This document shows positions 1-64,000 of a stretch of DNA of 64,000 bases, piece after piece. Position 1 is the first letter of the stretch; the number at the start of each line of letters is the position of its first letter. The position numbers were made by a program, and so were the translations under genes. The notes under the pieces were generated by a model. It ran no database searches. It worked only from the letters and a program-made list of their open reading frames with translations, and was not told the origin of the DNA. The stretch is from Patescibacteria group bacterium (GTDB taxonomy: Bacteria; Patescibacteriota; JACPGU01). The stretch covers positions 797,254-861,253 of the forward strand of contig JAKLDG010000001.1 in NCBI GenBank assembly GCA_022703645.1. The letters are read 5' to 3'.

Positions 1-406
1 AAAAACCTGCCTTCCGCAACTGTGATGTCATATTAGATTTATTGTTCAAAACAAAATCCATTATATCTTTGTAAAGTTGTTCTCGCGTAAAATCAAAGCG
101 GCTCTTGCCTTCTTCTTTTAATTTTCTTTCATACACAACTTGCGTTTCAAACCCTGCGTGATCCGCTCCCGGAAGCCACAGCGCAGAGAAACCTGCCATT
201 CTTTTCCAACGAATAAGAAAGTCCTGAATAACATACATCATATGCCCCGCGTGCAGGTTCGCATTCGCATTCGGAGGTGGAAGAATTATAGTGTATGGTT
301 TTTTATTCGCATCAATTTTTGGTGTAAAATATCCGCTTTCTTCCCATGCTTTATATATTTTTTCTTCAACATCTTTCGGGTTGTATGCTTTGGCAAGTTC
401 TTTCAT
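1..406 (-). CDS. valS: Valyl-tRNA synthetase, N-terminal fragment (gene continues beyond the left edge)
   Basis: Reverse-strand translation from ATG (rc of 404-406): MKELAKAYNPKDVEEKIYKAWEESGYF...ILPPPNANANLHAGH...LWLPGADHAGFETQVVYERKL. This has the class I aaRS HIGH motif and is near-collinear with the ValRS N-terminus (PPPNVTGSLHMGH / GTDHAGIATQ). It is not in the ORF track because it lacks a stop within the window. Confidence 0.8.
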   Translation of the reverse strand, partial: MKELAKAYNPKDVEEKIYKAWEESGYFTPKIDANKKPYTIILPPPNANANLHAGHMMYVIQDFLIRWKRMAGFSALWLPGADHAGFETQVVYERKLKEEGKSRFDFTREQLYKDIMDFVLNNKSNMTSQLRKAGF

Positions 407-492
407 TATTGTTTTTTTATTACTTTTATAATAAACTCTTAGTATAATACCATAAAACGTTGTTTTAAAAAATACCTCGGAGGATAACTATC

Positions 493-936
493 ATGCAAAA
501 TGAAGGTGAAAGCACCAAGTATGTAGGAATACCAGTTGGGGTAATCACATTTAACGTATTATGTTTTGGGGATATGGCGGATAGTTACTTTAGTGAAATT
601 AGCACGGGAATATTAAATATTTTAAGACAAGGAAATGCCTGCCAAATAATCATTGAAGCTCAAACTATGCAAGAAACCATTGCGGTTTCCGTGGGATTGC
701 AACGGGAAGTTTGCGAATCGCTATCTCCAGTCCCCGCACTTATCGAAAGTATAGAGTTTAAAGAGCATGCAGCTTATCTATCCAGCAACCCAGATGGTTC
801 AGAAAGTTATAAAAAAATTATTGTTGCTATTTATGCGATTGATATGACGCAAGCTTTAAGAAATAAACAAGGTTTTATTTCTCGAGTTGTTTCAAGAATA
901 AGAAAAGCACTAAAGAAAGAGGTTGTCCCGACATAA
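493..936 (+). CDS. Hypothetical protein (147 aa)
   Basis: ORF with SD-like ggagg 8-10 nt upstream of ATG; no recognisable motif. Divergent from valS. Confidence 0.45.
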   Translation: MQNEGESTKYVGIPVGVITFNVLCFGDMADSYFSEISTGILNILRQGNACQIIIEAQTMQETIAVSVGLQREVCESLSPVPALIESIEFKEHAAYLSSNPDGSESYKKIIVAIYAIDMTQALRNKQGFISRVVSRIRKALKKEVVPT

Positions 937-948
937 AAACTAAATTCA

Positions 949-975
949 GCGCACCTAAAAAGTGCGCTTTTTGTT
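949..975 (+). terminator. Rho-independent terminator (agcgcac-loop-gtgcgct + T-run)
   Basis: A GC hairpin followed by TTTTT lies between the 493..936 gene and the convergent tsaD gene. Confidence 0.6.
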
Positions 976-983
976 TACAAAAA

Positions 984-2084
984 TTATAATTCTTTATTCG
1001 ACATTACTTCAAAATCAAGATTGAAAGATTTTTTGTTTTTCTTATTTTTCAACTGGTATGCCGCGCAAGCAGCAATCATCGCCGCATTGTCACCACAGTA
1101 CTCTATCGGCGGAACACAAAAAGAAACTTTTTTGAATTTATTTTTAACCCTTACCCCAATTTCTTCTCTTAACCTTTTATTGGCTGCAACCCCTCCGCAA
1201 ATAGAAACTGTTTTTGCTTTATATTTTTCCGCAGCTTTTATGGTTTTTGTTGTTAAAATATCTACCACCGCTTCTTCAAATTCATAACAGAATAAGGGTA
1301 TAGCGTTTAGGGTAGAGGGTTTAGAATTATTTTTTATAAAATCTTGCCATTTATAAAGGACGGAAGTCTTTAGCCCGGAAAAAGAGAAGTTGAAGTCTTT
1401 CGAGTCCATCATTGATCTCGGGAAAAATTTTCCACTCCCTAATTCTTTATGTTGTGGCGAAGCCACTACTTCATTGGAAATTGGAAATTGGAAATTGGAA
1501 ATTTGTCTGCGATAACGCTCAGCTTCGGCTGAAATATTAGGACCGCCTGGATATGGCAGTTCCAGCACCCGAGCTACTTTGTCAAAAGCTTCTCCCGCTG
1601 CATCATCGAGCGTTTCGCCTAGATATTTATATTTTCCATGATCTTTCATGAGAATTAGCGAGGTATGACCGCCAGATACCAGCAAAACAACCGCAGGAAA
1701 CTTAAAGTTTTTGTTCCTGTCTATGAAATTGGCGTAAATATGCCCCTCCAGATGATTCATTGGTAGAATCGGCTTATCAAGCACTGCCGAAACCATCTTT
1801 GCGGTATTTACTCCAACAAGCAATGATCCAATTAATCCTGGCGCATGAGTAACTGCAATATAATCGATTTTTTTAAGACTAGTCTTTGCTTTTTGTAAAG
1901 CCTCGTCTAAAACAGGTAAAATCTGTTCCACATGAGCGCGGCTCGCAACCTCTGGGACAACACCACCGGTTTTTTTATGAATATCAATCTGACTTGCCAC
2001 AACATTTGATAACAAACCTTCTGCAGTATCATACACAGCGGCTGATGTTTCATCGCAAGATGTCTCAATGGCTAATATTCGCAT
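984..2084 (-). CDS. tsaD: tRNA N6-adenosine threonylcarbamoyltransferase TsaD (Kae1/Gcp family)
   Basis: MRILAIETSCDETSAAVYD... HLEGH and SGGV... motifs, full length 366 aa. It carries an in-frame ttggaaa x4 heptamer run (1474-1501), coding strand is minus, encoding ISNFQFPISNE. Confidence 0.9.
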   Translation of the reverse strand: MRILAIETSCDETSAAVYDTAEGLLSNVVASQIDIHKKTGGVVPEVASRAHVEQILPVLDEALQKAKTSLKKIDYIAVTHAPGLIGSLLVGVNTAKMVSAVLDKPILPMNHLEGHIYANFIDRNKNFKFPAVVLLVSGGHTSLILMKDHGKYKYLGETLDDAAGEAFDKVARVLELPYPGGPNISAEAERYRRQISNFQFPISNEVVASPQHKELGSGKFFPRSMMDSKDFNFSFSGLKTSVLYKWQDFIKNNSKPSTLNAIPLFCYEFEEAVVDILTTKTIKAAEKYKAKTVSICGGVAANKRLREEIGVRVKNKFKKVSFCVPPIEYCGDNAAMIAACAAYQLKNKKNKKSFNLDFEVMSNKEL

Positions 2085-2184
2085 TTTTTGGCTAATTATT
2101 GATTTATTATGAATAGTATGCTAATATTATAACATATAGTACTTTTAGAAAGATAGTTAAAAAATAAAACTTGTCTAGAAAAGG

Positions 2185-2481
2185 ATGGTGGTTGAATTGG
2201 ATGCAATACGCTTGCCAGAAGAAGGAACTTGGATAAATACCGATCATATGGAAAACACTGAGAAACCGAACTATTTATCCGAGAAAATAGCGTCCATCGT
2301 AAAAATGATCAAAAAAGGTGAGGCGACCAGCGTTTTTGTACAAGGTCACATAACCGACCCGAAGAACAGTTTGGAACTAATAGTACATCTGATTTCCAAA
2401 GGAATTTTTGCAACACAGATCGACCAAAAGAAAATTGATAAAACACTCTACCTCATCACCTGTACTACCCCCGAAAATTAG
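2185..2481 (+). CDS. Hypothetical protein (98 aa)
   Basis: ORF with aaggatgg SD-like sequence, followed by a hairpin terminator at ~2510-2545. Confidence 0.4.
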   Translation: MVVELDAIRLPEEGTWINTDHMENTEKPNYLSEKIASIVKMIKKGEATSVFVQGHITDPKNSLELIVHLISKGIFATQIDQKKIDKTLYLITCTTPEN

Positions 2482-2699
2482 GCGTGTAACAAGACCTGAT
2501 TAAACAAAAAACACTTCGCAATCCGGAGTGTTATTTTTTTCCCCAGAAATTGCTATTTTTTCATATTGAATTAATACTAATAAGATGTTAAAGTGAGATT
2601 AGTAAATAAAAGAGAGAAGGAAGGTGAATATCGCAAGCACCTTTAAAAAAGAGCTGTGTCTGACGAATAACCTAAATCCATTTCAAGAGGTATATACTA

Positions 2700-3062
2700 A
2701 TGCATAATAAAGACACACTCAGATGCGCTGCTAAGGATATCCTAAACAACCCCAAAGAGTTAGGAAGAATAGTGGCAGCCATTACTGGATCCAACCAAGA
2801 CCAAGATGAAAGACCATCGCGCTTGCTTATCACAGGAAAGAAAGCTGAGGATATTGAAAAGGCGGCACAAGACATTAATAAATCATTGGCAGATGTATCC
2901 GCATTGGAAATGTTCCATGTATGGTATATAAAAAACGGCATACCCCCAACTAATCCCAAAATTCATTGTTATTTAATTATTTATAATTGGGTATATGGGG
3001 GCAAAAAGTTTAGAGATGAGCAGGGTCGTTTTCTTGAAGAAGATCCTGCTATAAAAAGCTGA
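2700..3062 (+). CDS. Hypothetical protein (120 aa)
   Basis: ORF with gaggt SD-like sequence, followed by a strong terminator. Confidence 0.4.
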   Translation: MHNKDTLRCAAKDILNNPKELGRIVAAITGSNQDQDERPSRLLITGKKAEDIEKAAQDINKSLADVSALEMFHVWYIKNGIPPTNPKIHCYLIIYNWVYGGKKFRDEQGRFLEEDPAIKS

Positions 3063-3080
3063 AAACTCTTCAATAACACC

Positions 3081-3117
3081 AACCGTTCCTGTACACTTAA
3101 GGAACGGTTTTATTTTT
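3081..3117 (+). terminator. Rho-independent terminator (aaccgttcc...ggaacggtt + TTTTATTTTT)
   Basis: A perfect 9-bp stem followed by a T-run. Confidence 0.7.
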
Positions 3118-3142
3118 AAGAAAAAAATGCTATAATTCTCTC

Positions 3143-4039
3143 ATGGAACTGACTAATTTATTGCAATCGAAATCCTGGGAAGAATTCGAAAAGACTTTGG
3201 GTAATAAAACTTTTTGGGTTGATGATGCGCTTCTCATAAAAAACCCTCTGCCAAAGGGAATGTCTTATTTATATTGCCCGCGCGGACCGCGTGAGCTAAA
3301 TTCAGATTTTATCAAAAAAGCGACCGAGCTTGCAAAAAAAGAATCAGCAATATTTATACGAATTGAACCACTGGAAATACCCAATACTCAATGCTCAATG
3401 CCCAATTTGGTGAAGACAATAAATCTTAATCCTGCAAACACTCTGATTCTCGATTTGGCCAAGAGTGAAGATGCTCTCCTCTCTGAAATGAAACAAAAAA
3501 CTCGCTACAATATTAACCTTGCAATAAAAAAAGGGGTTGGAATCGAAGTAACTACTGATCCTGAAAAAGCTCAAATTTTTTACAATATTATGAAGCAAAC
3601 TTCTGCTCGTGATAAATTCGGAGCGCACTCTCTCGAGCATTACAAGAAATTACTTGAAGTCTTAGGTACAAATAAGATTATCCGTTTGTATTTGGCAAAA
3701 TATGAAGGAAGGTATATTGCCGCAAATATTGTTTCTTTTTTTGGCAACACTGTTTCCTATCTACACGGTGCTTCAGCAAACGAGTACCGTAATGTCATGG
3801 CCCCCTATCTACTTCAATGGGAAGCGATAAAGGATGCGAAAGTAGGCGAATATGAATACTATGATTTCTGGGGTATTGCTCCTGATGATTCACCAAAACA
3901 TAGGTGGTCAGGCGTAACACGATTTAAAAAAGGTTTTGGCGGTCAGCAGTTTGATTATCCAGGCACATATGATATTGTGATTTCAAAAAAGTGGTATTTT
4001 TTATACAAAGTTTTGCGCAAGTTAAACAGATTGTTCTAA
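3143..4039 (+). CDS. FemAB-family peptidoglycan-bridge aminoacyltransferase-like protein
   Basis: ~300 aa. Motifs resemble the FemX/FemAB family (SYLYCPRGP; ...APYLLQWEAIKDAKVGEYEYYDFWGI). The assignment is from motif memory, not a search. Confidence 0.55.
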   Translation: MELTNLLQSKSWEEFEKTLGNKTFWVDDALLIKNPLPKGMSYLYCPRGPRELNSDFIKKATELAKKESAIFIRIEPLEIPNTQCSMPNLVKTINLNPANTLILDLAKSEDALLSEMKQKTRYNINLAIKKGVGIEVTTDPEKAQIFYNIMKQTSARDKFGAHSLEHYKKLLEVLGTNKIIRLYLAKYEGRYIAANIVSFFGNTVSYLHGASANEYRNVMAPYLLQWEAIKDAKVGEYEYYDFWGIAPDDSPKHRWSGVTRFKKGFGGQQFDYPGTYDIVISKKWYFLYKVLRKLNRLF

Positions 4040-4147
4040 TTTTTGATTTTTGAATTTTTAATTTTATAAATAAATTTTAAATTCGAATTTTTAAAAATTA
4101 AGATTTTCCCCGTTTATTTAAAAATTAAAAAATTAAAAATTATAAAA

Positions 4148-5116
4148 TTGAATTCAGTCTTTCTCATTCACGGCGAAGATGACTATCTTGCCCGTGAAAA
4201 ATTAAATTTTTTTAAACAAGGTTTCATAAAAAAATATGGTGACCTAAATATTTCTGTTTATAATAATGAAAATATTGATCTCGATGGAATTATGAATGAT
4301 GTAGTTTCAGCACCATTTCTAAGTGAAAAGAAAATGATAATTCTCGAGGGGATATTAACGGAATTAAAAAAAGATGACCGCAAAAAATTTATTGAATTAA
4401 TCAAGAAAGTTCCGGACACATCTGTTTTTTTTATTTATGAAAATAGAAATCTGGGCGATAAAAAAACTAAGAATAAGGATATCGATGAAATCATCAAAAG
4501 CTTAAGAGCAAAAAATATTTTCGAATTTAAAAAAATATCAGAATTTGATATTGCGAAATATATCCAACAAAAAATAAGGTCCAGCGAATACAAAATGGAT
4601 TCACGCGCTATTAACACACTTGCAACTCTCGTCGGACCAAACACAAGACAGATTGATAATGAAATCAAAAAACTTTTTGCATATAAATTCCAAGAAAAAG
4701 AAATTACCGCTGACGATGTGCTCAATCTAGTTAAGGCAAATGTTAACAAGGGAGTATTTGACCTGACAGATGCATTAGCAAAAAAGGATTTGAAGGAATC
4801 ACAGAAAATTATTAAACATCTTGTCGAGACAGGAGAAAATCCGATTTCCATTCTTGGCATGATCACTTTTCATTTTAGGAATCTATTGCTGGTAAAATTA
4901 GCGCAAGCACAAAAGTTGAGAGAAGGCGATGTGATTAAAGAAACCGGTATGCACCCATTTGTTTATAAAAAAACTACTTCACAATCTCGGGGTTTTGATA
5001 TGAATAAAATCAAAGAAATTTATCACAAAATATGCCAGACGGATTTTGAAATGAAAACCGGAGAAAAGGAACCGGAATTAGCAATTGATCTACTGATTGC
5101 TAAAATTTGTATGTAA
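4148..5116 (+). CDS. holA: DNA polymerase III delta subunit
   Basis: The N-terminus LIHGEDDYL... is the HolA signature, ~320 aa. The start (TTG at 4148) is uncertain. Confidence 0.75.
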   Translation: MNSVFLIHGEDDYLAREKLNFFKQGFIKKYGDLNISVYNNENIDLDGIMNDVVSAPFLSEKKMIILEGILTELKKDDRKKFIELIKKVPDTSVFFIYENRNLGDKKTKNKDIDEIIKSLRAKNIFEFKKISEFDIAKYIQQKIRSSEYKMDSRAINTLATLVGPNTRQIDNEIKKLFAYKFQEKEITADDVLNLVKANVNKGVFDLTDALAKKDLKESQKIIKHLVETGENPISILGMITFHFRNLLLVKLAQAQKLREGDVIKETGMHPFVYKKTTSQSRGFDMNKIKEIYHKICQTDFEMKTGEKEPELAIDLLIAKICM

Positions 5117-7876
5117 TTATTTCTCTCCCCAATTATCTGCTTCTTTGCCTTCTACAATTAAAGGGCACTTGAGAACAAAAACATTTTGCATAATTTTTTT
5201 AATTTTCAATTTCCAATTTTCAATTTCCAACTCGGGAAGTTCAAATACCAATTCATCATGCACTTGCAAAATCATTTTTATATCTTTGTTCTTCGATAGA
5301 ATTTGTTTATCAATTTCAATCATCGCAAGTTTCATAATGTCAGCTGCCGTTCCTTGGATTGGCATATTTATCGCCATGCGCTCTGCGGCGCGTTTGATTT
5401 GCGCAACGCCCGATAATATATCGGGAATATAACGACGACGACCAAGGAGCGTTTCGACATAACCTTCTTTTTCTGCAAAGACAACCGTGTCATCCATATA
5501 TTTTTTAATAGATGGATATTCGCGGAAATATTCTTCGATAAATCTCCCCGCCTCCGCTGGAGTTTTTTCTACCGCCTGAGATAGTCCGTATGAAGATATT
5601 CCATAGATAATTCCAAAGTTTACAACTTTTGCAACTCTGCGCATATCTTTATCAACTTTTTCTGCCTCAACATCAAAAATAGCTGATGCAGTTTCTGTAT
5701 GAATATCGCGGCCTGTATTAAATGCATCCAACATTTTTTTATCGTTTGATACCGAAGCAACCACGCGCAACTCTATTTGCGAATAATCAAAGATGAGAAA
5801 TTTCTTTCCCTTTTCAGCAATAAATGCTTTGCGGATTTCCGCTCCAATCTCGGTACGAATTGGAATATTTTGTAGATTTGGATCGGATGAAGATAGGCGA
5901 CCGGTGGAAGTAATTGTTTGGTTGTATGACGTATGAACCCTGCCATCAAATTCATTTATCAATTTTGGTAAAGCTTCAATGTATGTGCTTTGAAGTTTTG
6001 TTAACTCGCGATATTCCATAATTAATTTTATAATCGGATGCACATCGCGAAGTTTCTCGAGCGAATCAGCTGCAGTGGACATGCCAGTTTTTGTTTTCTT
6101 CACATCCTGCGTACTAATTCCTAATTTCTTATATAAAATTTCTGCTAATTGCTGAGTTGAACTAATATTAAAATCTTCTCCTGCCAATTTAATAATCTTC
6201 TTTGAAAGATCGTCTATTTGAGTTTGAACTTTTCGGGATAATTTATTTAGGAATTTATCATCAATTTTTACTCCCCAAAATTCCATGTTGGTAAGAATTT
6301 TTACCAATGGCATTTCTACTGTGTAAAATAATTCTTCGGTCTTTTTTATTTCTCCTAATCTTTTCTTAAAAACTTCATAGAGTCTCCAAGTAATATCAGC
6401 ATCTTCTCCTGAATACTTGCATGCATCTTCGACACTAACTTCAGCAAATGATTTTTGTTTACTACCCGTTCCGATTAATTCAGAAATCTTCATGTTTTCG
6501 TGACCGAACTCGGAGAAAGCTAAAACATCGAGTGAATGGCCACGGCCGATTGGATTGATAATATAAGAAGCAATCATGGTATCGAAATATACCCCCTCAA
6601 CATCAACTCCAGATTTTTTCATGACAAGCAGATCGTATTTGAGGTTCTGGCCAATTTTTCTAATTTTTTCATTTTCAAAAATGGTTTTTAGTTTTTCAAG
6701 AACGAATTTCTTTTCTAATTGTACGGGCAGAATATTTTCTGTCCCTACGGCAATATGTCCCACTGGAATATAATATGCAGTATTTGCTTTCCATGAAAAA
6801 GATAGCCCAACTAGTTCTGACTCCATTGCTCCCAAAAAAGATGTTTCCGTATCAAAAGCAAATTCTTTTTGCTTCACTAATTCATCATAAAAATCATCGA
6901 AAGATTCTTGGGTATTTACTAAAATATAATTCACATCCGATTCTTTGTTTTGTTGATTTTTTGTTTTATTATTTTCTTTATTCACGCCATCAATTAGTTT
7001 CAACAACCTCCCCATCAAAGATCGGAATTCAAATTTTTGGAAAGTTGCGATTGCTTTTGCTTTGTCAAAATCATAAGTACAGCAATCTTCAATCTCAACC
7101 TTGATTGGAACGTTTAATTCTATAGTTGCCAGTCTCTTTGACATGTACGCGTTTTCTTTGTCCATGATAAGTTTATCTTTTACACTATTGCTAAAAGAAA
7201 AAACGTTATCATTTATTGCCTCGTAAATTCCATCGAGCGTTTTATATTTAATTATCAAATCCGTCGCTGTCTTCTCGCCTATTCCTTTTACACCCGGAAT
7301 ATTATCCGATGGATCGCCCCGCAAAGCTTTGTAATCAATAACCCTATCGGGTCCAAAACCATATTTTTGTTCGACAAGATCAGTATCATAAATAATGGTA
7401 TCTTTAATACCCTTCTTTAAAGTATAAACACGTGTATTATCATCAACGAGTTGAAGCGTGTCCATATCACCGGTAACAATATATGTATCGATGTTTAATT
7501 TTTTGTCATCAATTCTTTTGCAAAGTGTGCCGATCAGGTCATCTGCCTCAAATCCAGCAACTGCATAAATTGGAATATTTAGAGCGCCCAAAACTTCTTT
7601 GGCATAAGGAATTTGTTCATAGAGCTCATCAGGCGCTTTGACACGCGTTGCCTTGTATTCTTTATACTCTTCGTGACGAAAGGTAGGCGCCGCCATATCA
7701 AAAGTCGCCGCAATATAATCCGGTTTTATATCTTCGACAGCTTTGAGCAGTGTTGAAGTAAAACCATAAACAGCGCCAATATTTAGCCCTTCTTTTGTTC
7801 GAAGTGGAGGAAGAGCATGGAATGATCTGTGCACTAAGGCATTAGAGTCTATTAATAAAAAACGTTTTTTACGCAT
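5117..7876 (-). CDS. polA: DNA polymerase I (5'-3' exo, 3'-5' exo and polymerase domains)
   Basis: 919 aa. 5' nuclease N-terminus (LLIDSNALVHRSFHAL), polymerase motifs (DYSQIELR, QVHDELVFE). Confidence 0.9.
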   Translation of the reverse strand: MRKKRFLLIDSNALVHRSFHALPPLRTKEGLNIGAVYGFTSTLLKAVEDIKPDYIAATFDMAAPTFRHEEYKEYKATRVKAPDELYEQIPYAKEVLGALNIPIYAVAGFEADDLIGTLCKRIDDKKLNIDTYIVTGDMDTLQLVDDNTRVYTLKKGIKDTIIYDTDLVEQKYGFGPDRVIDYKALRGDPSDNIPGVKGIGEKTATDLIIKYKTLDGIYEAINDNVFSFSNSVKDKLIMDKENAYMSKRLATIELNVPIKVEIEDCCTYDFDKAKAIATFQKFEFRSLMGRLLKLIDGVNKENNKTKNQQNKESDVNYILVNTQESFDDFYDELVKQKEFAFDTETSFLGAMESELVGLSFSWKANTAYYIPVGHIAVGTENILPVQLEKKFVLEKLKTIFENEKIRKIGQNLKYDLLVMKKSGVDVEGVYFDTMIASYIINPIGRGHSLDVLAFSEFGHENMKISELIGTGSKQKSFAEVSVEDACKYSGEDADITWRLYEVFKKRLGEIKKTEELFYTVEMPLVKILTNMEFWGVKIDDKFLNKLSRKVQTQIDDLSKKIIKLAGEDFNISSTQQLAEILYKKLGISTQDVKKTKTGMSTAADSLEKLRDVHPIIKLIMEYRELTKLQSTYIEALPKLINEFDGRVHTSYNQTITSTGRLSSSDPNLQNIPIRTEIGAEIRKAFIAEKGKKFLIFDYSQIELRVVASVSNDKKMLDAFNTGRDIHTETASAIFDVEAEKVDKDMRRVAKVVNFGIIYGISSYGLSQAVEKTPAEAGRFIEEYFREYPSIKKYMDDTVVFAEKEGYVETLLGRRRYIPDILSGVAQIKRAAERMAINMPIQGTAADIMKLAMIEIDKQILSKNKDIKMILQVHDELVFELPELEIENWKLKIKKIMQNVFVLKCPLIVEGKEADNWGEK

Positions 7877-8003
7877 AAAAGTTGATTAAAAAATTTACAA
7901 TCTTCAGTTTTCAATTTTCAATCAATGACGCAATGTCTCAATGTTTGAAAATTAAATCATTGAAAATTTATTGAAAATTGCAAAATTGAGAATTGAAAAT
8001 TTG

Positions 8004-9344
8004 CTATTTGATGTATTTCATGACTATTTCTTTATCATTGAAAGGTTGTATCTTGCCAGCAATATTCATACCGGTTTCGGAACCTTTTCCGGTTATTACT
8101 AGTACATCACCTTCTTTTTGTACCATTAGCAGCGCCTTCTCAATTGCTTGTTCACGGTTTAAAATTATCTCGTAATCCATTTTCTCGATCTTATCATTAT
8201 TTTTAAATCCTTGCTCGATGTCATGAACTATTTCATACGGATCTTCAAAATATGGGTCTTCATTTGTCAGTATTGAATAATCAGCATATCCAGAAACGAT
8301 CTGGCCCATTAACGGCCTTTTCTTTTTATCTCTTCCGCCTCCACAGGAACCAAATACAGCAATTATTTTGCCGGTATAAATCTCACGGATTATTTTATAT
8401 AACTCCTGAAGTGAGTCCGGAGTTAAGGCATAATCGATTATCACATCATAACCCTTACTGCTTTTTATTCTATCAAGCCTACCAGCAACTCCAGAAAAAC
8501 TTTCAAGCGATGCTTTTAGTTTTTCTGCGGATATTCCAAAAATCATCGCAACAGATGCGCCAGCAAGAAGATTATATGTATTAATGGCTCCTAAAATTTT
8601 TGATTCAATTTTTAACCTGTCTTCCCCATAATTCAGATTAAATCTAATCCCTTCTTTACTTTGGGTTGGTATATCAGCCTTGATAATATTCTGCGCAAAT
8701 AAAGAACTGTCTTTTTCTATACCGAAACCAATTTTTTGTTCTGCATCAAATCTTAAGAAATCTTCTGCGTGTTTGTCATCAATATTTGCGATAATCGTTT
8801 TGCGCAATTGATTCGCATCAAAACCGATAAGTTTTTTTCTCTTACTTTTTGCGAGTTTTGCAAAAATTCTCTGTTTCGCTTTTTTATAATTTTCAAAACT
8901 TCCGTGAGCTTCTATATGTTCGGGTGTAAGATTGGTAAAAACAAGAATATCAAAATCAATACCATAGGTTCTATGTGATGCGATTCCTTCGGAAGAAACT
9001 TCCACTACCGCAACCTTGCAGCCATCTTTCACCATGCGACGCAACATCTTTTGGAGAGATAGACGTCCTAGCATAGTGTTCTTTGATTTATTTACCCATT
9101 CTTTGTTTCCAATTTTAAAATTGGCAGTTGAAAGCATGCCAGTACGGATACCATTGCTTTGCAAAACATGGGCTATGACATTTACCGTGGTAGTTTTGCC
9201 ATTTGTACCAGTAACACCGATCACGAGTAGTTCTTTGGCGGGAAAACGAAATATCGTTGCAGCAAGAGCTGACCATAAAAAATAATAAAGAGAAAAAATA
9301 AACTTCGGAGTATATTTACGAACTAATTCTTTTAACTTCTTCAT
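8004..9344 (-). CDS. Mur ligase family protein (MurE/MurF-like), with an atypical hydrophobic N-terminus instead of the usual N-terminal domain
   Basis: P-loop VIGVTGTNGKTTT and NLTPEHIEAHGSFENYKKAK, typical of the Mur ligase central domain. Only ~40 residues precede the P-loop and they are hydrophobic. Confidence 0.55.
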   Translation of the reverse strand: MKKLKELVRKYTPKFIFSLYYFLWSALAATIFRFPAKELLVIGVTGTNGKTTTVNVIAHVLQSNGIRTGMLSTANFKIGNKEWVNKSKNTMLGRLSLQKMLRRMVKDGCKVAVVEVSSEGIASHRTYGIDFDILVFTNLTPEHIEAHGSFENYKKAKQRIFAKLAKSKRKKLIGFDANQLRKTIIANIDDKHAEDFLRFDAEQKIGFGIEKDSSLFAQNIIKADIPTQSKEGIRFNLNYGEDRLKIESKILGAINTYNLLAGASVAMIFGISAEKLKASLESFSGVAGRLDRIKSSKGYDVIIDYALTPDSLQELYKIIREIYTGKIIAVFGSCGGGRDKKKRPLMGQIVSGYADYSILTNEDPYFEDPYEIVHDIEQGFKNNDKIEKMDYEIILNREQAIEKALLMVQKEGDVLVITGKGSETGMNIAGKIQPFNDKEIVMKYIK

Positions 9345-9367
9345 AGAGCAAAATTTAAATTTTGAAT

Positions 9368-10210
9368 TTACTTGATGATTTCCCTTATCCTCTCCTCGTG
9401 TTTTCTTTCCATATTGGTGGCAAAGTAACTACTGGATAGGTAAGATGCCAATACTATCCCGACAAAGACAACCAGATATCCTAATATATGTTTGAAAGTT
9501 ATTTCCGAAAAAGATACCGCAAAAACAAAACCAAAAATCAATTCAAAAATCAAAAACAACGCAAAAACCTTTTTATTTAATTTATGCCACAGTTTAAATG
9601 GCCAAATTTTTGCCAAAAATTTTACGAAGATAAATGAAAGAACTCCACCAACAACCATACTCCAAGCCATCCCCAATAAAAAATCAAAGGTAAATATCTT
9701 TGAAAGGAAAATGTCCGGGAAATTTGCATACCAGAAATCTTTGAATTGAGTAACTAATTGTGGTATGACAATTCTACCTCCCAAGTAACGAAAAATGCTT
9801 TCAATTAGAGTCAAAAATAGGAAGGATATAGCACCGTAGCGAATAGCATCGAAATACAGCGTTTTGTCATCTCTTTTTACTCCTAACGATGAAGATACAC
9901 TATCCCAAGCCCCGGAAATCTTTTCTTTATAACCTCCCTCTCCTATTTTATCACCAACACCTTCAACCATTCCTCGGACTTCTTTCATGATATTTCTTTT
10001 ATGAAGTGTTTTTTCTTCTTCCTCACCAAAAATATCATCACCTTTGATAATTTCGGCTATTTTTTCTCTTTTTTCCTGATCAATAAAATCAAGCGCTTCC
10101 TTGATATCACGATATTCAACACCTTGGTCCATGAGCCCTTTTCTTAATTGATCCATGTCAAATTGTGTGCGATACTTTTTTATGTAATCTACTAAGTCTT
10201 GATCTACCAT
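9368..10210 (-). CDS. Polytopic membrane protein, unknown function (co-oriented with the T4SS-like operon)
   Basis: Charged N-terminal half, then 4-5 hydrophobic helices. Confidence 0.4.
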   Translation of the reverse strand: MVDQDLVDYIKKYRTQFDMDQLRKGLMDQGVEYRDIKEALDFIDQEKREKIAEIIKGDDIFGEEEEKTLHKRNIMKEVRGMVEGVGDKIGEGGYKEKISGAWDSVSSSLGVKRDDKTLYFDAIRYGAISFLFLTLIESIFRYLGGRIVIPQLVTQFKDFWYANFPDIFLSKIFTFDFLLGMAWSMVVGGVLSFIFVKFLAKIWPFKLWHKLNKKVFALFLIFELIFGFVFAVSFSEITFKHILGYLVVFVGIVLASYLSSSYFATNMERKHEERIREIIK

Positions 10211-10377
10211 AGGTTTATTTATTTATAAAAACATATTCATAAATATTTAACGACTCATAATACTCATATTTTACCTCAAAATCAAAAAATAAGCAAAATA
10301 GATAGGATTTTTTAAGCCCCGCATAGATATGTGGGGCTAATCAATAAAAATAGCGATCATAATTCTGGAACTATTTT

Positions 10378-12441
10378 TTATGTCTTTTCCGTTTGTTCCA
10401 AAGTGGTTCCAGCTGCAGCAGCTTGTTCGATTTGCTGTTTTGGCGAGGTTGTGACAATTTGGTCTTCAGTATAGGAAGCAATGATTTTTATTGCGACATG
10501 GTTCAATCCCGCGAAGAAAAGGCCTTCGCCAACACCTGATTCAAGTAGCAGCGCTGCTTCAGCTTGAGTAAGATTAAAAGTTTTTGTTACAGCTTCAATG
10601 GAGGCTGGCGACTGACGCAAGAGCAATTGGAGCGATGAGTTGGTTATAATAGCTTTGCCATATTTATTTCCCAGAAAGTCCTCGACATCCTGCGCAATAG
10701 TGGTAAGACCGCAATAATATTTACGAGCTCTTTTGGCAATTGAGAAAATAAATCTGGCAGCATCCTCATGCTCCATCATTGTCCATGCTTCGTCAACTAT
10801 TAATAAGCGTTTCTTTTTCTCATGTTTGATCTTGGACCAAATAAAATCCAATACCATATACATGGCAATTGGTCGAAAAGAGGCTTCAAGATCCCGAATA
10901 TTGAACACCACGAAAGGATTATTCATATTAATATTAGTGGGCTGGTTGAAGAAATTGGAGAAAGTACCGGTAACATAACGGTCTAATCTTTTTACAATAG
11001 AATCAGCCTGAGGAATCTTCTTCAAAACCTCGTGAAAATCCGACATCAATGGCGGCGGATTTTTTTGGCTTTGTGGATCTTTGCTAATCCCCTTGCTTGT
11101 ATAAACATCAGCTAATGCTTTTTCTACAATCGCATCCTCTTCTGGGTTCATGGAGCCTAAAAGCAGGTTGAATAAACCCTTTAAAGTAATTAGGGCATTC
11201 CGGATATTGTCTTCTGCTTCAGCTTCGGTTGCATTATCGGGTAATTTTGTTAAATCAAAAGGATTAATACGGTCATCAGAAGAAAGACTCATGTTGAGAA
11301 ACGAACCTCCCACAACCTTACAAAGATTTTTATACTCGTTTTCTGGATCAATAATAATGATTTCTGCCCCGGTCATCATATAGCGCAAAGCTTCGAGTTT
11401 TACTGAATATGATTTCCCTCCGCCGGATTTTGCGAATACTACCGCATTGGCATTTTCGAGACTAAATCGGTCAAATATTATCAAACTATTATTATGACGA
11501 TTGATTCCATACATAATTCCTTCATTACTAGTCAGATCCATTGAAGCGAATGGGAAAGCAGTAGAAAGTGCGCCAGTATTCATATTTCTGGCAACATCCA
11601 AAAGATCACTTCCCAAAGGTATTGTTGAGCGGAAACCTTCACTCATCTGAAAACCAGCGCGTTTTGAGTAAATCAATGAACCGCCTAATTGGGATTCGAT
11701 ACGGCTTGACAACATATCCAACTCATCCAAAGTTTTAGAGTAGATAGTAATATAAATTGCAAATTGGAAAAGTTTCTCCTCGCCACGAGTCAATCTGTCA
11801 CGCAATTCTTCAATATCCTGGTAAGCTCCTTCCAATTCCGGATTACGAACCAATCCTTTTTCCGCCTCATTTTGAAGAGCCGCCTGTACTTGACCGGAAC
11901 GTTTGCGCAGTGTATCCAAAACTCCTTTTGTATCACGCGGATAAATAAACATCCCAATATCCATCGTCTGATCAATATTGATTAAAGGAGAGAGCCAGTT
12001 TGGGAAAATATATCTTGGATAATTAAAAATAAATAACGTTCGAATAAAAAGATCGTTGATAACTATATAGTTGGGAGTAATCTGCACAGAAGATGGAGCT
12101 ATCAGGTCGCGGATTGAAGCAAGACCTTTTTCATAGGTTCTTCGAGCTTCTTCTTCACGTTTCGCCGCTTCTTTTTTCAACCTTTCCTCTTCTTTTTGTT
12201 TTCCAATATCTATTGACATAGTTCTTGAACCAAAAAGAGAAAAACCTTTTTTTTGTGGAGCAGCTGCTACTGGGGATGGCTCAGTTTGAACCTGAGCAGG
12301 CGCGCCCACTGAAGTTGTATTTATTTGAACAGGCTGCATCGGCTGAGCCGTGGCAGTTGGATTTGCCATACCAGTATTGACCGGCGGATTATTTGTCGCC
12401 GGTGCCAATATTGAATCAATTATTTTTTTTGCATCATCCAT
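10378..12441 (-). CDS. virB4: VirB4/TrbE/TraC-family type IV secretion ATPase
   Basis: Walker A AKSGGGKS, Walker B LLIVDEAW (the DEAW hallmark of VirB4), 687 aa. Confidence 0.8.
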   Translation of the reverse strand: MDDAKKIIDSILAPATNNPPVNTGMANPTATAQPMQPVQINTTSVGAPAQVQTEPSPVAAAPQKKGFSLFGSRTMSIDIGKQKEEERLKKEAAKREEEARRTYEKGLASIRDLIAPSSVQITPNYIVINDLFIRTLFIFNYPRYIFPNWLSPLINIDQTMDIGMFIYPRDTKGVLDTLRKRSGQVQAALQNEAEKGLVRNPELEGAYQDIEELRDRLTRGEEKLFQFAIYITIYSKTLDELDMLSSRIESQLGGSLIYSKRAGFQMSEGFRSTIPLGSDLLDVARNMNTGALSTAFPFASMDLTSNEGIMYGINRHNNSLIIFDRFSLENANAVVFAKSGGGKSYSVKLEALRYMMTGAEIIIIDPENEYKNLCKVVGGSFLNMSLSSDDRINPFDLTKLPDNATEAEAEDNIRNALITLKGLFNLLLGSMNPEEDAIVEKALADVYTSKGISKDPQSQKNPPPLMSDFHEVLKKIPQADSIVKRLDRYVTGTFSNFFNQPTNINMNNPFVVFNIRDLEASFRPIAMYMVLDFIWSKIKHEKKKRLLIVDEAWTMMEHEDAARFIFSIAKRARKYYCGLTTIAQDVEDFLGNKYGKAIITNSSLQLLLRQSPASIEAVTKTFNLTQAEAALLLESGVGEGLFFAGLNHVAIKIIASYTEDQIVTTSPKQQIEQAAAAGTTLEQTEKT

Positions 12442-12918
12442 AGAATAGAATTTAGTATTTAGAATCTAGAATAACGAATTAGGAATGGTTTCTTGATCCT
12501 CTTATTAAACTATTTAATAATTTGTGAACATCTATACTTTTACTATATAAATTTGTAAATACTTCTTGATTTAGATAACCAATGTCCTTTCCTGCTATTA
12601 TTTGGTTTTGGACTTCAGTTACGGAACCGCTAGCGATATAATAAAACTGAATTTTTTCTTTATATGAATATCTTGTGAATCCTTCAGCTATGTTTGAAGA
12701 TATTGAAACAGCTGCTCTTCGAATTTGGCTTGTTAAACCATACATCTCATCTTTTGGGAAATCCTTTGTGGCATTATAAATCATTAAAACTAATTTATGC
12801 GCTTCCTGCCAAGTTCTTAAATCTGTAAAATTTTTAATCTTCTCTTTTTCTATATCCATTCTAAATCCTTTATTCGTTATTCTAAATTCCAGATTCTGTA
12901 TTCTAAATTCTTCCCCAT
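12442..12918. mobile_element. Candidate miniature insertion cassette: four-helix-bundle gene bracketed by ~38-bp imperfect inverted repeats
   Basis: Left flank 12455-12479 ...atttagaatctagaataacgaat. Right flank 12872-12909 attcgttattctaaattccagattctgtattctaaattct. A 13-nt perfect inverted core tagaataacgaat/attcgttattcta lies immediately outside the stop and start codons. Confidence 0.4.
12479..12859 (-). CDS. Four-helix-bundle protein (TIGR02436 family, the 23S-rRNA intervening-sequence protein type)
   Basis: 126 aa with TWQEAHKLVLMIYNATKDFPKDEMYGLTSQIRRAAVSISSNIAEG...YIASGSVTEVQNQI, the family consensus. It sits as a single gene between T4SS operon genes. Confidence 0.75.
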   Translation of the reverse strand: MDIEKEKIKNFTDLRTWQEAHKLVLMIYNATKDFPKDEMYGLTSQIRRAAVSISSNIAEGFTRYSYKEKIQFYYIASGSVTEVQNQIIAGKDIGYLNQEVFTNLYSKSIDVHKLLNSLIRGSRNHS

Positions 12919-13638
12919 CTAGATATTCATTTCTTTCGGCATTTTTTCAATCACCTCTGTTTCAAATTGTGATGCGTCAACTAATTTTTGCGCCGTACTC
13001 TGATCGGGATTATAAACACCATAAAATAGTTCAATCAATTCCTGCGTATCAAGCTGAATTGCGCGCACCCCAACTCCTTGCAGACCCATTGCTACTGTTT
13101 CAGCTTTTTGAATCAGATATTTTTTTTCATCAGCAAAACTCCCAACTGCAATAGCTCCTTTTCCTGCAGAAGAACTCCTTCCGACCGCTCCTACTTTTTT
13201 GAAAGCATTCGGATAGTGCGGGATAACAACGTAGAATCTTTTTTGCATAATATTTGTCTGCTGTATTATATTTTGCACAAATATAATATAGTCGCGAATT
13301 TGAATTTTTAGTAATTCGTTACTAATTTTTTTGGAATTTTCTGCTAATCCATCCAGATATCCTTCAAGATCAAGTTTGCGCGATTGGACTACTATTTGAA
13401 TAGGAAAGTCGAGAGAATTCAAGAATGATTGGAAACCGTAAATAATTCCGTTTCTTTCCAGCTCTGATTTTAATTCAAAGTTAACAGCAGAAGTGGAAAG
13501 TACCATACGCATACTTCCATCCTTCATTACGAGAATGCCCTCCTCAAAATGATCTATATCAATATAATATTGAGTCGAACCGGGTTTTGCGGGAGCAGTT
13601 TCTACCTGTCCCTTTTGTTTTTGTTCTTGAACTGCCAT
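12919..13638 (-). CDS. Hypothetical protein (239 aa) within the T4SS-like operon
   Basis: Co-oriented and tightly spaced with the VirB4 and VirB3-like genes; no assignable motif. Confidence 0.4.
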   Translation of the reverse strand: MAVQEQKQKGQVETAPAKPGSTQYYIDIDHFEEGILVMKDGSMRMVLSTSAVNFELKSELERNGIIYGFQSFLNSLDFPIQIVVQSRKLDLEGYLDGLAENSKKISNELLKIQIRDYIIFVQNIIQQTNIMQKRFYVVIPHYPNAFKKVGAVGRSSSAGKGAIAVGSFADEKKYLIQKAETVAMGLQGVGVRAIQLDTQELIELFYGVYNPDQSTAQKLVDASQFETEVIEKMPKEMNI

Positions 13639-13705
13639 TTTGTTTTTGTTTGAAATTTTTTTTTATTATACAACACTTATCTTTTTACGCAATTGCAAAT
13701 TCTTA

Positions 13706-14257
13706 TTAATCCAAAGGTAACTCTGTTAGATTCGTATCCGCTTTCACATTTTCTCTCAATGCCGATTGCACTACCCCTGGAGAGGCAACTCTACCTTCTG
13801 TTTCGTTCGATTCCGCATTCCAACCTTTTGTATCCAATGTTAATGCCAATTCATTCAATCGCGATCTTACCACACCGCTTCGCGCAAGTTTTGCCATTTC
13901 TTTCTGTTTTTCCTTTTCCTCACTACTTGCCTTCACCATAGTTCCAAAGTCTTTGAGTTTTGAAGCTTTCTGCCATTTCATCGTTTTTGGATTTTTCACA
14001 AATCCAAGTAGAAATGCCAAAAAAGTAAGGAATGGTCTTTCGTTAATCTTCACAAAAACTATCGCAATAGTCAGAACGGCTACCGGGGCATCAACAATCA
14101 TAACAACCATTAAACCAAACATCGGCATTAGAATTGTGTAAAGAACATAAATCAGCAGAACTCCACCAACCAAAAAACCGAATTGCTTGAGCGTGAAAGG
14201 CCCAATAATTTTATCTTCGACATCCAGGTTTTGTGGAACTTTATATTGATCTGGCAT
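13706..14257 (-). CDS. VirB3/PrgI-like small membrane protein (T4SS)
   Basis: N-terminal DKIIGPFTLKQFGFLVGGVLLIYVLY plus a second TM helix, immediately upstream of the VirB4 region in operon order. The fold-level assignment is inferred. Confidence 0.4.
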   Translation of the reverse strand: MPDQYKVPQNLDVEDKIIGPFTLKQFGFLVGGVLLIYVLYTILMPMFGLMVVMIVDAPVAVLTIAIVFVKINERPFLTFLAFLLGFVKNPKTMKWQKASKLKDFGTMVKASSEEKEKQKEMAKLARSGVVRSRLNELALTLDTKGWNAESNETEGRVASPGVVQSALRENVKADTNLTELPLD

Positions 14258-14272
14258 AGATTTAGCCTCAAT

Positions 14273-17041
14273 TTATAGATTTGAACTTTTCTTTTTTAAT
14301 GCATATTTAAATTTTTTCCTATCTGACTCGCTACCACCCTGAGAATCGGGTCTGCGCCAATTTAGCACTTCCTTCATCTCATTTGCATATAATTTCATTC
14401 TTTCACCGCTCGCCTTAATTTCTTCTGGTTTCGTTTTATCTACCAAAGCTATATCGGGATAAAATTGTTTTCCAAGTTCAAACGCCTTCTCTGGAGAAGC
14501 CCCCTCTATTGAGTTGGCAAATGATTCTAAATATTCGTAATACTTTTCTTCATCACCACCATATGCCATCATTAATGAGGGGTCATTTATTTCTGCGCGC
14601 ATTCTTTGAACATTGCTATTCTTAATTGCGCCGGTCAGTTTTCTTTCTAATCCCATAATCTTCCCATGTGAAATTGCTTCATCTGTTATAGCGAGTTTTT
14701 GACGGAAATTTTTTGCATCTGTTTCATTATTACCAAAATAACTTTTTATATCCTCATTTTTTTCTATCTTGTTCAATAAATCTGTTAAATCATCGTCTTC
14801 TAATGCTCCTAAATTCCCAACCTCCTTCATTTTTGCTTTCATTTCATTCCTTTTCCCTTCTAAAACCTTGCTAACGGCGTTTTTATTTTCTTGACTAAAC
14901 TTGTTTAAATCTAACTCTTTAATAATGTCTGGGTTTTCGCTCAAGCTCATTATAGCCGCTTCGTCCTTGAAATAATTGTCTACCGTTGGTTTCTTCCCTG
15001 TGAGCTCCCTATAATTCTTAAAGTTACTCCATATAGGTAGTTTTCCTTCTGGATCGATTCCTTGACCACGTAGTTTTTCTAGTTCTTTAATTGCGGTCAT
15101 TTGCTCCTGATCGCTCATAACACCTATCCCCTTTGCTTTATCTTGCAATACTTTTAATGATGCTGCGTGTTCGATCTTAGTTAATTTTGGATCAAGTATA
15201 GCATTACTTAAGGCGCGAGGTTGATAATTCCCTCTATTCTTTGCTTCAGCGAACATTTTATCGTTAAATGCTGGGCCAGTAAGGTTGTTTTGTTTATATT
15301 TGTCCCAATCCATTTCGGCAGCCTTTGCACGGGCAGCTCGCGGCTCTTCATATCTTTTCGGAATTTCCTTTGCTCCTAACACGGCTCTTGCATAACCAGA
15401 ACCAATTTTTTGACGCATTGTTTTGTTGTCTTCATCTGTTCTTTTTGCCGCTTCTTTTAATCTTGTCTCGGATCCTCTTTTTACCTGACTTCCCGCCCAT
15501 TTTTGAACATCTCCCATACCCTTCACCTTCCCACCGGTCGCTGCGCTGATTCCTTTATCCACTACGGTAGCTGCCTCTTTTGACATCTTCATTGTCATAG
15601 TAATACCAATATAAATTACAATAATTGCTAATATTAATTGTGTAAGATTGTAGTTTCCTTTTTCAATACCATTTGGGTCGATACCGAGATCGATAGTCGG
15701 CACAACATCGCCGGTAATGCTAATCGCCTTTGCACTAATATATAGAAACAATGCCACGAGAGGGCCCATAAAAACCCATTGCACGAAATATCCCGTCCAT
15801 TTTCCCACGAGATCAGTAACTTGTTTGAAAGGAATAACATTTGCTATATACGGCGTAGCAGAAAAAATGAAGAGAAGTTGTACTATTATTTTCCTCACCC
15901 ACAAAATCATCCAAGTATATAACAAGACTATAGTAAATGCCCAGATCGCGATAACCTTTACTACCACTGCAGCTAAAGCGACGCCGTCAAGTACCATAAA
16001 TGCGGAAAAACCGCCATTAAATATTGGGTCTATGCCCTCAGCAATACCACCAGATCCGGAACTTTGTAAAAATAGACCGACAAGGTAATTCGAAGCGTCA
16101 ACAAAAAGATTACAAATAGACAAGCTGAAATTAACCAACACTACTGCACCAATCATTGCCGGTATCATTTTCTTTACCTGCCAGCTTTCAAGTTTTTGAC
16201 CCAAGACCGATCCTAAGCCCAAAGTATTTAACACATTCAGTAGAGCCATTATCATAAAAGCCAACATAAATAGAACATTTATAATATTGCGAATTATCGT
16301 CCACATCTCAATCACAAAATTACCGGCTGCAATATTAGTTGGCAGGGTTAAAGAATTTGACATTCTATCAGTAGTTAGGAAATTATTAACAAGTAAGCGC
16401 GGTGGGAATAAGAAAATATCAAAAAATTTACAAAACATATTCTTTGGCAATTGTTTAAAGTCTTTCATCAAACCCATAAAATCCATTCCAGAAACATCAT
16501 CAGGACATTTGGAAGCATCGCCGGAACTACTTGACGAACCGCCTTTGACTGCCGCAGTTTTAGCTGCTGCCTGGACTTCGGCCTTGGTTAAGTTTGATTT
16601 TTTAACATCTTGCGCTGCTATTACTGCAGTATTAACAGCCCTAAGGTTTTCTTCTGTTACACCAGTAATTCCATTATTCTCATAGTACTCAAGAGTTCCA
16701 GGATTATCATTAACCGATATCGGCGGTACCGACTCCTCGCTGCTTTTTATTATCTCATCAACAACATTTTGTGCTTCGTCCGTAGTTAAATTTGCTTTTT
16801 TAACATCTTGCGCAGCTATTATTGCAGTGTTTACTGCGGTAAGATTATCGTCAGTTACATCATTGATGCCATAGCCTGAATAATATTCCAGTGTTCCTGG
16901 GTCATTGAGAGAAATCGGCGCTAGCTCCGCGGCACTTGCTTTTAAAGGGATGATCAGGGATATAAAAAAAGACAATACAAAAAGTACTGTCAGTATCAAA
17001 AACACCCTTTTATTTTTTCCTCCTTTTTTTTGAAAATTCAT
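14273..17041 (-). CDS. VirB6/TrbL-like polytopic T4SS membrane protein with signal peptide, duplicated N-terminal ~55-aa surface repeat and a long charged C-terminal domain
   Basis: Preferred start MNFQKKGGKNKRVFLILTVLFVLSFF (rc of 17039-17041); the track's longer ORF uses TTG. Tandem repeat ISLNDPGTLEYYSGYGINDVTDDNLTAVNTAIIAAQDVKKANLT / ISVNDNPGTLEYYENNGITGVTEENLRAVNTAVIAAQDVKKSNLT, then >=6 TM helices, then a ~450-aa hydrophilic tail. Confidence 0.5.
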   Translation of the reverse strand: MNFQKKGGKNKRVFLILTVLFVLSFFISLIIPLKASAAELAPISLNDPGTLEYYSGYGINDVTDDNLTAVNTAIIAAQDVKKANLTTDEAQNVVDEIIKSSEESVPPISVNDNPGTLEYYENNGITGVTEENLRAVNTAVIAAQDVKKSNLTKAEVQAAAKTAAVKGGSSSSSGDASKCPDDVSGMDFMGLMKDFKQLPKNMFCKFFDIFLFPPRLLVNNFLTTDRMSNSLTLPTNIAAGNFVIEMWTIIRNIINVLFMLAFMIMALLNVLNTLGLGSVLGQKLESWQVKKMIPAMIGAVVLVNFSLSICNLFVDASNYLVGLFLQSSGSGGIAEGIDPIFNGGFSAFMVLDGVALAAVVVKVIAIWAFTIVLLYTWMILWVRKIIVQLLFIFSATPYIANVIPFKQVTDLVGKWTGYFVQWVFMGPLVALFLYISAKAISITGDVVPTIDLGIDPNGIEKGNYNLTQLILAIIVIYIGITMTMKMSKEAATVVDKGISAATGGKVKGMGDVQKWAGSQVKRGSETRLKEAAKRTDEDNKTMRQKIGSGYARAVLGAKEIPKRYEEPRAARAKAAEMDWDKYKQNNLTGPAFNDKMFAEAKNRGNYQPRALSNAILDPKLTKIEHAASLKVLQDKAKGIGVMSDQEQMTAIKELEKLRGQGIDPEGKLPIWSNFKNYRELTGKKPTVDNYFKDEAAIMSLSENPDIIKELDLNKFSQENKNAVSKVLEGKRNEMKAKMKEVGNLGALEDDDLTDLLNKIEKNEDIKSYFGNNETDAKNFRQKLAITDEAISHGKIMGLERKLTGAIKNSNVQRMRAEINDPSLMMAYGGDEEKYYEYLESFANSIEGASPEKAFELGKQFYPDIALVDKTKPEEIKASGERMKLYANEMKEVLNWRRPDSQGGSESDRKKFKYALKKKSSNL

Positions 17042-17272
17042 TGTGTGTTTGTTTTTTATACACAAATATAGCAAAAATAAGGTTACATTCTTGTCCCTTT
17101 TGCCTTTCAATATTTATTATACTTACTGTGCAATAAAAGACAAGAGACCATTTGATATGAAAATCCCAAATCCTAAATCACAAATCCCAAACAAATCCAA
17201 ATTTTCAAAATTCAAAAGGGAACCCCGATTAATTTCAGAGTTCCCTCATTTGATTTATTGTTTAATTGTTTA

Positions 17273-18076
17273 TTATTTTTTCATTGCTTTGTTCCATAGA
17301 ACAACTTGATTTCTGCCATTTTCTTTTGCGAAGTAAAGCGCTTCATCAGCCTTGGCTATAACTTTTGGTATCAGCATATCAGTAACTCTGACGTTTGCTA
17401 TATCGCGTCCCTCTACAGAGTGAACACCGATACTTGCTGTTACGCGCACTTCTTTTCCAGTTCTTTTATTAATCGTGAACTTATTATTTTCAATTGCTTT
17501 AATGATTCTTTTTGCTGCTTCAACGCCTAATTCTTTTGGGGTATCAGGAAGCAATATCACGAATTCCTCGCCACCAAATCTGAATACTGAATCTGTTTCG
17601 CGGACTTGATTTTTTAGCGTACCGGCAACACCGCGCAAAACCATATCTCCTGCCAAGTGACCATATCTATCATTAACATGTTTGAAGTGATCAATGTCTA
17701 CCATCATAATAGTTAATGTAATCGGTTCAGAAAGTAATTGTTCGATTTGCAAATGTTTCGCTCGCAACCGTGCCAATTCTTTGGAAATATTATCAATAAA
17801 TGCTCTACGGTTATATACTTGAGTCAGTTCATCCATTGTAGCCAACATCTCATGTTTCTTGGCTTTTTCCTCAGCATTGAGCGCTAATACACCAAGCCAA
17901 AACATCGTGTCTTTTTCTTTCAGTTTACCTTGCTGAAAAAGTACAAGGATGTCTTCTGGACGCAGCGTTGAAAGATCTGACATTTTTTTCATCTTGGTAA
18001 GATTTCCGATACTGTCAGCAAGATCTTTAATTCTTTTATTCTCGTTAAGCGCAAATTGTAATGTGTTGGTTGTCAT
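17273..18076 (-). CDS. GGDEF-domain diguanylate cyclase (coiled-coil N-terminus, no obvious sensor domain)
   Basis: RRAF...MMVDIDHFKHVNDRYGHLAGD...FRFGGEEFVILLP: the GGEEF active-site motif and surrounding conserved blocks. Confidence 0.85.
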   Translation of the reverse strand: MTTNTLQFALNENKRIKDLADSIGNLTKMKKMSDLSTLRPEDILVLFQQGKLKEKDTMFWLGVLALNAEEKAKKHEMLATMDELTQVYNRRAFIDNISKELARLRAKHLQIEQLLSEPITLTIMMVDIDHFKHVNDRYGHLAGDMVLRGVAGTLKNQVRETDSVFRFGGEEFVILLPDTPKELGVEAAKRIIKAIENNKFTINKRTGKEVRVTASIGVHSVEGRDIANVRVTDMLIPKVIAKADEALYFAKENGRNQVVLWNKAMKK

Positions 18077-18331
18077 ATGTGTGTTTGTTTTTATTTCGAA
18101 AAACCATCTAACTGATTTTTCAAAATTAGATCATTGTATCACAGAAATATGAAAAAGTCAAGAATAATCATTGTACAATATTCTAAATATTTGTGTTATA
18201 ATTTGGCAAAAGAGAGTTGCCGTCTTTCTTTGCTTTGGTGTTAAAAAAAGAAAAATGGCTTTATATACCTGATTTATATATAAAAATACAAAAAATAGCG
18301 ACATAGATTTCGCTTACAAAAAGGAGGAAAA

Positions 18332-19963
18332 ATGGAAGATGAAATAAAAACAAACCAAACTGGTTTATCAGGTGATACTCCCCCAAATATCCCGGTATCG
18401 CCAGAAATTAACACACCAGTACGAAACTTATCCACAGACCCCAAACCGGCAGAAAATATTGATGATCTTTTGAATGGTACTGCAAGTTCTCCAAAACCTG
18501 CATCTGAAAGCAGTTCTTTTTATTATAATCCGGCACAAACATCAGCACCAACAAGCACACCAATACCGCCAAAAGAAGCCTCTAGTATCGACGCTTTCAA
18601 TAAAAGAATGGCCAGCTCAAGATCCAGCGGCGAAGGCTCAGGCAACAAAAAAATGATCATTGGTATAATAATAGCCGTTGTGGTTGTCGCGCTCGCTATT
18701 GCAGGATATTTATTGTATTTAAATACAAAAAAATATTCTGTAACTATTAACGTAAATCCGCCTGAAGCTAATATCTCAATACCCGGATCTGCCAATGCCG
18801 CTGCCAAAAACGGTAAATTAGTCCTAAATCTTAAAAAAGGAACCTACTCCGTATCTATTTCGAAAGATGGCTACTCAACCTTGAAACAAACACTTAATGT
18901 AAAAGGATCCAGCAGTGTGAATTATAATCTCTCACAGTTTTTGACTTTCAGCCCCGTACTTGAACAGAATATAATGAGCCCAATTATTAATACTGAATTG
19001 GGAACTATTATTTATCTGGAAAAAGGCGAACAATGGACATCAATTAAGGAGTATAATTATAACTCCGATGATAAAAAAACAGTTATATTGGCGGATTCAT
19101 TGCCTGATATCAAAAAAATCACATGGTCCAAAACATATCGACAAGCAGCTGTAAGAATCAAAAATTCTGAACAAAATAATGGCTCATTACTTCCTTTTCA
19201 GGAACAATACGGCGAAGGAACGGAAATGAATTGGGTGATTGATCTTGACCGAAAAGATGTAGTAAATGTAAACGTTAAACCTCTTAGCCCAGATATAAAA
19301 AACATTACATTCAAACCTGACGGCACCAAGATTGCATACTATTATAATAATGGAACCAAAAAAACACTGGCGATAGCAAATATCGACGGTACTAACTACC
19401 AAAATATCGTTGATATCAAAACCATTCAATTTGATCCGGACGTAATCTGGTCTTCAGATGGGGTAAGAATAGCAATATTTGCAGATAATCCTGGCGGAGA
19501 AACGAACGTCTTCGCCTATAATTTCGAAACTAAAACCGAGATCGACCCAAATACCAATATTGAAACTCCTTCTGGATCAACAAGCGGAAGTAATGCAAAA
19601 CTTTCAACTGACAATATATCTTACGGAGCATTGTTTTCACCGTCAGCTAGCAAGATCATATTTAATTCCGGAGCAAAATTGAGTATTTATGATTTTGAAA
19701 AAGAGGCCGGTTCCGCGCTGCTTGATACTGGAGCAGAAGCAAAAATAACGAACTGCACTTGGTTATCAGATGATACAGTAATTGCCGTAACAGACAATAA
19801 GGAGTTAGTAAAAATTAAAACAACCGGTGAAAAAATCACAATCCAAATCAATCAAGAAGGATTGCCTGAGACAATCACCGGAATAATTAATGATGTTTCA
19901 AATGTTTATTTAATTGGTGACACGGGAATTTTCTCAACTCCTATCGCAAATTTAAATAATTGA
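18332..19963 (+). CDS. Membrane-anchored protein with PEGA-like domain and PD40/TolB-like beta-propeller repeats
   Basis: Low-complexity N-terminus, one TM (IIGIIIAVVVVALAIAGYLLYL), YSVTINVNPPEANISIPG...GTYSVSISKDGY (PEGA-like), later WSSDGVRIAIFAD... PD40-like motifs. Confidence 0.5.
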   Translation: MEDEIKTNQTGLSGDTPPNIPVSPEINTPVRNLSTDPKPAENIDDLLNGTASSPKPASESSSFYYNPAQTSAPTSTPIPPKEASSIDAFNKRMASSRSSGEGSGNKKMIIGIIIAVVVVALAIAGYLLYLNTKKYSVTINVNPPEANISIPGSANAAAKNGKLVLNLKKGTYSVSISKDGYSTLKQTLNVKGSSSVNYNLSQFLTFSPVLEQNIMSPIINTELGTIIYLEKGEQWTSIKEYNYNSDDKKTVILADSLPDIKKITWSKTYRQAAVRIKNSEQNNGSLLPFQEQYGEGTEMNWVIDLDRKDVVNVNVKPLSPDIKNITFKPDGTKIAYYYNNGTKKTLAIANIDGTNYQNIVDIKTIQFDPDVIWSSDGVRIAIFADNPGGETNVFAYNFETKTEIDPNTNIETPSGSTSGSNAKLSTDNISYGALFSPSASKIIFNSGAKLSIYDFEKEAGSALLDTGAEAKITNCTWLSDDTVIAVTDNKELVKIKTTGEKITIQINQEGLPETITGIINDVSNVYLIGDTGIFSTPIANLNN

Positions 19964-19979
19964 TATTATATTAAATCTC

Positions 19980-21362
19980 ATGAATGATAATGCAAAAAGC
20001 GGCCTGTTCTGTTGTTTACTGCCGGCAATTTTATACATTGCTATTATAGTAATGCTGTTGGCTTTTTTATTATCAATACTTTCCCGCTCCGGCGGGCCTT
20101 GTTCTGGTGTAAAAAGTTTTCTCTTCAATGTCGTTTTGACGGGTAATTCACAAGAAGCGAAAGATGCTCTCTGCGGAGCATCAAAAGAAGCTTTTGGCGC
20201 GCCACCGGATGCAGCCGCTGGTGCATATATTTATGATGGTGGAAACACATCAAGCTGCAGTAGCACAGGATTAATTAATACATCTCGCTACATTAATGAC
20301 CCAAATCTTCCAGGCTGGATAAAAGACGCGTCTGATAAATATTTTGGGGGCGACCAAGCATTATTAATTTCTATTATTCAGGTAGAGTCGGGCTGGAAAC
20401 CAAATGCATATAACCCTTCTTCCGCTACAGGACTGGGACAATTTTTGACAAGCACTGCACAAAACAGAAAATGGGTTGAATTCCATGGTGGTACTGACCC
20501 ACAAGGCAAGACTTGGCCATTCGGAACTATTTATACCGACAAACCACCACCTTCTAATGACGCAAGGTTTGATCCTGAAAGATCTTTATATGCTGGCGCA
20601 AGGTATTTCTCTGAAACAATGGGATACCCAGACCTACAAGGTTTTAAAGATTGTAAAGGTGCTACGGGAATTCAATTAGCTTATTGCGCATATATTTATC
20701 ATTATAATGGAGGATGTTATTTAAAACCCGGATCATCGACATATTCTGCCACCCAAAAAGACCTCTGCACAGCCGCAGTGAAGGCTGGTAATGAAATGAA
20801 AACTAATTATGCAAATCTTACTAGTAAAGGTCAGTGTGTTGCAATCGCAGGAGCACTTGCTGATGGCCCTATCGGACCACTTGTTTCCGGAAAATGCAGT
20901 GAAAGAATAATGTCCGAAGCTCAAAAATATATTGGGATACCATATAGCCAAGGCAAACCTACTGGTTCACCAAATGGACATTGCGGAACAAATTCGAATG
21001 GTCGCGAAGGGGTGGGCTCTTTGGGAATTGATTGCTCTGGTTTTGTAAGTAGAGTATATAGGGATTCAGGAATATTCCCAGAAAACAAAAGAGGGTTGTG
21101 GTGTAATACTACAGCAACATTGCCAGGTAACTCACTTTTACGTAGATTATCCGGTCCCAAGGAGCTAAAAACTGGTGATCTAATTGTTTCTCCTGGACAC
21201 GTTGTAATATTTATTTCAACAAACACTGATGGTTCAGCAAGGATCATTGAATCAGGTGGTAGTGACCCTGGAGGTGGAAGTGTAAGAATTACAACTAGAA
21301 GTAAGGTTAAGGCCTTTGATATCAAAAGAAATGTATATCTCCGAGCGCAGGCCTGTGAATAA
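19980..21362 (+). CDS. Bifunctional cell-wall hydrolase: lytic transglycosylase (SLT) domain plus C-terminal NlpC/P60 peptidase domain, N-terminal TM (VirB1/PrgK-like)
   Basis: SLT motif LISIIQVESGWKPNAYNPSSATGLGQF. NlpC/P60 catalytic Cys context IDCSGFVSRVY with downstream GDLIVSPGHVVIFI. Confidence 0.65.
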   Translation: MNDNAKSGLFCCLLPAILYIAIIVMLLAFLLSILSRSGGPCSGVKSFLFNVVLTGNSQEAKDALCGASKEAFGAPPDAAAGAYIYDGGNTSSCSSTGLINTSRYINDPNLPGWIKDASDKYFGGDQALLISIIQVESGWKPNAYNPSSATGLGQFLTSTAQNRKWVEFHGGTDPQGKTWPFGTIYTDKPPPSNDARFDPERSLYAGARYFSETMGYPDLQGFKDCKGATGIQLAYCAYIYHYNGGCYLKPGSSTYSATQKDLCTAAVKAGNEMKTNYANLTSKGQCVAIAGALADGPIGPLVSGKCSERIMSEAQKYIGIPYSQGKPTGSPNGHCGTNSNGREGVGSLGIDCSGFVSRVYRDSGIFPENKRGLWCNTTATLPGNSLLRRLSGPKELKTGDLIVSPGHVVIFISTNTDGSARIIESGGSDPGGGSVRITTRSKVKAFDIKRNVYLRAQACE

Positions 21363-21417
21363 AAAATAGGGAGTCGAATTGCGGCTCCCTATCCTATTGA
21401 ACTGTAAATTTAATTTT

Positions 21418-21975
21418 TCAACCAGCCCCCTCTCCACATCTCTCATAAGGGGTTTGCTTAATAAGATTTCCCGAGAAATCTCTTACCACATTTCTTCCTT
21501 TGTACAAAACTTGATTAGGGCACTTTCTGCTATTATCCACGATTTGATCAATCACTTTGTATGAAAAAAATTTACCCTTAAGTATAGGCAATGTGTCGAT
21601 ATTACTATTCTCGATCGTTTTAATCTTCTTGGCTCCAATATTATAGATAACAATAATTGTTGTCATAAGATCATCATTGCTATCGAGACCATCAAAAATA
21701 AAATTCTTACCATTGGGTGACCATAAAATATTCGCTGTGCTTTGGATTATAAAACGGCTATCCTTTTTGAACTTTGCAGCAACTTTAAATTTGCTATTTT
21801 TGACTGCAAGTTCTTTTACGCCAATATAACAGTAGTCACTCGGCTCACAGAAAACCGCGACCATCCACATCCCATTGGGAGATAGAAACTCAGATATTTT
21901 TTTTGCAGCCTGCACATCAGTTGATCTCAACATCAATGCAAATATAAAGAACATTATCGCAACAGTTTTTTTCAT
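21418..21975 (-). CDS. Secreted protein with PD40-like motif (paralog 1 of 3)
   Basis: Signal peptide MKKTVAIMFFIFALMLRSTDVQA; WSPNGKNFIF motif. Confidence 0.5.
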   Translation of the reverse strand: MKKTVAIMFFIFALMLRSTDVQAAKKISEFLSPNGMWMVAVFCEPSDYCYIGVKELAVKNSKFKVAAKFKKDSRFIIQSTANILWSPNGKNFIFDGLDSNDDLMTTIIVIYNIGAKKIKTIENSNIDTLPILKGKFFSYKVIDQIVDNSRKCPNQVLYKGRNVVRDFSGNLIKQTPYERCGEGAG

Positions 21976-22070
21976 AGTCAGTCTCCTCTTTTCTCTGGTT
22001 TTTTAAAACTACTGCTTTATTTTTGAATTTTCTTTTTGAAAAAGAAAATGTAATAAAAAGCTATAAAATA

Positions 22071-22099
22071 ATAATACCATATTTGGCTAAATATCGCAA
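22071..22099 (-). promoter_or_regulatory. Sigma70-like promoter (TTGCGA-17-TATTAT on minus strand) with palindromic operator ATATTTAGCCAAATAT in the spacer
   Basis: rc reads TTGCGAtatttagccaaatatggTATTAT. The whole ~110-bp upstream region is duplicated (~75% identity) at 23525-23650. Confidence 0.5.
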
Positions 22100-22174
22100 T
22101 TATTACCCTATTCATGAAATAATAGAGAGCCCGTGAGGACTCCCTAAAATTTTGATTTAAAAAAACTTTGTTAC

Positions 22175-22858
22175 TCAATTCCCTTCTGAATCATATTCTG
22201 ACGCATACTCAACCTTTTCGAATACCTTGATCGCACGCTTCGAAATCTGTCTTCCTTCAAATGAGAACTCATACATAATCGCGTCATAAAACGTTGTGTT
22301 TGCGCCATCGCTAAAGCCGCCATCGACCCCAGATTGGTAGTCTTGAATGCATATAGAGAAAGAGTTTTTGTGCATAAAAATCTTTCCCTCGGGATTATAT
22401 GACACATCACCTTTTTTATCAGGAGCACAAAATCCCTCATGACTGCCGGGAGAGATAATGCTCTTTCCGAATACTCCTCCTTTTTCAGTGTCATACAAAG
22501 TTACATTTGAGTCATGGAGTGGAGTCCCGACTTTCAGAAAGACAAAATATCTACTGTCAGCTGACCATACTGGTTTACCAATAAACAGGGTGTGGTACTT
22601 CGCATATTCCTTTTTTTTGTCAAAGAAATATCCATCGGTTATAAGATAACTTTGCCCATTCATCTTCATATGAAAAGTACAGACAGTCTTATATTGAATA
22701 GTATTATTGGCAGCGCATACACTCTTTTCATAAGCTTCTTTGCAGTTGTGAACAGCTTTTTTCTTCCCGTCCGGTGAGGGATAAGAAGAGTTTGTGGCTC
22801 TTGCAATCCCTCCAAAAATAATCGACAGCACCACAGCAAACAAAATAATTCTTTTCAT
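22175..22858 (-). CDS. Secreted protein with PD40-like motif (paralog 2 of 3)
   Basis: Signal peptide MKRIILFAVVLSIIFGGIARA; WSADSRYFVFL...LYD motif; 28-bp spacing to the upstream paralog (operon). Confidence 0.5.
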   Translation of the reverse strand: MKRIILFAVVLSIIFGGIARATNSSYPSPDGKKKAVHNCKEAYEKSVCAANNTIQYKTVCTFHMKMNGQSYLITDGYFFDKKKEYAKYHTLFIGKPVWSADSRYFVFLKVGTPLHDSNVTLYDTEKGGVFGKSIISPGSHEGFCAPDKKGDVSYNPEGKIFMHKNSFSICIQDYQSGVDGGFSDGANTTFYDAIMYEFSFEGRQISKRAIKVFEKVEYASEYDSEGN

Positions 22859-22886
22859 TTCACTTTCTCCTTTTTGGATTTTTTTC

Positions 22887-23513
22887 TTACGGACAGTTTT
22901 CTATCGCAATATCCGCGCGAACCGTATGTTCTCTTTCTTTCCAAGATACTTTCTTTCCAGTTGCAAGATTTATTTGGAATTTTGTCGCTTTCCACCCGCT
23001 CTCACAATCAGCTTCACCCATTAGTGATAAGTGAAAATAGGTAAGCAATCCATCAGAAAAACGAACAAAACCCGGATAAGGAACGAATGATTTTTCTTTC
23101 GCTTTCGAAAGATATTTCTCGGAAATAAATCCAATGGTGTTGTCTACCACAGGATCATTATTGTTGAATGTATCCACTATCTTCCCGCTGCCGGTTTTCA
23201 AATCATAGAGAAAAAGATATGCTTCCCGAGAATTTTCCGATCCTGCTATGGCGATATAGCGTCCGCCCGGATCCCATGTAACTTCTGATCTTGGAACGCT
23301 TTCACCGGAAATACTAAATATCTGTTTTCTTGATTTTTGTGTTACGTTTCGAAGATAGTACCGACATGACCACGAACTTTCCCACGAGCCAGAACACTCC
23401 TTGTTTACCATAGCGCCACTTTTACTGACGTAATCTTTGTTGTCTTTTTCGGCCATGGCGTAAACCCCAAAAAAGAAAGCAAACAGAAAAACAAACCCGC
23501 AAATCCTTTTCAT
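22887..23513 (-). CDS. Secreted protein with PD40-like motif (paralog 3 of 3)
   Basis: Start moved to MKRICGFVFLFAFFFGVYAMA (rc of 23511-23513), preceded by a gggggaagga SD. WDPGGRYIAIAG...LYD motif. Confidence 0.5.
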   Translation of the reverse strand: MKRICGFVFLFAFFFGVYAMAEKDNKDYVSKSGAMVNKECSGSWESSWSCRYYLRNVTQKSRKQIFSISGESVPRSEVTWDPGGRYIAIAGSENSREAYLFLYDLKTGSGKIVDTFNNNDPVVDNTIGFISEKYLSKAKEKSFVPYPGFVRFSDGLLTYFHLSLMGEADCESGWKATKFQINLATGKKVSWKEREHTVRADIAIENCP

Positions 23514-23609
23514 TTCCTTCCCCCTTTTTTTTAATTTATTTTTTAAAACTGCTGCTTTTTTAATAACCTTTTCCACAAAAAAATAAATAAGTAAAAAGCT
23601 ATCGAACCA

Positions 23610-23638
23610 ATTATATTATATTTGGCTAAATATAGCAA
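23610..23638 (-). promoter_or_regulatory. Second copy of the sigma70-like promoter (TTGCTA-17-TATAAT) with the same palindromic operator ATATTTAGCCAAATAT
   Basis: rc reads TTGCTAtatttagccaaatataaTATAAT, with the same geometry as the 22071-22099 copy. Confidence 0.5.
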
Positions 23639-23786
23639 CATTTTTCTCGTTTAAAAAAAATAAATTTTATTAAAAAAACGCTAAAAAGCTACTTACATTG
23701 TGCCGGGTTTTTGGATACAATGAATATGGACAAGTGCGTCTATCTATTTTTGCGTATAAAAATATATTTTATTTATTTATAATTTT

Positions 23787-26700
23787 TTGTTCATGCCTGA
23801 AAAAGAAGAAAACCAAAACAAAAGCCAGACATCAAAAACTCCTGAAGCTGAAAAAGCTGCGTCATCAAACGCACTCCAAAAACAAGCGAGTGGTTCTTCT
23901 GGCGCAAATACCGGCATACCAACAGTCGGCAAAACAGCGAATAGCCCAACTGGGGGAATTGCTTCGAGTGGATCTGCGGGGGGAAGGGCTGGTGGTGCAA
24001 TTGGTGGTAATGCAGGGAAAGCAGTTGGCGGGGCGGCAGGAAAAGCCGGAGGAGGACCAGCTGGCGATGTACAAGATTATGCAAAAGGTGCAAAGGCCGC
24101 TGGGAAAGCAGCAATGGAAGGCGCAACAACCCCCGAAGATGAGGAAGCAATGGGAAGAGCCGCAGCCAAAGCAGCTGCTACAGCAGTAGCCGGAACGGCA
24201 GGAACAAAAGCACTAGAAACGGCTGAAAAAGTCCCGATCGCTGGAGAGCAACTGAAGAAAATATACAGTAAAGCAGGTAAGACAATATCGACCTCAATTA
24301 AAGTTATATCCTTTCTTATACTTCTGATTTTTGGCATGACTGCCATTATATTCTTTGCAATTATAAGCAGCATCAATAATGGATCAACCGGACAGACTGC
24401 GCCACAGAAAGCTGATCTCAATAACCCAACTCAGCGATCTGCCCTACATATTGTCCAAGCTTACACAGGTGATCAAGATATGAAAAGAGAAGCTGTTAAT
24501 GATATTTCCGAAGGGTTGATGACTAAAATTAGTACTGTTAAAGGAATACAAAACGCTGTTCCCATCAACCTTCCTTCAACAGTTTATGCAGAATCAGAAA
24601 GCGATGTTGATGAAACAGGCATTGACATTAAAGAAGACGGAACAAGTAACATACCAAGCAATGAGGTGAATCTAGATGAACAGGTTATTGATGAAACGAC
24701 TCAAGATTTACAATCTACTATTTTAGCCCTTAATACGGCTGACGATCAGAGCCCAGCAGGCATTACAGCTTTGAAAACAAAAGTTCAAGTATGGAAAAAC
24801 AGCCTCAGCGAAAGCGAAAAGACAAAATATAAAAACGAAATAGAAGAAATTGATAAAGATATCGGGCGCCTAACGGTTATAGCTTCCATAGGATCAACCG
24901 CAAAGTTAGTAATACCGGCAGCAGACCTGGCTTATATTAGAAATAATGAGGTTGATATTCGAGTAGTCCAAGCTTTAAATTATCTTGTTACCCCAAGAAA
25001 TCTCGGTGGAGCAGGATACAGAAAGATTAAGGTTAGGAGAATAAAAAGCCAGTACGACAGCAATAAAAGAAAGTTTGACCGAGAATGGTATGAGCCAGAA
25101 GATGCGGAGGAAGTTGTCAGCGCCCATTTCGAGGGACAGGCTTTTGATATATCAGGAATTGACTATGCTGAAAGAAGACTCTACAAAAAAAGAGTTATAA
25201 AGAAGATGAGTAAAACAGAACCTCGCCCGCCAGTTGATATTATGGTTGTTGACCAATCAACAAAACTTGGTAAGTCTGATGCTTTCGGAACATCGAACAG
25301 CAGCACTGGAAACACATTTGGAACGCTTTTTGAAAATCAAGCCTTGAGCGAACTATATTCAACAATCGCAGAAAACACCGGCTACGATTTCTCTCAATAC
25401 GACATCCGTGGCAGTAATCTGAATGATGCTGTGAAAACTATTGGTATTGTGGCTCTTGGCGAAGAACTTGGAATAAAAATTGATCCAATTCAAGATAATT
25501 CTTCATCAGAAAAATTCTTTTCTAATCTGGGAGGAAATCTAGTTTCAAGCTGCCTTGATATACCCGAAAGCGCTCTTAACATAGATAATCCTGAAGAAAT
25601 AACCAGCAACATAGGAAGGGAAACGATTGCCCAAAGAATGAAAATAGAAGCGCTATCTTTAAGTGGAAATACCTCTGCGGAGATACTTGAAAGTGTCGGC
25701 AAGAGAAAAATTGAAAAAAATCTAGGGATAAGAATTGGCTCACTAAACTATATGAGCGCAAACGATACGATCTTTGCTTACATTGGGCAAGTTATTGTAG
25801 AACAAACTCTTAATCTTGCAGGTGGTACATTTGCTGGCAACAACATTGACTCTATCAAGGAAAAAATTGGTGGTGATAGTTTTAATAGTATTTTTGCTAA
25901 TGATCCGGGGCAAATAGATGCTATTTTGAGCTTACCAATAGATGATGGCGACACTCAAAAACTCTTGGATAAAGAAGAGTCCCCTATTCAATATAAAGAA
26001 AAAATTGGCAGAGTTATTATCCAAGCAAAAGTATCGAATTATAAAAACCACAATACTGTCGGAGAAATAAAAAAAGTCAGTAGTGATAATATATTTGGTC
26101 GGTGCGGAGGAATGTTTAACCGAAACGCAAATCTTATTTCTTCTGAAAATGATTGTTACCTAATGCAAACAAGTAATACCCAGCAAAACCAACAAGATGA
26201 GGCTTTTGATATCCCAGAAGGTAGCGCCGCAAGATTGTTCCCAGAAAATGGAAGGTCGGATTTTCAAACTTTTCATGATATTGGGGTTGATGAGGTGGCG
26301 AAAAGACTAACTGATATCGAGGAAGAAAGACAAGAAATAAGAATGTGGTTAACTGAATATAAAGACAAACAGCTTGGAGAACTAACCTTCCTGCGCATCA
26401 GTGATGTTTTGGACAATATCACGGATCTTGAGAAAAAAATAAAGATTATCAGAGACAAAGGAGAAAAAACCACACAAGAAGAAAAAGATAACCTAAGTGA
26501 TTATACTTCACGACTGGAAAAGATTTCATGGGTAAGAAGCGCGGTCAGTCTGTCCAGCCCCAGTAGCATAGATGCTCTTCAGATTACTCTCGCCAAAAAT
26601 ATTGAGGAAGGAATCGATGGCGAAAATGCCTCAGAAATTCAGGCAAATCTCGATGGTTTCAATAGAGCACTGAATAAATATGAAATCTACAAGAAACAAT

Positions 26701-29700
26701 TATTTAATGACTATACTGAAGAAAAAAAACAAAGCCAGTTAGAAATGGCGAATTTTGCTGCTAATTTAATATTATTAGGAGGAAAGTTAACTGATGGAAA
26801 ATGGACATTTGGCAATTCGGATTTATTCACGGTAATTACAGAGGACCCATTGAACCAGTTGCTTGGATTACCAAATAACTCAGTATCAAAAATATTCAGA
26901 ACGGACAGCGGGTCAGATGTTTTTTATACTGTCGGAGAAAATAAAATTGAAGATGCAGATTACAAGCAAAATAATAACTACAAATCACGGGCGCTATCTC
27001 GGATGCAATTTCTTGAAACCCAAATAGATGCTAGTAATAAGAAAATTGAGGAACTAAAAAAAATAATGGGGCAGGATGCCAGCAGCCAAATTAAAATGTA
27101 TGAAAATAGTATTGCGGTTCTGCAGGATCAAGAAGCCATGGAGCAGGCAAACGCGCTAAGAGATAATAGCACCGCCGAAGAAATGGCAACCAAGAGAAAG
27201 AAAAGCGAATCTCTTGGAATAAAATGTTCCGATCTAAATATAAAAGATATTCTCAACGACCCCTCAAATCAAATCATAAAAATTGGCGCGAGTAAATTAG
27301 AGTCTTCATTGGAATTGCCGAGCGGTTCATTGGCAAACCAAGCAACAAATAGTGAAGAAGAATATCCTATTGATTACATTCCTGAACCAGAAGTGAGTCC
27401 TTCGGCGACAACTAAAGCACAGGGTAGTTTATTTGATAGTTCGGGTATTGGAGCTGCAAAAATAGAGGAGATACTCGAAATGCCAAGTGGGATTTTTGTC
27501 GGCACTGAATTATCGGAACTAATATATAACCTTGGTGGGGAAGAGACGCTATACAAATATTTCGCTCCAGATAATAGCTATGAAGAAATCCAAACCCAAC
27601 TGCCAATCAGCGCAACAAGCGAAGAATGGTTCCGTTCGATTTTCAAAAATACCGACGCAAAGTTAGGAATTGATGAGGGTTCAACATATGATCTTTTTGT
27701 TGAAGCTTTAACCCCAAATGAATATGCTGCTATAGTTGGCAAAAGCCATCTTGAAGGAGAAGGCCGAGATATAATTTCAAAAGAATTAAATTTAAATATC
27801 GGTGGATATGGAATTGGTTATGATGACATACAAAGCCTCTTAAAGGGCGATTATATAGGGGTTGCTCTAAAGCTTGGAGCGAAGACAATGGATGAGGGAA
27901 TGGATCTGCCTGAGGGAACAACAGACGGTTTGATTGACGATCCAGGCGCTGATTGCACCATCCAAAATGATGAGACAGGAACTATAGATAGTTGTATCTC
28001 TGGTATTCTTGAGGCGAGCGGAAAAGAAAAGCTTGCTGAGTATATGCACGTATACTCCCAAGCTACAATATCTGATAATACATCCGAAAACCTCGGACAA
28101 ACAAAAATTGAGGAAACATTAAATGAGATTCATCCTAACCCCGATCTCCCGCAAGGCTGGCTATCGGGCGCGAATTTGACTCAGGTAGTCGAAAATATCG
28201 CGCGCCTCAACAACGACAACCTGATGAAAAACATGGCTAAATATGATGCACAAACAATGAAGGATTCTGAAAATGCCATGTTACAAAAATTTGGATTTGA
28301 TCTGGAAGATACGACACAAAACACAGTAAAATCTCTACAAAAAAATGGCTTTGCATTAAATTCGCCTGCTTATATCGTCGCTAAAACGCTGGACGAACAA
28401 TTGAAAATTCCAGTCGGAACAACAGCGCAACTTTTCCAGGGGAAAATGACCTTGAAGAAATTCAAGAATATTGTTTATAAGAAATACTCTCAAAATGAGG
28501 TTAAGACTTTTATTTATGGTAAGCTATTTGATGACGAAACTATCAGCACCATGGAAAAACTTGGTATTAGCCAGGATTCGGTATTGGAATTTGCCACTGA
28601 TTTGGCAAACGGTGGTACAAAAACAAAGGATATGTTGGAGGCAAATAAAGATAAGATAACTGGAATTCTTTCACAGGGCAACGGTAGTGACGCATGGGGA
28701 GAAATGACAATTGAAAGCAGGCTTGACCCTGGAAAAAAATTGAAAAGCGGATGGTTTGCTGGCAGTACACTTCAAGATGTAAAACTCAATATTGCCGCAT
28801 TGATGAATGCGCCAGAAACCCTGCCAGCTGGTCTTACTTGGGACACATGGAGAAAAACCCTGGTAGCCAATACTGCCAGCTGGATGACATCAGCAGAAAA
28901 AAATCTCTTGGCAGCCTTCCAGATTACTGACGGTCAATTCCAAAACCTGAAAGCAATAAAAGACTTTGATTTTACGACAAGCGAAGGAAAACAATCATCA
29001 GCCTATAATGCTTTCTTGGCAGACGATTCATATTTCAGCTTGAAACCCGAAACAACATTGAAACTTTTTAAGGGAGAGATTAGTATTACAGACTACACAC
29101 ACAGAGTTCAAACTGCATACGCAACACACAAAGCAACTAGCGCAGCGGTCAAACAATTTCTACCGGAAAATGTTCAAGATGTTTTGAACCGGCATGGTTT
29201 ATCACCAGAAGATGTTGTTTACGGTATAAAAAATCCTGAAACCCTTTTTACCAAAGTCCTTATGACATCTATGTCAGAAAAAGAAATGGGAATATTGGTT
29301 GGTTTGGGTTCTGTTTTTGAAGGAACCAAATTCGGCGCAGGAATAGACCAAATAAAAGGAGAGTTTACCGATAATCTCGCTCAAAAGAAAATAGAACAAA
29401 CACTCGGTCTGATACCAGGAACATTTTCCAAAGACTCTTCACTCGAAGCGATAATGGAAGCTAATGGTGTCGCCAAATTTGCCGCAGCATTTCGAATTAA
29501 TACCAATTACAGCGAGTCGGAAGCCAACTTAAGAACTTTTTTGAAAAATTCTGTTTTTAGAAAAGATATTAATTCTCCTTATTGGAGTCAGACCACAAAT
29601 ATTTCGCGATCCACAACGGTAGATAATCTATTGGAAATATTAAACGTTGAAACGCCAAGAGGAAGCACAACTCCAACTAAAGCGCTACTACAAAAAGAAA

Positions 29701-31916
29701 TTAGTATTACTGACTATATTGAGCTAGTGAGAAAATCCGCGTTCACTCAAGTCGCTAAACCCGGATTTCTTACCGGTCTTGCGGCTTCGCTAGTAAGCGG
29801 AGGAATGGGAGACCAGAATGATCCGAAAACTCAAAAAATAATGAGTTACGCCAACCTGCTAACAAATGTTTATGAAACACTCAAAGATCCAAAATCATTA
29901 AGGAAAGATAAAGAAAAACAAGCCACGCTTTTTGCTTCTTTACAATCAGTAAGTGGCTTTGATCTCGATGATAAGGCTGGCTTTACGACAGGAACAATTG
30001 AAAACCTCATTAAATATCCCAATGAGGCGCCATCGATACTTCTCGCTCAGGGACTGCGCGGATTATCTGAAAAAATATTCGGTGAAAAAGACACTGGACT
30101 AAATGAACTTTTGACTCTTTTCCAATATTATATACCGACCGATATTTTAAACCCGGGTTTTTATTTTGGCGATGCCGAGATAAAAACAGATGCAGCAGAC
30201 AGCTGCCCAATAGGAAGTAAGGACCTATCGGAAGAAGAGATGGTTAATTTTGTAAAAAATAACAGAAGCCGCTGCGGACAATTAATTTTGAACACTACGC
30301 TCAAAGGTTTTATTGAGAATACTACAGCAGTTAAACAAGACATAATAAACCCTGATACCGGGGAGGTTACTGAGGGAGACGTGATAGTGCCTGGAATCCA
30401 ATTACCAGACAAAGATCTAGAAAATCTGAAAAAAGGCGACATGAAGATCTTTACCGCCATGAGTATCACAAACATGGTAAACCGCGCAAACACACAACTG
30501 GACGAGGAGGGGCATAACTCCCAGATAATACCTGCGGGATTCCAATTAAATTATGAGGATGTTGCCGCCGCAATGGGGCTGCGCAGCAAACTTACTGCAA
30601 GTGAAGAATCAAAAATGAGAGATGACTTTACACAAGATTATATAGAAAAAAATGGTATCCCACTTTTGCCAAATGACCTAAAAGAATATAAAAACGCCGA
30701 GAATCAATATATTTTAGACCACTCTGTTAATATAAAATCTATTGCGCGGAAAAATATGATCAATGGTTATATGGATGCGCAATTAATGGCTACGTTTAAA
30801 GTACGCGGTGTTACCCCAATACTACCCGGGTTTACTGCTGCAATGTTTAGCGGCAATGATAAAGATAGAAATAATATGCTTTTGGCTTGTGGTATTAATT
30901 ATGCGATAAGTACTACGGGTGTATTGGGACCAGACATAACCAACAACGCCTACATTATGGATGCGCTTAATTCGTTCACTGAAACTCGTGATATTAATAA
31001 GCTCAAGGAAAGTTTTGCCAGCAGAGAAGGTATCCAAAATACTGTCTTCAGTTTTGTTGACCAAGGTTTATCCAAAAAGCTCGGTATTGAACTACCCCCA
31101 GACACAGCAAAAAATCTCTTTAGCTATCTTACTACTGGGAAATTTAGCACCCCTGGTTTTAGTAAAGACACTATACAGGGTCAGGTATATGGATTAATAG
31201 ACAAACAAATTGGTCTTCCTTCGGGGACAACAGGGTCGCTTATTTCAAACTATAAGCAATTTGCAGCTGGAAACATGTCTCCGACACAATTTCTCCTCGT
31301 TGCTGTTCAATTACTTTTTGGTAAGGCACTGATGAAGGCAGATGCTGAGCTTGGGGTGCCACCCGGAACATTGTCAGCTGCAATTGGTGTTGGTGTTGCT
31401 TATCTGGCTATGACACAAATCGCCGCTAGTGTTGCCGCAGGATCAGTTAGCGCAGGATCATTTGCCGCTACCATGGGTCCGATAGGTCTCTATATAGCTG
31501 CCGCCATGTTTGTCTACACTTTAGTATTTGGATTTTCGAAAATAGAAATGCAGATGACGTGCCCTGGAGACCCGAGCTTTATTGCCGGTGGTCCAACAAC
31601 TCAATGGTGTAGAGCAGAAGAAGAGATGCCGCAACTTTTAACTTCCTGGGCACAAATAAATATACGGCGACTCATTGAAGATATGCTGCGAATAGATGAA
31701 CCGACGAGAACAAATGACCCCAACCTTTTCCCTACGATAATGGGTACTTTCCGGAAAGAAGACGTTGACTATTTCCATGGTCAAGAAACGCTTTCAAACG
31801 GTCAAAAAAGCCCTGGTCTTGCTGACGAAAAATATTCGCGCTATGAGGTATTTAGAGGAATGAGAGATCTTTGGCAGAGTGATTATATGGGCGACTTTGT
31901 TCACATTGGATATTAA
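23787..31916 (+). CDS. Giant membrane/surface protein (2709 aa)
   Basis: Gly/Ala-rich low-complexity N-terminus (locally GC-rich DNA 23900-24240). TM near residue 175 (ISFLILLIFGMTAIIFFAIISSI). Huge hydrophilic body with a recurring degenerate motif LG(I/L/V)P(S)GT..L and repeated KGEISITDY blocks. C-terminal TM cluster (AVQLLFG...AIGVGVAYLAMTQIAASVAAG...GLYIAAAMFVYTLVFGF). Confidence 0.7.
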   Translation: MFMPEKEENQNKSQTSKTPEAEKAASSNALQKQASGSSGANTGIPTVGKTANSPTGGIASSGSAGGRAGGAIGGNAGKAVGGAAGKAGGGPAGDVQDYAKGAKAAGKAAMEGATTPEDEEAMGRAAAKAAATAVAGTAGTKALETAEKVPIAGEQLKKIYSKAGKTISTSIKVISFLILLIFGMTAIIFFAIISSINNGSTGQTAPQKADLNNPTQRSALHIVQAYTGDQDMKREAVNDISEGLMTKISTVKGIQNAVPINLPSTVYAESESDVDETGIDIKEDGTSNIPSNEVNLDEQVIDETTQDLQSTILALNTADDQSPAGITALKTKVQVWKNSLSESEKTKYKNEIEEIDKDIGRLTVIASIGSTAKLVIPAADLAYIRNNEVDIRVVQALNYLVTPRNLGGAGYRKIKVRRIKSQYDSNKRKFDREWYEPEDAEEVVSAHFEGQAFDISGIDYAERRLYKKRVIKKMSKTEPRPPVDIMVVDQSTKLGKSDAFGTSNSSTGNTFGTLFENQALSELYSTIAENTGYDFSQYDIRGSNLNDAVKTIGIVALGEELGIKIDPIQDNSSSEKFFSNLGGNLVSSCLDIPESALNIDNPEEITSNIGRETIAQRMKIEALSLSGNTSAEILESVGKRKIEKNLGIRIGSLNYMSANDTIFAYIGQVIVEQTLNLAGGTFAGNNIDSIKEKIGGDSFNSIFANDPGQIDAILSLPIDDGDTQKLLDKEESPIQYKEKIGRVIIQAKVSNYKNHNTVGEIKKVSSDNIFGRCGGMFNRNANLISSENDCYLMQTSNTQQNQQDEAFDIPEGSAARLFPENGRSDFQTFHDIGVDEVAKRLTDIEEERQEIRMWLTEYKDKQLGELTFLRISDVLDNITDLEKKIKIIRDKGEKTTQEEKDNLSDYTSRLEKISWVRSAVSLSSPSSIDALQITLAKNIEEGIDGENASEIQANLDGFNRALNKYEIYKKQLFNDYTEEKKQSQLEMANFAANLILLGGKLTDGKWTFGNSDLFTVITEDPLNQLLGLPNNSVSKIFRTDSGSDVFYTVGENKIEDADYKQNNNYKSRALSRMQFLETQIDASNKKIEELKKIMGQDASSQIKMYENSIAVLQDQEAMEQANALRDNSTAEEMATKRKKSESLGIKCSDLNIKDILNDPSNQIIKIGASKLESSLELPSGSLANQATNSEEEYPIDYIPEPEVSPSATTKAQGSLFDSSGIGAAKIEEILEMPSGIFVGTELSELIYNLGGEETLYKYFAPDNSYEEIQTQLPISATSEEWFRSIFKNTDAKLGIDEGSTYDLFVEALTPNEYAAIVGKSHLEGEGRDIISKELNLNIGGYGIGYDDIQSLLKGDYIGVALKLGAKTMDEGMDLPEGTTDGLIDDPGADCTIQNDETGTIDSCISGILEASGKEKLAEYMHVYSQATISDNTSENLGQTKIEETLNEIHPNPDLPQGWLSGANLTQVVENIARLNNDNLMKNMAKYDAQTMKDSENAMLQKFGFDLEDTTQNTVKSLQKNGFALNSPAYIVAKTLDEQLKIPVGTTAQLFQGKMTLKKFKNIVYKKYSQNEVKTFIYGKLFDDETISTMEKLGISQDSVLEFATDLANGGTKTKDMLEANKDKITGILSQGNGSDAWGEMTIESRLDPGKKLKSGWFAGSTLQDVKLNIAALMNAPETLPAGLTWDTWRKTLVANTASWMTSAEKNLLAAFQITDGQFQNLKAIKDFDFTTSEGKQSSAYNAFLADDSYFSLKPETTLKLFKGEISITDYTHRVQTAYATHKATSAAVKQFLPENVQDVLNRHGLSPEDVVYGIKNPETLFTKVLMTSMSEKEMGILVGLGSVFEGTKFGAGIDQIKGEFTDNLAQKKIEQTLGLIPGTFSKDSSLEAIMEANGVAKFAAAFRINTNYSESEANLRTFLKNSVFRKDINSPYWSQTTNISRSTTVDNLLEILNVETPRGSTTPTKALLQKEISITDYIELVRKSAFTQVAKPGFLTGLAASLVSGGMGDQNDPKTQKIMSYANLLTNVYETLKDPKSLRKDKEKQATLFASLQSVSGFDLDDKAGFTTGTIENLIKYPNEAPSILLAQGLRGLSEKIFGEKDTGLNELLTLFQYYIPTDILNPGFYFGDAEIKTDAADSCPIGSKDLSEEEMVNFVKNNRSRCGQLILNTTLKGFIENTTAVKQDIINPDTGEVTEGDVIVPGIQLPDKDLENLKKGDMKIFTAMSITNMVNRANTQLDEEGHNSQIIPAGFQLNYEDVAAAMGLRSKLTASEESKMRDDFTQDYIEKNGIPLLPNDLKEYKNAENQYILDHSVNIKSIARKNMINGYMDAQLMATFKVRGVTPILPGFTAAMFSGNDKDRNNMLLACGINYAISTTGVLGPDITNNAYIMDALNSFTETRDINKLKESFASREGIQNTVFSFVDQGLSKKLGIELPPDTAKNLFSYLTTGKFSTPGFSKDTIQGQVYGLIDKQIGLPSGTTGSLISNYKQFAAGNMSPTQFLLVAVQLLFGKALMKADAELGVPPGTLSAAIGVGVAYLAMTQIAASVAAGSVSAGSFAATMGPIGLYIAAAMFVYTLVFGFSKIEMQMTCPGDPSFIAGGPTTQWCRAEEEMPQLLTSWAQINIRRLIEDMLRIDEPTRTNDPNLFPTIMGTFRKEDVDYFHGQETLSNGQKSPGLADEKYSRYEVFRGMRDLWQSDYMGDFVHIGY

Positions 31917-32218
31917 TATTCCTTAGCTTTGCTCTTGAAACGAATCCTTGTTATTGACTTATTTTGAAGTAATTTATTTATTGCGTCTAAAATATCTTTC
32001 TCTCTTAAATTAACCTCCTGTGAATAAACACTACCTGTTGTACTTAAATACAAACAATCATCGCGAGAGGATATTATTTTAACCTGTTTTAAAAAATCTT
32101 TATCAAATAACCCCTCTAAAGCCTTTTCTGCTTCATGACAAACAAGAGCCGCTTGGGCGGCTCTGTTTAAGTTTTTTCCAACCAAAACACTTTTTGTGAG
32201 TTTTCCGATTCTATCCAT
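31913..32218 (-). CDS. Small DUF721/DciA-like protein downstream of dnaN (tentative)
   Basis: 101 aa. Its position immediately after dnaN and its weak resemblance (...AALVCHEAEKALEG...LYLSTTGSVYSQEVNL...) match the DUF721/DciA family that occupies this locus in many bacteria. It overlaps the giant gene stop by 4 nt (convergent). Confidence 0.35.
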   Translation of the reverse strand: MDRIGKLTKSVLVGKNLNRAAQAALVCHEAEKALEGLFDKDFLKQVKIISSRDDCLYLSTTGSVYSQEVNLREKDILDAINKLLQNKSITRIRFKSKAKEY

Positions 32219-32245
32219 TGTTTTTTTGATTTTTTGCTTTGTTGT

Positions 32246-33370
32246 TTAATTCCTCAACGGCATTATTATATAAAGATAATCATTCTTCCCCTCACCTTTT
32301 ATTAACCCCGCGCTATTTGCACCACTGAATTTAATTTCGACATTTTTTTCAGGTATTGCAGATAATACGTCAAGAATATATTTAGCATTAAAAGACACCT
32401 CGATTTCTTTTCCCTTACTTTTTACTGGTATTTTGCTAACACTTTCACCAACCTGAACCCCTTGACCGATGATAGAAAGAATTCCTTTCTCGTCTTTTTC
32501 TTTGCCTTTTTCAAAAGAGACATTGACTTTTATACTATTCGCTGATTCTCTTGCAAAAAGACTTGCTACTTTACAAACATTGAACAATTCCTGTTTATCA
32601 ACAATTACTTCATTCTCAAATTCAGCTGGTATAATCTGTTCATAATTTGGATATTGGCCATCAATAAGTCTTGAGACAAGATGAATTGATCCAAAATTGA
32701 AAAGTATTTGATTTTCATCATAAGAAATATCTACTTTTTCTCCTGCATCTTTTAATATCTTACCTACTTCGTTAATCGTTCTTGTTGGGACAATAAAACT
32801 CTTATTCGTCTTCTCATTTTTTGTAATTTTAACCTTCTCTTCCGCTAATCTATAACTATCTGTCGCGACAATTTTTAAAATATCTTTCTCAATTTTAAAA
32901 AATATTCCAGAAAGTATTGGTCGGGTATTATCAGCTGCGGCCGCAAAGGCTACTTGATTAATCGCGTTCATTAAATCTCGTGATGTTACTGTAAAAGTAT
33001 ATTCTTCACTGATATCTGGGATTGATGGAAAATCTTCCGCATTAACACCTTTTATTGTCGCATTATATTTTTCACCTTCAATTAAAACATTATTATTATC
33101 GACACTAATATTAATTTTATCTTCTTTGATATTAGAAATAAATTCAGTTATTAATCTAGATGGTATTGCAATTGAACCGTCTTTTTCTATTTTTGCACCA
33201 ATCCAATAATTAATACCTAATTCAAGGTCTGTAGCAGAAATTTTTAATCTTCCTTGATCAGTTGAAACTAAAATATTATCTAAAATAGGCAATGAGCTTC
33301 TAACTGAAATTATTCTGGAACTGTGAATTAATGCTTTATTTAAATTTTCTTGTACGCAAGTTACTTTCAT
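32246..33370 (-). CDS. dnaN: DNA polymerase III beta sliding clamp
   Basis: 374 aa, MKVTCVQENLNKAL...PILDNILV...LKISATDLE; three-domain clamp length. Confidence 0.9.
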   Translation of the reverse strand: MKVTCVQENLNKALIHSSRIISVRSSLPILDNILVSTDQGRLKISATDLELGINYWIGAKIEKDGSIAIPSRLITEFISNIKEDKINISVDNNNVLIEGEKYNATIKGVNAEDFPSIPDISEEYTFTVTSRDLMNAINQVAFAAAADNTRPILSGIFFKIEKDILKIVATDSYRLAEEKVKITKNEKTNKSFIVPTRTINEVGKILKDAGEKVDISYDENQILFNFGSIHLVSRLIDGQYPNYEQIIPAEFENEVIVDKQELFNVCKVASLFARESANSIKVNVSFEKGKEKDEKGILSIIGQGVQVGESVSKIPVKSKGKEIEVSFNAKYILDVLSAIPEKNVEIKFSGANSAGLIKGEGKNDYLYIIMPLRN

Positions 33371-33688
33371 AAATTCCTCTTTTTGTTATTAAGACCTTTA
33401 ATTATTATTAATTATATTAATTAAATTTAATTAGTAATAGTAGTATTAGTGTTTGTGGATATTGTTAGTAAGTTTTAAAAAATTCTATTTAAAGGTCTTT
33501 TTGTTTGGGTGTTTAATTGTTGAGAAATATTTTTTGTTTTGATTTTTATTGGTGAAAAGTAGTGGAAGTATGTTGATAAAAAACTTTAGATTTTTGGCAA
33601 GAGTTTTTTTATCCACCATTTTGATTTTTTATAAACAATCTATCCACATGATTTATGCACTTTTCCACAATGGCTGTTGAAAATATGT
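33371..33688. promoter_or_regulatory. dnaA-dnaN intergenic region with DnaA-box-like 9-mers (oriC candidate part)
   Basis: ttatccacc (~33612), ctatccaca (~33649), ttttccaca (~33672), tgtggata (~33453); AT-rich 318-bp spacer. Confidence 0.6.
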
Positions 33689-35077
33689 TTATCTAAAAAA
33701 TCTTTCTTTTATACTATTAATTTCATGTTTGATTATATCATTAGATGAAAGCTCCTGGCTAATTTTGCTGCAAGCATGCATTATTGTTGTGTGGTCCTTA
33801 CCTCCTAATTCTTTGCCTATTTTAGGAAAAGAAAGATGTAGCTCTTCCCGCAGTAGATATGCAAGAATTTGGCGCGGATAAACTAATTCCTTGTTTCTTT
33901 TTTGTCCCAATATCTCATCAACCGAAATATCATAGAAATCAGCCACTTGTCTTAAAAGATCCTTAGGTGAAACATTCCTTTGCTTATCATTAAAAGAAGA
34001 CCCGCACAATATTCCTTTTACATCATCTAAGGAAAGAGTTTTATTATTTAGTTCCGAATGAGCCAAGATTCTGTTTAGCGCTCCCTCCAGTTCGCGTATA
34101 TTATTTTGGATATTTTTTGCGATATAATTAATGATTTCGTCATCAATGTCTTGTGATTTCTCCGCAGCTTTGTTTTGCAATATAGCAATCCTAGTTTCAA
34201 TATCGGGCGGATTGATATCTGCCAACATCCCCCACTCAAAACGTGAGACAAGACGAGCTTCCAGCGCAGCTATTGCTTTTGGGGGTCTATCGGAGGTCAT
34301 GACAATTTGCTTTGATGTGCTATGGAGGTCATTGAATGTATGGAAGAACTCTTCTTGTGTAGATTCCTTACCGGCTAAGAATTGGATGTCATCAATTAAT
34401 AATACGTCAGCACCGCGATAATTATTTTTGAATTGTTCCGCTTTGCCTTTTTTTATTAGAGAAATAAATTCATTAGTAAATTTTTCCGAAGTGGTGTAAA
34501 TAATCTTTTTTTTCTTATCCTTTCTGTGGATCTCGTTTCCTATTGCCTGCATTAGGTGTGTTTTTCCTAGGCCAACCCCTCCATAAATAAATAATGGGTT
34601 GTATGTCACGCCAGGGTTTTTGGAAACAGCCAGAGCAGCCGCATGGGCAAGGCGGTTTGATTCCCCAACAACAAAACTATCAAAGCAATATTTTGGGTTT
34701 AGCTGTCCAATTTCGGTGGTAATTGGTTTTTCGCCATAATCGATACTATTAGTTTCTTTGTATCCATTATTAATGTTGTCAGCCAACCCTTCTTTCCTTG
34801 GGGCAGTAGTATGTGCCATGCCTTTTGATCCTTGGCTATGCAGTATGTATTCGATTTTCTTTACATCACCAACATGATGGTTGAGAGTAGAGAGAATTTC
34901 TTGGTGAAATTTCTTTTGTAGCCAGTCTTTAGTAAATGCATTGGGTGTTCCAATTACAACTGTGTCATCTTTAATATTAATAATGGCAGTTTCTTTAAAC
35001 CACGTGGTAAAATTGGCCTTTGATAATAAGACCTCAAGTTCACCCAAACAAGTTGACCAGAGTTTTTCGATGTCCAT
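33689..35077 (-). CDS. dnaA: Chromosomal replication initiator DnaA
   Basis: Start set at MDIEKLWSTCL... (rc of 35075-35077). AAA+ Walker A GGVGLGKTHL; C-terminal DNA-binding domain (...HTTIMHACSKI). Confidence 0.9.
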   Translation of the reverse strand: MDIEKLWSTCLGELEVLLSKANFTTWFKETAIINIKDDTVVIGTPNAFTKDWLQKKFHQEILSTLNHHVGDVKKIEYILHSQGSKGMAHTTAPRKEGLADNINNGYKETNSIDYGEKPITTEIGQLNPKYCFDSFVVGESNRLAHAAALAVSKNPGVTYNPLFIYGGVGLGKTHLMQAIGNEIHRKDKKKKIIYTTSEKFTNEFISLIKKGKAEQFKNNYRGADVLLIDDIQFLAGKESTQEEFFHTFNDLHSTSKQIVMTSDRPPKAIAALEARLVSRFEWGMLADINPPDIETRIAILQNKAAEKSQDIDDEIINYIAKNIQNNIRELEGALNRILAHSELNNKTLSLDDVKGILCGSSFNDKQRNVSPKDLLRQVADFYDISVDEILGQKRNKELVYPRQILAYLLREELHLSFPKIGKELGGKDHTTIMHACSKISQELSSNDIIKHEINSIKERFFR

Positions 35078-35254
35078 CCTAAAATTTTTTAACAAAAAAT
35101 CTAAATGATTAATTCCATAGTAACATAAGTTATACACAGATTACAATATACAATTCACAGCTTTTATAAAAAATCCACAGCCTGTTGACAAGACATTCTT
35201 AAAAATTTATACTTAGTAGAGTAAAAAATCATCTAATACTAAATTTCAAAAGAA
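35078..35254. promoter_or_regulatory. Region upstream of dnaA with DnaA-box-like motifs and the divergent rpmH promoter (oriC candidate part)
   Basis: ttatacaca, attcacagc and aatccacag between 35140 and 35190. Confidence 0.5.
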
Positions 35255-35404
35255 ATGAAAAAAGGAACAAAAGCGCCACAAAAGAAAAAAAGCCTAAAAG
35301 TACACGGTTTTCGTAAAAGAATGAAAACGAAAGATGGAAGAAAAACTTTATCCGCGAGGCGCGCTAAAGGTAGAAAGAGAATCTCTGTCAGTGATAAAAA
35401 ATAA
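35255..35404 (+). CDS. rpmH: 50S ribosomal protein L34
   Basis: 49 aa [49 protein letters not shown]. It is not in the ORF track because it is under 60 aa. Confidence 0.85.
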
Positions 35405-35406
35405 AA

Positions 35407-35757
35407 ATGTTTTTTATGAAGGCTTCCAAAAGCATTCGAACGAATAAAGAATTTGACTTGGTATATAAAAAAGGAAAGGTGTTTTTTGGAACCTTTTTTG
35501 CTTTGCGTGTTTTAGTTGTTAAAGACGCTAAAGATTTTCGAGTTGGTATAGTCGTCAGTAATAAAATATTACCAAAAGCCGTGGAAAGAAATAAAAAGAA
35601 ACGTCAGTTGCGCGAAATAATTAGACTCAACCAAGGCAGGCTTATTTCGGGAGTATGGATTTCATTGGTATTAAAAAAAGGCTCAGAAGACAGTAATTAC
35701 CAAGAACTTGAAAAAGAATTTCTTTTGCTGGCAAAAAAAGCAGGGATAATCAGATAA
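35407..35757 (+). CDS. rnpA: RNase P protein component
   Basis: 116 aa basic protein ...VSNKILPKAVERNKKKRQLREIIR, immediately after rpmH. Confidence 0.8.
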   Translation: MFFMKASKSIRTNKEFDLVYKKGKVFFGTFFALRVLVVKDAKDFRVGIVVSNKILPKAVERNKKKRQLREIIRLNQGRLISGVWISLVLKKGSEDSNYQELEKEFLLLAKKAGIIR

Positions 35758-35758
35758 G

Positions 35759-36022
35759 ATGCAGTTTTTAAGAAAAGTACATAAAATTCCAAGAAAGTTT
35801 GCTATAATAGCTATTAGTGTTTATCAAAAAACACTTTCCCCTGATCATGGATGGTTGAAACACTGTTTCCCGCAAGGTTATTGCAGATTTTACCCGACCT
35901 GTTCAGAGTATAGTAAACAAGCTTTTGAAAAATATGGTTTTTTTAAAGGATTTTTTTTAGCAAACTGGAGGATATTACGTTGCAATCCTTGGAGTAAGGG
36001 TGGAATTGATGAATTAAAATAA
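35759..36022 (+). CDS. yidD: Membrane protein insertion efficiency factor YidD
   Basis: CRFYPTCSEY conserved motif; 87 aa. Confidence 0.85.
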   Translation: MQFLRKVHKIPRKFAIIAISVYQKTLSPDHGWLKHCFPQGYCRFYPTCSEYSKQAFEKYGFFKGFFLANWRILRCNPWSKGGIDELK

Positions 36023-36037
36023 TATTAAAAATGAAGC

Positions 36038-36829
36038 ATGTCTTTTTTATGGAATGAGGTTTTAGTAAGACCATTATTAAATCTCCTGCTATTTTTGTAT
36101 GATATTATGCCAGGCCACGACCTCGGTCTGGTTATTATTGTGATTACGGTAATCATTCGCTTGATAGTTTTGCCATTCGGTCTTAAAGCATCGAGGGCGC
36201 AACGCAAGATGAAAACATTAGCCCCGGAGCTAAATAAACTAAAAGAGACCCACAAAACCGATCAGCAAGCTCTAGCAAAAGCTCAGATGGACTTCTATAA
36301 GCAAAATGGCATAAGCCCCTTTTCAAGCTGTCTTCCAGTATTAATTCAACTGCCGATACTTTTTGCGCTCTATCGGGTTTTACGCGAGGGGTTAACAAAA
36401 ATAAACCCAGTCATGGTTTATAGTTTTATCCATCTTCCAGAAAAAATTAGTCCAATGTTTCTTGGATTCCTAGATTTATCACGTCCAGAAAAATATGTAT
36501 TACCGATAATCGCTGGTATAGGGCAATATATACTTGGGGTTATGACAACTCCGTCTAATAATTCAAAAAACGCTGGGCCAGAAGCTGCTATGACAAAACA
36601 AATGTTATATATATTTCCAGTAATGACGATTTTTCTGGCGCTGAGTGTTCCTGCCGGCTTGGTTTTTTATTGGATTGCAACGACGCTTTTTAGTATTTTA
36701 ACTCAAATCTATGTAAATCATGAGAAGAACAAAGAGGTTACAGTACGTATAAAAACAGCTGGTGCCGATCATCATCTGGTTATTCAAGAGGTCAAAGAAG
36801 GAGAAATGGTGGAAGAAGAGAATAAATAG
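36038..36829 (+). CDS. yidC: YidC/Oxa1-family membrane protein insertase (short form)
   Basis: 263 aa, 5 TM helices, ...ISPFSSCLPVLIQLPILFALYRVL. Confidence 0.85.
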   Translation: MSFLWNEVLVRPLLNLLLFLYDIMPGHDLGLVIIVITVIIRLIVLPFGLKASRAQRKMKTLAPELNKLKETHKTDQQALAKAQMDFYKQNGISPFSSCLPVLIQLPILFALYRVLREGLTKINPVMVYSFIHLPEKISPMFLGFLDLSRPEKYVLPIIAGIGQYILGVMTTPSNNSKNAGPEAAMTKQMLYIFPVMTIFLALSVPAGLVFYWIATTLFSILTQIYVNHEKNKEVTVRIKTAGADHHLVIQEVKEGEMVEEENK

Positions 36830-36866
36830 TTATAAAGTTGAAAGTTTTAAAGTTATAATGTAGGGG

Positions 36867-36892
36867 CGAGCCGGTGGCTCGTTCTTTATTTT
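36867..36892 (+). terminator. Rho-independent terminator after yidC (cgagcc-ggt-ggctcg + T-run)
   Basis: GC hairpin followed by ttctttatttt; it overlaps the stop of the convergent methyltransferase gene. Confidence 0.6.
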
Positions 36893-37437
36893 ATATAGAC
36901 AAATAGTTTTTCGAAATCTGGTTTTTGAGGATTAAGAATTATTGTTTGGATGGGGTTCCAATTTGGGAAGCAGGATGTGTTGGTTATTACAACAGATCCT
37001 TTTTTTAATTCTTTTTTCAATTTTTCTTCTAGTGGGGGCAACCAATCATACCAGAGATAAGAATAAAGCACATCTACTTCGGAAAGGTTTTGTTTAAATA
37101 TATCGTTTTTTATAAATTTGATTTTACGGTGCAAAATTAAAGCGCGAATTTTCGCAAAAAATATCCGCAGCCTGCTATTATCGATTGCAACAACTTCAAT
37201 GCTTGGAAGTTGTTTTTTAATAGCTAATGCAAATCTTCCACGCGCACATCCAAGATCATAAAAATTAGTTGCGTCCGGGTTTATCTCTTTGATAACCTCA
37301 ATTATCTTTTCAGTTGCTTTTAAGCTTGTTGGTAATGTATGTCCCATTAGTTGGTCAATAAGAACTAAAATATAGAGGATGAGAAAACCAACCATAATCA
37401 GACATAAAAGAGCCAAAAAAATTAAATAGTTACTCAT
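36886..37437 (-). CDS. Membrane-anchored class I SAM-dependent methyltransferase
   Basis: N-terminal TM, then the motif I-like DLGCARGRFAL. Confidence 0.55.
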   Translation of the reverse strand: MSNYLIFLALLCLIMVGFLILYILVLIDQLMGHTLPTSLKATEKIIEVIKEINPDATNFYDLGCARGRFALAIKKQLPSIEVVAIDNSRLRIFFAKIRALILHRKIKFIKNDIFKQNLSEVDVLYSYLWYDWLPPLEEKLKKELKKGSVVITNTSCFPNWNPIQTIILNPQKPDFEKLFVYIK

Positions 37438-38612
37438 TTATATTCTTTTATTGTTTCTTCTAGTAAAGCCCCTGCTACATTCTTTGGGGTTCCTTTTGTT
37501 GGGAAATGATGTAGCTCTATGCATGGCAAACTATTTAATTCCAAAATGGCACAAGGCTGCTCATTCCAAGGAATACTGATATCTTTTGCGATAAAATCCA
37601 TGCCAACCAGTTTTAAATCGAGGTGCTTTGCAATATCGCGAAACAACTTTAGATTATCGGGATGAATCGTTCCCGTAACTTCCTCCAGTTCGCCTCCGAA
37701 TTTCATAAAAGGATCTTTCTGTAGGTAAACAATGCCGCCCCTTTTTAGAATTAAATTTGGGTTAACGCTGTACTTAATATCATGATAAAGCCGATCGGTT
37801 TTTGTGCCAATATCTCTTTTTGGGTCAGTATTCTTTTTCTCGACCAATTCTTCAATGGTTGAAACCCCATCACCAACGATATTTGCGGGAATTTGTTTTA
37901 CGCAAAATACTTGGTTCCCAACTACAGTAGCCCTATAAACCCAAGAGTCAGGAATATATTTTTCTACGATAAACCTAGATGAGTATTTATTGACGCTGTG
38001 GATGGCCTTTTCTAGCTCATCAAGAGATTTTATGTTTGTTGCCACATGACGCGCCACAGATCCTGATCTGGGTTTCACAACGAGAGGAAAACCAGCTTCT
38101 TTCGCAAATAGATTAGCTCTTCGCTTTTGGAAAAACCAAAAACTCTTTCCCTGTACATACGGAAAACCTTCCTTTTTTAAAACTCTTTTTACTTGGTTTT
38201 TATCATCGATATTGAACTTTGAAGAATTGGTTAATGGAAGCCAACGGAATGTGAAATTCTTTTCCCAATCCGTTCTTAATTTTATGTTTCCAGTATATCC
38301 ATAGGGTCCTTTTTGCAGCGCTGCGTTCAAGCCCCGACTTTTTGCCTCTTCCAACAAAACCCTTGATTTAAGGGGTAATAATTCGGGTTCGAAGTTTTTT
38401 TCATATCGTACAACCTTGAGCAGTGACAGGAGTGATTCAAATACAGATCCAACCAGATTCTCAAATCCTTTTGGTAGGATATTTGGCAGCGTTGCCTCAA
38501 TTATAGACTCTGTCCATGTATGAAAATGATGGTTTGCCGACAACCCGCACTCTTCACAGAAGGCTCGTTTTTTTTCTTTCTTTGACATTTTTTTATTATA
38601 CAACAAATGCAA
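37434..38612 (-). CDS. ATP-grasp domain protein (RimK/cyanophycin-synthetase-like ligase)
   Basis: FPLVVKPRSGSVARHV...ELN..P fold signatures. An alternative start MSKKEKK at 38588 has a tataat just upstream. Confidence 0.5.
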   Translation of the reverse strand: MHLLYNKKMSKKEKKRAFCEECGLSANHHFHTWTESIIEATLPNILPKGFENLVGSVFESLLSLLKVVRYEKNFEPELLPLKSRVLLEEAKSRGLNAALQKGPYGYTGNIKLRTDWEKNFTFRWLPLTNSSKFNIDDKNQVKRVLKKEGFPYVQGKSFWFFQKRRANLFAKEAGFPLVVKPRSGSVARHVATNIKSLDELEKAIHSVNKYSSRFIVEKYIPDSWVYRATVVGNQVFCVKQIPANIVGDGVSTIEELVEKKNTDPKRDIGTKTDRLYHDIKYSVNPNLILKRGGIVYLQKDPFMKFGGELEEVTGTIHPDNLKLFRDIAKHLDLKLVGMDFIAKDISIPWNEQPCAILELNSLPCIELHHFPTKGTPKNVAGALLEETIKEYK

Positions 38613-38734
38613 ATAAGCGGTAAGCAGGTAAGTTATAAGTATTAAAGAGTAGACTTATCTTGAAAAACATTGATACAATTCGTTTTTTATGTTAAAATTA
38701 TTCAGTAATAGAAAAAATAACCTAAATAATAAAA

Positions 38735-38992
38735 ATGGCAAACTTAAAGGCGTCTATAAAAGACATCAAAAAATCAGCAAAAAAGAGAGCCCAAAACTTG
38801 TCTTATAAATCCAAAATGAAGAAAGCGATCCGAGCAGTGGAGGACGCGGTTGAAAAAGGAATGGACAAGAAAGGTCTCCTAGAATTAGTTTCAAAGGCCT
38901 ATCAGATAATTGATAAAAGCTGTAAGGTTGGAGTGGTTCATCGTAATAATGCAGCACGCAAAAAATCAAAATTAGCGAAAGCAGTAAAATAG
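38735..38992 (+). CDS. rpsT: 30S ribosomal protein S20
   Basis: 85 aa MANLKASIKDIKKSAKKRAQNL...AARKKSKLAKAVK. Confidence 0.85.
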   Translation: MANLKASIKDIKKSAKKRAQNLSYKSKMKKAIRAVEDAVEKGMDKKGLLELVSKAYQIIDKSCKVGVVHRNNAARKKSKLAKAVK

Positions 38993-39002
38993 TTCTCAAA
39001 TA

Positions 39003-39031
39003 AAAATCCCTCCAAAAGGAGGGATTTTTTA
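39003..39031 (+). terminator. Rho-independent terminator after rpsT (atccctcc-aaaa-ggagggat + T-run)
   Basis: A perfect 8-bp stem followed by tttttt. Confidence 0.75.
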
Positions 39032-39043
39032 GTTAAATACTTG

Positions 39044-39409
39044 TTATTGGGTCAAAAAATCCGTTCCTTCTCCTGCGCCAGTAATTCCCAACTTAGACAT
39101 TACGAATGACTTTAGAGCGAAAGCTAAGGCAATAATTACTACACCAATAATCGCATAAGCAATAGTCTTATTCGCTGTCGCTACCTTTTCCGGATTACCA
39201 GCAGAGGTAACATAATTAAAGCCACCCATAATTACATAAATAACTGCGACAAAGCCTGCGGCGCCCAACAGCACATTAAGAGCGGTGTTTACAAAATTCG
39301 CTAAGCCCCCCTCCTCAACAAATCCTTCAACTGCTAAGGCTTTATTGCTTGCAAAAAGTATTGCAGACGCAGAGATGCTTGTGCTAATTAATTTAATTCG
39401 TTTTGACAT
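39044..39409 (-). CDS. T4SS pilin-like small protein (VirB2/TrbC-like; signal peptide plus two hydrophobic helices)
   Basis: Signal peptide ...ASNKALA, then GGFNYVTSAGNPEKVATANKTIAYAIIGVVIIALAFAL. It shares the motif [ST]xGNP[DE]K with the next gene. Confidence 0.5.
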   Translation of the reverse strand: MSKRIKLISTSISASAILFASNKALAVEGFVEEGGLANFVNTALNVLLGAAGFVAVIYVIMGGFNYVTSAGNPEKVATANKTIAYAIIGVVIIALAFALKSFVMSKLGITGAGEGTDFLTQ

Positions 39410-39582
39410 AAAATCTCCTTATTATCCCCAATAAATAATGGGGCTAAATTATTATTTTTATTTGTTATATTTTTTGATTTCTTGTTTTCTTTTCTCATGG
39501 TTTTCGACCTTTGGTTTTATTTTATTATAAATTGCTTTTTTTGCAATATCTTTATAAAACACCATTCGTATATTCGTTAGGT

Positions 39583-40218
39583 TCAAGGGCTTGTTGTGGT
39601 TGAGCCAGGGGTATTTATTTGAAGTTGTTCTACTGCGCTGGGGTTGCTTGCTGGATTGATATTAGCATTATTATAACCGATAAAATTGATAATAAACTGT
39701 GATAAAGCGTAAAACAGTATCAGGACTACCAGCCCAAGCAAGGCATAAGTAATCATGGCGGTGGCTTTTTTAATTTTATCCGGATTGCCTGTGGAAAAAA
39801 GATAATTGATTCCACCCCAAGCGATCAGTAGCGCAACCAGCACAAATCCAAATTCAAGTCCCAGTGATAATATATCTCCCATAGTCTTACCAGCAAAAGT
39901 AAAAATTGCTGCTGAACTGGTTTGCCCCGAGGCTTTTTCTTGAACTCCACTCAGTAGTCCAAAAAAAACTCTTGCTCCTACCACCACTATTAATGAGGTA
40001 ATGCCTGCTTCTACATATTTACGCGCTTTTTTAATTTTATCTGGATTGCCACTGCTGCTAATATACATCAAGGTAGCAACCATAAATGATATAAGACAGG
40101 CAAGCAAAGTCAGCCAATAAGTAACAGAATAAAGCGAGCCAAGAAAATTTGTACTGAAATTAATATCGGTCAGGCTTGTTCCAGAGACGATACTATTAAA
40201 ATCAAGATTAGTAGCCAT
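39583..40218 (-). CDS. Tandemly duplicated T4SS pilin-like protein (two pilin modules in one ORF)
   Basis: Two copies of the module: ...YISSSGNPDKIKKARKYVEAGITSLIVVVGA... and ...LFSTGNPDKIKKATAMITYALLGLVVLILFYAL. Confidence 0.5.
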   Translation of the reverse strand: MATNLDFNSIVSGTSLTDINFSTNFLGSLYSVTYWLTLLACLISFMVATLMYISSSGNPDKIKKARKYVEAGITSLIVVVGARVFFGLLSGVQEKASGQTSSAAIFTFAGKTMGDILSLGLEFGFVLVALLIAWGGINYLFSTGNPDKIKKATAMITYALLGLVVLILFYALSQFIINFIGYNNANINPASNPSAVEQLQINTPGSTTTSP

Positions 40219-40226
40219 TGATTATT

Positions 40227-41591
40227 CTAATAATATTTTTTCAGCATATCATTGCCTCGGCTGACAGCAGTGTCCAGCGCGCTTTGAGAACTTTCCCCAT
40301 ACTTTGTAACAGAGTCAATCATATCAATGATTATTTTATCAAACGCTTCACCATTACCCTTATAAAAAGTCTTAGCATATTCCTTTTGTGTCTCAAAAAC
40401 TTTATCACTTCCACCGCTGATGCTAATAAGTGGGGATGGTTTTTTGGTTGCGGTGAGATACTGCGTTATATTTGCTGGGTCAGAAACAAATTTCATAAAA
40501 GACCAAGCCAATCCTTGATTTTTAGAATTACGAGAAACCGCCCAACCCCAATAATTTGCTAATGTGATATTACTTGGGGCACCCGTTATCTGAGGAAATG
40601 GAGCAACTTTAAGACTAATATCTGGGTTGATCTTTTTTATTTGCGGTATCATATATGAGTATCCTATCATCATCGCTACTTTGCTATTAGCAAAAGCCTC
40701 GATATTTGACGGAAAGTCAGATGACCATTTGTTGTTTTCATTACCATTTGCAAAAGCTGTATAGAAATCTAAGGCACTCGCTCCCGGATGTTTTATTTCT
40801 TCTGTTCCAGATTGTTTCTGGAATTGATTGAAAGTAAAAGTTCTTTTATCTTCTGAATTCATAATTGTTCCAGTCTGTAGCATCAAAGCCAATACTATAT
40901 CCTGAGAACGGGAAATATTACTTGTCAAACCCATTGCTATGCCTGCGTCTGCTTGTTGGGTTACTGTGCTTGTCACGCGGCCTTTTTTGTCATAATTAAC
41001 TATTGGGTGAGTTAGGATTTCAGCGTCTTTTATGACATCATCCCAAGTTGCGGGCGCTTCGACAATAGAGGCCTTATTAAACATTCTTGAATTATAGAAA
41101 AGCGCTAAGCTGTCACTATATAAAGGAAATGCATAAATATTTTTGTCTAAAACAAAGTCTTCATAAGCTGCTGGAAAGAATTTCTTTTGGTAGTCATCAA
41201 CAGAAATAATAGTGTCTTTTGCTGGGACCATCTTTGCTTTATGTTTTCCAATCCAGCTATTACTCACATAGAATATATCGGGTCCATTGTCCGAAGCAAT
41301 GGCATCAATAAGCATTGATTCATAATCCGCGTAATCTTTCATTACGTATGTAATTTTCGTGTCTGTGTAACCTTTTTGTTTATTGAAACTCTTAATTATT
41401 GGCTGCCAGGTATCACTACTATCAAAAACCCCCCAAATAACCAAACTATTTGTAGCGCCAGTATCAGTATTTTCTACTAGAGTCGTTCCGTTGTCTGGTG
41501 TTGTAGTAGTGGTTTTTTTCCCGCAACTCAATCCTGAACCGAATATAACCAAAAGAACACTCAAAAAAACTATGTATTTTGTAGCTTTCAT
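40227..41591 (-). CDS. ABC transporter extracellular solute-binding lipoprotein (family 1, sugar-type)
   Basis: Lipobox GSGLSC, ~450 aa with the SBP_bac_1 layout (...VIWGVFDSSDTWQ...IFYVSNSWIG...). Confidence 0.65.
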   Translation of the reverse strand: MKATKYIVFLSVLLVIFGSGLSCGKKTTTTTPDNGTTLVENTDTGATNSLVIWGVFDSSDTWQPIIKSFNKQKGYTDTKITYVMKDYADYESMLIDAIASDNGPDIFYVSNSWIGKHKAKMVPAKDTIISVDDYQKKFFPAAYEDFVLDKNIYAFPLYSDSLALFYNSRMFNKASIVEAPATWDDVIKDAEILTHPIVNYDKKGRVTSTVTQQADAGIAMGLTSNISRSQDIVLALMLQTGTIMNSEDKRTFTFNQFQKQSGTEEIKHPGASALDFYTAFANGNENNKWSSDFPSNIEAFANSKVAMMIGYSYMIPQIKKINPDISLKVAPFPQITGAPSNITLANYWGWAVSRNSKNQGLAWSFMKFVSDPANITQYLTATKKPSPLISISGGSDKVFETQKEYAKTFYKGNGEAFDKIIIDMIDSVTKYGESSQSALDTAVSRGNDMLKKYY

Positions 41592-41627
41592 TTATTTGGT
41601 ATTTTATTTTTATTTCTTCTTAAAAAG

Positions 41628-42071
41628 TTATTCCGCCTTTACCTTGATGGTCTTTCCTTTATTCTTTACTGCCTTTGGAATGCGGATGGTCAAAACCCCC
41701 TTTTTGTTAATTGAAGCATCAGCTTTGTCAGCTAATACAGCAACAGGAAGCGGTTGACTCCTTGCAAAAGATCCCCAGTAGCATTCACGTATTACATAGT
41801 CGTCACCAACTTCTTTGCGGTCCTCGTGTCTTTTTCCTCTAATATAGACGGAATCTTCATTAACATTTATTTCTAGATCCTCTGGGTCGACACCGGCGAC
41901 AGGAGCTTTGATAACCACATCATTATCGGTTTGGTACATATCGATTGATAATTGGCCTTCCGGTTCTTCAACATCTGTGTCATCATCGCTTGCTACAAGA
42001 TGTGTGTTTCTGCCAAATCCTAAAAAATCATCATCATCAGAAAAAAATTTTTCAATTTCACTTTTACTCAT
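41628..42071 (-). CDS. Hsp20/alpha-crystallin small heat-shock protein
   Basis: Alpha-crystallin domain ending ...KGVLTIRIPK; 147 aa. Confidence 0.8.
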   Translation of the reverse strand: MSKSEIEKFFSDDDDFLGFGRNTHLVASDDDTDVEEPEGQLSIDMYQTDNDVVIKAPVAGVDPEDLEINVNEDSVYIRGKRHEDRKEVGDDYVIRECYWGSFARSQPLPVAVLADKADASINKKGVLTIRIPKAVKNKGKTIKVKAE

Positions 42072-42343
42072 ACGTCATAATTCACTCCGTGCTTTCCGCA
42101 AAATCTTTTTGGAAAAAAGATTTTTCTACAAGCACTTCATGAATTCCTCCTTTTAAGAAAAAATCCTACTATATAATTTGGTATAGATTTTTTCTTGATT
42201 ATTTTTTATATTTATTTGTCTTTATTATAGTACATCAAATGAAAAACGCAATTCCTATTTTTTATTATAACCATGTTATAATACTTGTCATGAAAATAAG
42301 TATTTGATTTTACATTTATAGATACAAATAGTATAATATAATC

Positions 42344-45300
42344 ATGAAATTGAGAAACAAAATAGCTTATATTTTTATTCTTATCTCTCTCATATTTAGC
42401 GCGAGCTTGGTTAGTGTTCCAGCAAAAGCGCAAAGTGATCCACAGAATATCCCCAACCAGAAAATTGAGTATTCGTTTATAGTAAGTAGTACAGAATATA
42501 TTTCCAAAATATCTAAGAGCGATTTTGCTTTTACTGGGGTTGCAAGTTCTTGGAATAAAGATATATATAACCCACAGATATATTTAAGATCAGGTAAAAC
42601 AGAAAGTTCTTTAAGCGACTGGCAAATTATAACCCCCGAAAGTGATATGGGCCCGGATAATACCCCTAACGCAAATTTTTATTATGGGGATGTGTTCAAT
42701 GCAAACAAAGATAGCTACCTTCAATATAAAGCAGTATTTGATGCGCAAGATATTGGAAAAAATTTCTCTATATCTTTAAGTATCTTTGACGCTTCTGCTG
42801 CGCCACTTATTACTAAAATTTCAGCGGATAGCGCCGGTTTGGGTCCAAAAATAATTTCCAGATCAGCTTGGGGAGCAAATGAAAGCTATATGAATTGGAC
42901 TCCGGAATATAGCGAAGTAAAAGCGTTTATCATTCATCATACGGCTGGGGACGCGGGTTCGGGTATAATTGACCAGGCGAGCTTAATGCGTAATATTTAT
43001 TATGGACACGCGGTAAGTAATGGTTGGGGTGATATCGGTTACAATTATGTCATTGATTTTAATGGGAATATTTATGAGGGTAGAACTGGCGGAGGTTCTG
43101 TAGTGGCTGGTCATACTACCGGTTATAACTATGGTACTATTGGTATATCGGTAATGGGTGATTATACAACACGTGAATTTACGGAACAGCAGACACAAGC
43201 GCTTGCAGATCTAATTGCCTATAAATCTTTTCAAAATGGAATTGATCCTACCGGAATGGTTTATCTGAAAGACAAAACGATTTCTACAGTTGTTGGTCAC
43301 AGAGACCTCAATGCCACTCTTTGCCCGGGAACAAATATTTATACCAAAATTACAGATATAAAAAATCGAGCAAAGACCAAATTAGCTACTTATCCATCAA
43401 AACAAGTAAACGCGCAATTCATTTCCGCTGATGGTGGTACAAAGATCTTTGGCGGTGATACCAGCAAGTTCAATGTCAGTATAAAAAACAATGGAAATGC
43501 ACCGATATTAAGAGGTGGTTCACATCGTATTAATATTGTCAGTAATGGCGGTTCTGTTGTAGCAAATCTTGCGAATTCAGGTAGGAGTATCGAACCCGGA
43601 GAAACGGTAGCTATTAGCGTAGATGTTTCTGCTCCAACAACCACTTCAACGGTAAACCAAGCTTTTAGCGCAACGATTGATGGCGCGCTTATTGCGGGTG
43701 GAAATTTCTCAACGACTTTTAATATTGTGATGCCGCAATACAGGGCAAAGTTTAATGCAAAAAGCGCCGATTTGGTTTTACAGCCAGGTCAGAAAGGAAC
43801 AGTTTGGGTGGAATTCAAAAATGTCGGAAGCGAGAACTGGCAAAGTAATACGGGGTTAAAATTAGTAACCAAGTTTGGCAATAGTAGTTCCTATTATACT
43901 TCTGGGGATTGGGAATCCGGATCAAGTGTTGGAACATTTGACCAGCTTCCAGTAACAGCTGGGAGCATTGGCAGAATCTCTTTTCAAATAACTGCCCCCT
44001 CAACAGCCGGTAATTACAGAGAGAGTTTTAAATTAACAGCCAACCCATTACTTGAAGGTGGTTCTGATCTTGAAGTTTCTTTTGGTCTTGTAAACCAAGC
44101 TCCAAGTGGGCAGCTGATAAGTACTACTGAACAAAAAGTTTATAGCAAAAATATTTCTGATTATAGTTATCAAATTATTACTCAAAGTCCGTATCTTGAT
44201 ATGGTTACCGGAGATAAAAAAGAAGTGTTTATTGAGATAAAAAATACTGGCAAGACCAATTGGTACAAAGACACTCTTCGCCTGGGTACATTGAGAGTTG
44301 CGGATCGAGCAAGTATATTTGCCGATTCTTCTTGGAAATCAGCCAATCGTATTGAAATGCAGCAAACTAAAGTTGCTCCGGGAGAAAATGCGCGATTTCA
44401 GTTTACAGCAACTGCGCCAAACCAGGCCGGAAGTTTCAAAGAATATTTTGGCTTTGTTGCCGATGGAGTTGGTTGGATGAGTGATATCGGGCTTTATTGG
44501 GCGATTAATATTTCTGCTCCAGCGGTTCCAACTTCATCTAGTTCAACATCATCCGATCCCTATGCAATGCAATTAATCGATAAAGGCAACGATATAAGCG
44601 TTGCAAAGGGCATTGGTACAAATGTAAACATAAAGGTGAAAAATAACGGAGCTGCTACTTGGAAAAAAGGCGTAGTCAGACTTGGGACGTTTGAACCAAT
44701 GGATCGGGTGAGTACCTTTGCTGATACTAATTGGTTGAGTACAAACAGAATTGCTTTTGCAGAAACGGAGGTTGCGCCGGGAGGAATAGCAAATTTCAAT
44801 TTCACGATTAATTCAAGTAAAGATGTTGGTAACTATATAGAAAAATTCAAACTCGTTGCTGAAAATATTGCTTGGTTTGGGGTTGTTATACCAATAAATA
44901 TTTCAATCACAAATCCACCAGTTGTCAGTTTGCCTGCTACACCTAAGATAGGAGATGCTTTTGCATATGTTTCACAAAGTCCTCATCTAACTTTAAATAC
45001 CGGCGATACTGTTCAGGTTTGGATAGATCTGAAAAATACCGGAGATACAAATTGGGAAAAAAATTCTTTATCTCCTGTGCGTTTAGCTACAAATAACCCA
45101 CGTGATAGAACCAGCGCGTTTATTTCATCTAATCGCATTTCTTTGAATGATAATATTGTTTACCCTGGTAATACGACTCGCTTTAGTTTTAGTATTACAG
45201 CTCCGGGTACACCGGGTGTCTATAAGGAGTATTTTACTCTCGTGCGAGATGGTGTTTCATGGTTTAATGACATAGGAATTTATTGGCAATTTACAGTAAA

Positions 45301-46264
45301 TAAATCAACTCAACAAGATACTCAAGTTACGACAAATACTCCTACAACCGGAACGCTAACTAGTATTCCCGCAGGTACGCAAACGGTAAGAATTTCAGCC
45401 AGTGGTCCATTTATCGTAGTAAATGGACCCGAAGTAAAATTAGCTGAAGGTGGTGCTGGTGATTATATAGACGCATTTTATAAAGATGGAAAACATTATT
45501 TTAATTATAAAGGTCAAACTATACTTGCGGATGGTTGGGTGAGAGTTGTCCCATGGGCAGCACAAACCATTTTGACTCTTGATAACTATTCTGACAGACC
45601 AGCATGGAATACTTCGATAAATGATAATAAATTCAAGGGGGCTATAGAAGTACGTTATAGCACAAAAAATAGTCGGCTTTGGGTTATTGATGATCTAAAT
45701 ATTGAAGATTACCTCAAAGGTGTTTCTGAACCTCTCGAAAGCGGTCCCTATGAATATATTAAGGCAGCAGTTATTGCGGAGCGCAGCTACATTTATTATC
45801 ACTTGCAAAGGGGTGGCAGATGGCCGGATGATTTTATTACTCTCAAAAACTCGCGCAATGGTAATGGCGATGATCAGATTTATCAGGGTTACAATTTCTC
45901 AGCCCGCGCTGTAAATATTCCAAGAGCAGTATCTGATACAGCTGGGCAAGTAGTGACTTATAATGGTAATCCAGTTTTAACTCCCTACTATACGCAAAGT
46001 GATGGGAGAACCCGCTCGATTTCTGAAGTTTGGGGATCAAAACAGAGTGACTATCCGTGGTTAGTTTCTGTGCCTGATCCATGGTCTGCTGGATACCCAA
46101 TGTTGGGTCATGGCGTTGGTATGTCTGGTCGTGGCGCGAGAGGCTTGGCAGCGGAGGGTAAGAGTTATCAGGATGTACTAAAATATTTCTATACAGGAAC
46201 TGGAATCGGGAATATTAGTACGAACAGAAATATCCGAATTGGGATATATTACATAGAACAATAG
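42344..46264 (+). CDS. Secreted multidomain cell-wall hydrolase: N-acetylmuramoyl-L-alanine amidase (Amidase_2/PGRP) plus 5-6 copies of an unassigned ~85-100-aa repeat plus C-terminal SpoIID/LytB domain
   Basis: Signal peptide. Amidase_2 block SRSAWGANESY...FIIHHTAGD...GWGDIGYNYVIDFNGNIYEGR. Repeats with consensus NxG..W....RLGT..P.DR.S.FAD.SW.S.NRI....V.PG....F.F...AP...G.Y.EYF..VA.GV.WM.DIGLYW. C-terminal SpoIID-like ...YEYIKAAVIAERSYIYYHL...QIYQGY...YYTQSDGRT. Confidence 0.7.
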   Translation: MKLRNKIAYIFILISLIFSASLVSVPAKAQSDPQNIPNQKIEYSFIVSSTEYISKISKSDFAFTGVASSWNKDIYNPQIYLRSGKTESSLSDWQIITPESDMGPDNTPNANFYYGDVFNANKDSYLQYKAVFDAQDIGKNFSISLSIFDASAAPLITKISADSAGLGPKIISRSAWGANESYMNWTPEYSEVKAFIIHHTAGDAGSGIIDQASLMRNIYYGHAVSNGWGDIGYNYVIDFNGNIYEGRTGGGSVVAGHTTGYNYGTIGISVMGDYTTREFTEQQTQALADLIAYKSFQNGIDPTGMVYLKDKTISTVVGHRDLNATLCPGTNIYTKITDIKNRAKTKLATYPSKQVNAQFISADGGTKIFGGDTSKFNVSIKNNGNAPILRGGSHRINIVSNGGSVVANLANSGRSIEPGETVAISVDVSAPTTTSTVNQAFSATIDGALIAGGNFSTTFNIVMPQYRAKFNAKSADLVLQPGQKGTVWVEFKNVGSENWQSNTGLKLVTKFGNSSSYYTSGDWESGSSVGTFDQLPVTAGSIGRISFQITAPSTAGNYRESFKLTANPLLEGGSDLEVSFGLVNQAPSGQLISTTEQKVYSKNISDYSYQIITQSPYLDMVTGDKKEVFIEIKNTGKTNWYKDTLRLGTLRVADRASIFADSSWKSANRIEMQQTKVAPGENARFQFTATAPNQAGSFKEYFGFVADGVGWMSDIGLYWAINISAPAVPTSSSSTSSDPYAMQLIDKGNDISVAKGIGTNVNIKVKNNGAATWKKGVVRLGTFEPMDRVSTFADTNWLSTNRIAFAETEVAPGGIANFNFTINSSKDVGNYIEKFKLVAENIAWFGVVIPINISITNPPVVSLPATPKIGDAFAYVSQSPHLTLNTGDTVQVWIDLKNTGDTNWEKNSLSPVRLATNNPRDRTSAFISSNRISLNDNIVYPGNTTRFSFSITAPGTPGVYKEYFTLVRDGVSWFNDIGIYWQFTVNKSTQQDTQVTTNTPTTGTLTSIPAGTQTVRISASGPFIVVNGPEVKLAEGGAGDYIDAFYKDGKHYFNYKGQTILADGWVRVVPWAAQTILTLDNYSDRPAWNTSINDNKFKGAIEVRYSTKNSRLWVIDDLNIEDYLKGVSEPLESGPYEYIKAAVIAERSYIYYHLQRGGRWPDDFITLKNSRNGNGDDQIYQGYNFSARAVNIPRAVSDTAGQVVTYNGNPVLTPYYTQSDGRTRSISEVWGSKQSDYPWLVSVPDPWSAGYPMLGHGVGMSGRGARGLAAEGKSYQDVLKYFYTGTGIGNISTNRNIRIGIYYIEQ

Positions 46265-46336
46265 AAAACAAAAAAGCAATGAATCAAAAAAGGGCCTTTT
46301 AGAGGTCCCTTTTAAATTTACTAAAAAATGAACAAT

Positions 46337-46657
46337 TTAGGATGCAAATTCGACTTCAACCTCTTTTGTATCTACAGAAAAAGGTACATCTGATTTTGCA
46401 AGCGCTAAGGCGATTTCTCCCAAAATTTCGAACTGGCACTCAATAGCGCTTTCTTTTAAGTATGCGACAAAACGTTTGGCTGGCGCGCAGTCGCATTGAA
46501 TAAAGATAAATCTTTTTTTCTCTCCATCGTATTTAACCGCATACCCGCCGGATCCTATTGGGTTAAATGTGCTGTCAATACTTTCGATAATTTTTTTGTT
46601 GGTTTCATTTTTGGGTTCGTCTGGTCTTTTTAGTGTAATAACTGCAATTTTTGTCAT
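46337..46657 (-). CDS. Hypothetical protein (106 aa)
   Basis: ORF followed by a hairpin terminator at ~46290-46320; no motif. Confidence 0.35.
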   Translation of the reverse strand: MTKIAVITLKRPDEPKNETNKKIIESIDSTFNPIGSGGYAVKYDGEKKRFIFIQCDCAPAKRFVAYLKESAIECQFEILGEIALALAKSDVPFSVDTKEVEVEFAS

Positions 46658-46744
46658 GATGTTTTACTCCTTTTTTAAGGTATTTTTTGCTATATATAAT
46701 TTAGCATAAATAAGCCCTTTTGTAAAATATGTTAGAATAGTTTT

Positions 46745-47491
46745 ATGCTAAAAGATATTTATATTATCTTAAGAAACTTTTTGTTTGATCTCTTATTCCC
46801 CTGTTGTTGTCTTGGTTGCGGTGCAGAGGGGTCTTGGATTTGTCAGCAGTGTCTCAAAACTATTGATATTATAAAACAGCCCTTTTGTTCGGAGTGCAGA
46901 AGATCTACTTCATACGGAGAATTTTGTGACAGGTGCAAAAAAGATTTTGCGCTTGATGGGATTTTTATTTGCGCGAATTTTAACGAAGGAGTCCTCAAAG
47001 AAGCGATTCACCAATATAAATATAGCTTTGTTTTTGATATAGGGGAGATATTAGGGAAAATTATAAATGGAAAATTAAATTATGAATTAGGAATTATGAA
47101 TCATGAATTAAAATTTGACATGGTTGTACCGGTGCCATTGCATAAAAAAAGAAAAGCATGGAGAGGGTTTAATCAATCTGAGGTTTTAGGCAAAGTTATT
47201 GCGAAAAAATCAAATATTAAAATTGAGAAGAAAATCCTAGTACGTAATAAATATACAACTCCGCAAATGGAATTAGATAGAGATAGAAGATTGGAGAATT
47301 TAAAAGATGTATTTGAGATTAATAATGTAGGGATTGATAGCTATCAATCCCTACGGACAATACAGAATAAAAATATTTTATTGGTTGATGATATCACGAC
47401 AACCGGAGCAACGCTGGAAGAATGCGCCAAGGTTTTAAAAATAAATGGAGCAAAAAGTGTTTGGGCAATAGTTTTGGCAAAAGGTAAGTAA
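46745..47491 (+). CDS. comFC: ComF-family protein (ComFC-type phosphoribosyltransferase, competence/DNA uptake)
   Basis: N-terminal Cys-rich zinc-finger (CxxC...CxxC) plus C-terminal PRTase motif ILLVDDITTTGATL. Confidence 0.7.
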   Translation: MLKDIYIILRNFLFDLLFPCCCLGCGAEGSWICQQCLKTIDIIKQPFCSECRRSTSYGEFCDRCKKDFALDGIFICANFNEGVLKEAIHQYKYSFVFDIGEILGKIINGKLNYELGIMNHELKFDMVVPVPLHKKRKAWRGFNQSEVLGKVIAKKSNIKIEKKILVRNKYTTPQMELDRDRRLENLKDVFEINNVGIDSYQSLRTIQNKNILLVDDITTTGATLEECAKVLKINGAKSVWAIVLAKGK

Positions 47492-47523
47492 ACGAAAAAG
47501 CGCCGTAAGGCGCTTTTTCGTTT
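47490..47523. terminator. Bidirectional terminator (aaacgaaaaagcgcc-gtaa-ggcgctttttcgttt)
   Basis: A perfect palindrome with flanking A/T runs, between convergent comFC and the S8 protease gene. Confidence 0.75.
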
Positions 47524-49783
47524 ACTTAACTATGATATTCCAATAAAGCCCATTATCTTCCATCCAGTTAAATCCATCAGCAACCGGACGGAAATATTCA
47601 TTATAAACCCCGGCTGCGTTTGGAGCCTTTACCGAAAAATTAAACCTCACATTTTGTCCGGGAACAATAGAGTTACTACTCATAATGATTCTATTCGGGG
47701 ATAGCCATCCTGATCCAGAAATGGGGTTGTAGAAACTGCTTGTACGATCTAATGGGTTGGCGGTACCTAATTTAACAACTGATGAATCCCAAGTTATTCC
47801 GCCGGTGTTTTGATATTCAACCCAGAAGACAATTTGATCTCCTCTATTCATTATTATATAAGGGCTTTGACCAATATAAGATGCATGATAAGACTGTTTT
47901 TCAATTGTCACTTTCCAATAAAGACCAATGTCATTCATCCAGCTAATTCCTTCAGCAACAAGATTAAAATATTCATTGTATTGACCGCTAATTCCAGTCG
48001 GGGCGCTAAAAGTAAAATTAAAATGTGCTATTTCTCCATGGGCCACGACATCTTCCTGCATCGCAATGCGGTTGCTTGAAAGCCAAGAAGTGTCAGTAAA
48101 AATACTATTTCTGTCCATTGGATGAGTTGAGGCAAGGTGTACGCTCTGCTTGGTCCAAGTAGCACTACCCGTGTTTAAATAGGCAATACTCATAGTAGTT
48201 TTTTGTCCCGCAGAAATATTTGGGTATGGGCTTTGGCTTATTAGCTGATATTCATAATCACTTGGGTTTTGTGATATCAAAGTACTTGGAAGAGCAGAAG
48301 CATCACGAGTGTTTAATGTCTTTACCGTTCTGTTTCCTGAAGTGTCATAAACCTCGAAGGTTATTGTATGATCGCCAGCTTCCAAGTTATCAGTTTTTAT
48401 GCCAACATTAAATGATTGTTTTGGGTCGCTATTTAAAACATACCATTTGCTGCCGCCATCAATTTGATATCGAACGGTAGAGATATTACTACTGGTGACG
48501 TTTGGCAAAATATCGTTTCCATCTGTGTCATCGATAGCCGCACCATTTATGCTGTAACTGCCATTTCCTGCTTTATAAAAAGAAGAAATATTGAGAGACG
48601 GAGCGATAGTATCATAGTTTAGAGCGCTATAAGCGTCGAGTTTTCCATATCCAAGAGTCATAGTATAAAAGGCACCAGACATAGATGGAATTTTCTTGGC
48701 ACTTGATAAAATTCTTTTTTTAACTTGTTCTGTCGTTAAAGATGGATCTTTGGATAATAGAAGTGCCGCAGTAGCTGTTACCTGTGGGGTTGCAAAAGAA
48801 GTTCCAGTTAGATATTGATAGTGGTTAATTTGGTTTGAAACAATCCAGCTGGTTGTATAAATATTGTCTCCTAAAGCAACAAGTCCAATACCATCACCAT
48901 AGTTTGCGTAGGATGCTTTATAACCATTCGCATCAAGCGCACCGACGCCAATAGCATCAGGATTACGAGCCGGATTATCTACCAAGACTCTGTGGCTATT
49001 TCCTGTAGCAGCCACCACTAAGCAACCTTTGTTTTTTGCATAGGCTACGGCATTATCCAGAGTTGTACTTTCTTCCATTAAGCCCAAACTAACATTGGCA
49101 ACCCTGGCGCCATTATCGGCTGCATAAGTAAGCCCGCGAGCAAGATCTACCACATCACCTTCACCAGAGGCGGGAACGGCTTTTACTGCCATAATTTTTA
49201 CATTGGCAATTCCAGCAATACCCAATCCATTATTTTTTTGCGCTGCGACCACTCCTGCAACAGCAGTTCCATGCAGATTATCATCCATCGGATCATTGTC
49301 GTTATTTACAAAATCATACCCATGAAAACCTTGCGAATTGGCCCACATCATATTTCGCAGGTCTTCATGGTTGTAGTTCACACCAGTGTCTACAACGGCA
49401 ACAATGATTGATTGTGAACCAGTCGAAGTGTTCCATGCGTTTATTATATTTGAACTTTGCAGATATGTTTGCAGTGAATATCCAGGATCATTAGGGGCTT
49501 CTGAAATCTTCACTTTCTGGTTTTTTTCGATATAAACCGTCGCGATATTTTTTGATAGGATGTTTACTTGGTCGGCCGTCGCATTAATTTCATAAATACC
49601 AAGTTCATTAATTTTTTCAAAACTAGCCACACCAGTTTCGTTAAAAACATCTTCGGTCAAAGCAAAATCACGACTTTTTAATAAGTAGGATTGTTTTTCT
49701 TGCGCAGCAAAGACCTTATTCGTTGGTATAAATAAAAGAGAAAATAGTGTCAGAAACACTAATGCTAAACTGATTTTTTTCAT
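47522..49783 (-). CDS. Secreted subtilisin-like serine protease (S8) with a C-terminal array of the same repeat domain found in the 42344..46264 amidase
   Basis: Signal peptide. Catalytic triad contexts VVDTGV (Asp), HGTAVAG (His), GTSFATP (Ser). The C-terminal ~230 aa are two to three repeats, ...LGTANPLDRTSSF...NRI...VPGQNVRFNFSVKAPNAAGVYNEYFRPVADGFNWMEDNGLYW. Confidence 0.8.
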   Translation of the reverse strand: MKKISLALVFLTLFSLLFIPTNKVFAAQEKQSYLLKSRDFALTEDVFNETGVASFEKINELGIYEINATADQVNILSKNIATVYIEKNQKVKISEAPNDPGYSLQTYLQSSNIINAWNTSTGSQSIIVAVVDTGVNYNHEDLRNMMWANSQGFHGYDFVNNDNDPMDDNLHGTAVAGVVAAQKNNGLGIAGIANVKIMAVKAVPASGEGDVVDLARGLTYAADNGARVANVSLGLMEESTTLDNAVAYAKNKGCLVVAATGNSHRVLVDNPARNPDAIGVGALDANGYKASYANYGDGIGLVALGDNIYTTSWIVSNQINHYQYLTGTSFATPQVTATAALLLSKDPSLTTEQVKKRILSSAKKIPSMSGAFYTMTLGYGKLDAYSALNYDTIAPSLNISSFYKAGNGSYSINGAAIDDTDGNDILPNVTSSNISTVRYQIDGGSKWYVLNSDPKQSFNVGIKTDNLEAGDHTITFEVYDTSGNRTVKTLNTRDASALPSTLISQNPSDYEYQLISQSPYPNISAGQKTTMSIAYLNTGSATWTKQSVHLASTHPMDRNSIFTDTSWLSSNRIAMQEDVVAHGEIAHFNFTFSAPTGISGQYNEYFNLVAEGISWMNDIGLYWKVTIEKQSYHASYIGQSPYIIMNRGDQIVFWVEYQNTGGITWDSSVVKLGTANPLDRTSSFYNPISGSGWLSPNRIIMSSNSIVPGQNVRFNFSVKAPNAAGVYNEYFRPVADGFNWMEDNGLYWNIIVK

Positions 49784-49832
49784 ATCAATATTATATTATA
49801 TTATTCTGATTTGTGCAATATTCTTGATTAAA

Positions 49833-51188
49833 TTAAAGTGTTATTTCCTCATTTTCCTTTGGGATATATGCATTAACACCCAGCTCTTCTTTTAGCTTTT
49901 TCGCAAATTCACTACTTGCTTCCGGCTCACCATGGGTTACAAAAACAGTTTTTGGCATATTCTTTTTTTCCAGAATATTTTTTATCCAATTTATTAACTT
50001 TGGCTGGTCAGCATGAGATGAGTAAGCGGATATCTCGCGGATTTGAGCCCTCACTTCTACCTCCTTACCCATAATACGCACAACTGGCTCTCCGTCTTTT
50101 ATTCTTCGCCCCAAAGTACCTTTTACCTGATAACCGATAAAAAGAATGATATTATTCGGATCTGGCAGGTATAACTGTTCATGACCAAGAATTCTTCCTC
50201 CCGTACTCATTCCGGATCCGGCGATAATTACTTTTGGTTTTCTTTCTCTCTCAATAGTCTTTGATTGCTGTGCGGTTCTTGTGACTATCAGCCCCGGAAA
50301 ATTGAATATATCATGATCAGTTTTGATGGTTTCTCTTGCGGCATTGTCAAAATACCTTGGGTACTTGGCATATATTTCAGTAGCTTTGGTTGCTAATGGA
50401 CTGTCAATAAAAAAATTTATCTTGCCGATTCTCCCTTGGTTTGCAAGTTCGTTCAGTTCATAAAGTAATTCCTGGGTTTTTTCCAGCGCGAAAGCGGGAA
50501 TGAGCAGTACTCCTTTTTTCTCTTCCACTTCATCAAGAACCTTTTCAAGTTCCCCCATCCTTTTTTCTGATTTTTCATGTACTCTATTGCCATAAGTTGA
50601 CTCAATGATGATATAGTCTGCTTGATCAATTTTTTCCGGGTCTTCAACTATTGGGGCAGGAGGGTTACCAAGGTCACCAGAAAAAATAACGGTTTTTCCT
50701 TCAGCGAAAACTTTTAACATTGAAGATCCGAGGATATGCCCCGCATCCAGAAATTCCAAAAGCATATTACCAACTTTGAACGGTTTGTGATAATCAGTTC
50801 CTTGCCATAAATAAAGCGCTTTGTTCAGGTCATCTTCATCCCAAATCATCCTCTCGGGATCGCGTCTGGACTCATCGCGCATTAGTTTGAAAGTGTCATT
50901 CAAAAATATCATTCCGAGATCTTTTACTGGATCAGTCGAATAAATTGGTCCGTTAAATCCGCTTCTGATTAATTTTGGGATTCTCCCAATGTGGTCAATA
51001 TGCGAGTGTGTAGCGATAACGGCATCAATAGTTTTGGCATCAAAAGCAAAAGGTTCCATGTTTTTTCCTCGGTCAGCCGCGCTACCCTGAAACAAACCGC
51101 AGTCAATAATAATCCTTGTTCCTTCAGATTCGATAAGGTAGCAAGAACCTGTTACTCTGCCGGTAGCTCCCATGAATTTTATTTTCAT
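49833..51188 (-). CDS. MBL-fold beta-CASP ribonuclease (RNase J/CPSF-like)
   Basis: HSHIDHIGRIP metallo-beta-lactamase motif; 451 aa with a beta-CASP-like middle region. Confidence 0.6.
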   Translation of the reverse strand: MKIKFMGATGRVTGSCYLIESEGTRIIIDCGLFQGSAADRGKNMEPFAFDAKTIDAVIATHSHIDHIGRIPKLIRSGFNGPIYSTDPVKDLGMIFLNDTFKLMRDESRRDPERMIWDEDDLNKALYLWQGTDYHKPFKVGNMLLEFLDAGHILGSSMLKVFAEGKTVIFSGDLGNPPAPIVEDPEKIDQADYIIIESTYGNRVHEKSEKRMGELEKVLDEVEEKKGVLLIPAFALEKTQELLYELNELANQGRIGKINFFIDSPLATKATEIYAKYPRYFDNAARETIKTDHDIFNFPGLIVTRTAQQSKTIERERKPKVIIAGSGMSTGGRILGHEQLYLPDPNNIILFIGYQVKGTLGRRIKDGEPVVRIMGKEVEVRAQIREISAYSSHADQPKLINWIKNILEKKNMPKTVFVTHGEPEASSEFAKKLKEELGVNAYIPKENEEITL

Positions 51189-51270
51189 ATTTTTGATGTT
51201 TATTATTCTTTTTATTATACATTATTAGTTTAATAAAAAAACAACGAAATTAGTCGTCGTTTATTTAATT

Positions 51271-51466
51271 AATGGGCTTTAATTGAAAATGCGCGAACCT
51301 TTTTCAAATCTAAAAACTGAATTTCTGAATTGCATTTTGGGCGGAGCAATTCTGGGTGGGGGGCAGAATGCTCCGCCCAAAAACCCCGAATCCGAATTTT
51401 CCGCTCAATTTTCCGCCGCCGCTTCTTGCCGCAATTTAGGAAATTGCGGCTATTTTGAAATTTTGA
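51271..51466 (+). repeat. Inverted repeat A (left copy, ~196 bp) with GC-rich long hairpin plus terminator-like hairpin
   Basis: The reverse complement recurs at 54374..54569: ~150 nt identical apart from 1 mismatch. A 15-bp stem gggcggagcaattctg/cagaatgctccgccc has one bulge. The second hairpin ccgcaatttaggaaattgcgg is followed by a T-rich tail. Confidence 0.85.
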
Positions 51467-51473
51467 TTTTTAC

Positions 51474-52001
51474 CTATGTATTTTTTAAGACTTTCCCAAA
51501 AATATATGTATGTGTTACGGGTGGCTTTAAAAGTGTCCCCACAAATGGTTTTTTATTTAATTCTTTTATATTTAAAATTTTATAGTTATTAGCTTTATAA
51601 AATTTAATTGCCCAATCAGCCTTTTTCTGAGCTTCTAGCGCGATTGCATCTATTCCTAATCGTTTTGCTCTTTTTTCTATTTCAGAAAGTAACCCGCTTC
51701 CAACTCCTATTTTTTGATATTTTGGCAACACTTGAATCATACTTATCCAAAGAATACCATTCTCTTTAAGATAATATCTCATGGTGCCAACTATTTTATT
51801 ATTAATCGTAGCTATTAGAAATTTTCTCGTTTTTGCTGATTCTGCAAGATCTTTTTCTGATGCCTTTCCAACACAAAGCATCGTACATTCACTGGGTGTA
51901 AAAACGGACATGTATTGTTTGGCTTCTGAATTTTCTACTCTCGCAAATTCTTTATATTCAGATCCTTTTGGTTTTCTAAATTTTATTTTAATCATTTTCA
52001 T
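51474..52001 (-). CDS. GNAT-family N-acetyltransferase
   Basis: Start at MKMIKIKF (rc of 51999-52001). Acetyl-CoA motif ...LPKYQKIGVGSGLLSEIEKRAKRLGIDAIALEA. The upstream palindrome atttagccggctaaa (52091-52105) shares the half-site TTTAGCC with the PD40-gene operators. Confidence 0.7.
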   Translation of the reverse strand: MKMIKIKFRKPKGSEYKEFARVENSEAKQYMSVFTPSECTMLCVGKASEKDLAESAKTRKFLIATINNKIVGTMRYYLKENGILWISMIQVLPKYQKIGVGSGLLSEIEKRAKRLGIDAIALEAQKKADWAIKFYKANNYKILNIKELNKKPFVGTLLKPPVTHTYIFGKVLKNT

Positions 52002-52146
52002 TTTTATCCATTTTAAATATATCAGAACGACAGGAAAAAGTAAATAATTTAGGAAAATAAAAGTGATTTTTCTCTGTGGAAAAGTCATTTATTTAGCCGG
52101 CTAAACCCTAATATTGCACTCAAAATTTTGGCTTAATAAACGAATA

Positions 52147-52175
52147 TTGACTTTGCCGGCAAACTGTGCTATTAT
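52147..52175 (+). promoter_or_regulatory. Consensus sigma70 promoter TTGACT-17-TATTAT
   Basis: -35 at 52147-52152 and -10 at 52170-52175 with an exact 17-bp spacer. Confidence 0.6.
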
Positions 52176-52181
52176 GTATTT

Positions 52182-52262
52182 AGCATTCGTGAGGGCTTTG
52201 GCTCTCTCGCGGTCAAATGTTAAACTGCAGACGAGTGCTACCAGATTCTTTCTGGTTTTTTT
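52182..52262 (+). ncRNA. Candidate small RNA (~80 nt) defined by the consensus promoter and an intrinsic terminator; no protein-coding capacity
   Basis: Downstream of the TTGACT/TATTAT promoter. 7-bp closing stem gcattcg...cgagtgc (one G-U pair); terminator accagattctttctggt + TTTTTTT at 52240-52262. The 3' end abuts the stop of the convergent 52261..52755 gene. Confidence 0.4.
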
Positions 52263-52755
52263 ATTCTTCAAAATCAGTAGAGCTTAGTTTTCTTTTCTTG
52301 TTTCCGTTGGCATCAACAAACTCTATCCATGACGGGTACATGCTATAAAAGAATTTAACTCCGCCTTCAATTTCTTTTACAACCACTTTGATTCTCACTT
52401 CTTTTATAATAGCTACAAAAACATAATACCGAACCAACTTTGCTCTTTTCTCCCAGCGAGAATTTACTTTCTGACGAACTAACATATTTCTCTCGTCGTA
52501 TTCTTGTAGGGTGTGTGACTTCGTAATAATTTCAGGAACTAAATGTAATAGTCTCAATCGATTGTATTGTTCCACTTCGGATCTACCACGATTCCAAGAT
52601 TTGAAAAGCAGGTGTTCAAAACCTTCATTATTAAAATGCACAAAATCATCTAAATAAGGGCATTTAATTTTGCCAATGTTTTTGTACATTTCTTCGGCAT
52701 TTTCTCGTACCGTTTTGAACTTTTTCTCATCAAATTTTGGATTTTTGTTTTCCAT
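52261..52755 (-). CDS. Hypothetical protein (~164 aa) in IR-flanked cargo
   Basis: Start assumed at MENKNPKF (rc of 52753-52755); no motif recognised. Confidence 0.4.
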   Translation of the reverse strand: MENKNPKFDEKKFKTVRENAEEMYKNIGKIKCPYLDDFVHFNNEGFEHLLFKSWNRGRSEVEQYNRLRLLHLVPEIITKSHTLQEYDERNMLVRQKVNSRWEKRAKLVRYYVFVAIIKEVRIKVVVKEIEGGVKFFYSMYPSWIEFVDANGNKKRKLSSTDFEE

Positions 52756-52848
52756 GATTTTATTATAACATAAAAGTTGGCATGAGAATATCATTGTATT
52801 TTGCTCTGTTTTTGCATAATATGTAACTAATAAATAAACCAAAATTTT

Positions 52849-53895
52849 ATGACAGAAAAATTTGATCCAAGTAAACCAGAGTATAAGAAAGTCGAGGATT
52901 TACCAGAAGATCAACAACCACGATTTGAAAATGTTGAGGGCGGTGGTTTTGTAAATAAAGCCGCTCTTGAATTGTCCAAGGAAGATGCTCAAGAAAAAGC
53001 AACGAAAATTAATGAATGGGTAAACAGTAAAAGGAAAGGTAAATACAGTGAGCTTGATAATCCTGAATCTTCCATGGTATTTGAAAACAAGATAGAGACT
53101 TATGATATTCTTAAGCAAAGATTAGAAAAATTCGATGACATTACTGAAAGAGTTGAAAATTTAATATTGGAGGGGGGTGATTTTGATGTTTTGAGACCCG
53201 GATTTTGGAAGGATATGGTAAGAGCAGAAATGGAATTAGATCCGGCGAGAGGAGGTCTTTCTTGGAAAATAGCCATAGACATAGGCATAAGAGACTCTCA
53301 TATGTTTTTCTCTAGGATTATAGCACTTGATATATTCCATTCTTTGAAAAAAAAGGGATTACTTGACGATAATGATAAGAAACTGTTTTTAAAATCTATG
53401 CCAGTATTTGAGTTAGATAGCATATATACTAGGGGTCGTTCATTGTCACCCACAGCCCTTCTTGGCTACGAAAATGAGCTACTAGATTCTTTAGAAAAAT
53501 TATCACAGCGCGAGAATAGGGATGAAATAAATAAGGAGATTAATGAACGATCGCGCATTCATAGATCGATCTTTGACCTTCATAGATCATGTAATCGCCA
53601 TTTCTTTGAAGACTCTGGGTTCAGTGATATGGATGAATTTATTAAGGATGGAATGGGCGAAAAACAATTCAGGACCTATAATTCATTTAGATCGGGCATA
53701 GACAAGTCGCTTATAGAATATGAGGAACAAAATGAGTTTAAATATAGATCTGGACTCGCGGGCTGGGACGATTCTTATCCAAGAAACGCATTTACTCGTG
53801 GTATGGGCGATATAGATGTTTTTATTGATTTGGCAAAAGATGCTAAAAATAAAACTGAAAATGAAATAGAGCAAGATAAGAAAAAATCAAATTAG
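52849..53895 (+). CDS. Hypothetical protein (348 aa) in IR-flanked cargo
   Basis: Divergent from the 52261..52755 gene; acidic and charged; no motif recognised; hairpin terminator at ~53912-53935. Confidence 0.45.
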   Translation: MTEKFDPSKPEYKKVEDLPEDQQPRFENVEGGGFVNKAALELSKEDAQEKATKINEWVNSKRKGKYSELDNPESSMVFENKIETYDILKQRLEKFDDITERVENLILEGGDFDVLRPGFWKDMVRAEMELDPARGGLSWKIAIDIGIRDSHMFFSRIIALDIFHSLKKKGLLDDNDKKLFLKSMPVFELDSIYTRGRSLSPTALLGYENELLDSLEKLSQRENRDEINKEINERSRIHRSIFDLHRSCNRHFFEDSGFSDMDEFIKDGMGEKQFRTYNSFRSGIDKSLIEYEEQNEFKYRSGLAGWDDSYPRNAFTRGMGDIDVFIDLAKDAKNKTENEIEQDKKKSN

Positions 53896-54048
53896 CCAAT
53901 TGATAATTATAAAAGAGCGTCCAGCAGGGCGCTCTTTTCTTTCCCCTTAAATAGTCCTTCATCTCGCAGCTCCGCTGCGCCCCTCTAAATATAAAAACCT
54001 TGAATTTATATTCCTTAATAAAATTATATTTTTCTTATTATCATTTTT

Positions 54049-54255
54049 CTATTTTAATAGTTGGTCTACTTTTGTTCCGATAGCTTCAGCTAATTTCTCA
54101 ATGGTAGAAAGAGTGAGATTTCTCTTGCCATTTTCAATTCCACTAATAAAAGAACGATGAACTTTTAGTTTTCTCGCAATCGTTCCTTGTGATAATTTCT
54201 TTTTTGTTCTTATTTTTTTTAGATTTTTTCCTAATTGTGATGCTATTTTTGACAT
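54049..54255 (-). CDS. XRE-family helix-turn-helix transcriptional regulator (68 aa)
   Basis: LKKIRTKKKLSQGTIARKLKVHRSFISGIENGKRNLTLSTIEKLAEAIG is a canonical Cro/C1 HTH. Its promoter region has direct repeats ATAATGCAACA x2 (54270-54305, minus-strand reading). Confidence 0.85.
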   Translation of the reverse strand: MSKIASQLGKNLKKIRTKKKLSQGTIARKLKVHRSFISGIENGKRNLTLSTIEKLAEAIGTKVDQLLK

Positions 54256-54373
54256 ATAATTATTATCATTATAAATGTTGTTGCATTATTAGACAATGTT
54301 GCATTATAATGATACATGGATATTTGGGAGTCCTCATCATGCGCGCACGGGAGGGTGGGGCAAGCATGAAAAA

Positions 54374-54569
54374 ATCAAATTTCAAAATAGCGAGCCAATG
54401 GGATTGGCTCGCAAGAAGTGGCGGCGGAAAATTGAGCGGAAAATTCGGATTCGGGGTTTTTGGGCGGAGCATTCTGCCCCCCACCCAGAATTGCTCCGCC
54501 CAAAATGCAATTCAGAAATTCAGTTTTTAGATTTGAAAAAGGTTCGCGCATTTTCAATTAAAGCCCATT
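54374..54569 (-). repeat. Inverted repeat A' (right copy), reverse complement of 51271..51466
   Basis: ~150 nt identical to A. The terminal hairpin has a different sequence but keeps the fold (cgagccaatcccattggctcg versus ccgcaatttaggaaattgcgg). This is compensatory change conserving structure. Confidence 0.85.
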
Positions 54570-54714
54570 GAATTGGAGAGAGCGAAAAATTTGCGGGAAT
54601 TTTGACTCCTCGCTCGCCCCGAAGGCGGGCGGGGCGAGCGAGAATTGAAGCTGTAAAATCATAAGGTTCCAAGAAATTCCAAATGATGTTTTTATTTGAA
54701 ATCAGGCGGTTCGT
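54567..54714 (+). repeat. Inverted repeat B (left copy, 148 bp) abutting A', with GC-rich palindrome ctcgctcgcccc...ggggcgagcgag
   Basis: The reverse complement recurs at 56182..56328 with apparently perfect identity. It contains TGTAAAAT, an extended -10-like element oriented toward the recombinase gene. Confidence 0.85.
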
Positions 54715-54782
54715 GATAGCGGAGCTATCGTGAGCATTAGCTCACTCCAATTTTTTCCACAAGCGAAATAAATATAATCAAA

Positions 54783-56330
54783 ATGACCATGGACAAACAA
54801 AAACAACTACCACCCGATCAATGGTATCTCTACATTAGAAAAAGCACCGATGAAGAAGATCGTCAGGTTCTTTCTCTTGAAGCTCAAATGACCGAATTAA
54901 AAGAATTTGCCCAAAGGGAAAATGTAGAGATAACTGAAACATTTGTAGAAAAAAGAACCGCAAAAATACCCGGTCGCCCTGTTTTCAATGAAATGCTCTC
55001 TAAGCTGGAGAATAGCAATGGAAGAATTGGAATTTTAAGCTGGGCTCCCGACAGATTATCAAGAAATTCTGTCGATGGCGGAAAAATAATCTATCTTTTG
55101 GATATGGGTAGAATTGCCAGCTTAAAATTCCCTACCTTTGCTTTTGAAAATAATCCTTCGGGCAAATTCTTTTTGTCCATTTCTCTGTCTAACGCAAAAT
55201 ACTATGTAGATAATCTCGCGGAAAATGTAAGACGAGGCAATAGAGCAAAACTGCGTCGAGGCGAATGGCCAGGGCAAAAACCTTTTGGCTATATTTATGA
55301 CCACCGACTTAGAAACATTGTTCCCGACAAAAAGAAAGCGGAAAAAATCAAAATTATTTTTGAAGAATTTGCCACAGGCAAATACACTTACGAAACTATC
55401 TCTGATCGCATGATAGAATTTGGGATTAAAAGCAAGAGCGGGAAAAGAAAATCCAATCATGCGACAAACTATCTTTTAACTAATGCTCTCTACTGCGGAA
55501 TAATGAATTGGGATGGCGAGGCATACGAGGGAAAATACCAGCCGCTCATCTCAAAGCAATTGTTTTCAAAGGTTCAGGAAGTTCTACAAAACAAGAGCAG
55601 ACCAAGGCGAGGAGTCAGGGGCAACCACAATTTTCCTTTCTGCGGGCTTTTCAGGTGCTCTTGTGGCTCAATGTATACCGCTCAATGGGCTCGTGGCCAT
55701 GGCGGGCTTTACAGATACTACCGATGCACCAGAAAGCACGGAAAATGCTCCGAGCCGTATATCCAAGAAAAAGATCTGCAAAATAGAATCATAGAAAAGA
55801 TTAAAACAATTGCTTTGCCTGACGATTGGGCCGAGCCGATGTTAAATTACTTAGAACAAGAAAAAAAGAAAGAAGCCCAATCATCAAACGCTTTTGTCCA
55901 AGAGATCAACAAAAAACTTATTTCTACTCAAGATAAAATGGACAAACTTTTAGAACTTTATCTTGATAACATGCTTGACGAGGAAACTTACAAAATAAAA
56001 AAAGAAAGTCTCGTCAATCAAAAAATCGCCCTTAAGGACGAAAAACAAATTCTTGGGCAAAAGCGGATGAGCGGCTGGATCGAACCTACGATAGATTATA
56101 TTAAAACACTTGAGAAAGCCAAAAATATCAGCCCAGCGGTATCTCTCCCCGAGATTTCGCAATTTGTGGAAAAAATTGGAACGAACCGCCTGATTTCAAA
56201 TAAAAACATCATTTGGAATTTCTTGGAACCTTATGATTTTACAGCTTCAATTCTCGCTCGCCCCGCCCGCCTTCGGGGCGAGCGAGGAGTCAAAATTCCC
56301 GCAAATTTTTCGCTCTCTCCAATTCAATAA
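54783..56330 (+). CDS. Large serine recombinase (resolvase/invertase N-terminal catalytic domain, recombinase domain, zinc ribbon, coiled coil)
   Basis: N-terminus YLYIRKSTDEEDRQVLSLEAQ...RLSRNSVDGGKIIYLL (catalytic Ser region), Cys-rich CGLFRCSCG...YRCTRK, then coiled coil. The last 49 codons lie inside inverted repeat B'. Confidence 0.8.
   Translation: MTMDKQKQLPPDQWYLYIRKSTDEEDRQVLSLEAQMTELKEFAQRENVEITETFVEKRTAKIPGRPVFNEMLSKLENSNGRIGILSWAPDRLSRNSVDGGKIIYLLDMGRIASLKFPTFAFENNPSGKFFLSISLSNAKYYVDNLAENVRRGNRAKLRRGEWPGQKPFGYIYDHRLRNIVPDKKKAEKIKIIFEEFATGKYTYETISDRMIEFGIKSKSGKRKSNHATNYLLTNALYCGIMNWDGEAYEGKYQPLISKQLFSKVQEVLQNKSRPRRGVRGNHNFPFCGLFRCSCGSMYTAQWARGHGGLYRYYRCTRKHGKCSEPYIQEKDLQNRIIEKIKTIALPDDWAEPMLNYLEQEKKKEAQSSNAFVQEINKKLISTQDKMDKLLELYLDNMLDEETYKIKKESLVNQKIALKDEKQILGQKRMSGWIEPTIDYIKTLEKAKNISPAVSLPEISQFVEKIGTNRLISNKNIIWNFLEPYDFTASILARPARLRGERGVKIPANFSLSPIQ
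56182..56328 (-). repeat. Inverted repeat B' (right copy), reverse complement of 54567..54714; overlaps the 3' end of the large serine recombinase ORF
   Basis: A 147-bp apparently perfect match to rc(B); it encodes the recombinase C-terminal NRLISNKNIIWNFLEPYDFTASILARPARLRGERGVKIPANFSLSPIQ. Confidence 0.85.
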
Positions 56331-56550
56331 ATCCGATTGGATTGCTTACATTTACATTCCTGTGTTTGGCAGGATTGAGAAAATCAGGGTTGGTCGTATA
56401 TGGCGAACCAAAGTAGTCAACACAACACAGGAAAGATTAGATAACTATTATAAAAACTGCGAATATGTGATAACCCAATAACTACTGGGTTATTTTTAGT
56501 ATATCTGATTGCATTTTACCATACAATTAATTTTTTAGAAAGGAGTAAAA

Positions 56551-57120
56551 ATGAAAAAAGTAGCAATTTATGTTCGTTGCAGTACCGACAAGGGACAGGA
56601 TTTAGACACTCAAATACTGCCACTGAAAGAGTATGTCGCCAATCGTGGTTGGGAAGTCTACAAAATATATCAAGACTATGCTGAAAGCGGTTCAAAACAG
56701 GACAGAAAAGCCTTAAAAGAGCTAATGGATGATGCAAGACGACGCAAATTCCATGTTTGTGCCGTGGCACGCTGGGATAGATTTTCAAGGTCAACTCGGC
56801 AATTACTAGAATCATTGGAAACATTTAGAGCGGTTGGCGTAGATTTTGTCAGTCTGCATAATGCAACCGATACAACTACTCCCGAAGGAAAAATGTTTTT
56901 TACAATAATAGCTGGGTTTGCCGAATATGAAAGAGAACTGATAAGGAGTAGGGTTCTTGATGGTTTGAATAAGGCCAGAGCAAAAGGTAAAACTCTCGGC
57001 CGTCCAAAAGTTCCTATAGATATTCAAAAATTATTTCAACTAAAATCAGAAGGATTATCAATCCGAAAAATAGCAGAGGAATTGAAGGTTCCGAAATCAA
57101 CGGTGCAGAATTATATATGA
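56551..57120 (+). CDS. Small serine recombinase (Hin/Gin-like DNA invertase or resolvase) with C-terminal HTH
   Basis: 189 aa. VAIYVRCSTDKGQDLDTQ (catalytic Ser), ...VARWDRFSRS..., C-terminal LSIRKIAEELKVPKSTVQNYI HTH. Confidence 0.85.
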   Translation: MKKVAIYVRCSTDKGQDLDTQILPLKEYVANRGWEVYKIYQDYAESGSKQDRKALKELMDDARRRKFHVCAVARWDRFSRSTRQLLESLETFRAVGVDFVSLHNATDTTTPEGKMFFTIIAGFAEYERELIRSRVLDGLNKARAKGKTLGRPKVPIDIQKLFQLKSEGLSIRKIAEELKVPKSTVQNYI

Positions 57121-57150
57121 GCATAAAATGGCTTAAAATACATATTTTTC

Positions 57151-57179
57151 TTGACAATCATAGCGTTTTGTGGTATACT
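57151..57179 (+). promoter_or_regulatory. Perfect-spacing consensus sigma70 promoter TTGACA-17-TATACT
   Basis: -35 at 57151-57156 and -10 at 57174-57179. Confidence 0.65.
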
Positions 57180-57312
57180 GATTACATCAAAAATATCTTA
57201 TGAATATACCTTAACAATTCTACAAGAACTTGCTCACGAGGTGAGTCTTTATGATAAAATTTCTTTGTTAAAAATCTTGGGCGATATTTCGCCTGTATCC
57301 GAGGAGGATAAA

Positions 57313-57708
57313 ATGCCATACAAAGCAGCGACCACAGTATCAAAAAAGACAATAAGGGGTTCCGTTATCGTTGTAGCCCCGTCGGTAAGCAATATTGCAG
57401 ATAAAGTAGAAATTATTCTGGACAAGTATTACAAGAAAGCGGTTGGATGTGCCAACTATTGCTTTATTCCGCTTCAGATTCAGCAAATAAGTTTTCTGCG
57501 TGGTGGCTTTTATTGCGACATGCCTGCGTGTACGCAGTACAAGGCCGCCGTGATTTCTGCCGAGATAGACCCCTTCGTCCAAACAAACAAAAGGCACTGG
57601 AAGAAGTGGTTTGAAGAATTGATACAGGTAATCGGCGAAGAACTCGGTTGTTCGGAGCTGAAAATCACCTATACCGAGCTGGATGTGAAGGTGCTTCAAC
57701 AAGATTAA
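57313..57708 (+). CDS. Hypothetical Cys-containing small protein (131 aa) behind a strong promoter and SD
   Basis: Start moved to MPYKAATT..., preceded by gaggaggataaaATG. The track's longer ORF starts inside the promoter. No motif recognised. Confidence 0.45.
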   Translation: MPYKAATTVSKKTIRGSVIVVAPSVSNIADKVEIILDKYYKKAVGCANYCFIPLQIQQISFLRGGFYCDMPACTQYKAAVISAEIDPFVQTNKRHWKKWFEELIQVIGEELGCSELKITYTELDVKVLQQD

Positions 57709-57735
57709 AATCTCACAGAAGAGGGGTGGCTATTC

Positions 57736-57984
57736 ATGGCAATAAAATATCAGAAGTTGAGCGAGTTGAGCGAGAAGGCCAGAAAAATTCTCCTCAAAGC
57801 GAAACGGGGAGAAAAGGAGTTAGAGATAGATTATCAATCAGCAGGGCAGATAAGCAACTATCTTCATAACAAAGACTATCTGTCCGAGCAAGAGAGAGTA
57901 ATAATGGAAGAGGCTGATGAATACATGCGGAAGCAAGAAGATATACATATGCACCTCTGCGATACAGGCCAGTTTCCTTCCTGA
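57736..57984 (+). CDS. Hypothetical small protein (82 aa)
   Basis: SD-like gagggg upstream; charged helical composition. Confidence 0.35.
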   Translation: MAIKYQKLSELSEKARKILLKAKRGEKELEIDYQSAGQISNYLHNKDYLSEQERVIMEEADEYMRKQEDIHMHLCDTGQFPS

Positions 57985-58120
57985 TTTTTCAAAAACAACG
58001 CAACATGTGTTTTCGGAGGAATCCTTCAATTGGATTCCTTTTTTATTTCAAAAAATTTTAATTTTACGATAGCCTGCATCTAATAAAATAAAAAAACGGC
58101 TTAAATAACACAAAGTATTG

Positions 58121-58149
58121 TTGACAAATCTCAAAAAGTATGCTATAAT
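58121..58149 (+). promoter_or_regulatory. Perfect consensus sigma70 promoter TTGACA-17-TATAAT
   Basis: -35 at 58121-58126 and -10 at 58144-58149; downstream SD aaaggag before the 58225 ATG. Confidence 0.65.
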
Positions 58150-58224
58150 GGAAGTGTTTCTGATAATATTTTAATGAATAATATTTCGTACAATAAAAAA
58201 AAACTCAAAAAGGAGTGATAGCAA

Positions 58225-58629
58225 ATGACGAAAGTGGCTGACGATATTAATGAAATGGTTGAGACAAATTGTTGCAGATTCATAGTGCGACAGACGATGG
58301 ATGAACAAAAGGAAGACAGAGCCGTGGATACCGTAAAGGTTATACGTGCCATATACCACGAGCATATCAGACAGATTCAGCAGTCTATCCCAGACATTTC
58401 CGCAACAGCCGCCAAAGCACTGATTGAAAACCCAGATTCCGACTTTTTCTTGCCAGAAGGAGATATATGGTTTTTTGTTGAATGTTTACCAGACGATGAC
58501 CTAAAAAACCATTCTCCTGAAATACTGGCAGTAAAGATACTGGAATGGTCGGAAGAATTTATTAAAAATCACCCAAAAAAAACCAAGAAAGAAAACTGGT
58601 GGCGAAGGCTCTGCAAATTTTTCTCATAA
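58225..58629 (+). CDS. Hypothetical protein (134 aa)
   Basis: Strong promoter and SD; acidic protein, no motif recognised. Confidence 0.45.
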   Translation: MTKVADDINEMVETNCCRFIVRQTMDEQKEDRAVDTVKVIRAIYHEHIRQIQQSIPDISATAAKALIENPDSDFFLPEGDIWFFVECLPDDDLKNHSPEILAVKILEWSEEFIKNHPKKTKKENWWRRLCKFFS

Positions 58630-58734
58630 CCTTTATTCATGGACGACTCTTTTAAAAACGATATTTCATGCCGAGATATCGTTTTTTTATTGATACAAAT
58701 AGTTATGTGCTATAATAAAAAATAAAACATTATT

Positions 58735-59490
58735 ATGGATAAAAATAAAAAAGAACTTCCCATTTTTCTTCAAAATCCAAAAGTGAGAGGGATATCGAAA
58801 GAGGTTGTAGATTCTATTCCCAAAGATAAAAAAGTTTATCTAGTTGGCGGAATGGTCAGAAATGCTTTGTATTATCAGTATTTCAAGAAGATTCTGCCAT
58901 CGCGGGATTTTGATATTGCATTTGTCGGCAATAGACAGGGTTTTGTGAGCAATCTGATAAAAAAAGGATTCATATATGGAAAAACCAAGAAAAAAAATGA
59001 AATAGTATTAAAAAAATCCAAAATAAAAAAACCAAAAGCAATTCAAGATTATGTGGTTCTGGATATACATTCAGATGGAGACCAAGATATAAAAAAACAA
59101 ATAAAAGGAAAAGCGAATTTTACTATAGGCAGTTTTGCTTTAGAATTAAAGGATATTCTTTCTGAAGATTGGGCTGACAAAGTAATTACAACCCCACAAG
59201 CAGCCAAAGACTTAAAAAATAAACAAATTCGCGTTAATGCTTTGAATAAAGAACATCCTTTTCAAATCTTTTCATGCATACGATTGATGAGTTTGGGATT
59301 CAAAAAACCATCAAAGAAGGATATAGACAGGCTTCTGAAATTACTTTTTACAACAGACAATAAAGAAAGGTTTGATATAAATATCAAAAAAGTTTTTGAT
59401 TATGTAGGGGGAGAAAAGAAAGCTCGTATTTTACTAAAGAAATTAGGGATAAAAAAAGATATTTTTGATTTTAGTGTGATTCATAAATAG
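58735..59490 (+). CDS. Pol-beta-superfamily nucleotidyltransferase (CCA-adding/poly(A) polymerase head-domain-like; minimal NTase)
   Basis: YLVGGMVRNALYYQYFKKILPSRDFDIAF matches the [G][GS]x(n)DxD NTase signature (GGxVR(D/N)...DxD). It is only 251 aa with a Lys-rich tail and lacks the rest of a CCA enzyme. Confidence 0.5.
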   Translation: MDKNKKELPIFLQNPKVRGISKEVVDSIPKDKKVYLVGGMVRNALYYQYFKKILPSRDFDIAFVGNRQGFVSNLIKKGFIYGKTKKKNEIVLKKSKIKKPKAIQDYVVLDIHSDGDQDIKKQIKGKANFTIGSFALELKDILSEDWADKVITTPQAAKDLKNKQIRVNALNKEHPFQIFSCIRLMSLGFKKPSKKDIDRLLKLLFTTDNKERFDINIKKVFDYVGGEKKARILLKKLGIKKDIFDFSVIHK

Positions 59491-59856
59491 TTTTGTTATC
59501 TTGTCCCAAAAACCCCTCTAAAATTTAATAATTTTTTCTTCTGTTGAAGTTCCTAAAAAACACCGTCCAATATATAGTTGTTTTTGGGACAATATTTAAA
59601 GATGGGCTGAATAGTCCATAAAGTTTCTAAAAATACCGAACAAAATCCGAAAAATAGTTTAAAAAAGTTTCTACTCATACAAGGCCAATGCCCCAAAAAG
59701 TACCTCGGGGGGTGTTTCAAAAAAAATTCTTTTTTTATTTGACTTCACCCACATTAGACCCTTCTGTGTCTGGGGAAAATTTGGAAATAAAAATTGGTCA
59801 ATCAAAAAATTTTTCTATAATTTTTAAAAAAATACTTGACAAGTATAAAGTGAGAA

Positions 59857-60165
59857 CTATTTGATAGAGCTATCAAAATCTGTTGGCATATAGCCTGATG
59901 TGGTTGTACTGGTAACATTATTTACAATAATAGGCATCATTCTGTATGAGTCATTGGAGGTTGCCAATCCACTACTGGGTTGTTGTTCAAATGTTATGGT
60001 TGTTGGAATATGAAATCTATCTATACAACCAAAACTATCATCACAGGCCGAAGGCAGAACTAATGACCCTGCTGTCAGAATTGATAATGGAATCATAACC
60101 CAGCCATAATTTTCACTCCATACCGATAAACAATCAGCTTTAAAAATATTCTTTTTGTTGTACAT
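59857..60165 (-). CDS. Hypothetical protein (102 aa), last gene of the MazG-HAD-HAD operon
   Basis: 4-bp spacing to the upstream HAD gene. Confidence 0.35.
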   Translation of the reverse strand: MYNKKNIFKADCLSVWSENYGWVMIPLSILTAGSLVLPSACDDSFGCIDRFHIPTTITFEQQPSSGLATSNDSYRMMPIIVNNVTSTTTSGYMPTDFDSSIK

Positions 60166-60169
60166 ATCA

Positions 60170-60553
60170 TTATAAGTTACTATTGATAAACTTCTTTAAA
60201 TCTATTAAATCCCTCTTGTCTTTATCATAAAAATAAGTATTGATTCCAATGGATTGAGCACTCTTGACTGCGTCTGGACTGTGTTCAAAATAAATAACAT
60301 CTTGAGGCTCCAAATTAAAATGTTTCAATAAAGTTTTGTAATATTCTGGTTCTGATTTTTCAGGATTATGCTTTAAGGTAAAAATTTCATAAGGAATTTT
60401 ATCAAAACCAAGCTTTTTAAATTCTTCATCATTTGCATTTGTCAGAACTATCTTTTTATTTAGATAATCTTCCAACAAGTTATGCATTTCATCAAATAAA
60501 CCATTTTCGTTTACCAATGTTTCCCACGCATCAACTAAAATTGTTTTCTGCAT
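60170..60553 (-). CDS. HAD-like hydrolase (short form, degenerate motif I)
   Basis: ...IYFEHSPDAVKSAQSIGINTYFY resembles HAD motifs III-IV; 127 aa. Confidence 0.4.
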   Translation of the reverse strand: MQKTILVDAWETLVNENGLFDEMHNLLEDYLNKKIVLTNANDEEFKKLGFDKIPYEIFTLKHNPEKSEPEYYKTLLKHFNLEPQDVIYFEHSPDAVKSAQSIGINTYFYDKDKRDLIDLKKFINSNL

Positions 60554-60564
60554 GTTGCTCCTTC

Positions 60565-61164
60565 CTAATTGATTAATCCTATTCTTATTAAATCGCCTCT
60601 TAATTGTTTGGGGTCTTTAAAAAATATTGTCTTCATGCCTATTTTCTCTGCTGGTTCAAGATTATGTTCTAGGTCATCAACAAAAATACATTCTTCTGGT
60701 TTCATTCCACTTACCTCAACTGCCATCTGATAAATTTTGGGGTCTGGCTTGTGTACCCCAACTAAAGCCGAAACAATCGTGCTATCAAAATAAGAATCAA
60801 TTTTAAACTTGTCATTCAGAAATGGCCACCACTCTCTTGTTTGGTCTGACAATAAAATTAATTTTATTCCATTTGTTCTTAATTCTTTGCAAAGCTCTAT
60901 CATACCTTCATTAGGCTCAAAGAAATCCAAAAGAATCTCTTTTAATTTTCGCCAATCTTCTTTTATCCCAATTTCAGATAAGTAGTCTTTCCAAAACATT
61001 TCCTCTGAAATTTTACCAGAAAAATATTCTTTGTAATATTTTAAGAAAGAGTCTTTCGCCTTTTCAAACCCTATACCAAACCTATCTCCTGCATAATCCC
61101 AAAATTTCCAGATTCCTCTGTTCAAAAAAACTCCACCTAAATCTAAAATTATAGTTTTAATCAT
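60565..61164 (-). CDS. HAD-superfamily hydrolase (subfamily IA-like phosphatase)
   Basis: IILDLGGV (motif I-like), LLSDQ (motif II), KPDPKIY (motif III Lys), FVDD (motif IV). Confidence 0.65.
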   Translation of the reverse strand: MIKTIILDLGGVFLNRGIWKFWDYAGDRFGIGFEKAKDSFLKYYKEYFSGKISEEMFWKDYLSEIGIKEDWRKLKEILLDFFEPNEGMIELCKELRTNGIKLILLSDQTREWWPFLNDKFKIDSYFDSTIVSALVGVHKPDPKIYQMAVEVSGMKPEECIFVDDLEHNLEPAEKIGMKTIFFKDPKQLRGDLIRIGLIN

Positions 61165-61478
61165 TTCCAGCTTCTTTTATTATTTATTTCTTCTTTATCC
61201 CTAAATGCTTTTTCTAAATCAATATCAAACTTATTAGCTATCGCACATATAAATATTAGGGTATCGGCAAGTTCCTCTTCAACTGAACCAAACTTTGAAT
61301 TTAAATCAATTTTGTTGATATTCCCATGCTTTCGGATTGCTTTGAAAAGTTCCCCAACCTCCTCTCCTAACATCAGACAATTATTTAAAACATCTTTTGA
61401 AAAACCACGCTCATTTTCCATATCCAGAACATATTTTTGCAAATCTTTAAGGGTGGGTTGTTGGTTTAGGTGTAGCAT
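61161..61478 (-). CDS. MazG-like nucleotide pyrophosphohydrolase
   Basis: LGEEVGELFKAIRK...EELADTLIFICAIA: the all-alpha NTP-PPase EExxE/ExxD motifs; overlaps the next gene by 4 nt. Confidence 0.7.
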   Translation of the reverse strand: MLHLNQQPTLKDLQKYVLDMENERGFSKDVLNNCLMLGEEVGELFKAIRKHGNINKIDLNSKFGSVEEELADTLIFICAIANKFDIDLEKAFRDKEEINNKRSWK

Positions 61479-61482
61479 AATT

Positions 61483-61941
61483 TTAAATATTAAGTATTTT
61501 TCTAATCTCTACTGCCTTATCATGATTTTGCGTTGTAATATGCCTATCTCCTACTGAATAAAAAAGAGAGTTGGACAATGATATTAAATTACCAATAACT
61601 TTGTTTTTGTCTCCTTCATTAATGATTTTGAAAAGTTTTTTACATCTGGCAGCTTTATACACCGAAGAAAATTTACTAGCAACTCGTCTTAATTGTTTGG
61701 AGGCATGTTTGTAAAACGAAATCACTTCTTCGTTACCAAATGGTGTTGTTATTGGCATAATTGGATTAGTATAAACATTGCTGAAAAACATCATTTCTTC
61801 ATCAATCTCTCCGATAGCTTTTTTATATTCAATATATGGTTTTATATAAAATTCATTAATAATCAAGCCAACAACATAAACTACAATTCCGCCAATAATT
61901 GTTAAAGATGATGTCAAAACAATCTTTTCTATCTCTATCAT
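61483..61941 (-). CDS. Membrane-anchored hypothetical protein (152 aa)
   Basis: N-terminal TM helix; no motif. Confidence 0.35.
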   Translation of the reverse strand: MIEIEKIVLTSSLTIIGGIVVYVVGLIINEFYIKPYIEYKKAIGEIDEEMMFFSNVYTNPIMPITTPFGNEEVISFYKHASKQLRRVASKFSSVYKAARCKKLFKIINEGDKNKVIGNLISLSNSLFYSVGDRHITTQNHDKAVEIRKILNI

Positions 61942-61957
61942 AATATTATGCTTATTA

Positions 61958-62656
61958 TTATCTTTCTAATCCACAGGCCAAAACATCATTACTATCATCA
62001 AGTTGCTTAAAGGTCATTTTTGTGTAGTATCTTTGCCCACTAATATTTTCGTAATGAATAGTTATTAATATTTCTTTTTGTCTTTCTAATAATATTTCCA
62101 TCATTTTGTTTCCATCGTCTTCACATTTCATTCCCTTGGCTATGCTACAATCCCACTTTAATGCAAAATGGGTATGCCCACCCTTTGGTTCTATAAAGGT
62201 TTTATGTGGTGCAATGAGAAAAGAGTTTTCACCTTCAGGGATAACTATTTTGTCCATATAAACATTTTTTGCTATTCCTCTGCCAATATTTTTAAAGTAA
62301 AACAAGCCCGTGTCTTTTTCATAATTTAAAACTACAAAAGGAGCTCTTTCATAATCTAAACTTTTTCTTGTTATATCTTTCAAATCAAAAGTTTCCTTTG
62401 AATACCAAAAAACAATAACTGCAGTAATCCAAACAAATATAGCTGAAAACTTGTCATTTATGGTTATATTACTTATTTCAGGAAAAAAATATTTTATAAT
62501 TTGTTCACTATAAATTATTAAAAAAACACCAACAAAACAGATGGTCACCAAGAATTGTTTATATCTTTTTCTCCATAAAAAATCTAGCGCTCTAATTAAT
62601 ACATTGAGTTCCTTATTGCTATATTTATCCCAATCTTTTTTAAGATTCACAAACAT
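61958..62656 (-). CDS. Membrane hypothetical protein (232 aa)
   Basis: Two TM helices near the N-terminus; no motif. Confidence 0.35.
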   Translation of the reverse strand: MFVNLKKDWDKYSNKELNVLIRALDFLWRKRYKQFLVTICFVGVFLIIYSEQIIKYFFPEISNITINDKFSAIFVWITAVIVFWYSKETFDLKDITRKSLDYERAPFVVLNYEKDTGLFYFKNIGRGIAKNVYMDKIVIPEGENSFLIAPHKTFIEPKGGHTHFALKWDCSIAKGMKCEDDGNKMMEILLERQKEILITIHYENISGQRYYTKMTFKQLDDSNDVLACGLER

Positions 62657-62798
62657 ATTAATCTCCTTTAATTATTCGCATTTTTTCAAGTGCATGTTCT
62701 TTATCCATAATGATGATTATTTTATAACTACAATATAACAAAAAATCAGCTAAAAATCAACCAAAAAACAGGTCGCGAAGTTCCTGTTTTTTGGTTTA

Positions 62799-63056
62799 CT
62801 AATTTACTACAAGTTCCTTGATTTTTCTCTTGGCTTCATCATCTTCATTACTTAATCTATGCATTTCTTCTTTTGCTTCTTCTAGCTGGTTAGAGGAGAA
62901 AGTTTTTATTATTTCTGGCGGCTTTGCTTCTAAATCTACTAAATTTATTCCCAAGGTAGACATTACCTGAAGAACATACCTTGTCTTTTCATAAGGTTCT
63001 GTCCCATATCTAGGGTCTATATAGCTGTTGTTTTGTTCTTGTTGGTCTTGTTCCAT
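62799..63056 (-). CDS. Hypothetical acidic small protein (85 aa)
   Basis: ORF followed by a 14-bp perfect inverted-repeat hairpin (aaccaaaaaacagg...cctgttttttggtt) at 62760-62797. Confidence 0.35.
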   Translation of the reverse strand: MEQDQQEQNNSYIDPRYGTEPYEKTRYVLQVMSTLGINLVDLEAKPPEIIKTFSSNQLEEAKEEMHRLSNEDDEAKRKIKELVVN

Positions 63057-63060
63057 AGTA

Positions 63061-63552
63061 TTAGTGTAAACTTTGTTTACTATCTATTTCTAATTTTAAT
63101 AACTCTATCCTCGCTTTCTTGTATTGGTTGTTGGGGAATTGCATTACTTCTTTTGGCTGTTTTCCTCTTAAATCATATATAGCCAAAGATTCATTCATTT
63201 GAGCAACCAGCATAAAATTGTTTTTATTATAGATTTTTGGAAGTTCCTGTAAATTTGGTTCTTTACTTTTTAGTTCCTTGCCTTGTGATTTCTGCTTGAT
63301 TAGCTTTTTAAAGTCTTTTTTTGCTTCTCCCATCTTCTCTATCGGATATTCTTTGATTATTTTTTCTTTTTCACCTGAACTGTCAGTGATTTTTATTTTA
63401 CTTTCGGCATATATGGTGTGAAAAGTGAGCGCCCCAACTTCTGTCCCAGCCGTCATTTTTATCCCATTATAATGAAGGGCGAACTCTTTTCCACCTACCT
63501 CTTTCCAGAAAGGAACTTTGCTATCATAGCCATAGGGATTGATGTTTTTCAT
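63061..63552 (-). CDS. Hypothetical protein (163 aa)
   Basis: 4-bp spacing to the downstream gene; Lys-rich; no motif. Confidence 0.35.
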   Translation of the reverse strand: MKNINPYGYDSKVPFWKEVGGKEFALHYNGIKMTAGTEVGALTFHTIYAESKIKITDSSGEKEKIIKEYPIEKMGEAKKDFKKLIKQKSQGKELKSKEPNLQELPKIYNKNNFMLVAQMNESLAIYDLRGKQPKEVMQFPNNQYKKARIELLKLEIDSKQSLH

Positions 63553-64000
63553 ATGATTATTTTAGTTCCTGTGCTATATCGCTTATTACTATGATAGCGG
63601 AAATTAAGACTATAGTTAATAGATATTTAATTGGTTAGTTCCTTTACTTTTGCTTTTTGCTACGCTTTTATCTTTTATCTATTACTATTTTGCGTTTTCT
63701 TGTCTCTTTGAACCTTGTCTTACAGATTGAACCCTTAATTGACATTAATAAGAAAATGCATTTTTTTCTTACACTTTTTATTATTTTGTGTTCTCTAGTT
63801 TCTCTGTACCTTGGGTTATAGGTTAAGGTGGCGAACAAACTATTAAAAATTTCGGGGTTTATGTATTTTTGGTTGGCTATCTCCTGTGGGCGTGAAAATT
63901 TTCAATATTGTTTTGAGAATTACTTAAAAATGATTTAGAAAAATGCATGCGGTTTAGAGGTTATTCTGCAAAATAATAAAATCAATATTTTTTTAAAGAT

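What the first reader, a model, noticed from the sequence alone, without database searches (positions are those of the whole stretch)
51271..54569. IR-A is a structured element: one 15-bp GC-rich hairpin plus a second hairpin that differs between copies by compensatory substitutions
Both copies carry gggcggagcaattctg-ggtggggg-cagaatgctccgccc, a 15-bp stem with one bulge in a ~33% GC genome. The adjacent hairpin is ccgcaatttaggaaattgcgg in copy A and cgagccaatcccattggctcg in copy A'. The sequence differs completely but the stem-loop is preserved, and both are followed by the same T-rich tract ctattttgaaatttt(g). Structure conserved while sequence changes implies selection on the fold (RNA terminator, small RNA, or recombinase recognition hairpin), not on coding. 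The ORF-track peptides differ non-conservatively exactly there.
Basis: seen in the sequence. Interest (0 to 1): 0.7.

Follow-up and report, generated by a model that had tools for sequence, protein, structure and literature searches.

The report
Duplicated integrase attachment site with hairpins
The repeat is one arm of the DNA attachment site of a small mobile island that a serine integrase inserts next to tRNA genes in tiny "candidate phyla radiation" bacteria; the island keeps a second, inverted copy of that site inside itself, and the hairpins are conserved parts of the site's flank, not drift between copies.

Summary
IR-A (51271-51429 / 54411-54569, one mismatch) carries a 15-bp GC hairpin. 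Next to it are two unrelated 10-bp hairpins, each followed by the same T-tract.

The "compensatory substitution" reading is wrong for hairpin 2. A relative whose recombinase is 75% identical (L002) has the same two hairpins at the same two positions. They are two fixed, terminator-like modules.

Hairpin 1 does covary between elements. It resembles a hairpin with a C-rich loop found inside IR-A of many related elements, but the window copy's membership is inconclusive (E 0.11).

IR-A is half of a larger design. Its inner arm abuts a second repeat, IR-B (54567-54714 / 56181-56328), which brackets a large serine recombinase gene. A'+B together form an intact, inverted copy of the junction that joining the element's two ends (51271, 56328) would create.

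In about 80 related loci the same [A-cargo-A'][B-recombinase-B'] layout recurs. In about 50 of them B' abuts a tRNA 3' end. The A arm carries a T-loop-like CGAACC 5 nt further from the crossover than the real T-loop, as in the published attP/attB half-site shift.

This is a 5.06-kb integrative island. The role of the internal attP copy is unknown and I found no description of it.

The parts
51239..51262 (-). Terminator-like hairpin plus T-run in the left chromosomal flank. It reads away from the element. I infer it is the displaced terminator of the gene, normally a tRNA, that was the integration target.
   Evidence: AAACGACGACTAATTTCGTTGTTT + TTTTATTAAA; for coordinates. The role is inferred.
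51271..51273 (+). Left crossover core (AAT), the attL junction. The same triplet lies at the centre of X (54567-54569, as ATT) and at the right end (56326-56328).
   Evidence: Identity with rc(X) starts here on the left and stops at 56328 on the right.
51271..51429 (+). IR-A outer arm, the element-side arm of attL. The first ~35 nt are a P-type recombinase half-site (AATGGGCTTTAATTGAAAATGCGCGAACCTTTTTC).
   Evidence: The first ~33 nt are conserved in Saccharibacteria, Falkowbacteria and Nealsonbacteria MAGs. The CGAACC motif shows the +5 nt geometry.
51339..51378 (+). Hairpin 1, outer copy: 15-bp GC stem with one bulge, G-rich loop on this strand.
   Evidence: It covaries with L001, L002 and L115.
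51428..51472 (+). Hairpin 2, outer type (GCCGCAATTT-AGG-AAATTGCGGC), plus T-tract. Intrinsic-terminator-like for rightward transcription.
   Evidence: 10 pairs, tail TATTTTGA. Identical hairpin in the outer copy of L002.
51474..54255 (.). Cargo module: GNAT acetyltransferase (51474-52088 -), LPD3-like 193 aa (52261-52842 -), unknown 348 aa (52849-53895 +), XRE/C-protein-like HTH 68 aa (54049-54255 -).
   Evidence: Cargo differs in relatives: L002 has Peptidase_S51, NUDIX, AbiEii and HTH.
54326..54363 (-). Conserved GC-rich motif TTGCCCC..CCGTGCGCG..CTCCC between the IR-A inner arm and the HTH gene.
   Evidence: 12 loci, always next to one IR-A arm and reading into the cargo.
54369..54412 (-). 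Hairpin 2, inner type (GCGAGCCAAT-CCC-ATTGGCTCGC), plus T-tract. Terminator-like for leftward transcription, upstream of the HTH gene.
   Evidence: The stem and T-tract are invariant in the window, L001 and L002.
54411..54569 (-). IR-A inner arm (A'), the left half of the internal attP-like unit X.
54462..54501 (-). Hairpin 1, inner copy. Its loop is C-rich on the + strand.
   Evidence: Covariance-model hit of 19.8 bits, E 0.11.
54567..54714 (+). IR-B inner arm (B), the right half of X. It contains the GC hairpin CTCGCTCGCCCCG-AAGGCGGG-CGGGGCGAGCGAG at 54609-54642.
54715..54756 (+). Two small hairpins plus T-run (GATAGC-GGA-GCTATC, GTGAGC-ATTA-GCTCAC, TCCAATTTTTT) just upstream of the recombinase start. 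Terminator-like.
   Evidence: Nearly invariant in the window, L001 and L002.
54783..56330 (+). Large serine recombinase, 515 aa. Its last ~49 codons lie in IR-B', and its stop codon straddles the right crossover.
56181..56328 (-). IR-B outer arm (B'), the element-side arm of attR and the right end of the element.
   Evidence: 148/148 identical to B. In relatives this end abuts a tRNA 3' end.

Best explanation
**What it is.** IR-A is the 'A arm' of the attachment site of a 5,058-bp integrative island (51271-56328) in a Patescibacteria (CPR) genome. The island is moved by the large serine recombinase (LSR) it encodes.

Its layout is d-flank | A - cargo - A'.B - LSR - B' | flank. Joining the two ends would create the junction B'|A, which is the attP of an excised circle. 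The contiguous A'.B unit between the HTH gene and the LSR gene (X, 54411-54714) is an intact inverted copy of that attP.

**What is shown.**
- The layout itself.
- Its recurrence across the LSR family.
- The tRNA 3' end as the usual target.
- The first ~35 nt of A as a P-type half-site that mimics the tRNA T-arm, displaced by 5 bp.
- Hairpin 1 as a covarying stem.
- Hairpin 2 as two fixed terminator-like modules.

**What is inferred.**
- The stretch after the half-site acts as an insulator and 3' end. Hairpin 2 plus the T-tract would stop transcription that leaves the att core and heads into the cargo or the HTH operon.
- When B' is joined to A (the circle, or the isomer with the LSR module flipped), the same stretch would serve as 3' UTR and terminator of the LSR mRNA.
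- The long, near-identical arms are kept alike by recombination between them, which also flips the cargo and LSR modules over evolutionary time.

The purpose of keeping a second, live attP inside the element is not established.
For: **Anatomy.**
- A' and B are contiguous, while A and B' form the outer ends.
- The LSR has Resolvase, Recombinase and Zn_ribbon_recom domains.

**Family survey.**
- Of about 85 loci with LSRs 40-79% identical, most carry IR-B bracketing the LSR.
- About 20 also hold both IR-A arms. A' overlaps B by 2-13 nt, and the arms are mostly 91-100% identical within an element.
- Between elements the arms are about 73-92% identical.
- B' abuts or overlaps a tRNA 3' end in about 50 loci, covering at least 17 tRNA types.
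- LSR C-termini read into antisense tRNA (..ESNPRP..DLNLRP) or into the A arm (..ENARTFF).

**Half-site geometry.**
- CGAAC(C/T) in the A arm lies 5 nt, rarely 6, further from the crossover than the T-loop (T/C)GAAC(C/T) in the tRNA flank. Typical offsets are 18 versus 13, 19/14, 15/10, 16/11 and 17/12, seen in nearly all of the ~34 loci where both motifs are detected.
- This matches the published shift of the ZD motif between attP and attB (PMC3783163).

**Both isomers exist.**
- L003 is B-LSR-B'.A-cargo-A'.
- The HTH-side motif lies next to the inner arm in 8 loci and next to the outer arm in 3.

**Hairpin 1.**
- Four variants all fold. The distal stem changes from TTCTG/CAGAA to CCCCG/CGGGG, and an A-U pair changes to G-C.

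**Family hairpin with a C-rich loop.**
- 24 distinct stems among 26 hairpins. Cognate stems average 11.2 pairs and non-cognate flank pairings 6.0.
- 14 of 16 pairs change on both sides. 91.6% of cells are paired, against 56.5% or less when the partner is slid. 0 of 500 shuffles reach the observed value.

**Hairpin 2.**
- These are the two best terminator-like sites in 5.7 kb.
- Stem and T-tract are invariant across three elements whose LSRs are only 75-79% identical.

**Hairpin B.**
- The two L002 copies differ by a compensatory pair.
Against: - The window copy has no tRNA at its B' end, and ARAGORN finds none in the whole 64 kb. The flank there is neither tRNA-like nor P-arm-like.
- I recovered no empty site, no excised circle and no directionality factor. 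All assemblies of this genome show the same arrangement.
- Characterised LSR att sites are about 40-50 bp, so nothing known requires 150-400-nt arms.
- A strict hairpin-plus-T-run at the inner end of A occurs in only 6 of 21 loci reading from the core inward, against 4 of 21 in the opposite direction. The terminator role is therefore supported for the window clade only.
- The orientation of the C-rich loop relative to the crossover varies between elements. That fits a DNA-level or orientation-independent role better than a simple 3' UTR.
- The window's hairpin 1 scores only 19.8 bits (E 0.11) against the family model. An ordinary terminator hairpin in the window scores about the same.
- There are no transcript data.
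Confidence: 0.72

Rival explanations
1. IR-A is a duplicated small-RNA gene. A ~190-nt RNA would run from near the crossover through hairpin 1 to the hairpin-2 terminator, made from both copies. Its G- or C-rich loop would regulate the recombinase or HTH mRNA, for example by pairing with a Shine-Dalgarno-like or C-rich target. This could coexist with the att-site role.
For: - The two terminator-like hairpins both point away from the att core.
- Hairpin 1 covaries.
- Many family loops contain CCUCC-like runs.
- The window loop GGGUGGGG is complementary to CCCCACCC in the motif upstream of the HTH gene.
- G-U pairs in L001 and L115 are tolerated only on the strand read from the core inward.
Against: - No sigma-70-like promoter is predicted in X or at the outer end of A.
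- No Rfam family matches.
- Loop orientation relative to the core flips between elements, and in L006-type elements the loop and the HTH-side motif have the same sense and cannot pair.
- Only the first ~33 nt of A are conserved beyond close relatives.
- The whole-element fold is barely better than shuffles.
Confidence: 0.2
2. IR-A and IR-B are the sites of a phase-variation switch: invertible segments flipped by a dedicated invertase, here the neighbouring 189-aa resolvase/invertase at 56551-57120. On this view they are not the ends of a mobile element.
For: - Long inverted repeats bracket two gene modules.
- A small serine recombinase with a C-terminal HTH lies 220 nt to the right.
- Both orientations of the cargo and LSR modules occur among relatives.
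Against: - Relatives with the same double repeat lack the small recombinase. L001 and L002 are flanked by tRNA and housekeeping genes.
- The repeat ends coincide with tRNA 3' ends and with short shared cores, as attL and attR do.
- LSRs at least 90% identical sit next to several different tRNAs.
- The three assemblies of this genome show one orientation only.
Confidence: 0.1
3. The hairpins are palindromic double-stranded DNA binding sites for a dimeric protein, such as the XRE/C-protein-like HTH or an accessory or directionality factor. Apparent covariation would then reflect co-evolution of the two half-sites with the protein and not base pairing.
For: - The HTH resembles restriction-modification control proteins, which bind palindromic boxes.
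- Hairpin-2' stems are invariant while the loop varies.
- Variable loop orientation is easier to reconcile with a DNA-level role.
Against: - Stems of 10-19 bp that differ in nearly every element (24 of 26 distinct) while the loop stays conserved are the reverse of what an operator shows.
- Hairpin 2' lies about 95 nt from the predicted HTH promoter.
- Both hairpin-2 types are followed by a T-tract on one strand only.
Confidence: 0.1
4. IR-A and IR-B are terminal inverted repeats of two adjacent transposons: an insertion sequence carrying the recombinase, and a passenger element.
For: - Each module is bracketed by its own near-perfect repeat.
- The LSR module occurs alone between two tRNA genes in L035 and L112.
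- Mosaic neighbours occur in L009, L030 and L039.
Against: - Serine-recombinase transposons (IS607, Tn4451/Tn5397) have no long terminal repeats (my own knowledge).
- A' and B abut or overlap in about 20 independent loci.
- The arm ends behave as LSR half-sites with attP geometry.
- There are no target-site duplications beyond the crossover core.
Confidence: 0.07

Closest known systems
Large serine integrase systems of phages and integrative elements (A118/LI, Bxb1, phiC31): attP x attB recombination
   Same: - Same enzyme architecture.
- A short shared core at attL, attP and attR.
- The recognition motif lies 5 bp further out in the element's half-site than in the host's half-site (PMC3783163).
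- The element carries accessory cargo.
   Different: - The target is the 3' end of many different tRNA genes, not one fixed site.
- attP overlaps the 3' end of the recombinase gene.
- The element keeps a second, inverted, intact attP copy.
- The arms are conserved and homogenised over 100-400 nt instead of about 25 nt.
Yeast 2-micron plasmid (FLP/FRT inside two 599-bp inverted repeats)
   Same: In the circular form, two long identical inverted repeats, each holding a recombination site, would split the molecule into two unique segments. One segment encodes the recombinase, and both isomers occur.
   Different: - Tyrosine recombinase in 2-micron versus serine recombinase here.
- Autonomous replicon versus integrated island with no replication gene.
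- Flipping here is inferred from comparisons between elements and was not observed.
- The comparison rests on my own knowledge of 2-micron.
Tn4451/Tn5397 (TnpX/TndX large serine recombinase transposons)
   Same: An LSR-driven element that excises as a circle whose joint has regulatory meaning for the recombinase gene (my own knowledge).
   Different: Those elements have no long inverted repeats, no internal copy of the joint and no tRNA targeting.
Hin/Gin/Cin/Pin invertible segments
   Same: Serine recombinase chemistry, with gene segments bracketed by inverted repeats.
   Different: - Those systems use small invertases, 26-bp sites and an enhancer.
- Here the conserved enzyme is an LSR.
- The repeat ends are integration junctions at tRNA genes.
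tRNA-targeting genomic islands with tyrosine integrases (including tycheposons)
   Same: Small cargo islands at tRNA 3' ends, with the tRNA end restored by element sequence.
   Different: - Those islands have direct repeats of a tRNA 3' fragment and a tyrosine integrase.
- Here there is only a 2-13-nt core, a serine integrase and two inverted-repeat pairs.
Intrinsic (Rho-independent) terminators
   Same: Both hairpin-2 types are 10-bp GC-containing stems with 3-nt loops followed by TATTTTGA.
   Different: Function is not shown. The equivalent feature is not general across the element family.

Membership tests
Large serine recombinase integrative element | Encodes a recombinase with resolvase catalytic domain, recombinase domain and zinc ribbon | tested here: met
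   Pfam PF00239 4.6e-20, PF07508 5.7e-13, PF13408 2.2e-09.
Large serine recombinase integrative element | Element ends, when joined, form an attP whose half-site motif lies about 5 bp further from the crossover than in attB | tested here: met
   CGAAC(C/T) offsets of 18 vs 13, 19 vs 14, 15 vs 10, 16 vs 11 and 17 vs 12, in nearly all of the ~34 loci where both motifs are detected. Rule taken from PMC3783163. For the window only the P-type arm could be scored (offset 20), because its flank has no tRNA.
Large serine recombinase integrative element | Short identical core at attL, attR and attP | tested here: met
   AAT at 51271-51273, 54567-54569 (as ATT) and 56326-56328. Cores are 2-13 nt in relatives.
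Large serine recombinase integrative element | Empty target site or excised circle exists in related genomes or populations | tested here: inconclusive
   The look-ups by the window's own LSR and by the flanking beta-CASP protein returned only occupied copies of the same genome. Indirect support: LSRs at least 90% identical sit next to different tRNAs.
Large serine recombinase integrative element | Integration next to the family's usual target (a tRNA 3' end) | tested here: not met
   No tRNA in the window. The window's B' flank is atypical. The feature is met in about 50 related loci. This is a feature of the family's habit and does not define LSR elements.
Intrinsic terminator (hairpin 2, both types) | GC-containing stem-loop followed directly by a U-rich tract on the transcribed strand | tested here: met
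   10 pairs, 5-6 of them G-C, 3-nt loop, tail TATTTTGA. These are the two top sites of the scan.
Intrinsic terminator (hairpin 2, both types) | Transcripts end at the U-tract | not testable with these tools
   No transcriptome is available.
C-rich-loop hairpin of IR-A (motif family defined here) | Covarying GC stem closing a loop with CCCC(C)-N3-CCCC(C), located inside IR-A | tested here: inconclusive
   The window hairpin 1 has a covarying stem and a CCCCCCACC loop on one strand. The covariance model built from 10 other elements gives 19.8 bits, E 0.11. An unrelated terminator hairpin in the window scores about the same.
Any described RNA family (Rfam 15) | Match to a curated covariance model | tested here: not met
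   Nothing at IR-A or IR-B at E up to 10 in the window. Only tRNA and one group I intron reach gathering score in 14 related loci.
Hin/Gin-type invertible segment | A small serine invertase gene conserved next to the invertible DNA | tested here: not met
   Present in the window (56551-57120) but absent beside the same repeats in L001 and L002.
Insertion sequence or transposon with terminal inverted repeats | The two outer ends of the element are inverted repeats of each other | tested here: not met
   The outer ends are A and B', which are unrelated in sequence. The repeats pair outer with inner.
RNA-guided recombination (bridge-RNA-like) | Element-encoded structured RNA carries sequence complementary to its particular target | tested here: not met
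   Best local match of arms to the cognate tRNA versus non-cognate tRNAs: 7.56 vs 7.53 for the A arm and 7.47 vs 7.32 for the B arm, in 34 loci.

The most novel reading that the evidence does not exclude
The internal inverted attP copy is a functional design and not a relic. Two mechanisms remain open.

1. It gives the integrated island a second, still-active attachment site. The recombinase, without a directionality factor, could then flip the recombinase and cargo modules, or recombine with a second tRNA gene. That would move the recombinase module and invert chromosome segments. L035 and L112, where the recombinase module sits between two tail-to-tail tRNA genes, would be products of this.

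2. A single-stranded copy of the island, taken up by competence or conjugation, folds A on A' and B on B'. This rebuilds a double-stranded attP with a nick exactly at the crossover. It would be a serine-recombinase analogue of the folded attP of CTX phage.

In both cases the GC hairpins with conserved C-rich loops would be required accessory structures.
Probability: 0.15. Interest if true: 0.85.

Novelty: new variant of a known kind. Interest (0 to 1): 0.58.

Why it matters
- **A recurrent island type.** CPR/Patescibacteria have tiny genomes, and little is known about how they exchange genes. This finding exposes a widespread type of small island. It appears in Parcubacteria-group lineages (Yonath-, Portnoy-, Falkow- and Nealsonbacteria), Amesbacteria and Saccharibacteria. 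It carries toxin-antitoxin-like and other accessory genes into tRNA loci.
- **An unusual integrase target.** The integrase family appears to read the universal tRNA T-arm. That makes it a naturally multi-target serine integrase with recognisable attP/attB geometry, which is of interest for integrase engineering.
- **Unexplained features to test.** The conserved internal inverted attP and the covarying C-loop hairpin are not explained by current models of serine integrases, which need only about 50-bp sites. They are concrete, testable candidates for accessory or regulatory elements.
- **Practical consequence.** These repeats end contigs. The closed 866-kb genome here ends inside IR-A, so they also matter for assembling CPR genomes.

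Tried and rejected
- **Rfam.** A permissive scan of the window region and a gathering-score scan of 14 related loci found no family for either hairpin.
- **RNA-guide idea.** The arms show no target-specific complementarity to the cognate tRNA.
- **Hairpin 2 as drift with compensation.** Rejected, because both hairpin types are conserved at their own positions in L002.
- **Terminator at the inner end of A as a family-wide rule.** Not supported: 6 of 21 loci versus 4 of 21 in the opposite direction.
- **Phage origin.** Only 4 weak relatives exist in 2.9 million viral contigs, all at contig ends.
- **Defence-gene cargo in the window.** PADLOC matched only the HTH, as a 'control protein'.
- **Empty site.** Look-ups by the window LSR and by the flanking beta-CASP protein returned only the same occupied genome. 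One look-up was wasted on wrong coordinates.
- **MAFFT alignment of all C-loop hairpins.** It was not in structural register. I used a 10-sequence subgroup for the model and a flank-swap control for the rest.
- **Literature.** Three searches on serine recombinase with CPR, tRNA or inverted repeats found no description of this layout. The searchable library is incomplete.
- **Promoters.** The consensus scan found no more sites than shuffles, and none in X.

Full report
**1. The observation**

The two IR-A arms are 51271-51429 and 54411-54569. They are 159 nt long and differ at one position, 51421 G versus 54419.

Each arm carries GGGCGGAGCA[A]TTCTG-GGTGGGGGG-CAGAATGCTCCGCCC, at 51339-51378 and on the other strand at 54462-54501. 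This hairpin has 15 pairs and one bulge, and it dominates the MFE and centroid folds.

Directly after the arm, the outer copy has GCCGCAATTT-AGG-AAATTGCGGC (51428-51450). The inner copy has GCGAGCCAAT-CCC-ATTGGCTCGC (54390-54412, minus strand). After these hairpins both copies resume a shared TATTTTGAAATTT(T)GATTTTT.

Perfect hairpins with stems of 9 bp or more give 45 (stem,loop) hits in the window, from about 22 distinct hairpins. Mononucleotide shuffles give 2-9 hits. The element's hairpins are the most GC-rich of them. The whole 205-nt units fold only a little better than shuffles (z -1.2 and -2.6), so the signal is local. The window is 36% GC, IR-A is 47% and the cargo is 33%.

**2. What surrounds it**

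IR-A is not alone. Its inner arm ends at 54569. A second perfect repeat, IR-B, starts at 54567 (54567-54714 / 56181-56328, 148 of 148 identical) and has its own 13-bp GC hairpin.

Between the IR-B arms lies a 515-aa large serine recombinase (LSR) with Resolvase, Recombinase and Zn_ribbon_recom domains. Its last ~49 codons are inside B', and its stop codon straddles position 56328.

Between the IR-A arms lie four genes: a GNAT acetyltransferase, an LPD3-like protein, an unknown 348-aa protein, and a 68-aa XRE-type HTH that resembles restriction-modification control proteins.

A' and B are contiguous, and A and B' are the outer ends. Joining 56328 to 51271 would therefore create B'|A, the exact reverse complement of the internal unit X = A'.B. 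The triplet AAT/ATT is shared by all three points.

**3. Relatives**

The LSR has more than 2,600 homologues. Nearly all are unnamed metagenome contigs, and the few named ones are Patescibacteria.

L001 (79% identical) and L002 (75%) have the same arrangement: the HTH gene, a ~500-nt intergenic unit, then the LSR. L002 also has the outer A arm, 3.9 kb away, around different cargo (Peptidase_S51, NUDIX, AbiEii). In both loci B' abuts the 3' end of a tRNA gene on the opposite strand, tRNA-Lys in L001 and tRNA-Leu in L002.

A survey of 80 further loci (LSR 40-66% identical) plus extra look-ups shows the layout is the rule:
- IR-B brackets the LSR in most loci.
- Both IR-A arms are present in about 20 loci, with A' overlapping B by 2-13 nt.
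- Arms are mostly 91-100% identical within an element, and about 73-92% between close elements.
- B' touches a tRNA 3' end in about 50 loci, covering at least 17 tRNA types.

LSR C-termini read through the junction into antisense tRNA (..ESNPRP..DLNLRP) or into the A arm (..ENARTFF). Both kinds of tail, and several different tRNA tails, occur inside clusters at least 90% identical.

L003 shows the alternative isomer, B-LSR-B'.A-cargo-A'. A conserved motif on the HTH side lies next to the inner arm in 8 loci and next to the outer arm in 3, so the cargo module has also flipped during evolution. Only 4 weak relatives occur in viral contigs.

**4. The arms are recombinase half-sites**

Only the first ~33 nt of A are conserved beyond close relatives. 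They are also found in Saccharibacteria, Falkowbacteria and Nealsonbacteria MAGs.

In nearly all of the ~34 loci where both motifs can be detected, the A-arm motif CGAAC(C/T) sits 5 nt, rarely 6, further from the point of divergence than the tRNA T-loop (T/C)GAAC(C/T) in the flank. Typical offsets are 18 versus 13, 19 versus 14, 15 versus 10, 16 versus 11 and 17 versus 12.

[quoted passage not shown] So A is a P-type half-site that mimics the tRNA T-arm, B'|A is attP, and X is a second, inverted attP.

The arms show no target-specific complementarity to the cognate tRNA, so an RNA-guide mechanism is not supported.

**5. Hairpin 2**

In L002 the outer copy carries CCGCAATTTAGGAAATTGCGG, identical to the window's outer copy. 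The inner copy carries the CGAGCCAA..TTGGCTCG stem of the window's inner copy, and L001's inner copy has that stem too.

The two hairpins are therefore two fixed modules tied to position. They did not arise by compensatory change between copies, and their invariant stems say nothing about pairing.

Both are followed by a T-tract on the strand read from the att core inward, and they are the two best terminator-like sites in 5.7 kb. A third conserved terminator-like unit (54715-54756) follows B, just upstream of the LSR start. So X is flanked on both sides by terminator-like elements that point outward.

This does not generalise. A strict hairpin-plus-T-run at the inner end of A occurs in 6 of 21 loci, against 4 of 21 in the opposite direction.

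**6. Hairpin 1**

Four distinct variants (window, L115 group, L001, L002) all fold, at -25 to -39 kcal/mol. The stem base GGGCGGAGC/GCTCCGCCC is conserved. The distal stem changes from TTCTG/CAGAA to CCCCG/CGGGG, and one A-U pair becomes G-C. In L002 the two copies of hairpin B differ by a compensatory pair.

Across the family, IR-A contains a hairpin with a GC-rich stem that differs in nearly every element. The stem closes a conserved C-rich loop, TTCC..CCCC(C)-N3-CCCC(C)..TTCC.
- 24 of 26 stems are distinct. Cognate flanks give on average 11.2 uninterrupted pairs, and swapped flanks give 6.0.
- On a 10-sequence alignment, 14 of 16 pairs change on both sides. 91.6% of cells pair, against 56.5% or less with slid partners, and 0 of 500 shuffles reach the observed score.
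- A covariance model finds further copies in loci outside the training set.
- Rfam has no such family.

The window's hairpin 1 has the right place, a covarying stem and a CCCCCCACC loop on one strand. It scores only 19.8 bits (E 0.11), about the same as an ordinary terminator hairpin in the window, so its membership is unproven.

The orientation of the C-rich loop relative to the crossover varies among elements.

**7. How it most likely works**

Shown:
- The window holds a 5,058-bp LSR island with attL at 51271 and attR at 56328.
- The island contains an internal inverted attP.
- The family targets tRNA 3' ends.
- The hairpins are selected structures.

Inferred:
- The stretch of A beyond the half-site insulates the att core and the cargo/HTH operon from transcription.
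- In the B'.A configuration the same stretch supplies the 3' UTR and terminator of the LSR.
- The near-identity of the arms reflects ongoing recombination between them, which also produces the observed isomers.

Not explained:
- Why a second attP is kept.
- Why arms of 100-400 nt are conserved.
- What the C-rich loop binds.

Caveats specific to the window:
- No tRNA lies at B' or anywhere else in the 64 kb.
- The right flank begins with a 16-nt stretch that resembles the B-arm tip of relatives.
- All assemblies of this genome, including a closed 866-kb contig whose ends overlap inside IR-A, show the same arrangement.

**8. Novelty**

LSR integrative elements and intrinsic terminators are known. 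I did not find the double inverted-repeat layout with an internal attP copy, the T-arm-mimicking half-site, or the C-loop hairpin described in three literature searches or in Rfam. The library searched is incomplete.

I rate this a new variant of a known kind, of moderate to good interest. The finding as written (hairpin compensation between copies) is largely a misreading. It nevertheless points to a real and widespread element.

Noticed in passing
window 54326-54363 (-); also L001 875-914, L006 2618-2661, L016 6218-6260, L115 160-207, L036 1761-1815: A conserved GC-rich motif, TTGCCCC-N-CCGTGCGCG-N-CTCCC, lies between one IR-A arm and the HTH gene in 12 loci whose recombinases are only 42-79% identical to the window's. 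It could be a promoter or an operator of the HTH/cargo operon. In the window its CCCCACCC is complementary to the hairpin-1 loop.
   Followed up: partly
L016 2444-2498, L076 2002-2056, L071 2600-2656, L096 316-372, L094 943-999 and about 25 other loci: A hairpin family inside IR-A has strongly covarying stems and a conserved C-rich loop (CCCCC-AGA-CCCCC flanked by TTCC). It is absent from Rfam 15. The orientation of the loop relative to the crossover differs between elements.
   Followed up: yes
window 54715-54756 (+): Two small hairpins plus a T-run lie just upstream of the recombinase start codon and outside IR-B. They are almost invariant in three elements whose recombinases are 75-79% identical. 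This looks like a leader or attenuator.
   Followed up: partly
window 56329-56345 and the flank up to 56550: The right flank of the element is not a tRNA. It begins AAATCCGATTGGATTGC, which resembles the tip of the B arm in relatives (L002 has AAATCCTATTGAATGC). It may be a remnant of an earlier insertion or of a rearrangement.
   Followed up: partly
window 56551-57120 (+): A 189-aa resolvase/invertase-type serine recombinase, followed by several unknown small genes, lies immediately right of the island. It is not present beside the related islands in L001 and L002.
   Followed up: partly
L035 33-1940; L112 657-2559: The recombinase module alone (B-LSR-B') sits between two tail-to-tail tRNA genes: Ser-gct/Ser-tga in L035 and Glu/Arg in L112. 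This could mean insertion into a symmetric double-tRNA site, or a product of the internal attP recombining with a second tRNA gene.
   Followed up: no
L009 B' flank (after 6652); L030 (after 1952); L039 (after 1768); L114/L115: In these loci B' is followed by a P-type arm of a different sequence class from the element's own A arm. This suggests mosaic or tandem arrays and exchange of modules between elements.
   Followed up: no
L047 1062-1335 (-): A group I intron (Rfam RF00028, 55.9 bits) lies just outside the outer IR-A arm (1381-1542), on the same contig as a tRNA-Gly about 880 nt away (112-185).
   Followed up: no
window 51271-51420, which matches both ends of contig Ga0116241_10000009: The 866-kb contig that carries this locus starts and ends inside IR-A with a ~150-nt overlap. 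It is a closed genome whose assembly was cut at the repeat. Many related contigs also end exactly in IR-A or IR-B.
   Followed up: yes
window 47485-47528 and 53911-53938: The host's ordinary terminators look different from the island's hairpins. They have an A-run, a GC core and a T-run, making them bidirectional. One example is a 20-bp perfect hairpin between two convergent genes.
   Followed up: no

What the first reader, a model, noticed from the sequence alone, without database searches (positions are those of the whole stretch)
51474..54305. Cargo of the IR-flanked segment: GNAT acetyltransferase, two unknown proteins (164 and 348 aa) and a 68-aa XRE repressor with direct-repeat operator. 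Candidate toxin/defence-type module under phase-variable control
Gene content (GNAT, XRE HTH, unknowns, sRNA) resembles toxin-antitoxin and defence-island cassettes (GNAT toxins of the AtaT/TacT type pair with small DNA-binding antitoxins). The XRE promoter region carries direct repeats ATAATGCAACA x2 (54270-54305, minus-strand reading) overlapping TATAAT-like hexamers. The GNAT upstream region has the perfect palindrome atttagccggctaaa (52091-52105), suggesting dedicated regulation. The 164-aa and 348-aa divergent genes have no recognisable motifs, so they are possible novel effectors.
Basis: inference. Interest (0 to 1): 0.55.

Follow-up and report, generated by a model that had tools for sequence, protein, structure and literature searches.

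The report
Variable cargo of a recombinase island
The four genes are the swappable cargo of a small mobile DNA island, driven by a large serine recombinase, in a tiny-genome (Patescibacteria) bacterium. They are not a recognisable toxin-antitoxin or defence module, but the island belongs to a widespread family with an unusual double inverted-repeat layout that appears undescribed.

Summary
The interpretation mostly fails.

**The cargo genes**
- The GNAT is a generic acetyltransferase (RimI/YpeA/Naa50-like). It has no TacT/AtaT similarity and no adjacent antitoxin.
- The "unknown" 164-aa protein is a stand-alone LPD3-fold protein. Its relatives sit in core operons of other Patescibacteria.
- The 348-aa protein has a conserved ~40-aa N-terminal motif shared by 78 proteins with unrelated C-termini.
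- The 68-aa XRE is an optional regulator of the island, not a partner of the GNAT.

**The island**
- The segment is the cargo cassette of a 5,058-bp island (51271-56328) with an AAT core at both ends. A 515-aa large serine recombinase (LSR) drives it.
- Eighty-two related loci show the same layout: [arm-cargo-arm'][arm-LSR-arm'].
- These relatives usually abut a tRNA gene.
- Their cargo is entirely different, and it includes EcoRI-type R-M, AbiE and viperin-like genes.

**Phase variation**
- Nothing supports phase-variable control of the cargo. All promoters are internal, and XRE lies in the same orientation in 14 of 14 relatives.
- Only the recombinase unit is seen in both orientations, and assembler ambiguity cannot be excluded there.

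The cargo is ordinary. The island architecture and the N-terminal motif family are the interesting parts.

The parts
51271..51429 (+). Left IR arm A of the cargo cassette. The AAT core is at 51271-51273. The conserved recombinase half-site TAATTGAAAATGCGCGAACC is at 51280-51299. A GC-rich hairpin lies at about 51339-51378.
51428..51471 (+). Inward-facing terminator-like hairpin plus T-run at the inner end of arm A
51474..52088 (-). GNAT N-acetyltransferase. It is 204 aa from the first ATG; alternative starts give 175 or 173 aa. Generic RimI/YpeA/Naa50-like.
52092..52105 (.). 14-bp perfect palindrome TTTAGCCGGCTAAA; frequency is at chance level
52147..52266 (+). Candidate small RNA antisense to the 164-aa/GNAT intergenic region. 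It has a promoter-like site at 52147-52175, a structured ~85-nt transcript (z = -4.86) and a terminator hairpin with a U-run.
52261..52755 (-). 164-aa stand-alone LPD3-fold protein, member of a conserved ~160-aa Patescibacteria family
52849..53895 (+). 348-aa all-alpha protein with a conserved N-terminal motif (residues ~4-44, 52858-52980). Its central domain is shared with a few remote homologues.
54049..54255 (-). 68-aa XRE/HTH_3 regulator, the last cargo gene next to arm A'
54264..54314 (-). XRE promoter and putative operator. It has the direct repeat ATAATGCAACA x2 (54279-54289, 54297-54307) and the outer 11-nt IR TATCATTATAA. -35 is TTGTCT and -10 is TATAAT, 12 nt before the ATG.
54390..54412 (-). 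Inward-facing terminator-like hairpin at the inner end of arm A'. Its sequence differs from the left-arm hairpin but its shape and flanks are the same.
54411..54569 (-). Right IR arm A' of the cargo cassette
54567..54714 (+). IR arm B. With A' it forms an internal inverted copy of the junction expected on circularisation (B'.A).
54783..56330 (+). 515-aa large serine recombinase (Resolvase + Recombinase + Zn_ribbon_recom)
56181..56328 (-). IR arm B', which is the last 49 codons of the recombinase gene. The AAT core at 56326-56328 is the right end of the island.

Best explanation
Region 51474-54305 is the variable cargo cassette of a 5,058-bp site-specific integrative island (51271-56328) in a Patescibacteria chromosome.

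**How the island is built**
- A 515-aa large serine recombinase (LSR) inserts and moves the island through a short core (AAT here).
- Arm A carries the element-side half-site next to that core.
- The cassette is bounded by 159-nt inverted arms. Each arm consists of a recombinase half-site, GC-rich hairpins and an inward-facing terminator.
- This layout should let the cargo be expressed from its own promoters whatever lies outside.

**What the cargo is**
- It is hitch-hiking accessory DNA, not a coupled toxin-antitoxin pair.
- It holds a generic GNAT acetyltransferase co-oriented with a stand-alone LPD3-fold protein.
- A possible antisense small RNA lies between those two genes.
- It also holds a 348-aa helical protein of a family defined by a shared N-terminal motif.
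- The 68-aa XRE protein probably represses its own leaderless-type promoter through the repeat-rich operator. It may also control the outward promoter facing the recombinase.

**Shown:** gene identities, repeats, the family-wide architecture, variable cargo and tRNA targeting in relatives.

**Inferred:** recombination at the AAT core, XRE autoregulation, terminator insulation, and the biochemical roles of the cargo proteins.
For: **Island ends and junctions**
- IR pairs A/A' and B/B' abut with a 3-nt overlap.
- AAT lies at both island ends.
- The reverse complement of A'.B equals the junction B'.A expected on circularisation.

**Recombinase**
- Its domain set is Resolvase + Recombinase + Zn_ribbon_recom.
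- It matches PHROG 'integrase' at 1e-76.
- CcrB and XisF are the nearest NCBIfam models.

**Sibling loci, LSR 51-79% identical**
- IRs flank the LSR gene in 38 of 42 loci.
- A tRNA gene abuts the LSR 3' end in 42 of 51.
- A cargo IR pair abuts B in 12 of 20.
- In L076 and L077 the CGAACC motif lies 5 nt farther from the core in arm A than in the tRNA T-arm. This is the known LSR attP-versus-attB geometry (Rutherford et al. 2013, from my own knowledge).

**Cargo is variable**
- The GNAT, LPD3-like and 348-aa proteins have no homologue in the 82 sibling loci.
- Sibling cargo ranges from R-M and AbiE to ProRS and nucleotide kinases.
- XRE sits in the same place and orientation in 14 of 14 cases, with different cargo each time.

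**Individual cargo genes**
- GNAT is generic.
- PADLOC gives nothing significant for the three non-XRE proteins.
- Relatives of the LPD3-like protein lie in hrcA-grpE-dnaK-dnaJ, rplJL/rpoB and type III R-M neighbourhoods, never next to a GNAT.
Against: - No empty site or excised circle was observed.
- The window's island does not abut a tRNA gene, unlike most relatives.
- The role of the internal inverted att copy is unexplained.
- Sibling cassettes are rich in defence genes, so a novel defence role for this cargo cannot be excluded.
- Neither structural search gave a function.
Confidence: 0.7

Rival explanations
1. The GNAT is a TacT/AtaT-type toxin and the XRE protein is its antitoxin, forming a type II toxin-antitoxin module.
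For: - The GNAT fold is present.
- XRE has weak matches to HipB/HigA-type antitoxin models, all below their cut-offs.
Against: - The genes are about 2 kb apart, separated by two other genes and a convergent terminator.
- No RHH/DUF1778 gene is present.
- No GNAT-toxin chain appears among 46 PDB hits up to E=10.
- XRE recurs in sibling islands without any GNAT.
Confidence: 0.04
2. The cargo is a novel conflict or defence module. The 348-aa protein would be an effector of a polymorphic family addressed by its N-terminal motif, acting with the LPD3-fold protein and the GNAT.
For: - 78 proteins share the ~40-aa N-terminal motif. The 65 longer than 130 aa fall into 40 unrelated C-terminal clusters.
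- LPD3 was defined in phage and conjugative-element polyvalent proteins.
- Sibling cassettes carry R-M, AbiE, GmrSD and viperin-like genes.
Against: - There are no significant PADLOC hits.
- The closest full-length relative of the 348-aa protein sits among aminoacyl-tRNA synthetase and RecO genes.
- Relatives of the LPD3-like protein sit in core operons.
- No immunity-like partner gene and no secretion system is linked to it.
Confidence: 0.18
3. The cassette is an invertible, phase-variable segment. The recombinase would flip it between the arms, redirecting the outward promoter next to XRE either towards the recombinase or towards the beta-CASP gene.
For: - Near-perfect IRs have recombination cores at their outer edges.
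- The adjacent recombinase unit appears in both orientations. L009 differs from the window, and 6 of 48 sibling loci have the tRNA upstream of the LSR.
- By eye, a rightward promoter-like site (TTGCAT-18-TATAAT) lies beside the XRE operator (sequence).
Against: - No flipped cargo was seen. XRE is in the same orientation in 14 of 14 cases, and cargo genes point the same way in most siblings.
- All cargo promoters are internal.
- Where the arms of flipped-recombinase contigs can be compared they are perfect repeats, and in L009 the 148-nt repeat is longer than the assembly k-mer of 141. The orientation may therefore be the assembler's choice.
Confidence: 0.12

Closest known systems
Staphylococcal/enterococcal cassette chromosome elements (SCC; CcrA/CcrB large serine recombinases)
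   Same: - A small chromosomal cassette moved by an LSR.
- A short core repeated at both ends.
- Insertion at the 3' end of a conserved gene.
- Highly variable cargo, including R-M.
- CcrB is the best NCBIfam match for the recombinase, though far below its cut-off.
   Different: - One recombinase instead of a pair.
- tRNA targets in most relatives.
- 150-200-nt inverted arms around both the cargo and the recombinase gene.
- An internal inverted copy of the att junction.
Tycheposons of Prochlorococcus (Hackl et al., bioRxiv 10.1101/2020.12.28.424599)
   Same: - Cargo-carrying integrative elements in streamlined genomes.
- They insert at tRNA genes.
- Cargo varies between nutrient genes and defence.
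- Elements sit side by side at tRNA clusters (compare L094 and L112).
   Different: - Tycheposons mostly use tyrosine recombinases and often carry replication modules.
- The paper text read here describes no double inverted-repeat layout.
Hin/Gin/Cin invertible segments and the yeast 2-micron FLP/FRT inverted repeats
   Same: Inverted repeats with the crossover at their outer edge, next to or around the recombinase gene. Two unique segments are separated by an inverted pair.
   Different: - The enzyme here is an integrase-type LSR, not a small invertase or FLP.
- No coding or promoter switch across the cargo boundary is evident.
- Inversion of the cargo was not observed.
TacT/AtaT/KacT GNAT toxin with RHH (DUF1778) antitoxin
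   Same: A small GNAT-fold protein on a mobile element, with a small DNA-binding protein nearby.
   Different: No adjacent antitoxin gene, no operon, and no sequence similarity beyond the general fold.
LPD3 domain of phage and conjugative-element polyvalent proteins (Pfam PF18798; Iyer et al. 2017, PMC5512222)
   Same: Borderline Pfam match (26.5 against 27 bits). The top four viral fold matches are LPD3 proteins, with probability 0.96-1.0.
   Different: A stand-alone ~160-aa protein, 53-68% identical to the window protein across the 43 aligned relatives, which include members of several Patescibacteria phyla. It usually sits in core-gene neighbourhoods. The paper calls the functions of the LPD domains elusive.

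Membership tests
Type II TA, GNAT toxin (TacT/AtaT/KacT/ItaT) + antitoxin | GNAT-fold toxin of about 160-180 aa | tested here: met
   Acetyltransf_1 at 1.4e-13; 173-204 aa depending on the start codon
Type II TA, GNAT toxin (TacT/AtaT/KacT/ItaT) + antitoxin | Antitoxin gene (RHH/DUF1778) immediately upstream in the same operon | tested here: not met
   The upstream gene is the 164-aa LPD3-like protein, 172 nt away. XRE is about 2 kb away in its own unit.
Type II TA, GNAT toxin (TacT/AtaT/KacT/ItaT) + antitoxin | Sequence relationship to characterised GNAT toxins | tested here: not met
   None among 46 PDB GNAT matches up to E=10. The best matches are YjcF-like, a streptothricin acetyltransferase, Naa50, YpeA and RimI.
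Type II TA, GNAT toxin (TacT/AtaT/KacT/ItaT) + antitoxin | Toxicity by acetylation of aminoacyl-tRNA, neutralised by the partner | not testable with these tools
   Needs expression assays
Known anti-phage defence systems (PADLOC-DB 2.0) | Match of the effector proteins to a defence-system model | tested here: not met
   GNAT and the 348-aa protein: none. The 164-aa protein: E=0.016 only. XRE: generic HTH and 'control protein' models.
Large-serine-recombinase integrative element | Recombinase with Resolvase + Recombinase + zinc-ribbon domains at one end | tested here: met
   PHROG 'integrase' at 1e-76
Large-serine-recombinase integrative element | Short identical core at both ends, with different flanks | tested here: met
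   AAT at 51271-51273 and 56326-56328. The core is AATGC in L077.
Large-serine-recombinase integrative element | Same element type at different chromosomal sites with different cargo | tested here: met
   82 sibling loci, with eight different tRNA targets among the 42 that abut a tRNA gene, and unrelated cargo
Large-serine-recombinase integrative element | Empty target site or excised circle for this copy | not tested
   The collection scans were exhausted. The circle junction cannot be told apart from the internal inverted copy.
Phase-variable invertible segment (Hin/Gin type) | Inverted repeats with a recombinase nearby | tested here: met
Phase-variable invertible segment (Hin/Gin type) | Both orientations present in populations | tested here: inconclusive
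   Cargo: only one orientation seen (14 of 14 XRE). Recombinase unit: both orientations (L009; 6 of 48 loci), but the repeats exceed the assembly k-mer.
Phase-variable invertible segment (Hin/Gin type) | A promoter or coding sequence split by the inversion boundary | tested here: not met
   All four cargo genes keep their upstream regions inside the segment, and the arms end in inward-facing terminators.
LPD3 domain (PF18798) | Profile match and fold | tested here: met
   26.5 bits against a cut-off of 27. The model has pLDDT 89. The top four BFVD matches are LPD3 proteins, with TM 0.41-0.49.
Restriction-modification controller (C) protein | Small HTH protein next to the R-M genes it controls | tested here: not met
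   PADLOC 'Control_protein' at 1.6e-17, but no R-M genes in the cassette
Polymorphic toxin/effector family | Conserved N-terminal module with unrelated C-terminal domains | tested here: met
   78 proteins; 65 longer than 130 aa fall into 40 C-terminal clusters
Polymorphic toxin/effector family | Adjacent immunity gene and a linked export system | tested here: not met
   No conserved partner was seen in the window or next to the closest relative, P0122. An export link cannot be tested here.

The most novel reading that the evidence does not exclude
Two readings remain open.

1. The layout [arm-cargo-arm'][arm-recombinase-arm'], with its internal inverted att copy, may be an undescribed type of mobile element in Patescibacteria. 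One LSR would then both integrate the island at tRNA genes and rearrange or exchange IR-bounded cargo cassettes. This would work like an integron, but use serine-recombinase chemistry.

2. Within this cassette, the 348-aa protein may belong to a polymorphic effector family addressed by a previously unnoticed ~40-aa N-terminal motif.
Probability: 0.2. Interest if true: 0.75.

Novelty: new variant of a known kind. Interest (0 to 1): 0.45.

Why it matters
Mobile elements of Candidate Phyla Radiation bacteria are barely described, yet these organisms have minimal genomes and depend on gene flow.

- **A common vehicle for accessory genes.** A compact, recognisable island family carries R-M, AbiE and viperin-like genes as well as housekeeping-like genes. 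It has one recombinase, two pairs of ~150-nt arms and a tRNA target. Such a family would explain how accessory and defence genes move in these lineages.
- **A search handle.** The arm motif, the LSR and the adjacent tRNA together give a signature for finding such cargo.
- **A mechanistic question.** The conserved internal inverted att copy raises a question about serine integrases. It could serve in inversion, autoregulation or cassette exchange.
- **The cargo itself.** The practical result is negative. It should not be listed as a toxin-antitoxin or phase-variable defence locus.

Tried and rejected
- **Solved structures, 164-aa model:** no match. Best E was 0.09 and TM 0.17.
- **Solved structures, 348-aa model:** only designed helical repeat proteins, all E > 0.2. 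The model is of moderate quality, pLDDT 67.5.
- **Word-indexed homologue search for the 348-aa protein:** found only itself. The full HMMER scan was needed.
- **Viral contig scan with the recombinase:** nothing.
- **Genome-collection scan with the beta-CASP neighbour, seeking an empty site by synteny:** the nearest relative is 50% identical, too distant to use.
- **Rfam:** no family reaches its gathering score. The best sub-threshold match is MicX, 31 against 75 bits, over the 348/XRE terminator region.
- **Consensus RNA fold of the arms:** weak (-4.6 kcal/mol), because the hairpins differ between elements. An arm-encoded RNA therefore remains untested.
- **Small 189-aa serine recombinase at 56551-57120 as the invertase:** rejected as a family component. 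It has no counterpart in the 82 sibling loci.
- **Palindrome upstream of the GNAT as a regulatory site:** rejected as evidence, because its frequency is at chance level.
Full report
**1. The observation**

- GNAT: 51474-52088(-)
- 164-aa ORF: 52261-52755(-)
- 348-aa ORF: 52849-53895(+)
- XRE: 54049-54255(-)

Pfam confirms the GNAT (Acetyltransf_1, 1.4e-13) and the XRE protein (HTH_3, 6.6e-16).

The 11-mer ATAATGCAACA occurs exactly twice in the window, 18 nt apart, at 54279 and 54297.
- It lies within a promoter-like site, TTGTCT-17-TATAAT, whose -10 ends 12 nt before the XRE start codon.
- An 11-nt inverted repeat brackets it.
- The operator reading is therefore reasonable.

The GNAT-proximal palindrome is 14 bp (52092-52105). 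It is not more than chance: the window has 9 such palindromes, against 7.3 +/- 2.6 simulated.

**2. The setting**

*Repeats and junctions.* Two inverted-repeat (IR) pairs abut each other.
- A/A' (51271-51429 / 54411-54569; 159 nt, 99%) encloses the four genes.
- B/B' (54567-54714 / 56181-56328; 148 nt, 100%) encloses a 515-aa large serine recombinase (LSR). B' is its last 49 codons.
- A' and B overlap by 3 nt.
- The same AAT sits at 51271-51273 and at 56326-56328.
- The reverse complement of A'.B is exactly the junction B'.A that would form if 51271-56328 (5,058 bp) circularised.

*Source.* NCBI labels the cargo proteins as coming from a 'Patescibacteria group bacterium'.
- Their longest contigs are about 866 kb, and that contig's ends overlap by 150 nt within arm A.
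- An independent NCBI assembly has the whole region contiguous and identical.
- In three other samples the cargo assembles as a separate short contig. Two of these contigs end inside both arms and the third inside the left arm only.

**3. This is a family of islands**

Proteins 75-79% identical to the recombinase lie in the same layout at other chromosomal sites.
- L076 has an XRE gene divergent from the LSR, a 149-nt IR around the LSR, and a tRNA-Lys gene abutting the right end.
- L077 has both IR pairs and a tRNA-Leu gene at the right end.
- The L077 cargo is a peptidase S51, a NUDIX protein, AbiEii, an AbiEi-like protein and an XRE protein.

A metagenome scan returned 80 more loci, 51-78% identical.

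| Feature | Loci with the feature | Loci where it could be judged |
|---|---|---|
| IR pair flanking the LSR gene | 38 | 42 |
| tRNA gene abutting the LSR 3' end | 42 | 51 |
| Second IR pair abutting B | 12 | 20 |

- The abutting tRNAs are Val, Leu, Arg, Lys, Ile, Ala, Tyr and Trp.
- The second IR pair encloses 1.3-5 kb of cargo and overlaps B by 2-28 nt.
- Next to the core, arm A carries a conserved block, TGGGCTATAATTGAAAATGCGCGAACC.
- In L076 and L077 its CGAACC lies 5 nt farther from the core than the CGAACC of the tRNA T-arm.
- That offset is the known difference between attP-type and attB-type half-sites of serine integrases (Rutherford et al. 2013, from my own knowledge).
- The outer junctions therefore behave as attL and attR, and the internal A'.B as an inverted attP copy.

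The window's copy is one of the 9 of 51 loci not next to a tRNA gene.

**4. The cargo is variable**

None of the GNAT, 164-aa or 348-aa proteins has a homologue in the 82 sibling loci. Fifty ORFs from 18 sibling cassettes were scanned.

*Defence-type genes:*
- an EcoRI-type R-M pair (1e-142 and 9e-139)
- AbiEi/AbiEii
- GmrSD_N
- SocA/Panacea
- seven radical-SAM proteins, three of them viperin-like

*Housekeeping-like genes:*
- prolyl-tRNA synthetase (x2)
- nucleotide kinases
- Ham1
- OMP decarboxylase
- pilins

It does not identify this particular cargo.

**5. The individual genes**

*GNAT.*
- Its best matches are RimI, YpeA, Naa50 and streptothricin/aminoglycoside acetyltransferases, all far below family cut-offs.
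- No tRNA-acetylating toxin appears among 46 PDB matches up to E=10.
- PADLOC gives nothing.

*164-aa protein.*
- Pfam LPD3 scores 26.5 bits against a cut-off of 27.
- More than 160 clusters of ~160-aa relatives exist in several Patescibacteria phyla. The 43 that were aligned are 53-68% identical to it.
- The AlphaFold model is confident (pLDDT 89).
- It has no PDB neighbour.
- Its top four viral matches are LPD3 proteins.
- The paper that defined the LPD domains calls their functions elusive.

Relatives of the 164-aa protein occur in these neighbourhoods, never next to a GNAT:
- hrcA-grpE-dnaK-[X]-dnaJ
- hrcA-grpE-[X]
- rplJ-rplL-[X]
- near rpoB
- between type III mod and res

This looks like a conserved cellular protein, not an island-specific effector.

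*348-aa protein.*
- It is unique at word level.
- A full HMMER scan finds 85 relatives.
- Seventy-eight proteins in this set, the 348-aa protein among them, carry its N-terminal ~40 aa, with consensus kFnPs.peYKkVeDLP.e.q..F.nve.GGFV.keA.
- The 65 longer than 130 aa fall into 40 unrelated C-terminal clusters.
- Some of these carry DUF4116 repeats.
- Seven relatives share its central helical domain.
- One paralogue lies elsewhere in the same genome.
- The closest full-length relative sits between housekeeping genes.
- The model is all-alpha with pLDDT 67.5 and has no structural neighbour.

*XRE.*
- It is present in 12 of 41 sibling loci that have enough upstream sequence.
- In 14 of 14 cases it is the last cargo gene beside A', on the strand opposite the LSR.
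- In siblings it often heads the cargo operon.
- It belongs to the island, not to the GNAT.

**6. Phase variation**
- Every cargo gene has its upstream region inside the cassette.
- Both arms end in inward-facing hairpin-plus-T-run elements. Their stems differ in sequence but not in shape.
- No flipped cargo was found.
- The recombinase unit is seen flipped in L009 (same strain, another sample).
- It is also flipped in 6 of 48 sibling loci, where the tRNA lies upstream of the LSR.
- In L009 the repeat (148 nt) exceeds the assembly k-mer of 141. In the two sibling contigs where both arms can be compared, they are perfect repeats. The orientation could therefore be the assembler's choice.
- The verdict is open for the recombinase unit and unsupported for the cargo.

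**7. Conclusion**
- The finding is the accessory cassette of an LSR island.
- The toxin-antitoxin and phase-variation readings fail their tests.
- A novel conflict role for the 348-aa protein remains possible but unproven.
- The conserved double-IR architecture, with its internal inverted att copy, is the unusual feature. I found no description of it in the paper searches I ran, though these were few and cover open-access literature only.

Noticed in passing
window 51271-56328; L076, L077, L078-L157: A family of Patescibacteria LSR islands has a conserved layout: [arm A-cargo-arm A'][arm B-recombinase-arm B']. The internal A'.B is an inverted copy of the att junction. The purpose of that internal copy is unexplained. 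It could be an inversion partner, an autoregulatory operator like the Tn3 res site, or a spare attP.
   Followed up: partly
window 52858-52980 (residues ~4-44 of the 348-aa protein); P0122-P0205: A ~40-aa N-terminal motif (FNPxxPEYKKVEDLPxExQxxFxNVEGGGFVRKEA) is shared by 78 proteins. The 65 longer than 130 aa fall into 40 unrelated C-terminal clusters. Two proteins carry the motif twice. No Pfam family matched the 348-aa protein or seven of ten relatives scanned, and the other three matched only DUF4116 repeats.
   Followed up: partly
L011 8001-8498; L160 6001-6489; L012 8001-8489; L163 6001-6483; L010 8001-8513: Relatives of the 164-aa LPD3-like protein recur inside or beside the hrcA-grpE-dnaK-dnaJ operon (2 of 5 contexts) and near rplJL/rpoB (2 of 5). 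One lies between type III mod and res. This hints at a conserved cellular or stress-related role.
   Followed up: partly
window 52147-52266 (+): A candidate ~85-nt small RNA lies between the 164-aa and GNAT genes, antisense to them. It has a promoter-like site (TTGACT-17-TATTAT with a TG upstream of the -10), a strong fold (-32 kcal/mol, z = -4.86) and a terminator hairpin with a U-run. No relatives are available to test conservation.
   Followed up: partly
window 51428-51450 (+) and 54390-54412 (-): The inner ends of the two cargo arms carry 10-bp hairpins of different sequence. They have the same shape and the same flanking T-rich tail. This suggests selection for the structure (inward-facing terminators) and not for the sequence.
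   Followed up: no
window 56551-57120 and 57151-64000; L009 10185-11912: Directly right of the island lie a 189-aa small serine recombinase and a run of ORFs mostly without family matches, with G+C falling to 29-33% at 59-64 kb. A second LSR (575 aa) is called just beyond the window end in L009. The island may sit at the edge of a larger acquired region.
   Followed up: no
window 54268-54273 and 54772-54777: Read by eye from the sequence (the XRE site was also picked up by the promoter scan), both the XRE and recombinase genes have a perfect TATAAT only 12 and 5 nt before their ATG, with no Shine-Dalgarno sequence. This suggests leaderless or near-leaderless mRNAs.
   Followed up: no
L076 and L077 right junctions: The CGAACC motif of the conserved arm block lies exactly 5 nt farther from the core than the CGAACC of the target tRNA T-arm, in two elements with different tRNA targets. 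This matches the attP-versus-attB spacing rule of serine integrases.
   Followed up: partly
L095 1-2012 / 5039-7050: One metagenome contig carries a 2,012-nt perfect terminal inverted duplication centred on the island repeats. It is most likely an assembly palindrome caused by the IRs.
   Followed up: no
L094/L147 10492; L112 8027-13357: Extra arm motifs and second island copies lie beside neighbouring tRNA genes. These islands therefore accumulate side by side at tRNA clusters.
   Followed up: no

What the first reader, a model, noticed from the sequence alone, without database searches (positions are those of the whole stretch)
52088..52262. Promoter-and-terminator-defined candidate small RNA inside the invertible cargo
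A perfect-spacing TTGACT-17-TATTAT promoter (52147-52175) is followed ~65 nt later by a canonical intrinsic terminator (accagattctttctggt + TTTTTTT). The intervening sequence has no ORF and can close with a 7-bp stem (gcattcg/cgagtgc). In a genome whose ordinary genes mostly lack textbook -35/-10 pairs, a consensus promoter driving an ~80-nt terminated transcript is a strong sRNA or RNA-antitoxin signature. It lies between a GNAT acetyltransferase and an unknown gene, inside a segment flanked by perfect inverted repeats. GNAT toxins with RNA or XRE partners are an established theme; the link here is speculative.
Basis: partly seen in the sequence, partly recalled or inferred. Interest (0 to 1): 0.6.

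Follow-up and report, generated by a model that had tools for sequence, protein, structure and literature searches.

The report
New small RNA paired with LPD3-like gene
The flagged spot is a real, about 80-base structured small RNA gene from a family absent from the RNA family database, which in uncultured "candidate phyla" bacteria almost always sits tail-to-tail with one small protein gene of unknown function, so the two probably work as a pair.

Summary
TTGACT-17-TATTAT (with TG) lies at 52147-52175 and a hairpin plus T7 terminator at 52240-52263. Alone these are at chance frequency, but the RNA between them is real. It folds into a three-way junction (P1 9 bp, P2 6 bp, P3 5 bp), and only on the + strand. 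The same RNA, with its own promoter and terminator, occurs in more than 110 distinct metagenome and genome loci. Across 80 distinct sequences 98.8% of cells pair, and 11 of 20 pairs show compensatory changes. No Rfam 15 family matches.

The conserved partner is the "unknown gene", a 164-aa LPD3-like protein (52261-52755, minus strand) that converges on the RNA. All 34 protein-anchored loci carry the RNA, including five distant homologues whose RNA has diverged but keeps the architecture. From the RNA side, about 20% of loci have a broken or missing protein gene. No other neighbour is conserved; DNA methyltransferases and toxin-type genes recur. About 40% of loci have a perfect DnaA box at the RNA promoter; the window copy does not.

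Best reading: a two-gene RNA-protein module, with the RNA as an antitoxin-like partner. The function is untested.

The parts
52147..52175 (+). Sigma-70-type promoter of the small RNA: TTGACT, 17-nt spacer, TG-extended TATTAT. A 12-nt palindrome TTTGCCGGCAAA (52152-52163) lies in the spacer.
   Evidence: 10 of 12 matches, TG. A promoter with at least 9 of 12 matches, whose -10 ends 5-10 nt before P1, is present in 91 of 114 unique homologous loci; 59 of them have TG.
52182..52239 (+). Core of the small RNA, a three-way junction. P1 is 52182-52190 with 52231-52239 (9 bp). P2 is 52191-52196 with 52201-52206 (6 bp, UUUG loop). P3 is 52209-52213 with 52224-52228 (5 bp, 10-nt loop). The junctions are 0, 2 (UC) and 2 (AG) nt.
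   Evidence: minimum-free-energy fold, z = -4.6 and -3.8. (covariance model R1 hit at 52179-52242, 76.2 bits, E = 1.6e-23, the only strong hit in the 64-kb window). (covariation).
52240..52263 (+). Intrinsic terminator of the small RNA: hairpin ACCAGA-ttctt-TCTGGT followed by T7. The T-run overlaps the stop codon of the convergent gene (52261-52263).
   Evidence: In homologous loci a T-run either follows P1 directly (51 loci) or follows an extra hairpin (61 loci); 2 loci have none.
52261..52755 (-). Convergent partner gene: a 164-aa LPD3-like protein of unknown function (MENKNPKF...). Its stop codon abuts the 3' end of the RNA.
   Evidence: Pfam PF18798 LPD3: E = 8e-6, 26.4 bits, just under the 27-bit cut-off. 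(176 homologues, mostly Patescibacteria). (AlphaFold2 mean pLDDT 82.5). (top fold matches are phage LPD3 domains, probability 1.00). (association with the RNA).

Best explanation
Window 52182-52263 (+) is the gene for a small structured non-coding RNA of about 80 nt. It has its own sigma-70-type promoter (52147-52175) and its own intrinsic terminator (52240-52263). The RNA belongs to a family that Rfam 15 does not contain. Its core is a compact three-way junction with a nearly invariant sequence around the junction, P2 and P3, and a freely covarying closing stem P1.

The RNA forms a self-contained, mobile two-gene module with the convergent gene for a 164-aa LPD3-like protein (52261-52755, -). 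I infer that the RNA is the cognate partner of that protein. Most likely it binds and neutralises or regulates the protein, in the manner of a type III antitoxin RNA. Where no terminator separates the two genes, it could also act through convergent transcription or antisense pairing with the read-through 3' end of the mRNA.

In many family members the RNA promoter carries a consensus DnaA box, so RNA output is probably tied to DnaA and replication status. The window copy lacks that box and instead has a GCCGGC-centred palindrome in the promoter spacer.

Shown: the RNA gene, its strand, its structure, its conservation and its linkage to the protein gene. Inferred: binding, neutralisation, toxicity of the protein and control by DnaA.
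For: (1) Structure. The fold is z = -4.6, and it forms on the + strand only (-24.2 against -14.1 kcal/mol).

(2) Covariation. In 28 sequences, 98.4% of cells pair and 9 of 20 pairs have compensatory changes, with 0 of 500 shuffles reaching this. RNAalifold independently gives the same structure. In 80 distinct sequences, 98.8% pair and 11 of 20 pairs are compensatory, against 37-53% pairing for slid controls. About 11% of cells are G-U, concentrated at two pairs, which fixes the strand.

(3) Independent transcription. A positionally conserved promoter occurs in 91 of 114 loci, and a T-run terminator in 112 of 114.

(4) Not a known family. There is no Rfam hit at gathering score, or at E <= 10 locally, or at E <= 1 in four typical members. 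There is no tRNA or tmRNA.

(5) Linkage to the protein. All 29 protein-anchored GTDB loci carry the RNA just past the stop codon, convergent. Five distant homologues (profile E = 1e-20 to 1e-25) each carry a diverged three-way junction or its 3' part at the same place. Of RNA-anchored unique loci with room, 84 have an intact gene, 12 a fragmented or start-less one and 9 none.

(6) Modularity. No other neighbour is conserved. Recurrent neighbours are DNA methyltransferases (18 loci), HsdS, Fic, and PemK and NYN genes.

(7) DnaA box. A perfect TTATCCACA lies within 150 nt upstream in 46 of 110 loci, abutting the -35 or inside the spacer. The background is 0.045 per kb.
Against: - There is no expression data and no biochemical evidence of any kind.
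- Toxicity of the LPD3-like protein is not shown. It has no match to any PADLOC defence or toxin model, to the PDB by sequence or fold, or to NCBIfam.
- The architecture does not match any defined toxin-antitoxin type. The RNA is a single copy and convergent, not a tandem array upstream as in type III. The protein is not a small hydrophobic peptide as in type I.
- About 9% of RNA copies stand without the protein gene, so the RNA could have an independent function.
- The window copy lacks the DnaA box found in the family.
Confidence: 0.5

Rival explanations
1. The RNA and the LPD3-like protein form a working ribonucleoprotein or enzyme-substrate pair, comparable to Ro60 with Y RNA. The RNA would be a cofactor, scaffold or substrate rather than an inhibitor, and the module would serve defence or RNA metabolism.
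For: The linkage and co-divergence evidence is the same as for the main explanation. Near-invariant sequence in the junction, P2 and P3 implies sequence-specific recognition by a macromolecule. The protein has many invariant polar and charged residues, as enzymes and nucleic-acid binders do.
Against: Protein genes are often fragmented or lost beside an intact RNA (21 of 105), while the protein was never found without the RNA (34 of 34). That asymmetry fits a toxin with its antidote better than an obligate complex. There is no structural match to a known RNA-binding fold.
Confidence: 0.2
2. The RNA is a purely cis-antisense or transcription-interference regulator, as phage lambda OOP RNA is for cII. 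Convergent transcription and pairing with the read-through 3' end of the LPD3-like mRNA would lower its expression, with no protein binding.
For: The arrangement is convergent and abutting. The T-run overlaps the stop codon in the window. The gap from P1 to the stop codon is 5-20 nt in most loci. In the window the terminator is unidirectional, so the LPD3-like mRNA should read through the RNA gene. OOP is a precedent for a short convergent RNA with DnaA boxes near its promoter (PMC3985674).
Against: Antisense action needs no conserved structure or sequence, yet the junction, P2 and P3 are nearly invariant, and P1 covaries to keep pairing on one strand only. Some loci (for example L033, L020, L023, L025, L028) have an A-run, hairpin and T-run between the two genes. 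That looks like a bidirectional terminator and would prevent transcript overlap. About 9% of RNA copies have no convergent LPD3-like gene.
Confidence: 0.15
3. The RNA is an independent, DnaA-controlled trans-acting small RNA, or a protein-sequestering RNA, whose function has nothing to do with the LPD3-like gene. The adjacency would reflect co-mobilisation only.
For: Orphan copies sit beside unrelated genes: an HTH protein, NUDIX, NYN and PemK. The DnaA box belongs to the RNA promoter, and it is also present in orphan copies.
Against: All 34 protein-anchored loci carry the RNA, including distant subfamilies whose RNA sequence has diverged along with the protein. Mere hitch-hiking would not survive that much divergence with fixed position and orientation.
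Confidence: 0.1
4. There is no RNA gene. The conserved sequence would be a DNA-level element, such as a replication or recombination site or a bidirectional terminator for the LPD3-like gene.
For: The DnaA box next to it and the position at a gene end could suggest an origin-like or terminator element.
Against: Pairing is strand-specific and rich in G-U; on the opposite strand these positions would be A-C mismatches. A promoter lies at a fixed distance upstream, and a T-run lies downstream on the same strand, in nearly all loci. Many loci have a separate terminator as well.
Confidence: 0.05

Closest known systems
Type III toxin-antitoxin systems (ToxIN, CptIN, TenpIN)
   Same: Both are two-gene modules of a structured non-coding RNA and a protein of about 160-170 aa. 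Both are mobile and sit in defence-island-like contexts. Here the protein was never found without the RNA. The proposed mechanism, an RNA that binds and neutralises the protein, is the same.
   Different: The RNA here is a single three-way junction, not a tandem array of repeats. It is convergent and downstream of the protein gene, not upstream on the same strand. The protein matches no ToxN/AbiQ-type or other PADLOC model. Neither toxicity nor RNase activity is shown.
Type I toxin-antitoxin systems with 3'-overlapping antisense RNA (for example txpA/RatA and bsrG/SR4 of Bacillus subtilis; from my own knowledge)
   Same: A small RNA gene lies convergent to the protein gene and the two meet at their 3' ends. 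The RNA has a strong promoter.
   Different: The protein here is a 164-aa soluble alpha/beta protein, not a short hydrophobic peptide. The overlap with the coding sequence is at most 3 nt. The RNA has a conserved structure and sequence that antisense action alone would not need. Some loci have a bidirectional-looking terminator between the genes.
Phage lambda OOP RNA and its pO promoter
   Same: OOP is a short terminated RNA, 77 nt from my own knowledge, made from a promoter that converges on a protein gene (cII). DnaA-box-like sites bound by DnaA lie next to that promoter. Both antisense action and promoter interference are documented (PMC3985674).
   Different: There is no sequence or structure similarity. 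From my own knowledge, OOP overlaps about 55 nt of the cII coding sequence, whereas this RNA ends at the stop codon. The lambda DnaA boxes lie downstream of pO, whereas here they abut the -35 or lie in the spacer. The window copy has no box.
Ro60 (Rsr) with Y RNA modules in bacteria (from my own knowledge)
   Same: A conserved structured small RNA is encoded next to the gene of the protein it binds, and the pair is spread sporadically by horizontal transfer.
   Different: The protein fold and the RNA are unrelated to Ro60 and Y RNA, the orientation differs, and no binding has been shown here.

Membership tests
Any Rfam 15 RNA family | Score at or above the family's gathering threshold with its covariance model | tested here: not met
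   There were 0 hits at gathering score in the whole window. Within 51900-52500 nothing on the + strand overlaps the RNA at E <= 10; the one overlapping row is a minus-strand chance match to a eukaryotic microRNA model (mir-1264, 52228-52285, 14.6 bits against a 79-bit threshold, E = 7.9). Four typical family members gave nothing relevant at E <= 1.
tRNA / tmRNA | Cloverleaf or tmRNA structure detectable by ARAGORN | tested here: not met
   ARAGORN found 0 genes in the window.
Independently transcribed bacterial small RNA gene | Own promoter at a fixed distance upstream of the 5' end | tested here: met
   The window promoter matches 10 of 12 positions plus TG, and its -10 ends 6 nt before P1. 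The same holds in 91 of 114 unique loci. This is sequence evidence only; the transcription start site was not measured.
Independently transcribed bacterial small RNA gene | Own intrinsic terminator on the same strand | tested here: met
   The window has a hairpin plus T7. A T-run follows P1, or an extra hairpin, in 112 of 114 loci.
Independently transcribed bacterial small RNA gene | Detected transcript | not testable with these tools
   No transcriptome data were available for this organism or its relatives.
Structured RNA family | Conserved secondary structure supported by compensatory changes | tested here: met
   98.8% of cells pair, 11 of 20 pairs have changes on both sides, and 0 of 500 shuffles reach the observed values. 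Slid controls pair at 37-53%.
Type III toxin-antitoxin system | Antitoxin is a tandem array of RNA repeats upstream of the toxin gene on the same strand | tested here: not met
   There is a single RNA copy and no tandem repeat at the RNA. The RNA is convergent and downstream of the protein gene.
Type III toxin-antitoxin system | Toxin is a ToxN/AbiQ-type endoribonuclease that processes and binds the RNA | tested here: inconclusive
   There is no PADLOC, Pfam (other than weak LPD3) or NCBIfam match and no PDB fold match. Activity cannot be tested with these tools.
Type I toxin-antitoxin system | Small (usually under 60 aa) hydrophobic toxin peptide | tested here: not met
   The partner is a 164-aa protein with helices and a long beta-sheet.
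Type I toxin-antitoxin system | Antisense RNA overlaps the toxin mRNA | tested here: inconclusive
   The overlap with the coding sequence is at most 3 nt. Overlap with a read-through 3' UTR is possible in the window, which has no minus-strand terminator. Some loci have bidirectional-looking terminators that would block it.
LPD3 domain (Pfam PF18798), for the partner protein | Score at or above the Pfam gathering threshold (27 bits) | tested here: inconclusive
   The score is 26.4 bits, E = 8e-6, just below the cut-off. Many homologues carry a precomputed PF18798 hit. The best BFVD fold matches are phage LPD3 domains (probability 1.00, TM 0.45-0.51).
DnaA-regulated promoter | Consensus DnaA box TTATCCACA at the promoter | tested here: not met
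   For the window copy, the only nearby site is TGTGGAAAA at 52075, which has one mismatch, lies about 113 nt upstream of the core and is within chance expectation. For the family, the feature is met in 46 of 110 loci.

The most novel reading that the evidence does not exclude
This would be a previously unrecognised class of RNA-protein conflict module. A single, convergently encoded three-way-junction RNA acts as the specific antidote or cofactor of a stand-alone LPD3-domain effector, and its synthesis is gated by the replication initiator DnaA. Changes in DnaA status, for example through phage takeover, replication arrest or loss of the element, would then release the effector. This would give LPD3, a domain of unknown function common in phage and conjugative-element polyvalent proteins, its first functional handle. 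It would also define a toxin-antitoxin architecture outside types I-VIII.
Probability: 0.2. Interest if true: 0.85.

Novelty: new variant of a known kind. Interest (0 to 1): 0.7.

Why it matters
Very few non-coding RNAs are known from Patescibacteria (the candidate phyla radiation), whose small genomes have little room for anything without a function. This family is well defined: more than 110 distinct copies, clear covariation, and its own promoter and terminator. It has an obligate-looking protein partner from a domain family (LPD3) for which no function is known, although that domain is common in the injected polyvalent proteins of phages and conjugative elements.

The pairing gives a directly testable hypothesis for both the RNA and the domain: co-expression, toxicity and rescue, and binding. 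The DnaA-box promoters also suggest an unusual regulatory input, from replication status into an accessory RNA-protein module.

For genome annotation, the covariance model built here would fill a gap in Rfam.

Tried and rejected
- **GNAT as partner: rejected.** The four contigs with an identical GNAT protein (L001-L004) are 100% identical to the window and carry no comparative information. GNAT is absent from all other loci.
- **Known RNA families: rejected**.
- **Other copies in the window: none** by blastn or by the covariance model.
- **Phage or plasmid origin: no evidence.** An exact 22-mer was absent from viral contigs. The degenerate pattern gave one viral contig, with the RNA at its very end (L034). 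Neither the RNA nor the protein matched the INPHARED phage records, and the RNA did not match the PLSDB plasmid records.
- **An alternative P2 register** (GUGAG with CUCGC) was considered and rejected by reading the sequences extracted. In L010 and L017 it would create A-C or G-A mismatches, whereas the accepted register shows A-U to G-C compensation.
- **P3 loop as an anticodon-like CAU, or as complementary to the start region of the LPD3-like mRNA:** rejected by inspection. CAU is not conserved (the window has UGU), and the window start region has no complementarity.
- **The 188-aa neighbour in L100 as a cryptic LPD3 homologue: rejected** (hhalign probability 0.2).
- **Literature searches** for the RNA, for LPD3-associated RNA and for non-coding RNAs of Patescibacteria found nothing describing it. 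One 2026 preprint on co-evolutionary mining of non-coding elements could not be opened.
- **My automated classifier of bidirectional terminators** was too strict: it found no clear hairpin in 35 loci. I therefore use it only qualitatively.

Full report
**1. The observation**

TTGACT (52147-52152), a 17-nt spacer and TATTAT (52170-52175) match 10 of 12 consensus positions, and a TG sits just before the -10. The hairpin ACCAGA-ttctt-TCTGGT (52240-52256) is followed by seven T.

These two matches alone are not significant. In 50000-54500 the scan found 14 promoter-like sites against 15.7 expected, and 4 terminator-like sites against 3.5 expected.

The stretch between them is unusual, however. RNA 52182-52264 folds at -31.8 kcal/mol, with z = -4.6 and 0 of 200 shuffles folding as well. 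The fold is a three-way junction followed by the terminator:
- P1 is AGCAUUCGU/ACGAGUGCU, 9 bp.
- P2 is GAGGGC/GCUCUC with a UUUG loop.
- P3 is GCGGU/ACUGC with a 10-nt loop.

The core folds well only on the + strand: -24.2 kcal/mol (z = -3.8) against -14.1 kcal/mol (z = -0.85) for the complement.

**2. Surroundings**

The organism is an uncultured Patescibacteria bacterium, according to the source name of P0001. The window has 36% G+C.

Two genes flank the RNA on the minus strand. One is a GNAT acetyltransferase (51474-52001). The other is a 164-aa protein (52261-52755) with a weak LPD3 match (PF18798, 26.4 bits against a 27-bit cut-off).

The T-run of the RNA overlaps that gene's stop codon, so the RNA gene and the LPD3-like gene converge tail to tail.

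The rest of the segment holds:
- a 348-aa protein with no family match (52849-53895, +);
- an XRE-type HTH protein (54049-54255, -);
- 159-nt inverted repeats at 51271-51429 and 54411-54569;
- a large serine recombinase (54783-56330), itself flanked by a second inverted-repeat pair.

**3. Comparative evidence for the RNA**

Contigs with an identical GNAT protein were 100% identical to the window and so uninformative.

The LPD3-like protein has many homologues at 54-74% identity (120 listed), mostly from Patescibacteria. I scanned one genome per GTDB species with an alignment of them (A1) and obtained 29 loci.

In 28 of these loci, the roughly 60 nt just past the stop codon on the opposite strand read as GCACUUGUGAGGGCUUUGGCUCUCUCGCGGUCAAUACAUAAACCGCAGACAGGUGC plus U's, or a close variant. 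The covariance model found the RNA in the 29th locus as well (L032). The loci include a Verrucomicrobiales genome (L033) and a 2.2-Mb contig of an unclassified uncultured bacterium (L031).

On a 28-sequence alignment (A2), my three-helix structure pairs 98.4% of cells. Nine of 20 pairs have changes on both sides, and 0 of 500 shuffles reach this. RNAalifold independently predicts the same structure.

The covariance model R1 gives 76 bits for the window copy and no other credible hit in the 64 kb. It finds the RNA in every locus L005-L099.

On the resulting 80 distinct sequences, 98.8% of cells pair and 11 of 20 pairs are compensatory, against 37-53% pairing for slid controls. About 11% of cells are G-U, concentrated at pairs 9-79 and 16-25. 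These would be A-C mismatches on the other strand, which fixes the transcribed strand.

Three further points support independent transcription and rule out coding:
- The P3 loop varies in length by 1-2 nt, which excludes a coding reading.
- A promoter with at least 9 of 12 matches, whose -10 ends 5-10 nt before P1, is present in 91 of 114 unique loci; 59 of them have TG.
- A T-run follows P1 directly in 51 loci and follows an extra hairpin in 61.

No Rfam 15 family matches the window or typical members.

**4. What it is linked to**

No gene other than the LPD3-like one is conserved next to the RNA. GNAT never recurs.

From the protein side the linkage is complete. All 29 GTDB loci carry the RNA. 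A profile search of 1.84 billion cluster representatives shows a larger family, with 1095 clusters at E <= 1e-3 and 412 at E <= 1e-10.

Of the six distant members I looked up (E = 1e-19 to 1e-25), five returned DNA; for the sixth, P0267, none was available. All five have a diverged RNA at the same position and in the same orientation. In four of them the full RNA is present and has the same three-way-junction architecture, with fold z-scores of -3.5 to -7.4. The fifth contig is cut and shows the 3' part.

From the RNA side the linkage is looser. Among unique loci with enough flanking DNA, 84 have an intact gene, 8 a fragmented one, 4 lack a start codon and 9 have none. The orphan copies sit next to HTH, NUDIX, NYN or PemK genes.

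So the protein is never found without the RNA, while the RNA sometimes lacks the protein. That asymmetry, together with the absence of synteny, is what a toxin and its antidote would show. The recurrent neighbours point the same way: DNA methyltransferases in 18 loci, HsdS, a helicase and Fic.

The protein model is confident (mean pLDDT 82.5). Its only fold matches are phage LPD3 domains. No function is known for LPD3 (PMC5512222), and PDB, PADLOC, PHROGs and NCBIfam give nothing.

**5. The DnaA box**

I did not expect this feature. A perfect DnaA box (TTATCCACA, in either orientation) lies within 150 nt upstream of the RNA core in 46 of 110 unique loci, and 20 more have a one-mismatch box. 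The box almost always abuts the -35 or lies in the spacer. The background in the same loci is 0.045 per kb.

It also occurs at orphan RNA copies, so it belongs to the RNA promoter.

The window copy lacks it. The only near-box is TGTGGAAAA at 52075, which is within chance expectation. Instead, the window has a palindrome TTTGCCGGCAAA in the promoter spacer, and another, TTTAGCCGGCTAAA, 59 bp upstream measured centre to centre.

**6. Mechanism**

Shown:
- a structured small RNA gene, conserved and transcribed from one strand, to the extent that sequence alone can show transcription;
- its linkage to, and co-divergence with, the LPD3-like gene.

Inferred: the RNA is the protein's cognate partner. 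I favour direct binding and neutralisation, as in type III systems, for three reasons. The junction, P2 and P3 are nearly invariant in sequence, while P1 covaries freely. Some loci, such as L033, L020, L023, L025 and L028, carry an A-run, hairpin and T-run between the two genes, which would stop both transcripts and prevent antisense overlap. Orphan RNAs persist.

In the window the terminator is unidirectional. The LPD3-like mRNA probably reads through the RNA gene towards GNAT, so antisense pairing and polymerase collision could add to the control. Lambda OOP RNA and its pO promoter work this way (PMC3985674).

My confidence in each step is:
- real structured small RNA gene, about 0.9;
- functional pairing with the LPD3-like protein, about 0.8;
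- antitoxin-like neutralisation, about 0.4.

**7. Comparison with known systems**

The module works like a type III toxin-antitoxin system, or like a 3'-convergent type I system. It fails the defining features of both:
- it has no repeat array and is not upstream on the same strand;
- the protein is not a small hydrophobic peptide;
- the overlap with the coding sequence is at most 3 nt.

It is not a member of any Rfam family. I therefore class it as a new variant of a known kind, namely an RNA-protein two-gene module. The RNA family itself appears to be undescribed. Literature searches found nothing on it.

**8. Verdict**

Its small-RNA interpretation is strongly supported, and its GNAT link is not supported. 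The finding merits follow-up: transcript mapping, a toxicity and rescue test, and a binding assay would settle it.

Noticed in passing
window 32246-35137, with the box cluster in 32000-34000: dnaN (32246-33370, -) and dnaA (33689-35137, -) are in the window. Eight of the 31 DnaA-box-like 9-mers (at most one mismatch) in the window fall in 32000-34000. This is probably the chromosomal origin region, about 18-20 kb from the RNA.
   Followed up: partly
homologous loci L005-L154, 40-70 nt upstream of the RNA core: A consensus DnaA box (TTATCCACA) abuts the -35 or lies in the spacer of the RNA promoter in 46 of 110 unique loci, against a background of 0.045 per kb. In the two loci from outside Patescibacteria (L031, L033) the box lies instead about 130 nt upstream of the LPD3-like start codon.
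   Followed up: partly
window 52092-52105 and 52152-52163: Two GCCGGC-centred palindromes are present: TTTAGCCGGCTAAA, and TTTGCCGGCAAA inside the spacer of the RNA promoter. They lie 59 bp apart centre to centre and could be operators, for example for the nearby XRE protein. They are specific to this window's copy.
   Followed up: partly
window 51271-51429 / 54411-54569 and 54567-54714 / 56181-56328: Two adjacent pairs of long inverted repeats are present (159 nt at 99% and 148 nt at 100%). The second pair flanks the large serine recombinase gene (54783-56330) and includes its 3' end, so inversion would swap the C-terminal coding end. A public contig (L001, 3281 bp) begins and ends within the arms of the first pair (window 51280-54560), as expected if assemblies break at the repeats.
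   Followed up: partly
window 56551-57120 (+): A second, small serine recombinase (189 aa, Resolvase domain plus an HTH, the domain make-up of a resolvase or DNA invertase) lies just beyond the large one. It could be the enzyme that acts on the inverted repeats.
   Followed up: no
window 52761-52790 (minus strand), upstream of the LPD3-like ATG at 52755: A TATAAT hexamer, preceded by TG one base upstream (TGTTATAAT), ends only 6 nt before the ATG of the LPD3-like gene, which suggests a leaderless mRNA. No Shine-Dalgarno sequence is evident there or in many homologous loci.
   Followed up: no
window 54260-54310: Repeated TGTTGCATTAT motifs lie directly upstream of the XRE-family gene (54049-54255, -). 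They look like autoregulatory operators.
   Followed up: no
L090 1886-1952 (+) and 2086-2147 (-): One metagenome locus has a strong RNA copy and a second, weak, convergent match (30.5 bits) 130 nt away, with no LPD3-like gene.
   Followed up: no
loci such as L006, L007, L013, L123 (immediately upstream of the LPD3-like gene): In 18 loci a DNA methyltransferase gene (about 650 aa, two families) lies close to the module, most often directly upstream of the LPD3-like gene on the same strand. HsdS genes occur in 5 more loci. This recalls the fusion of LPD domains with methylases in polyvalent proteins (PMC5512222).
   Followed up: partly
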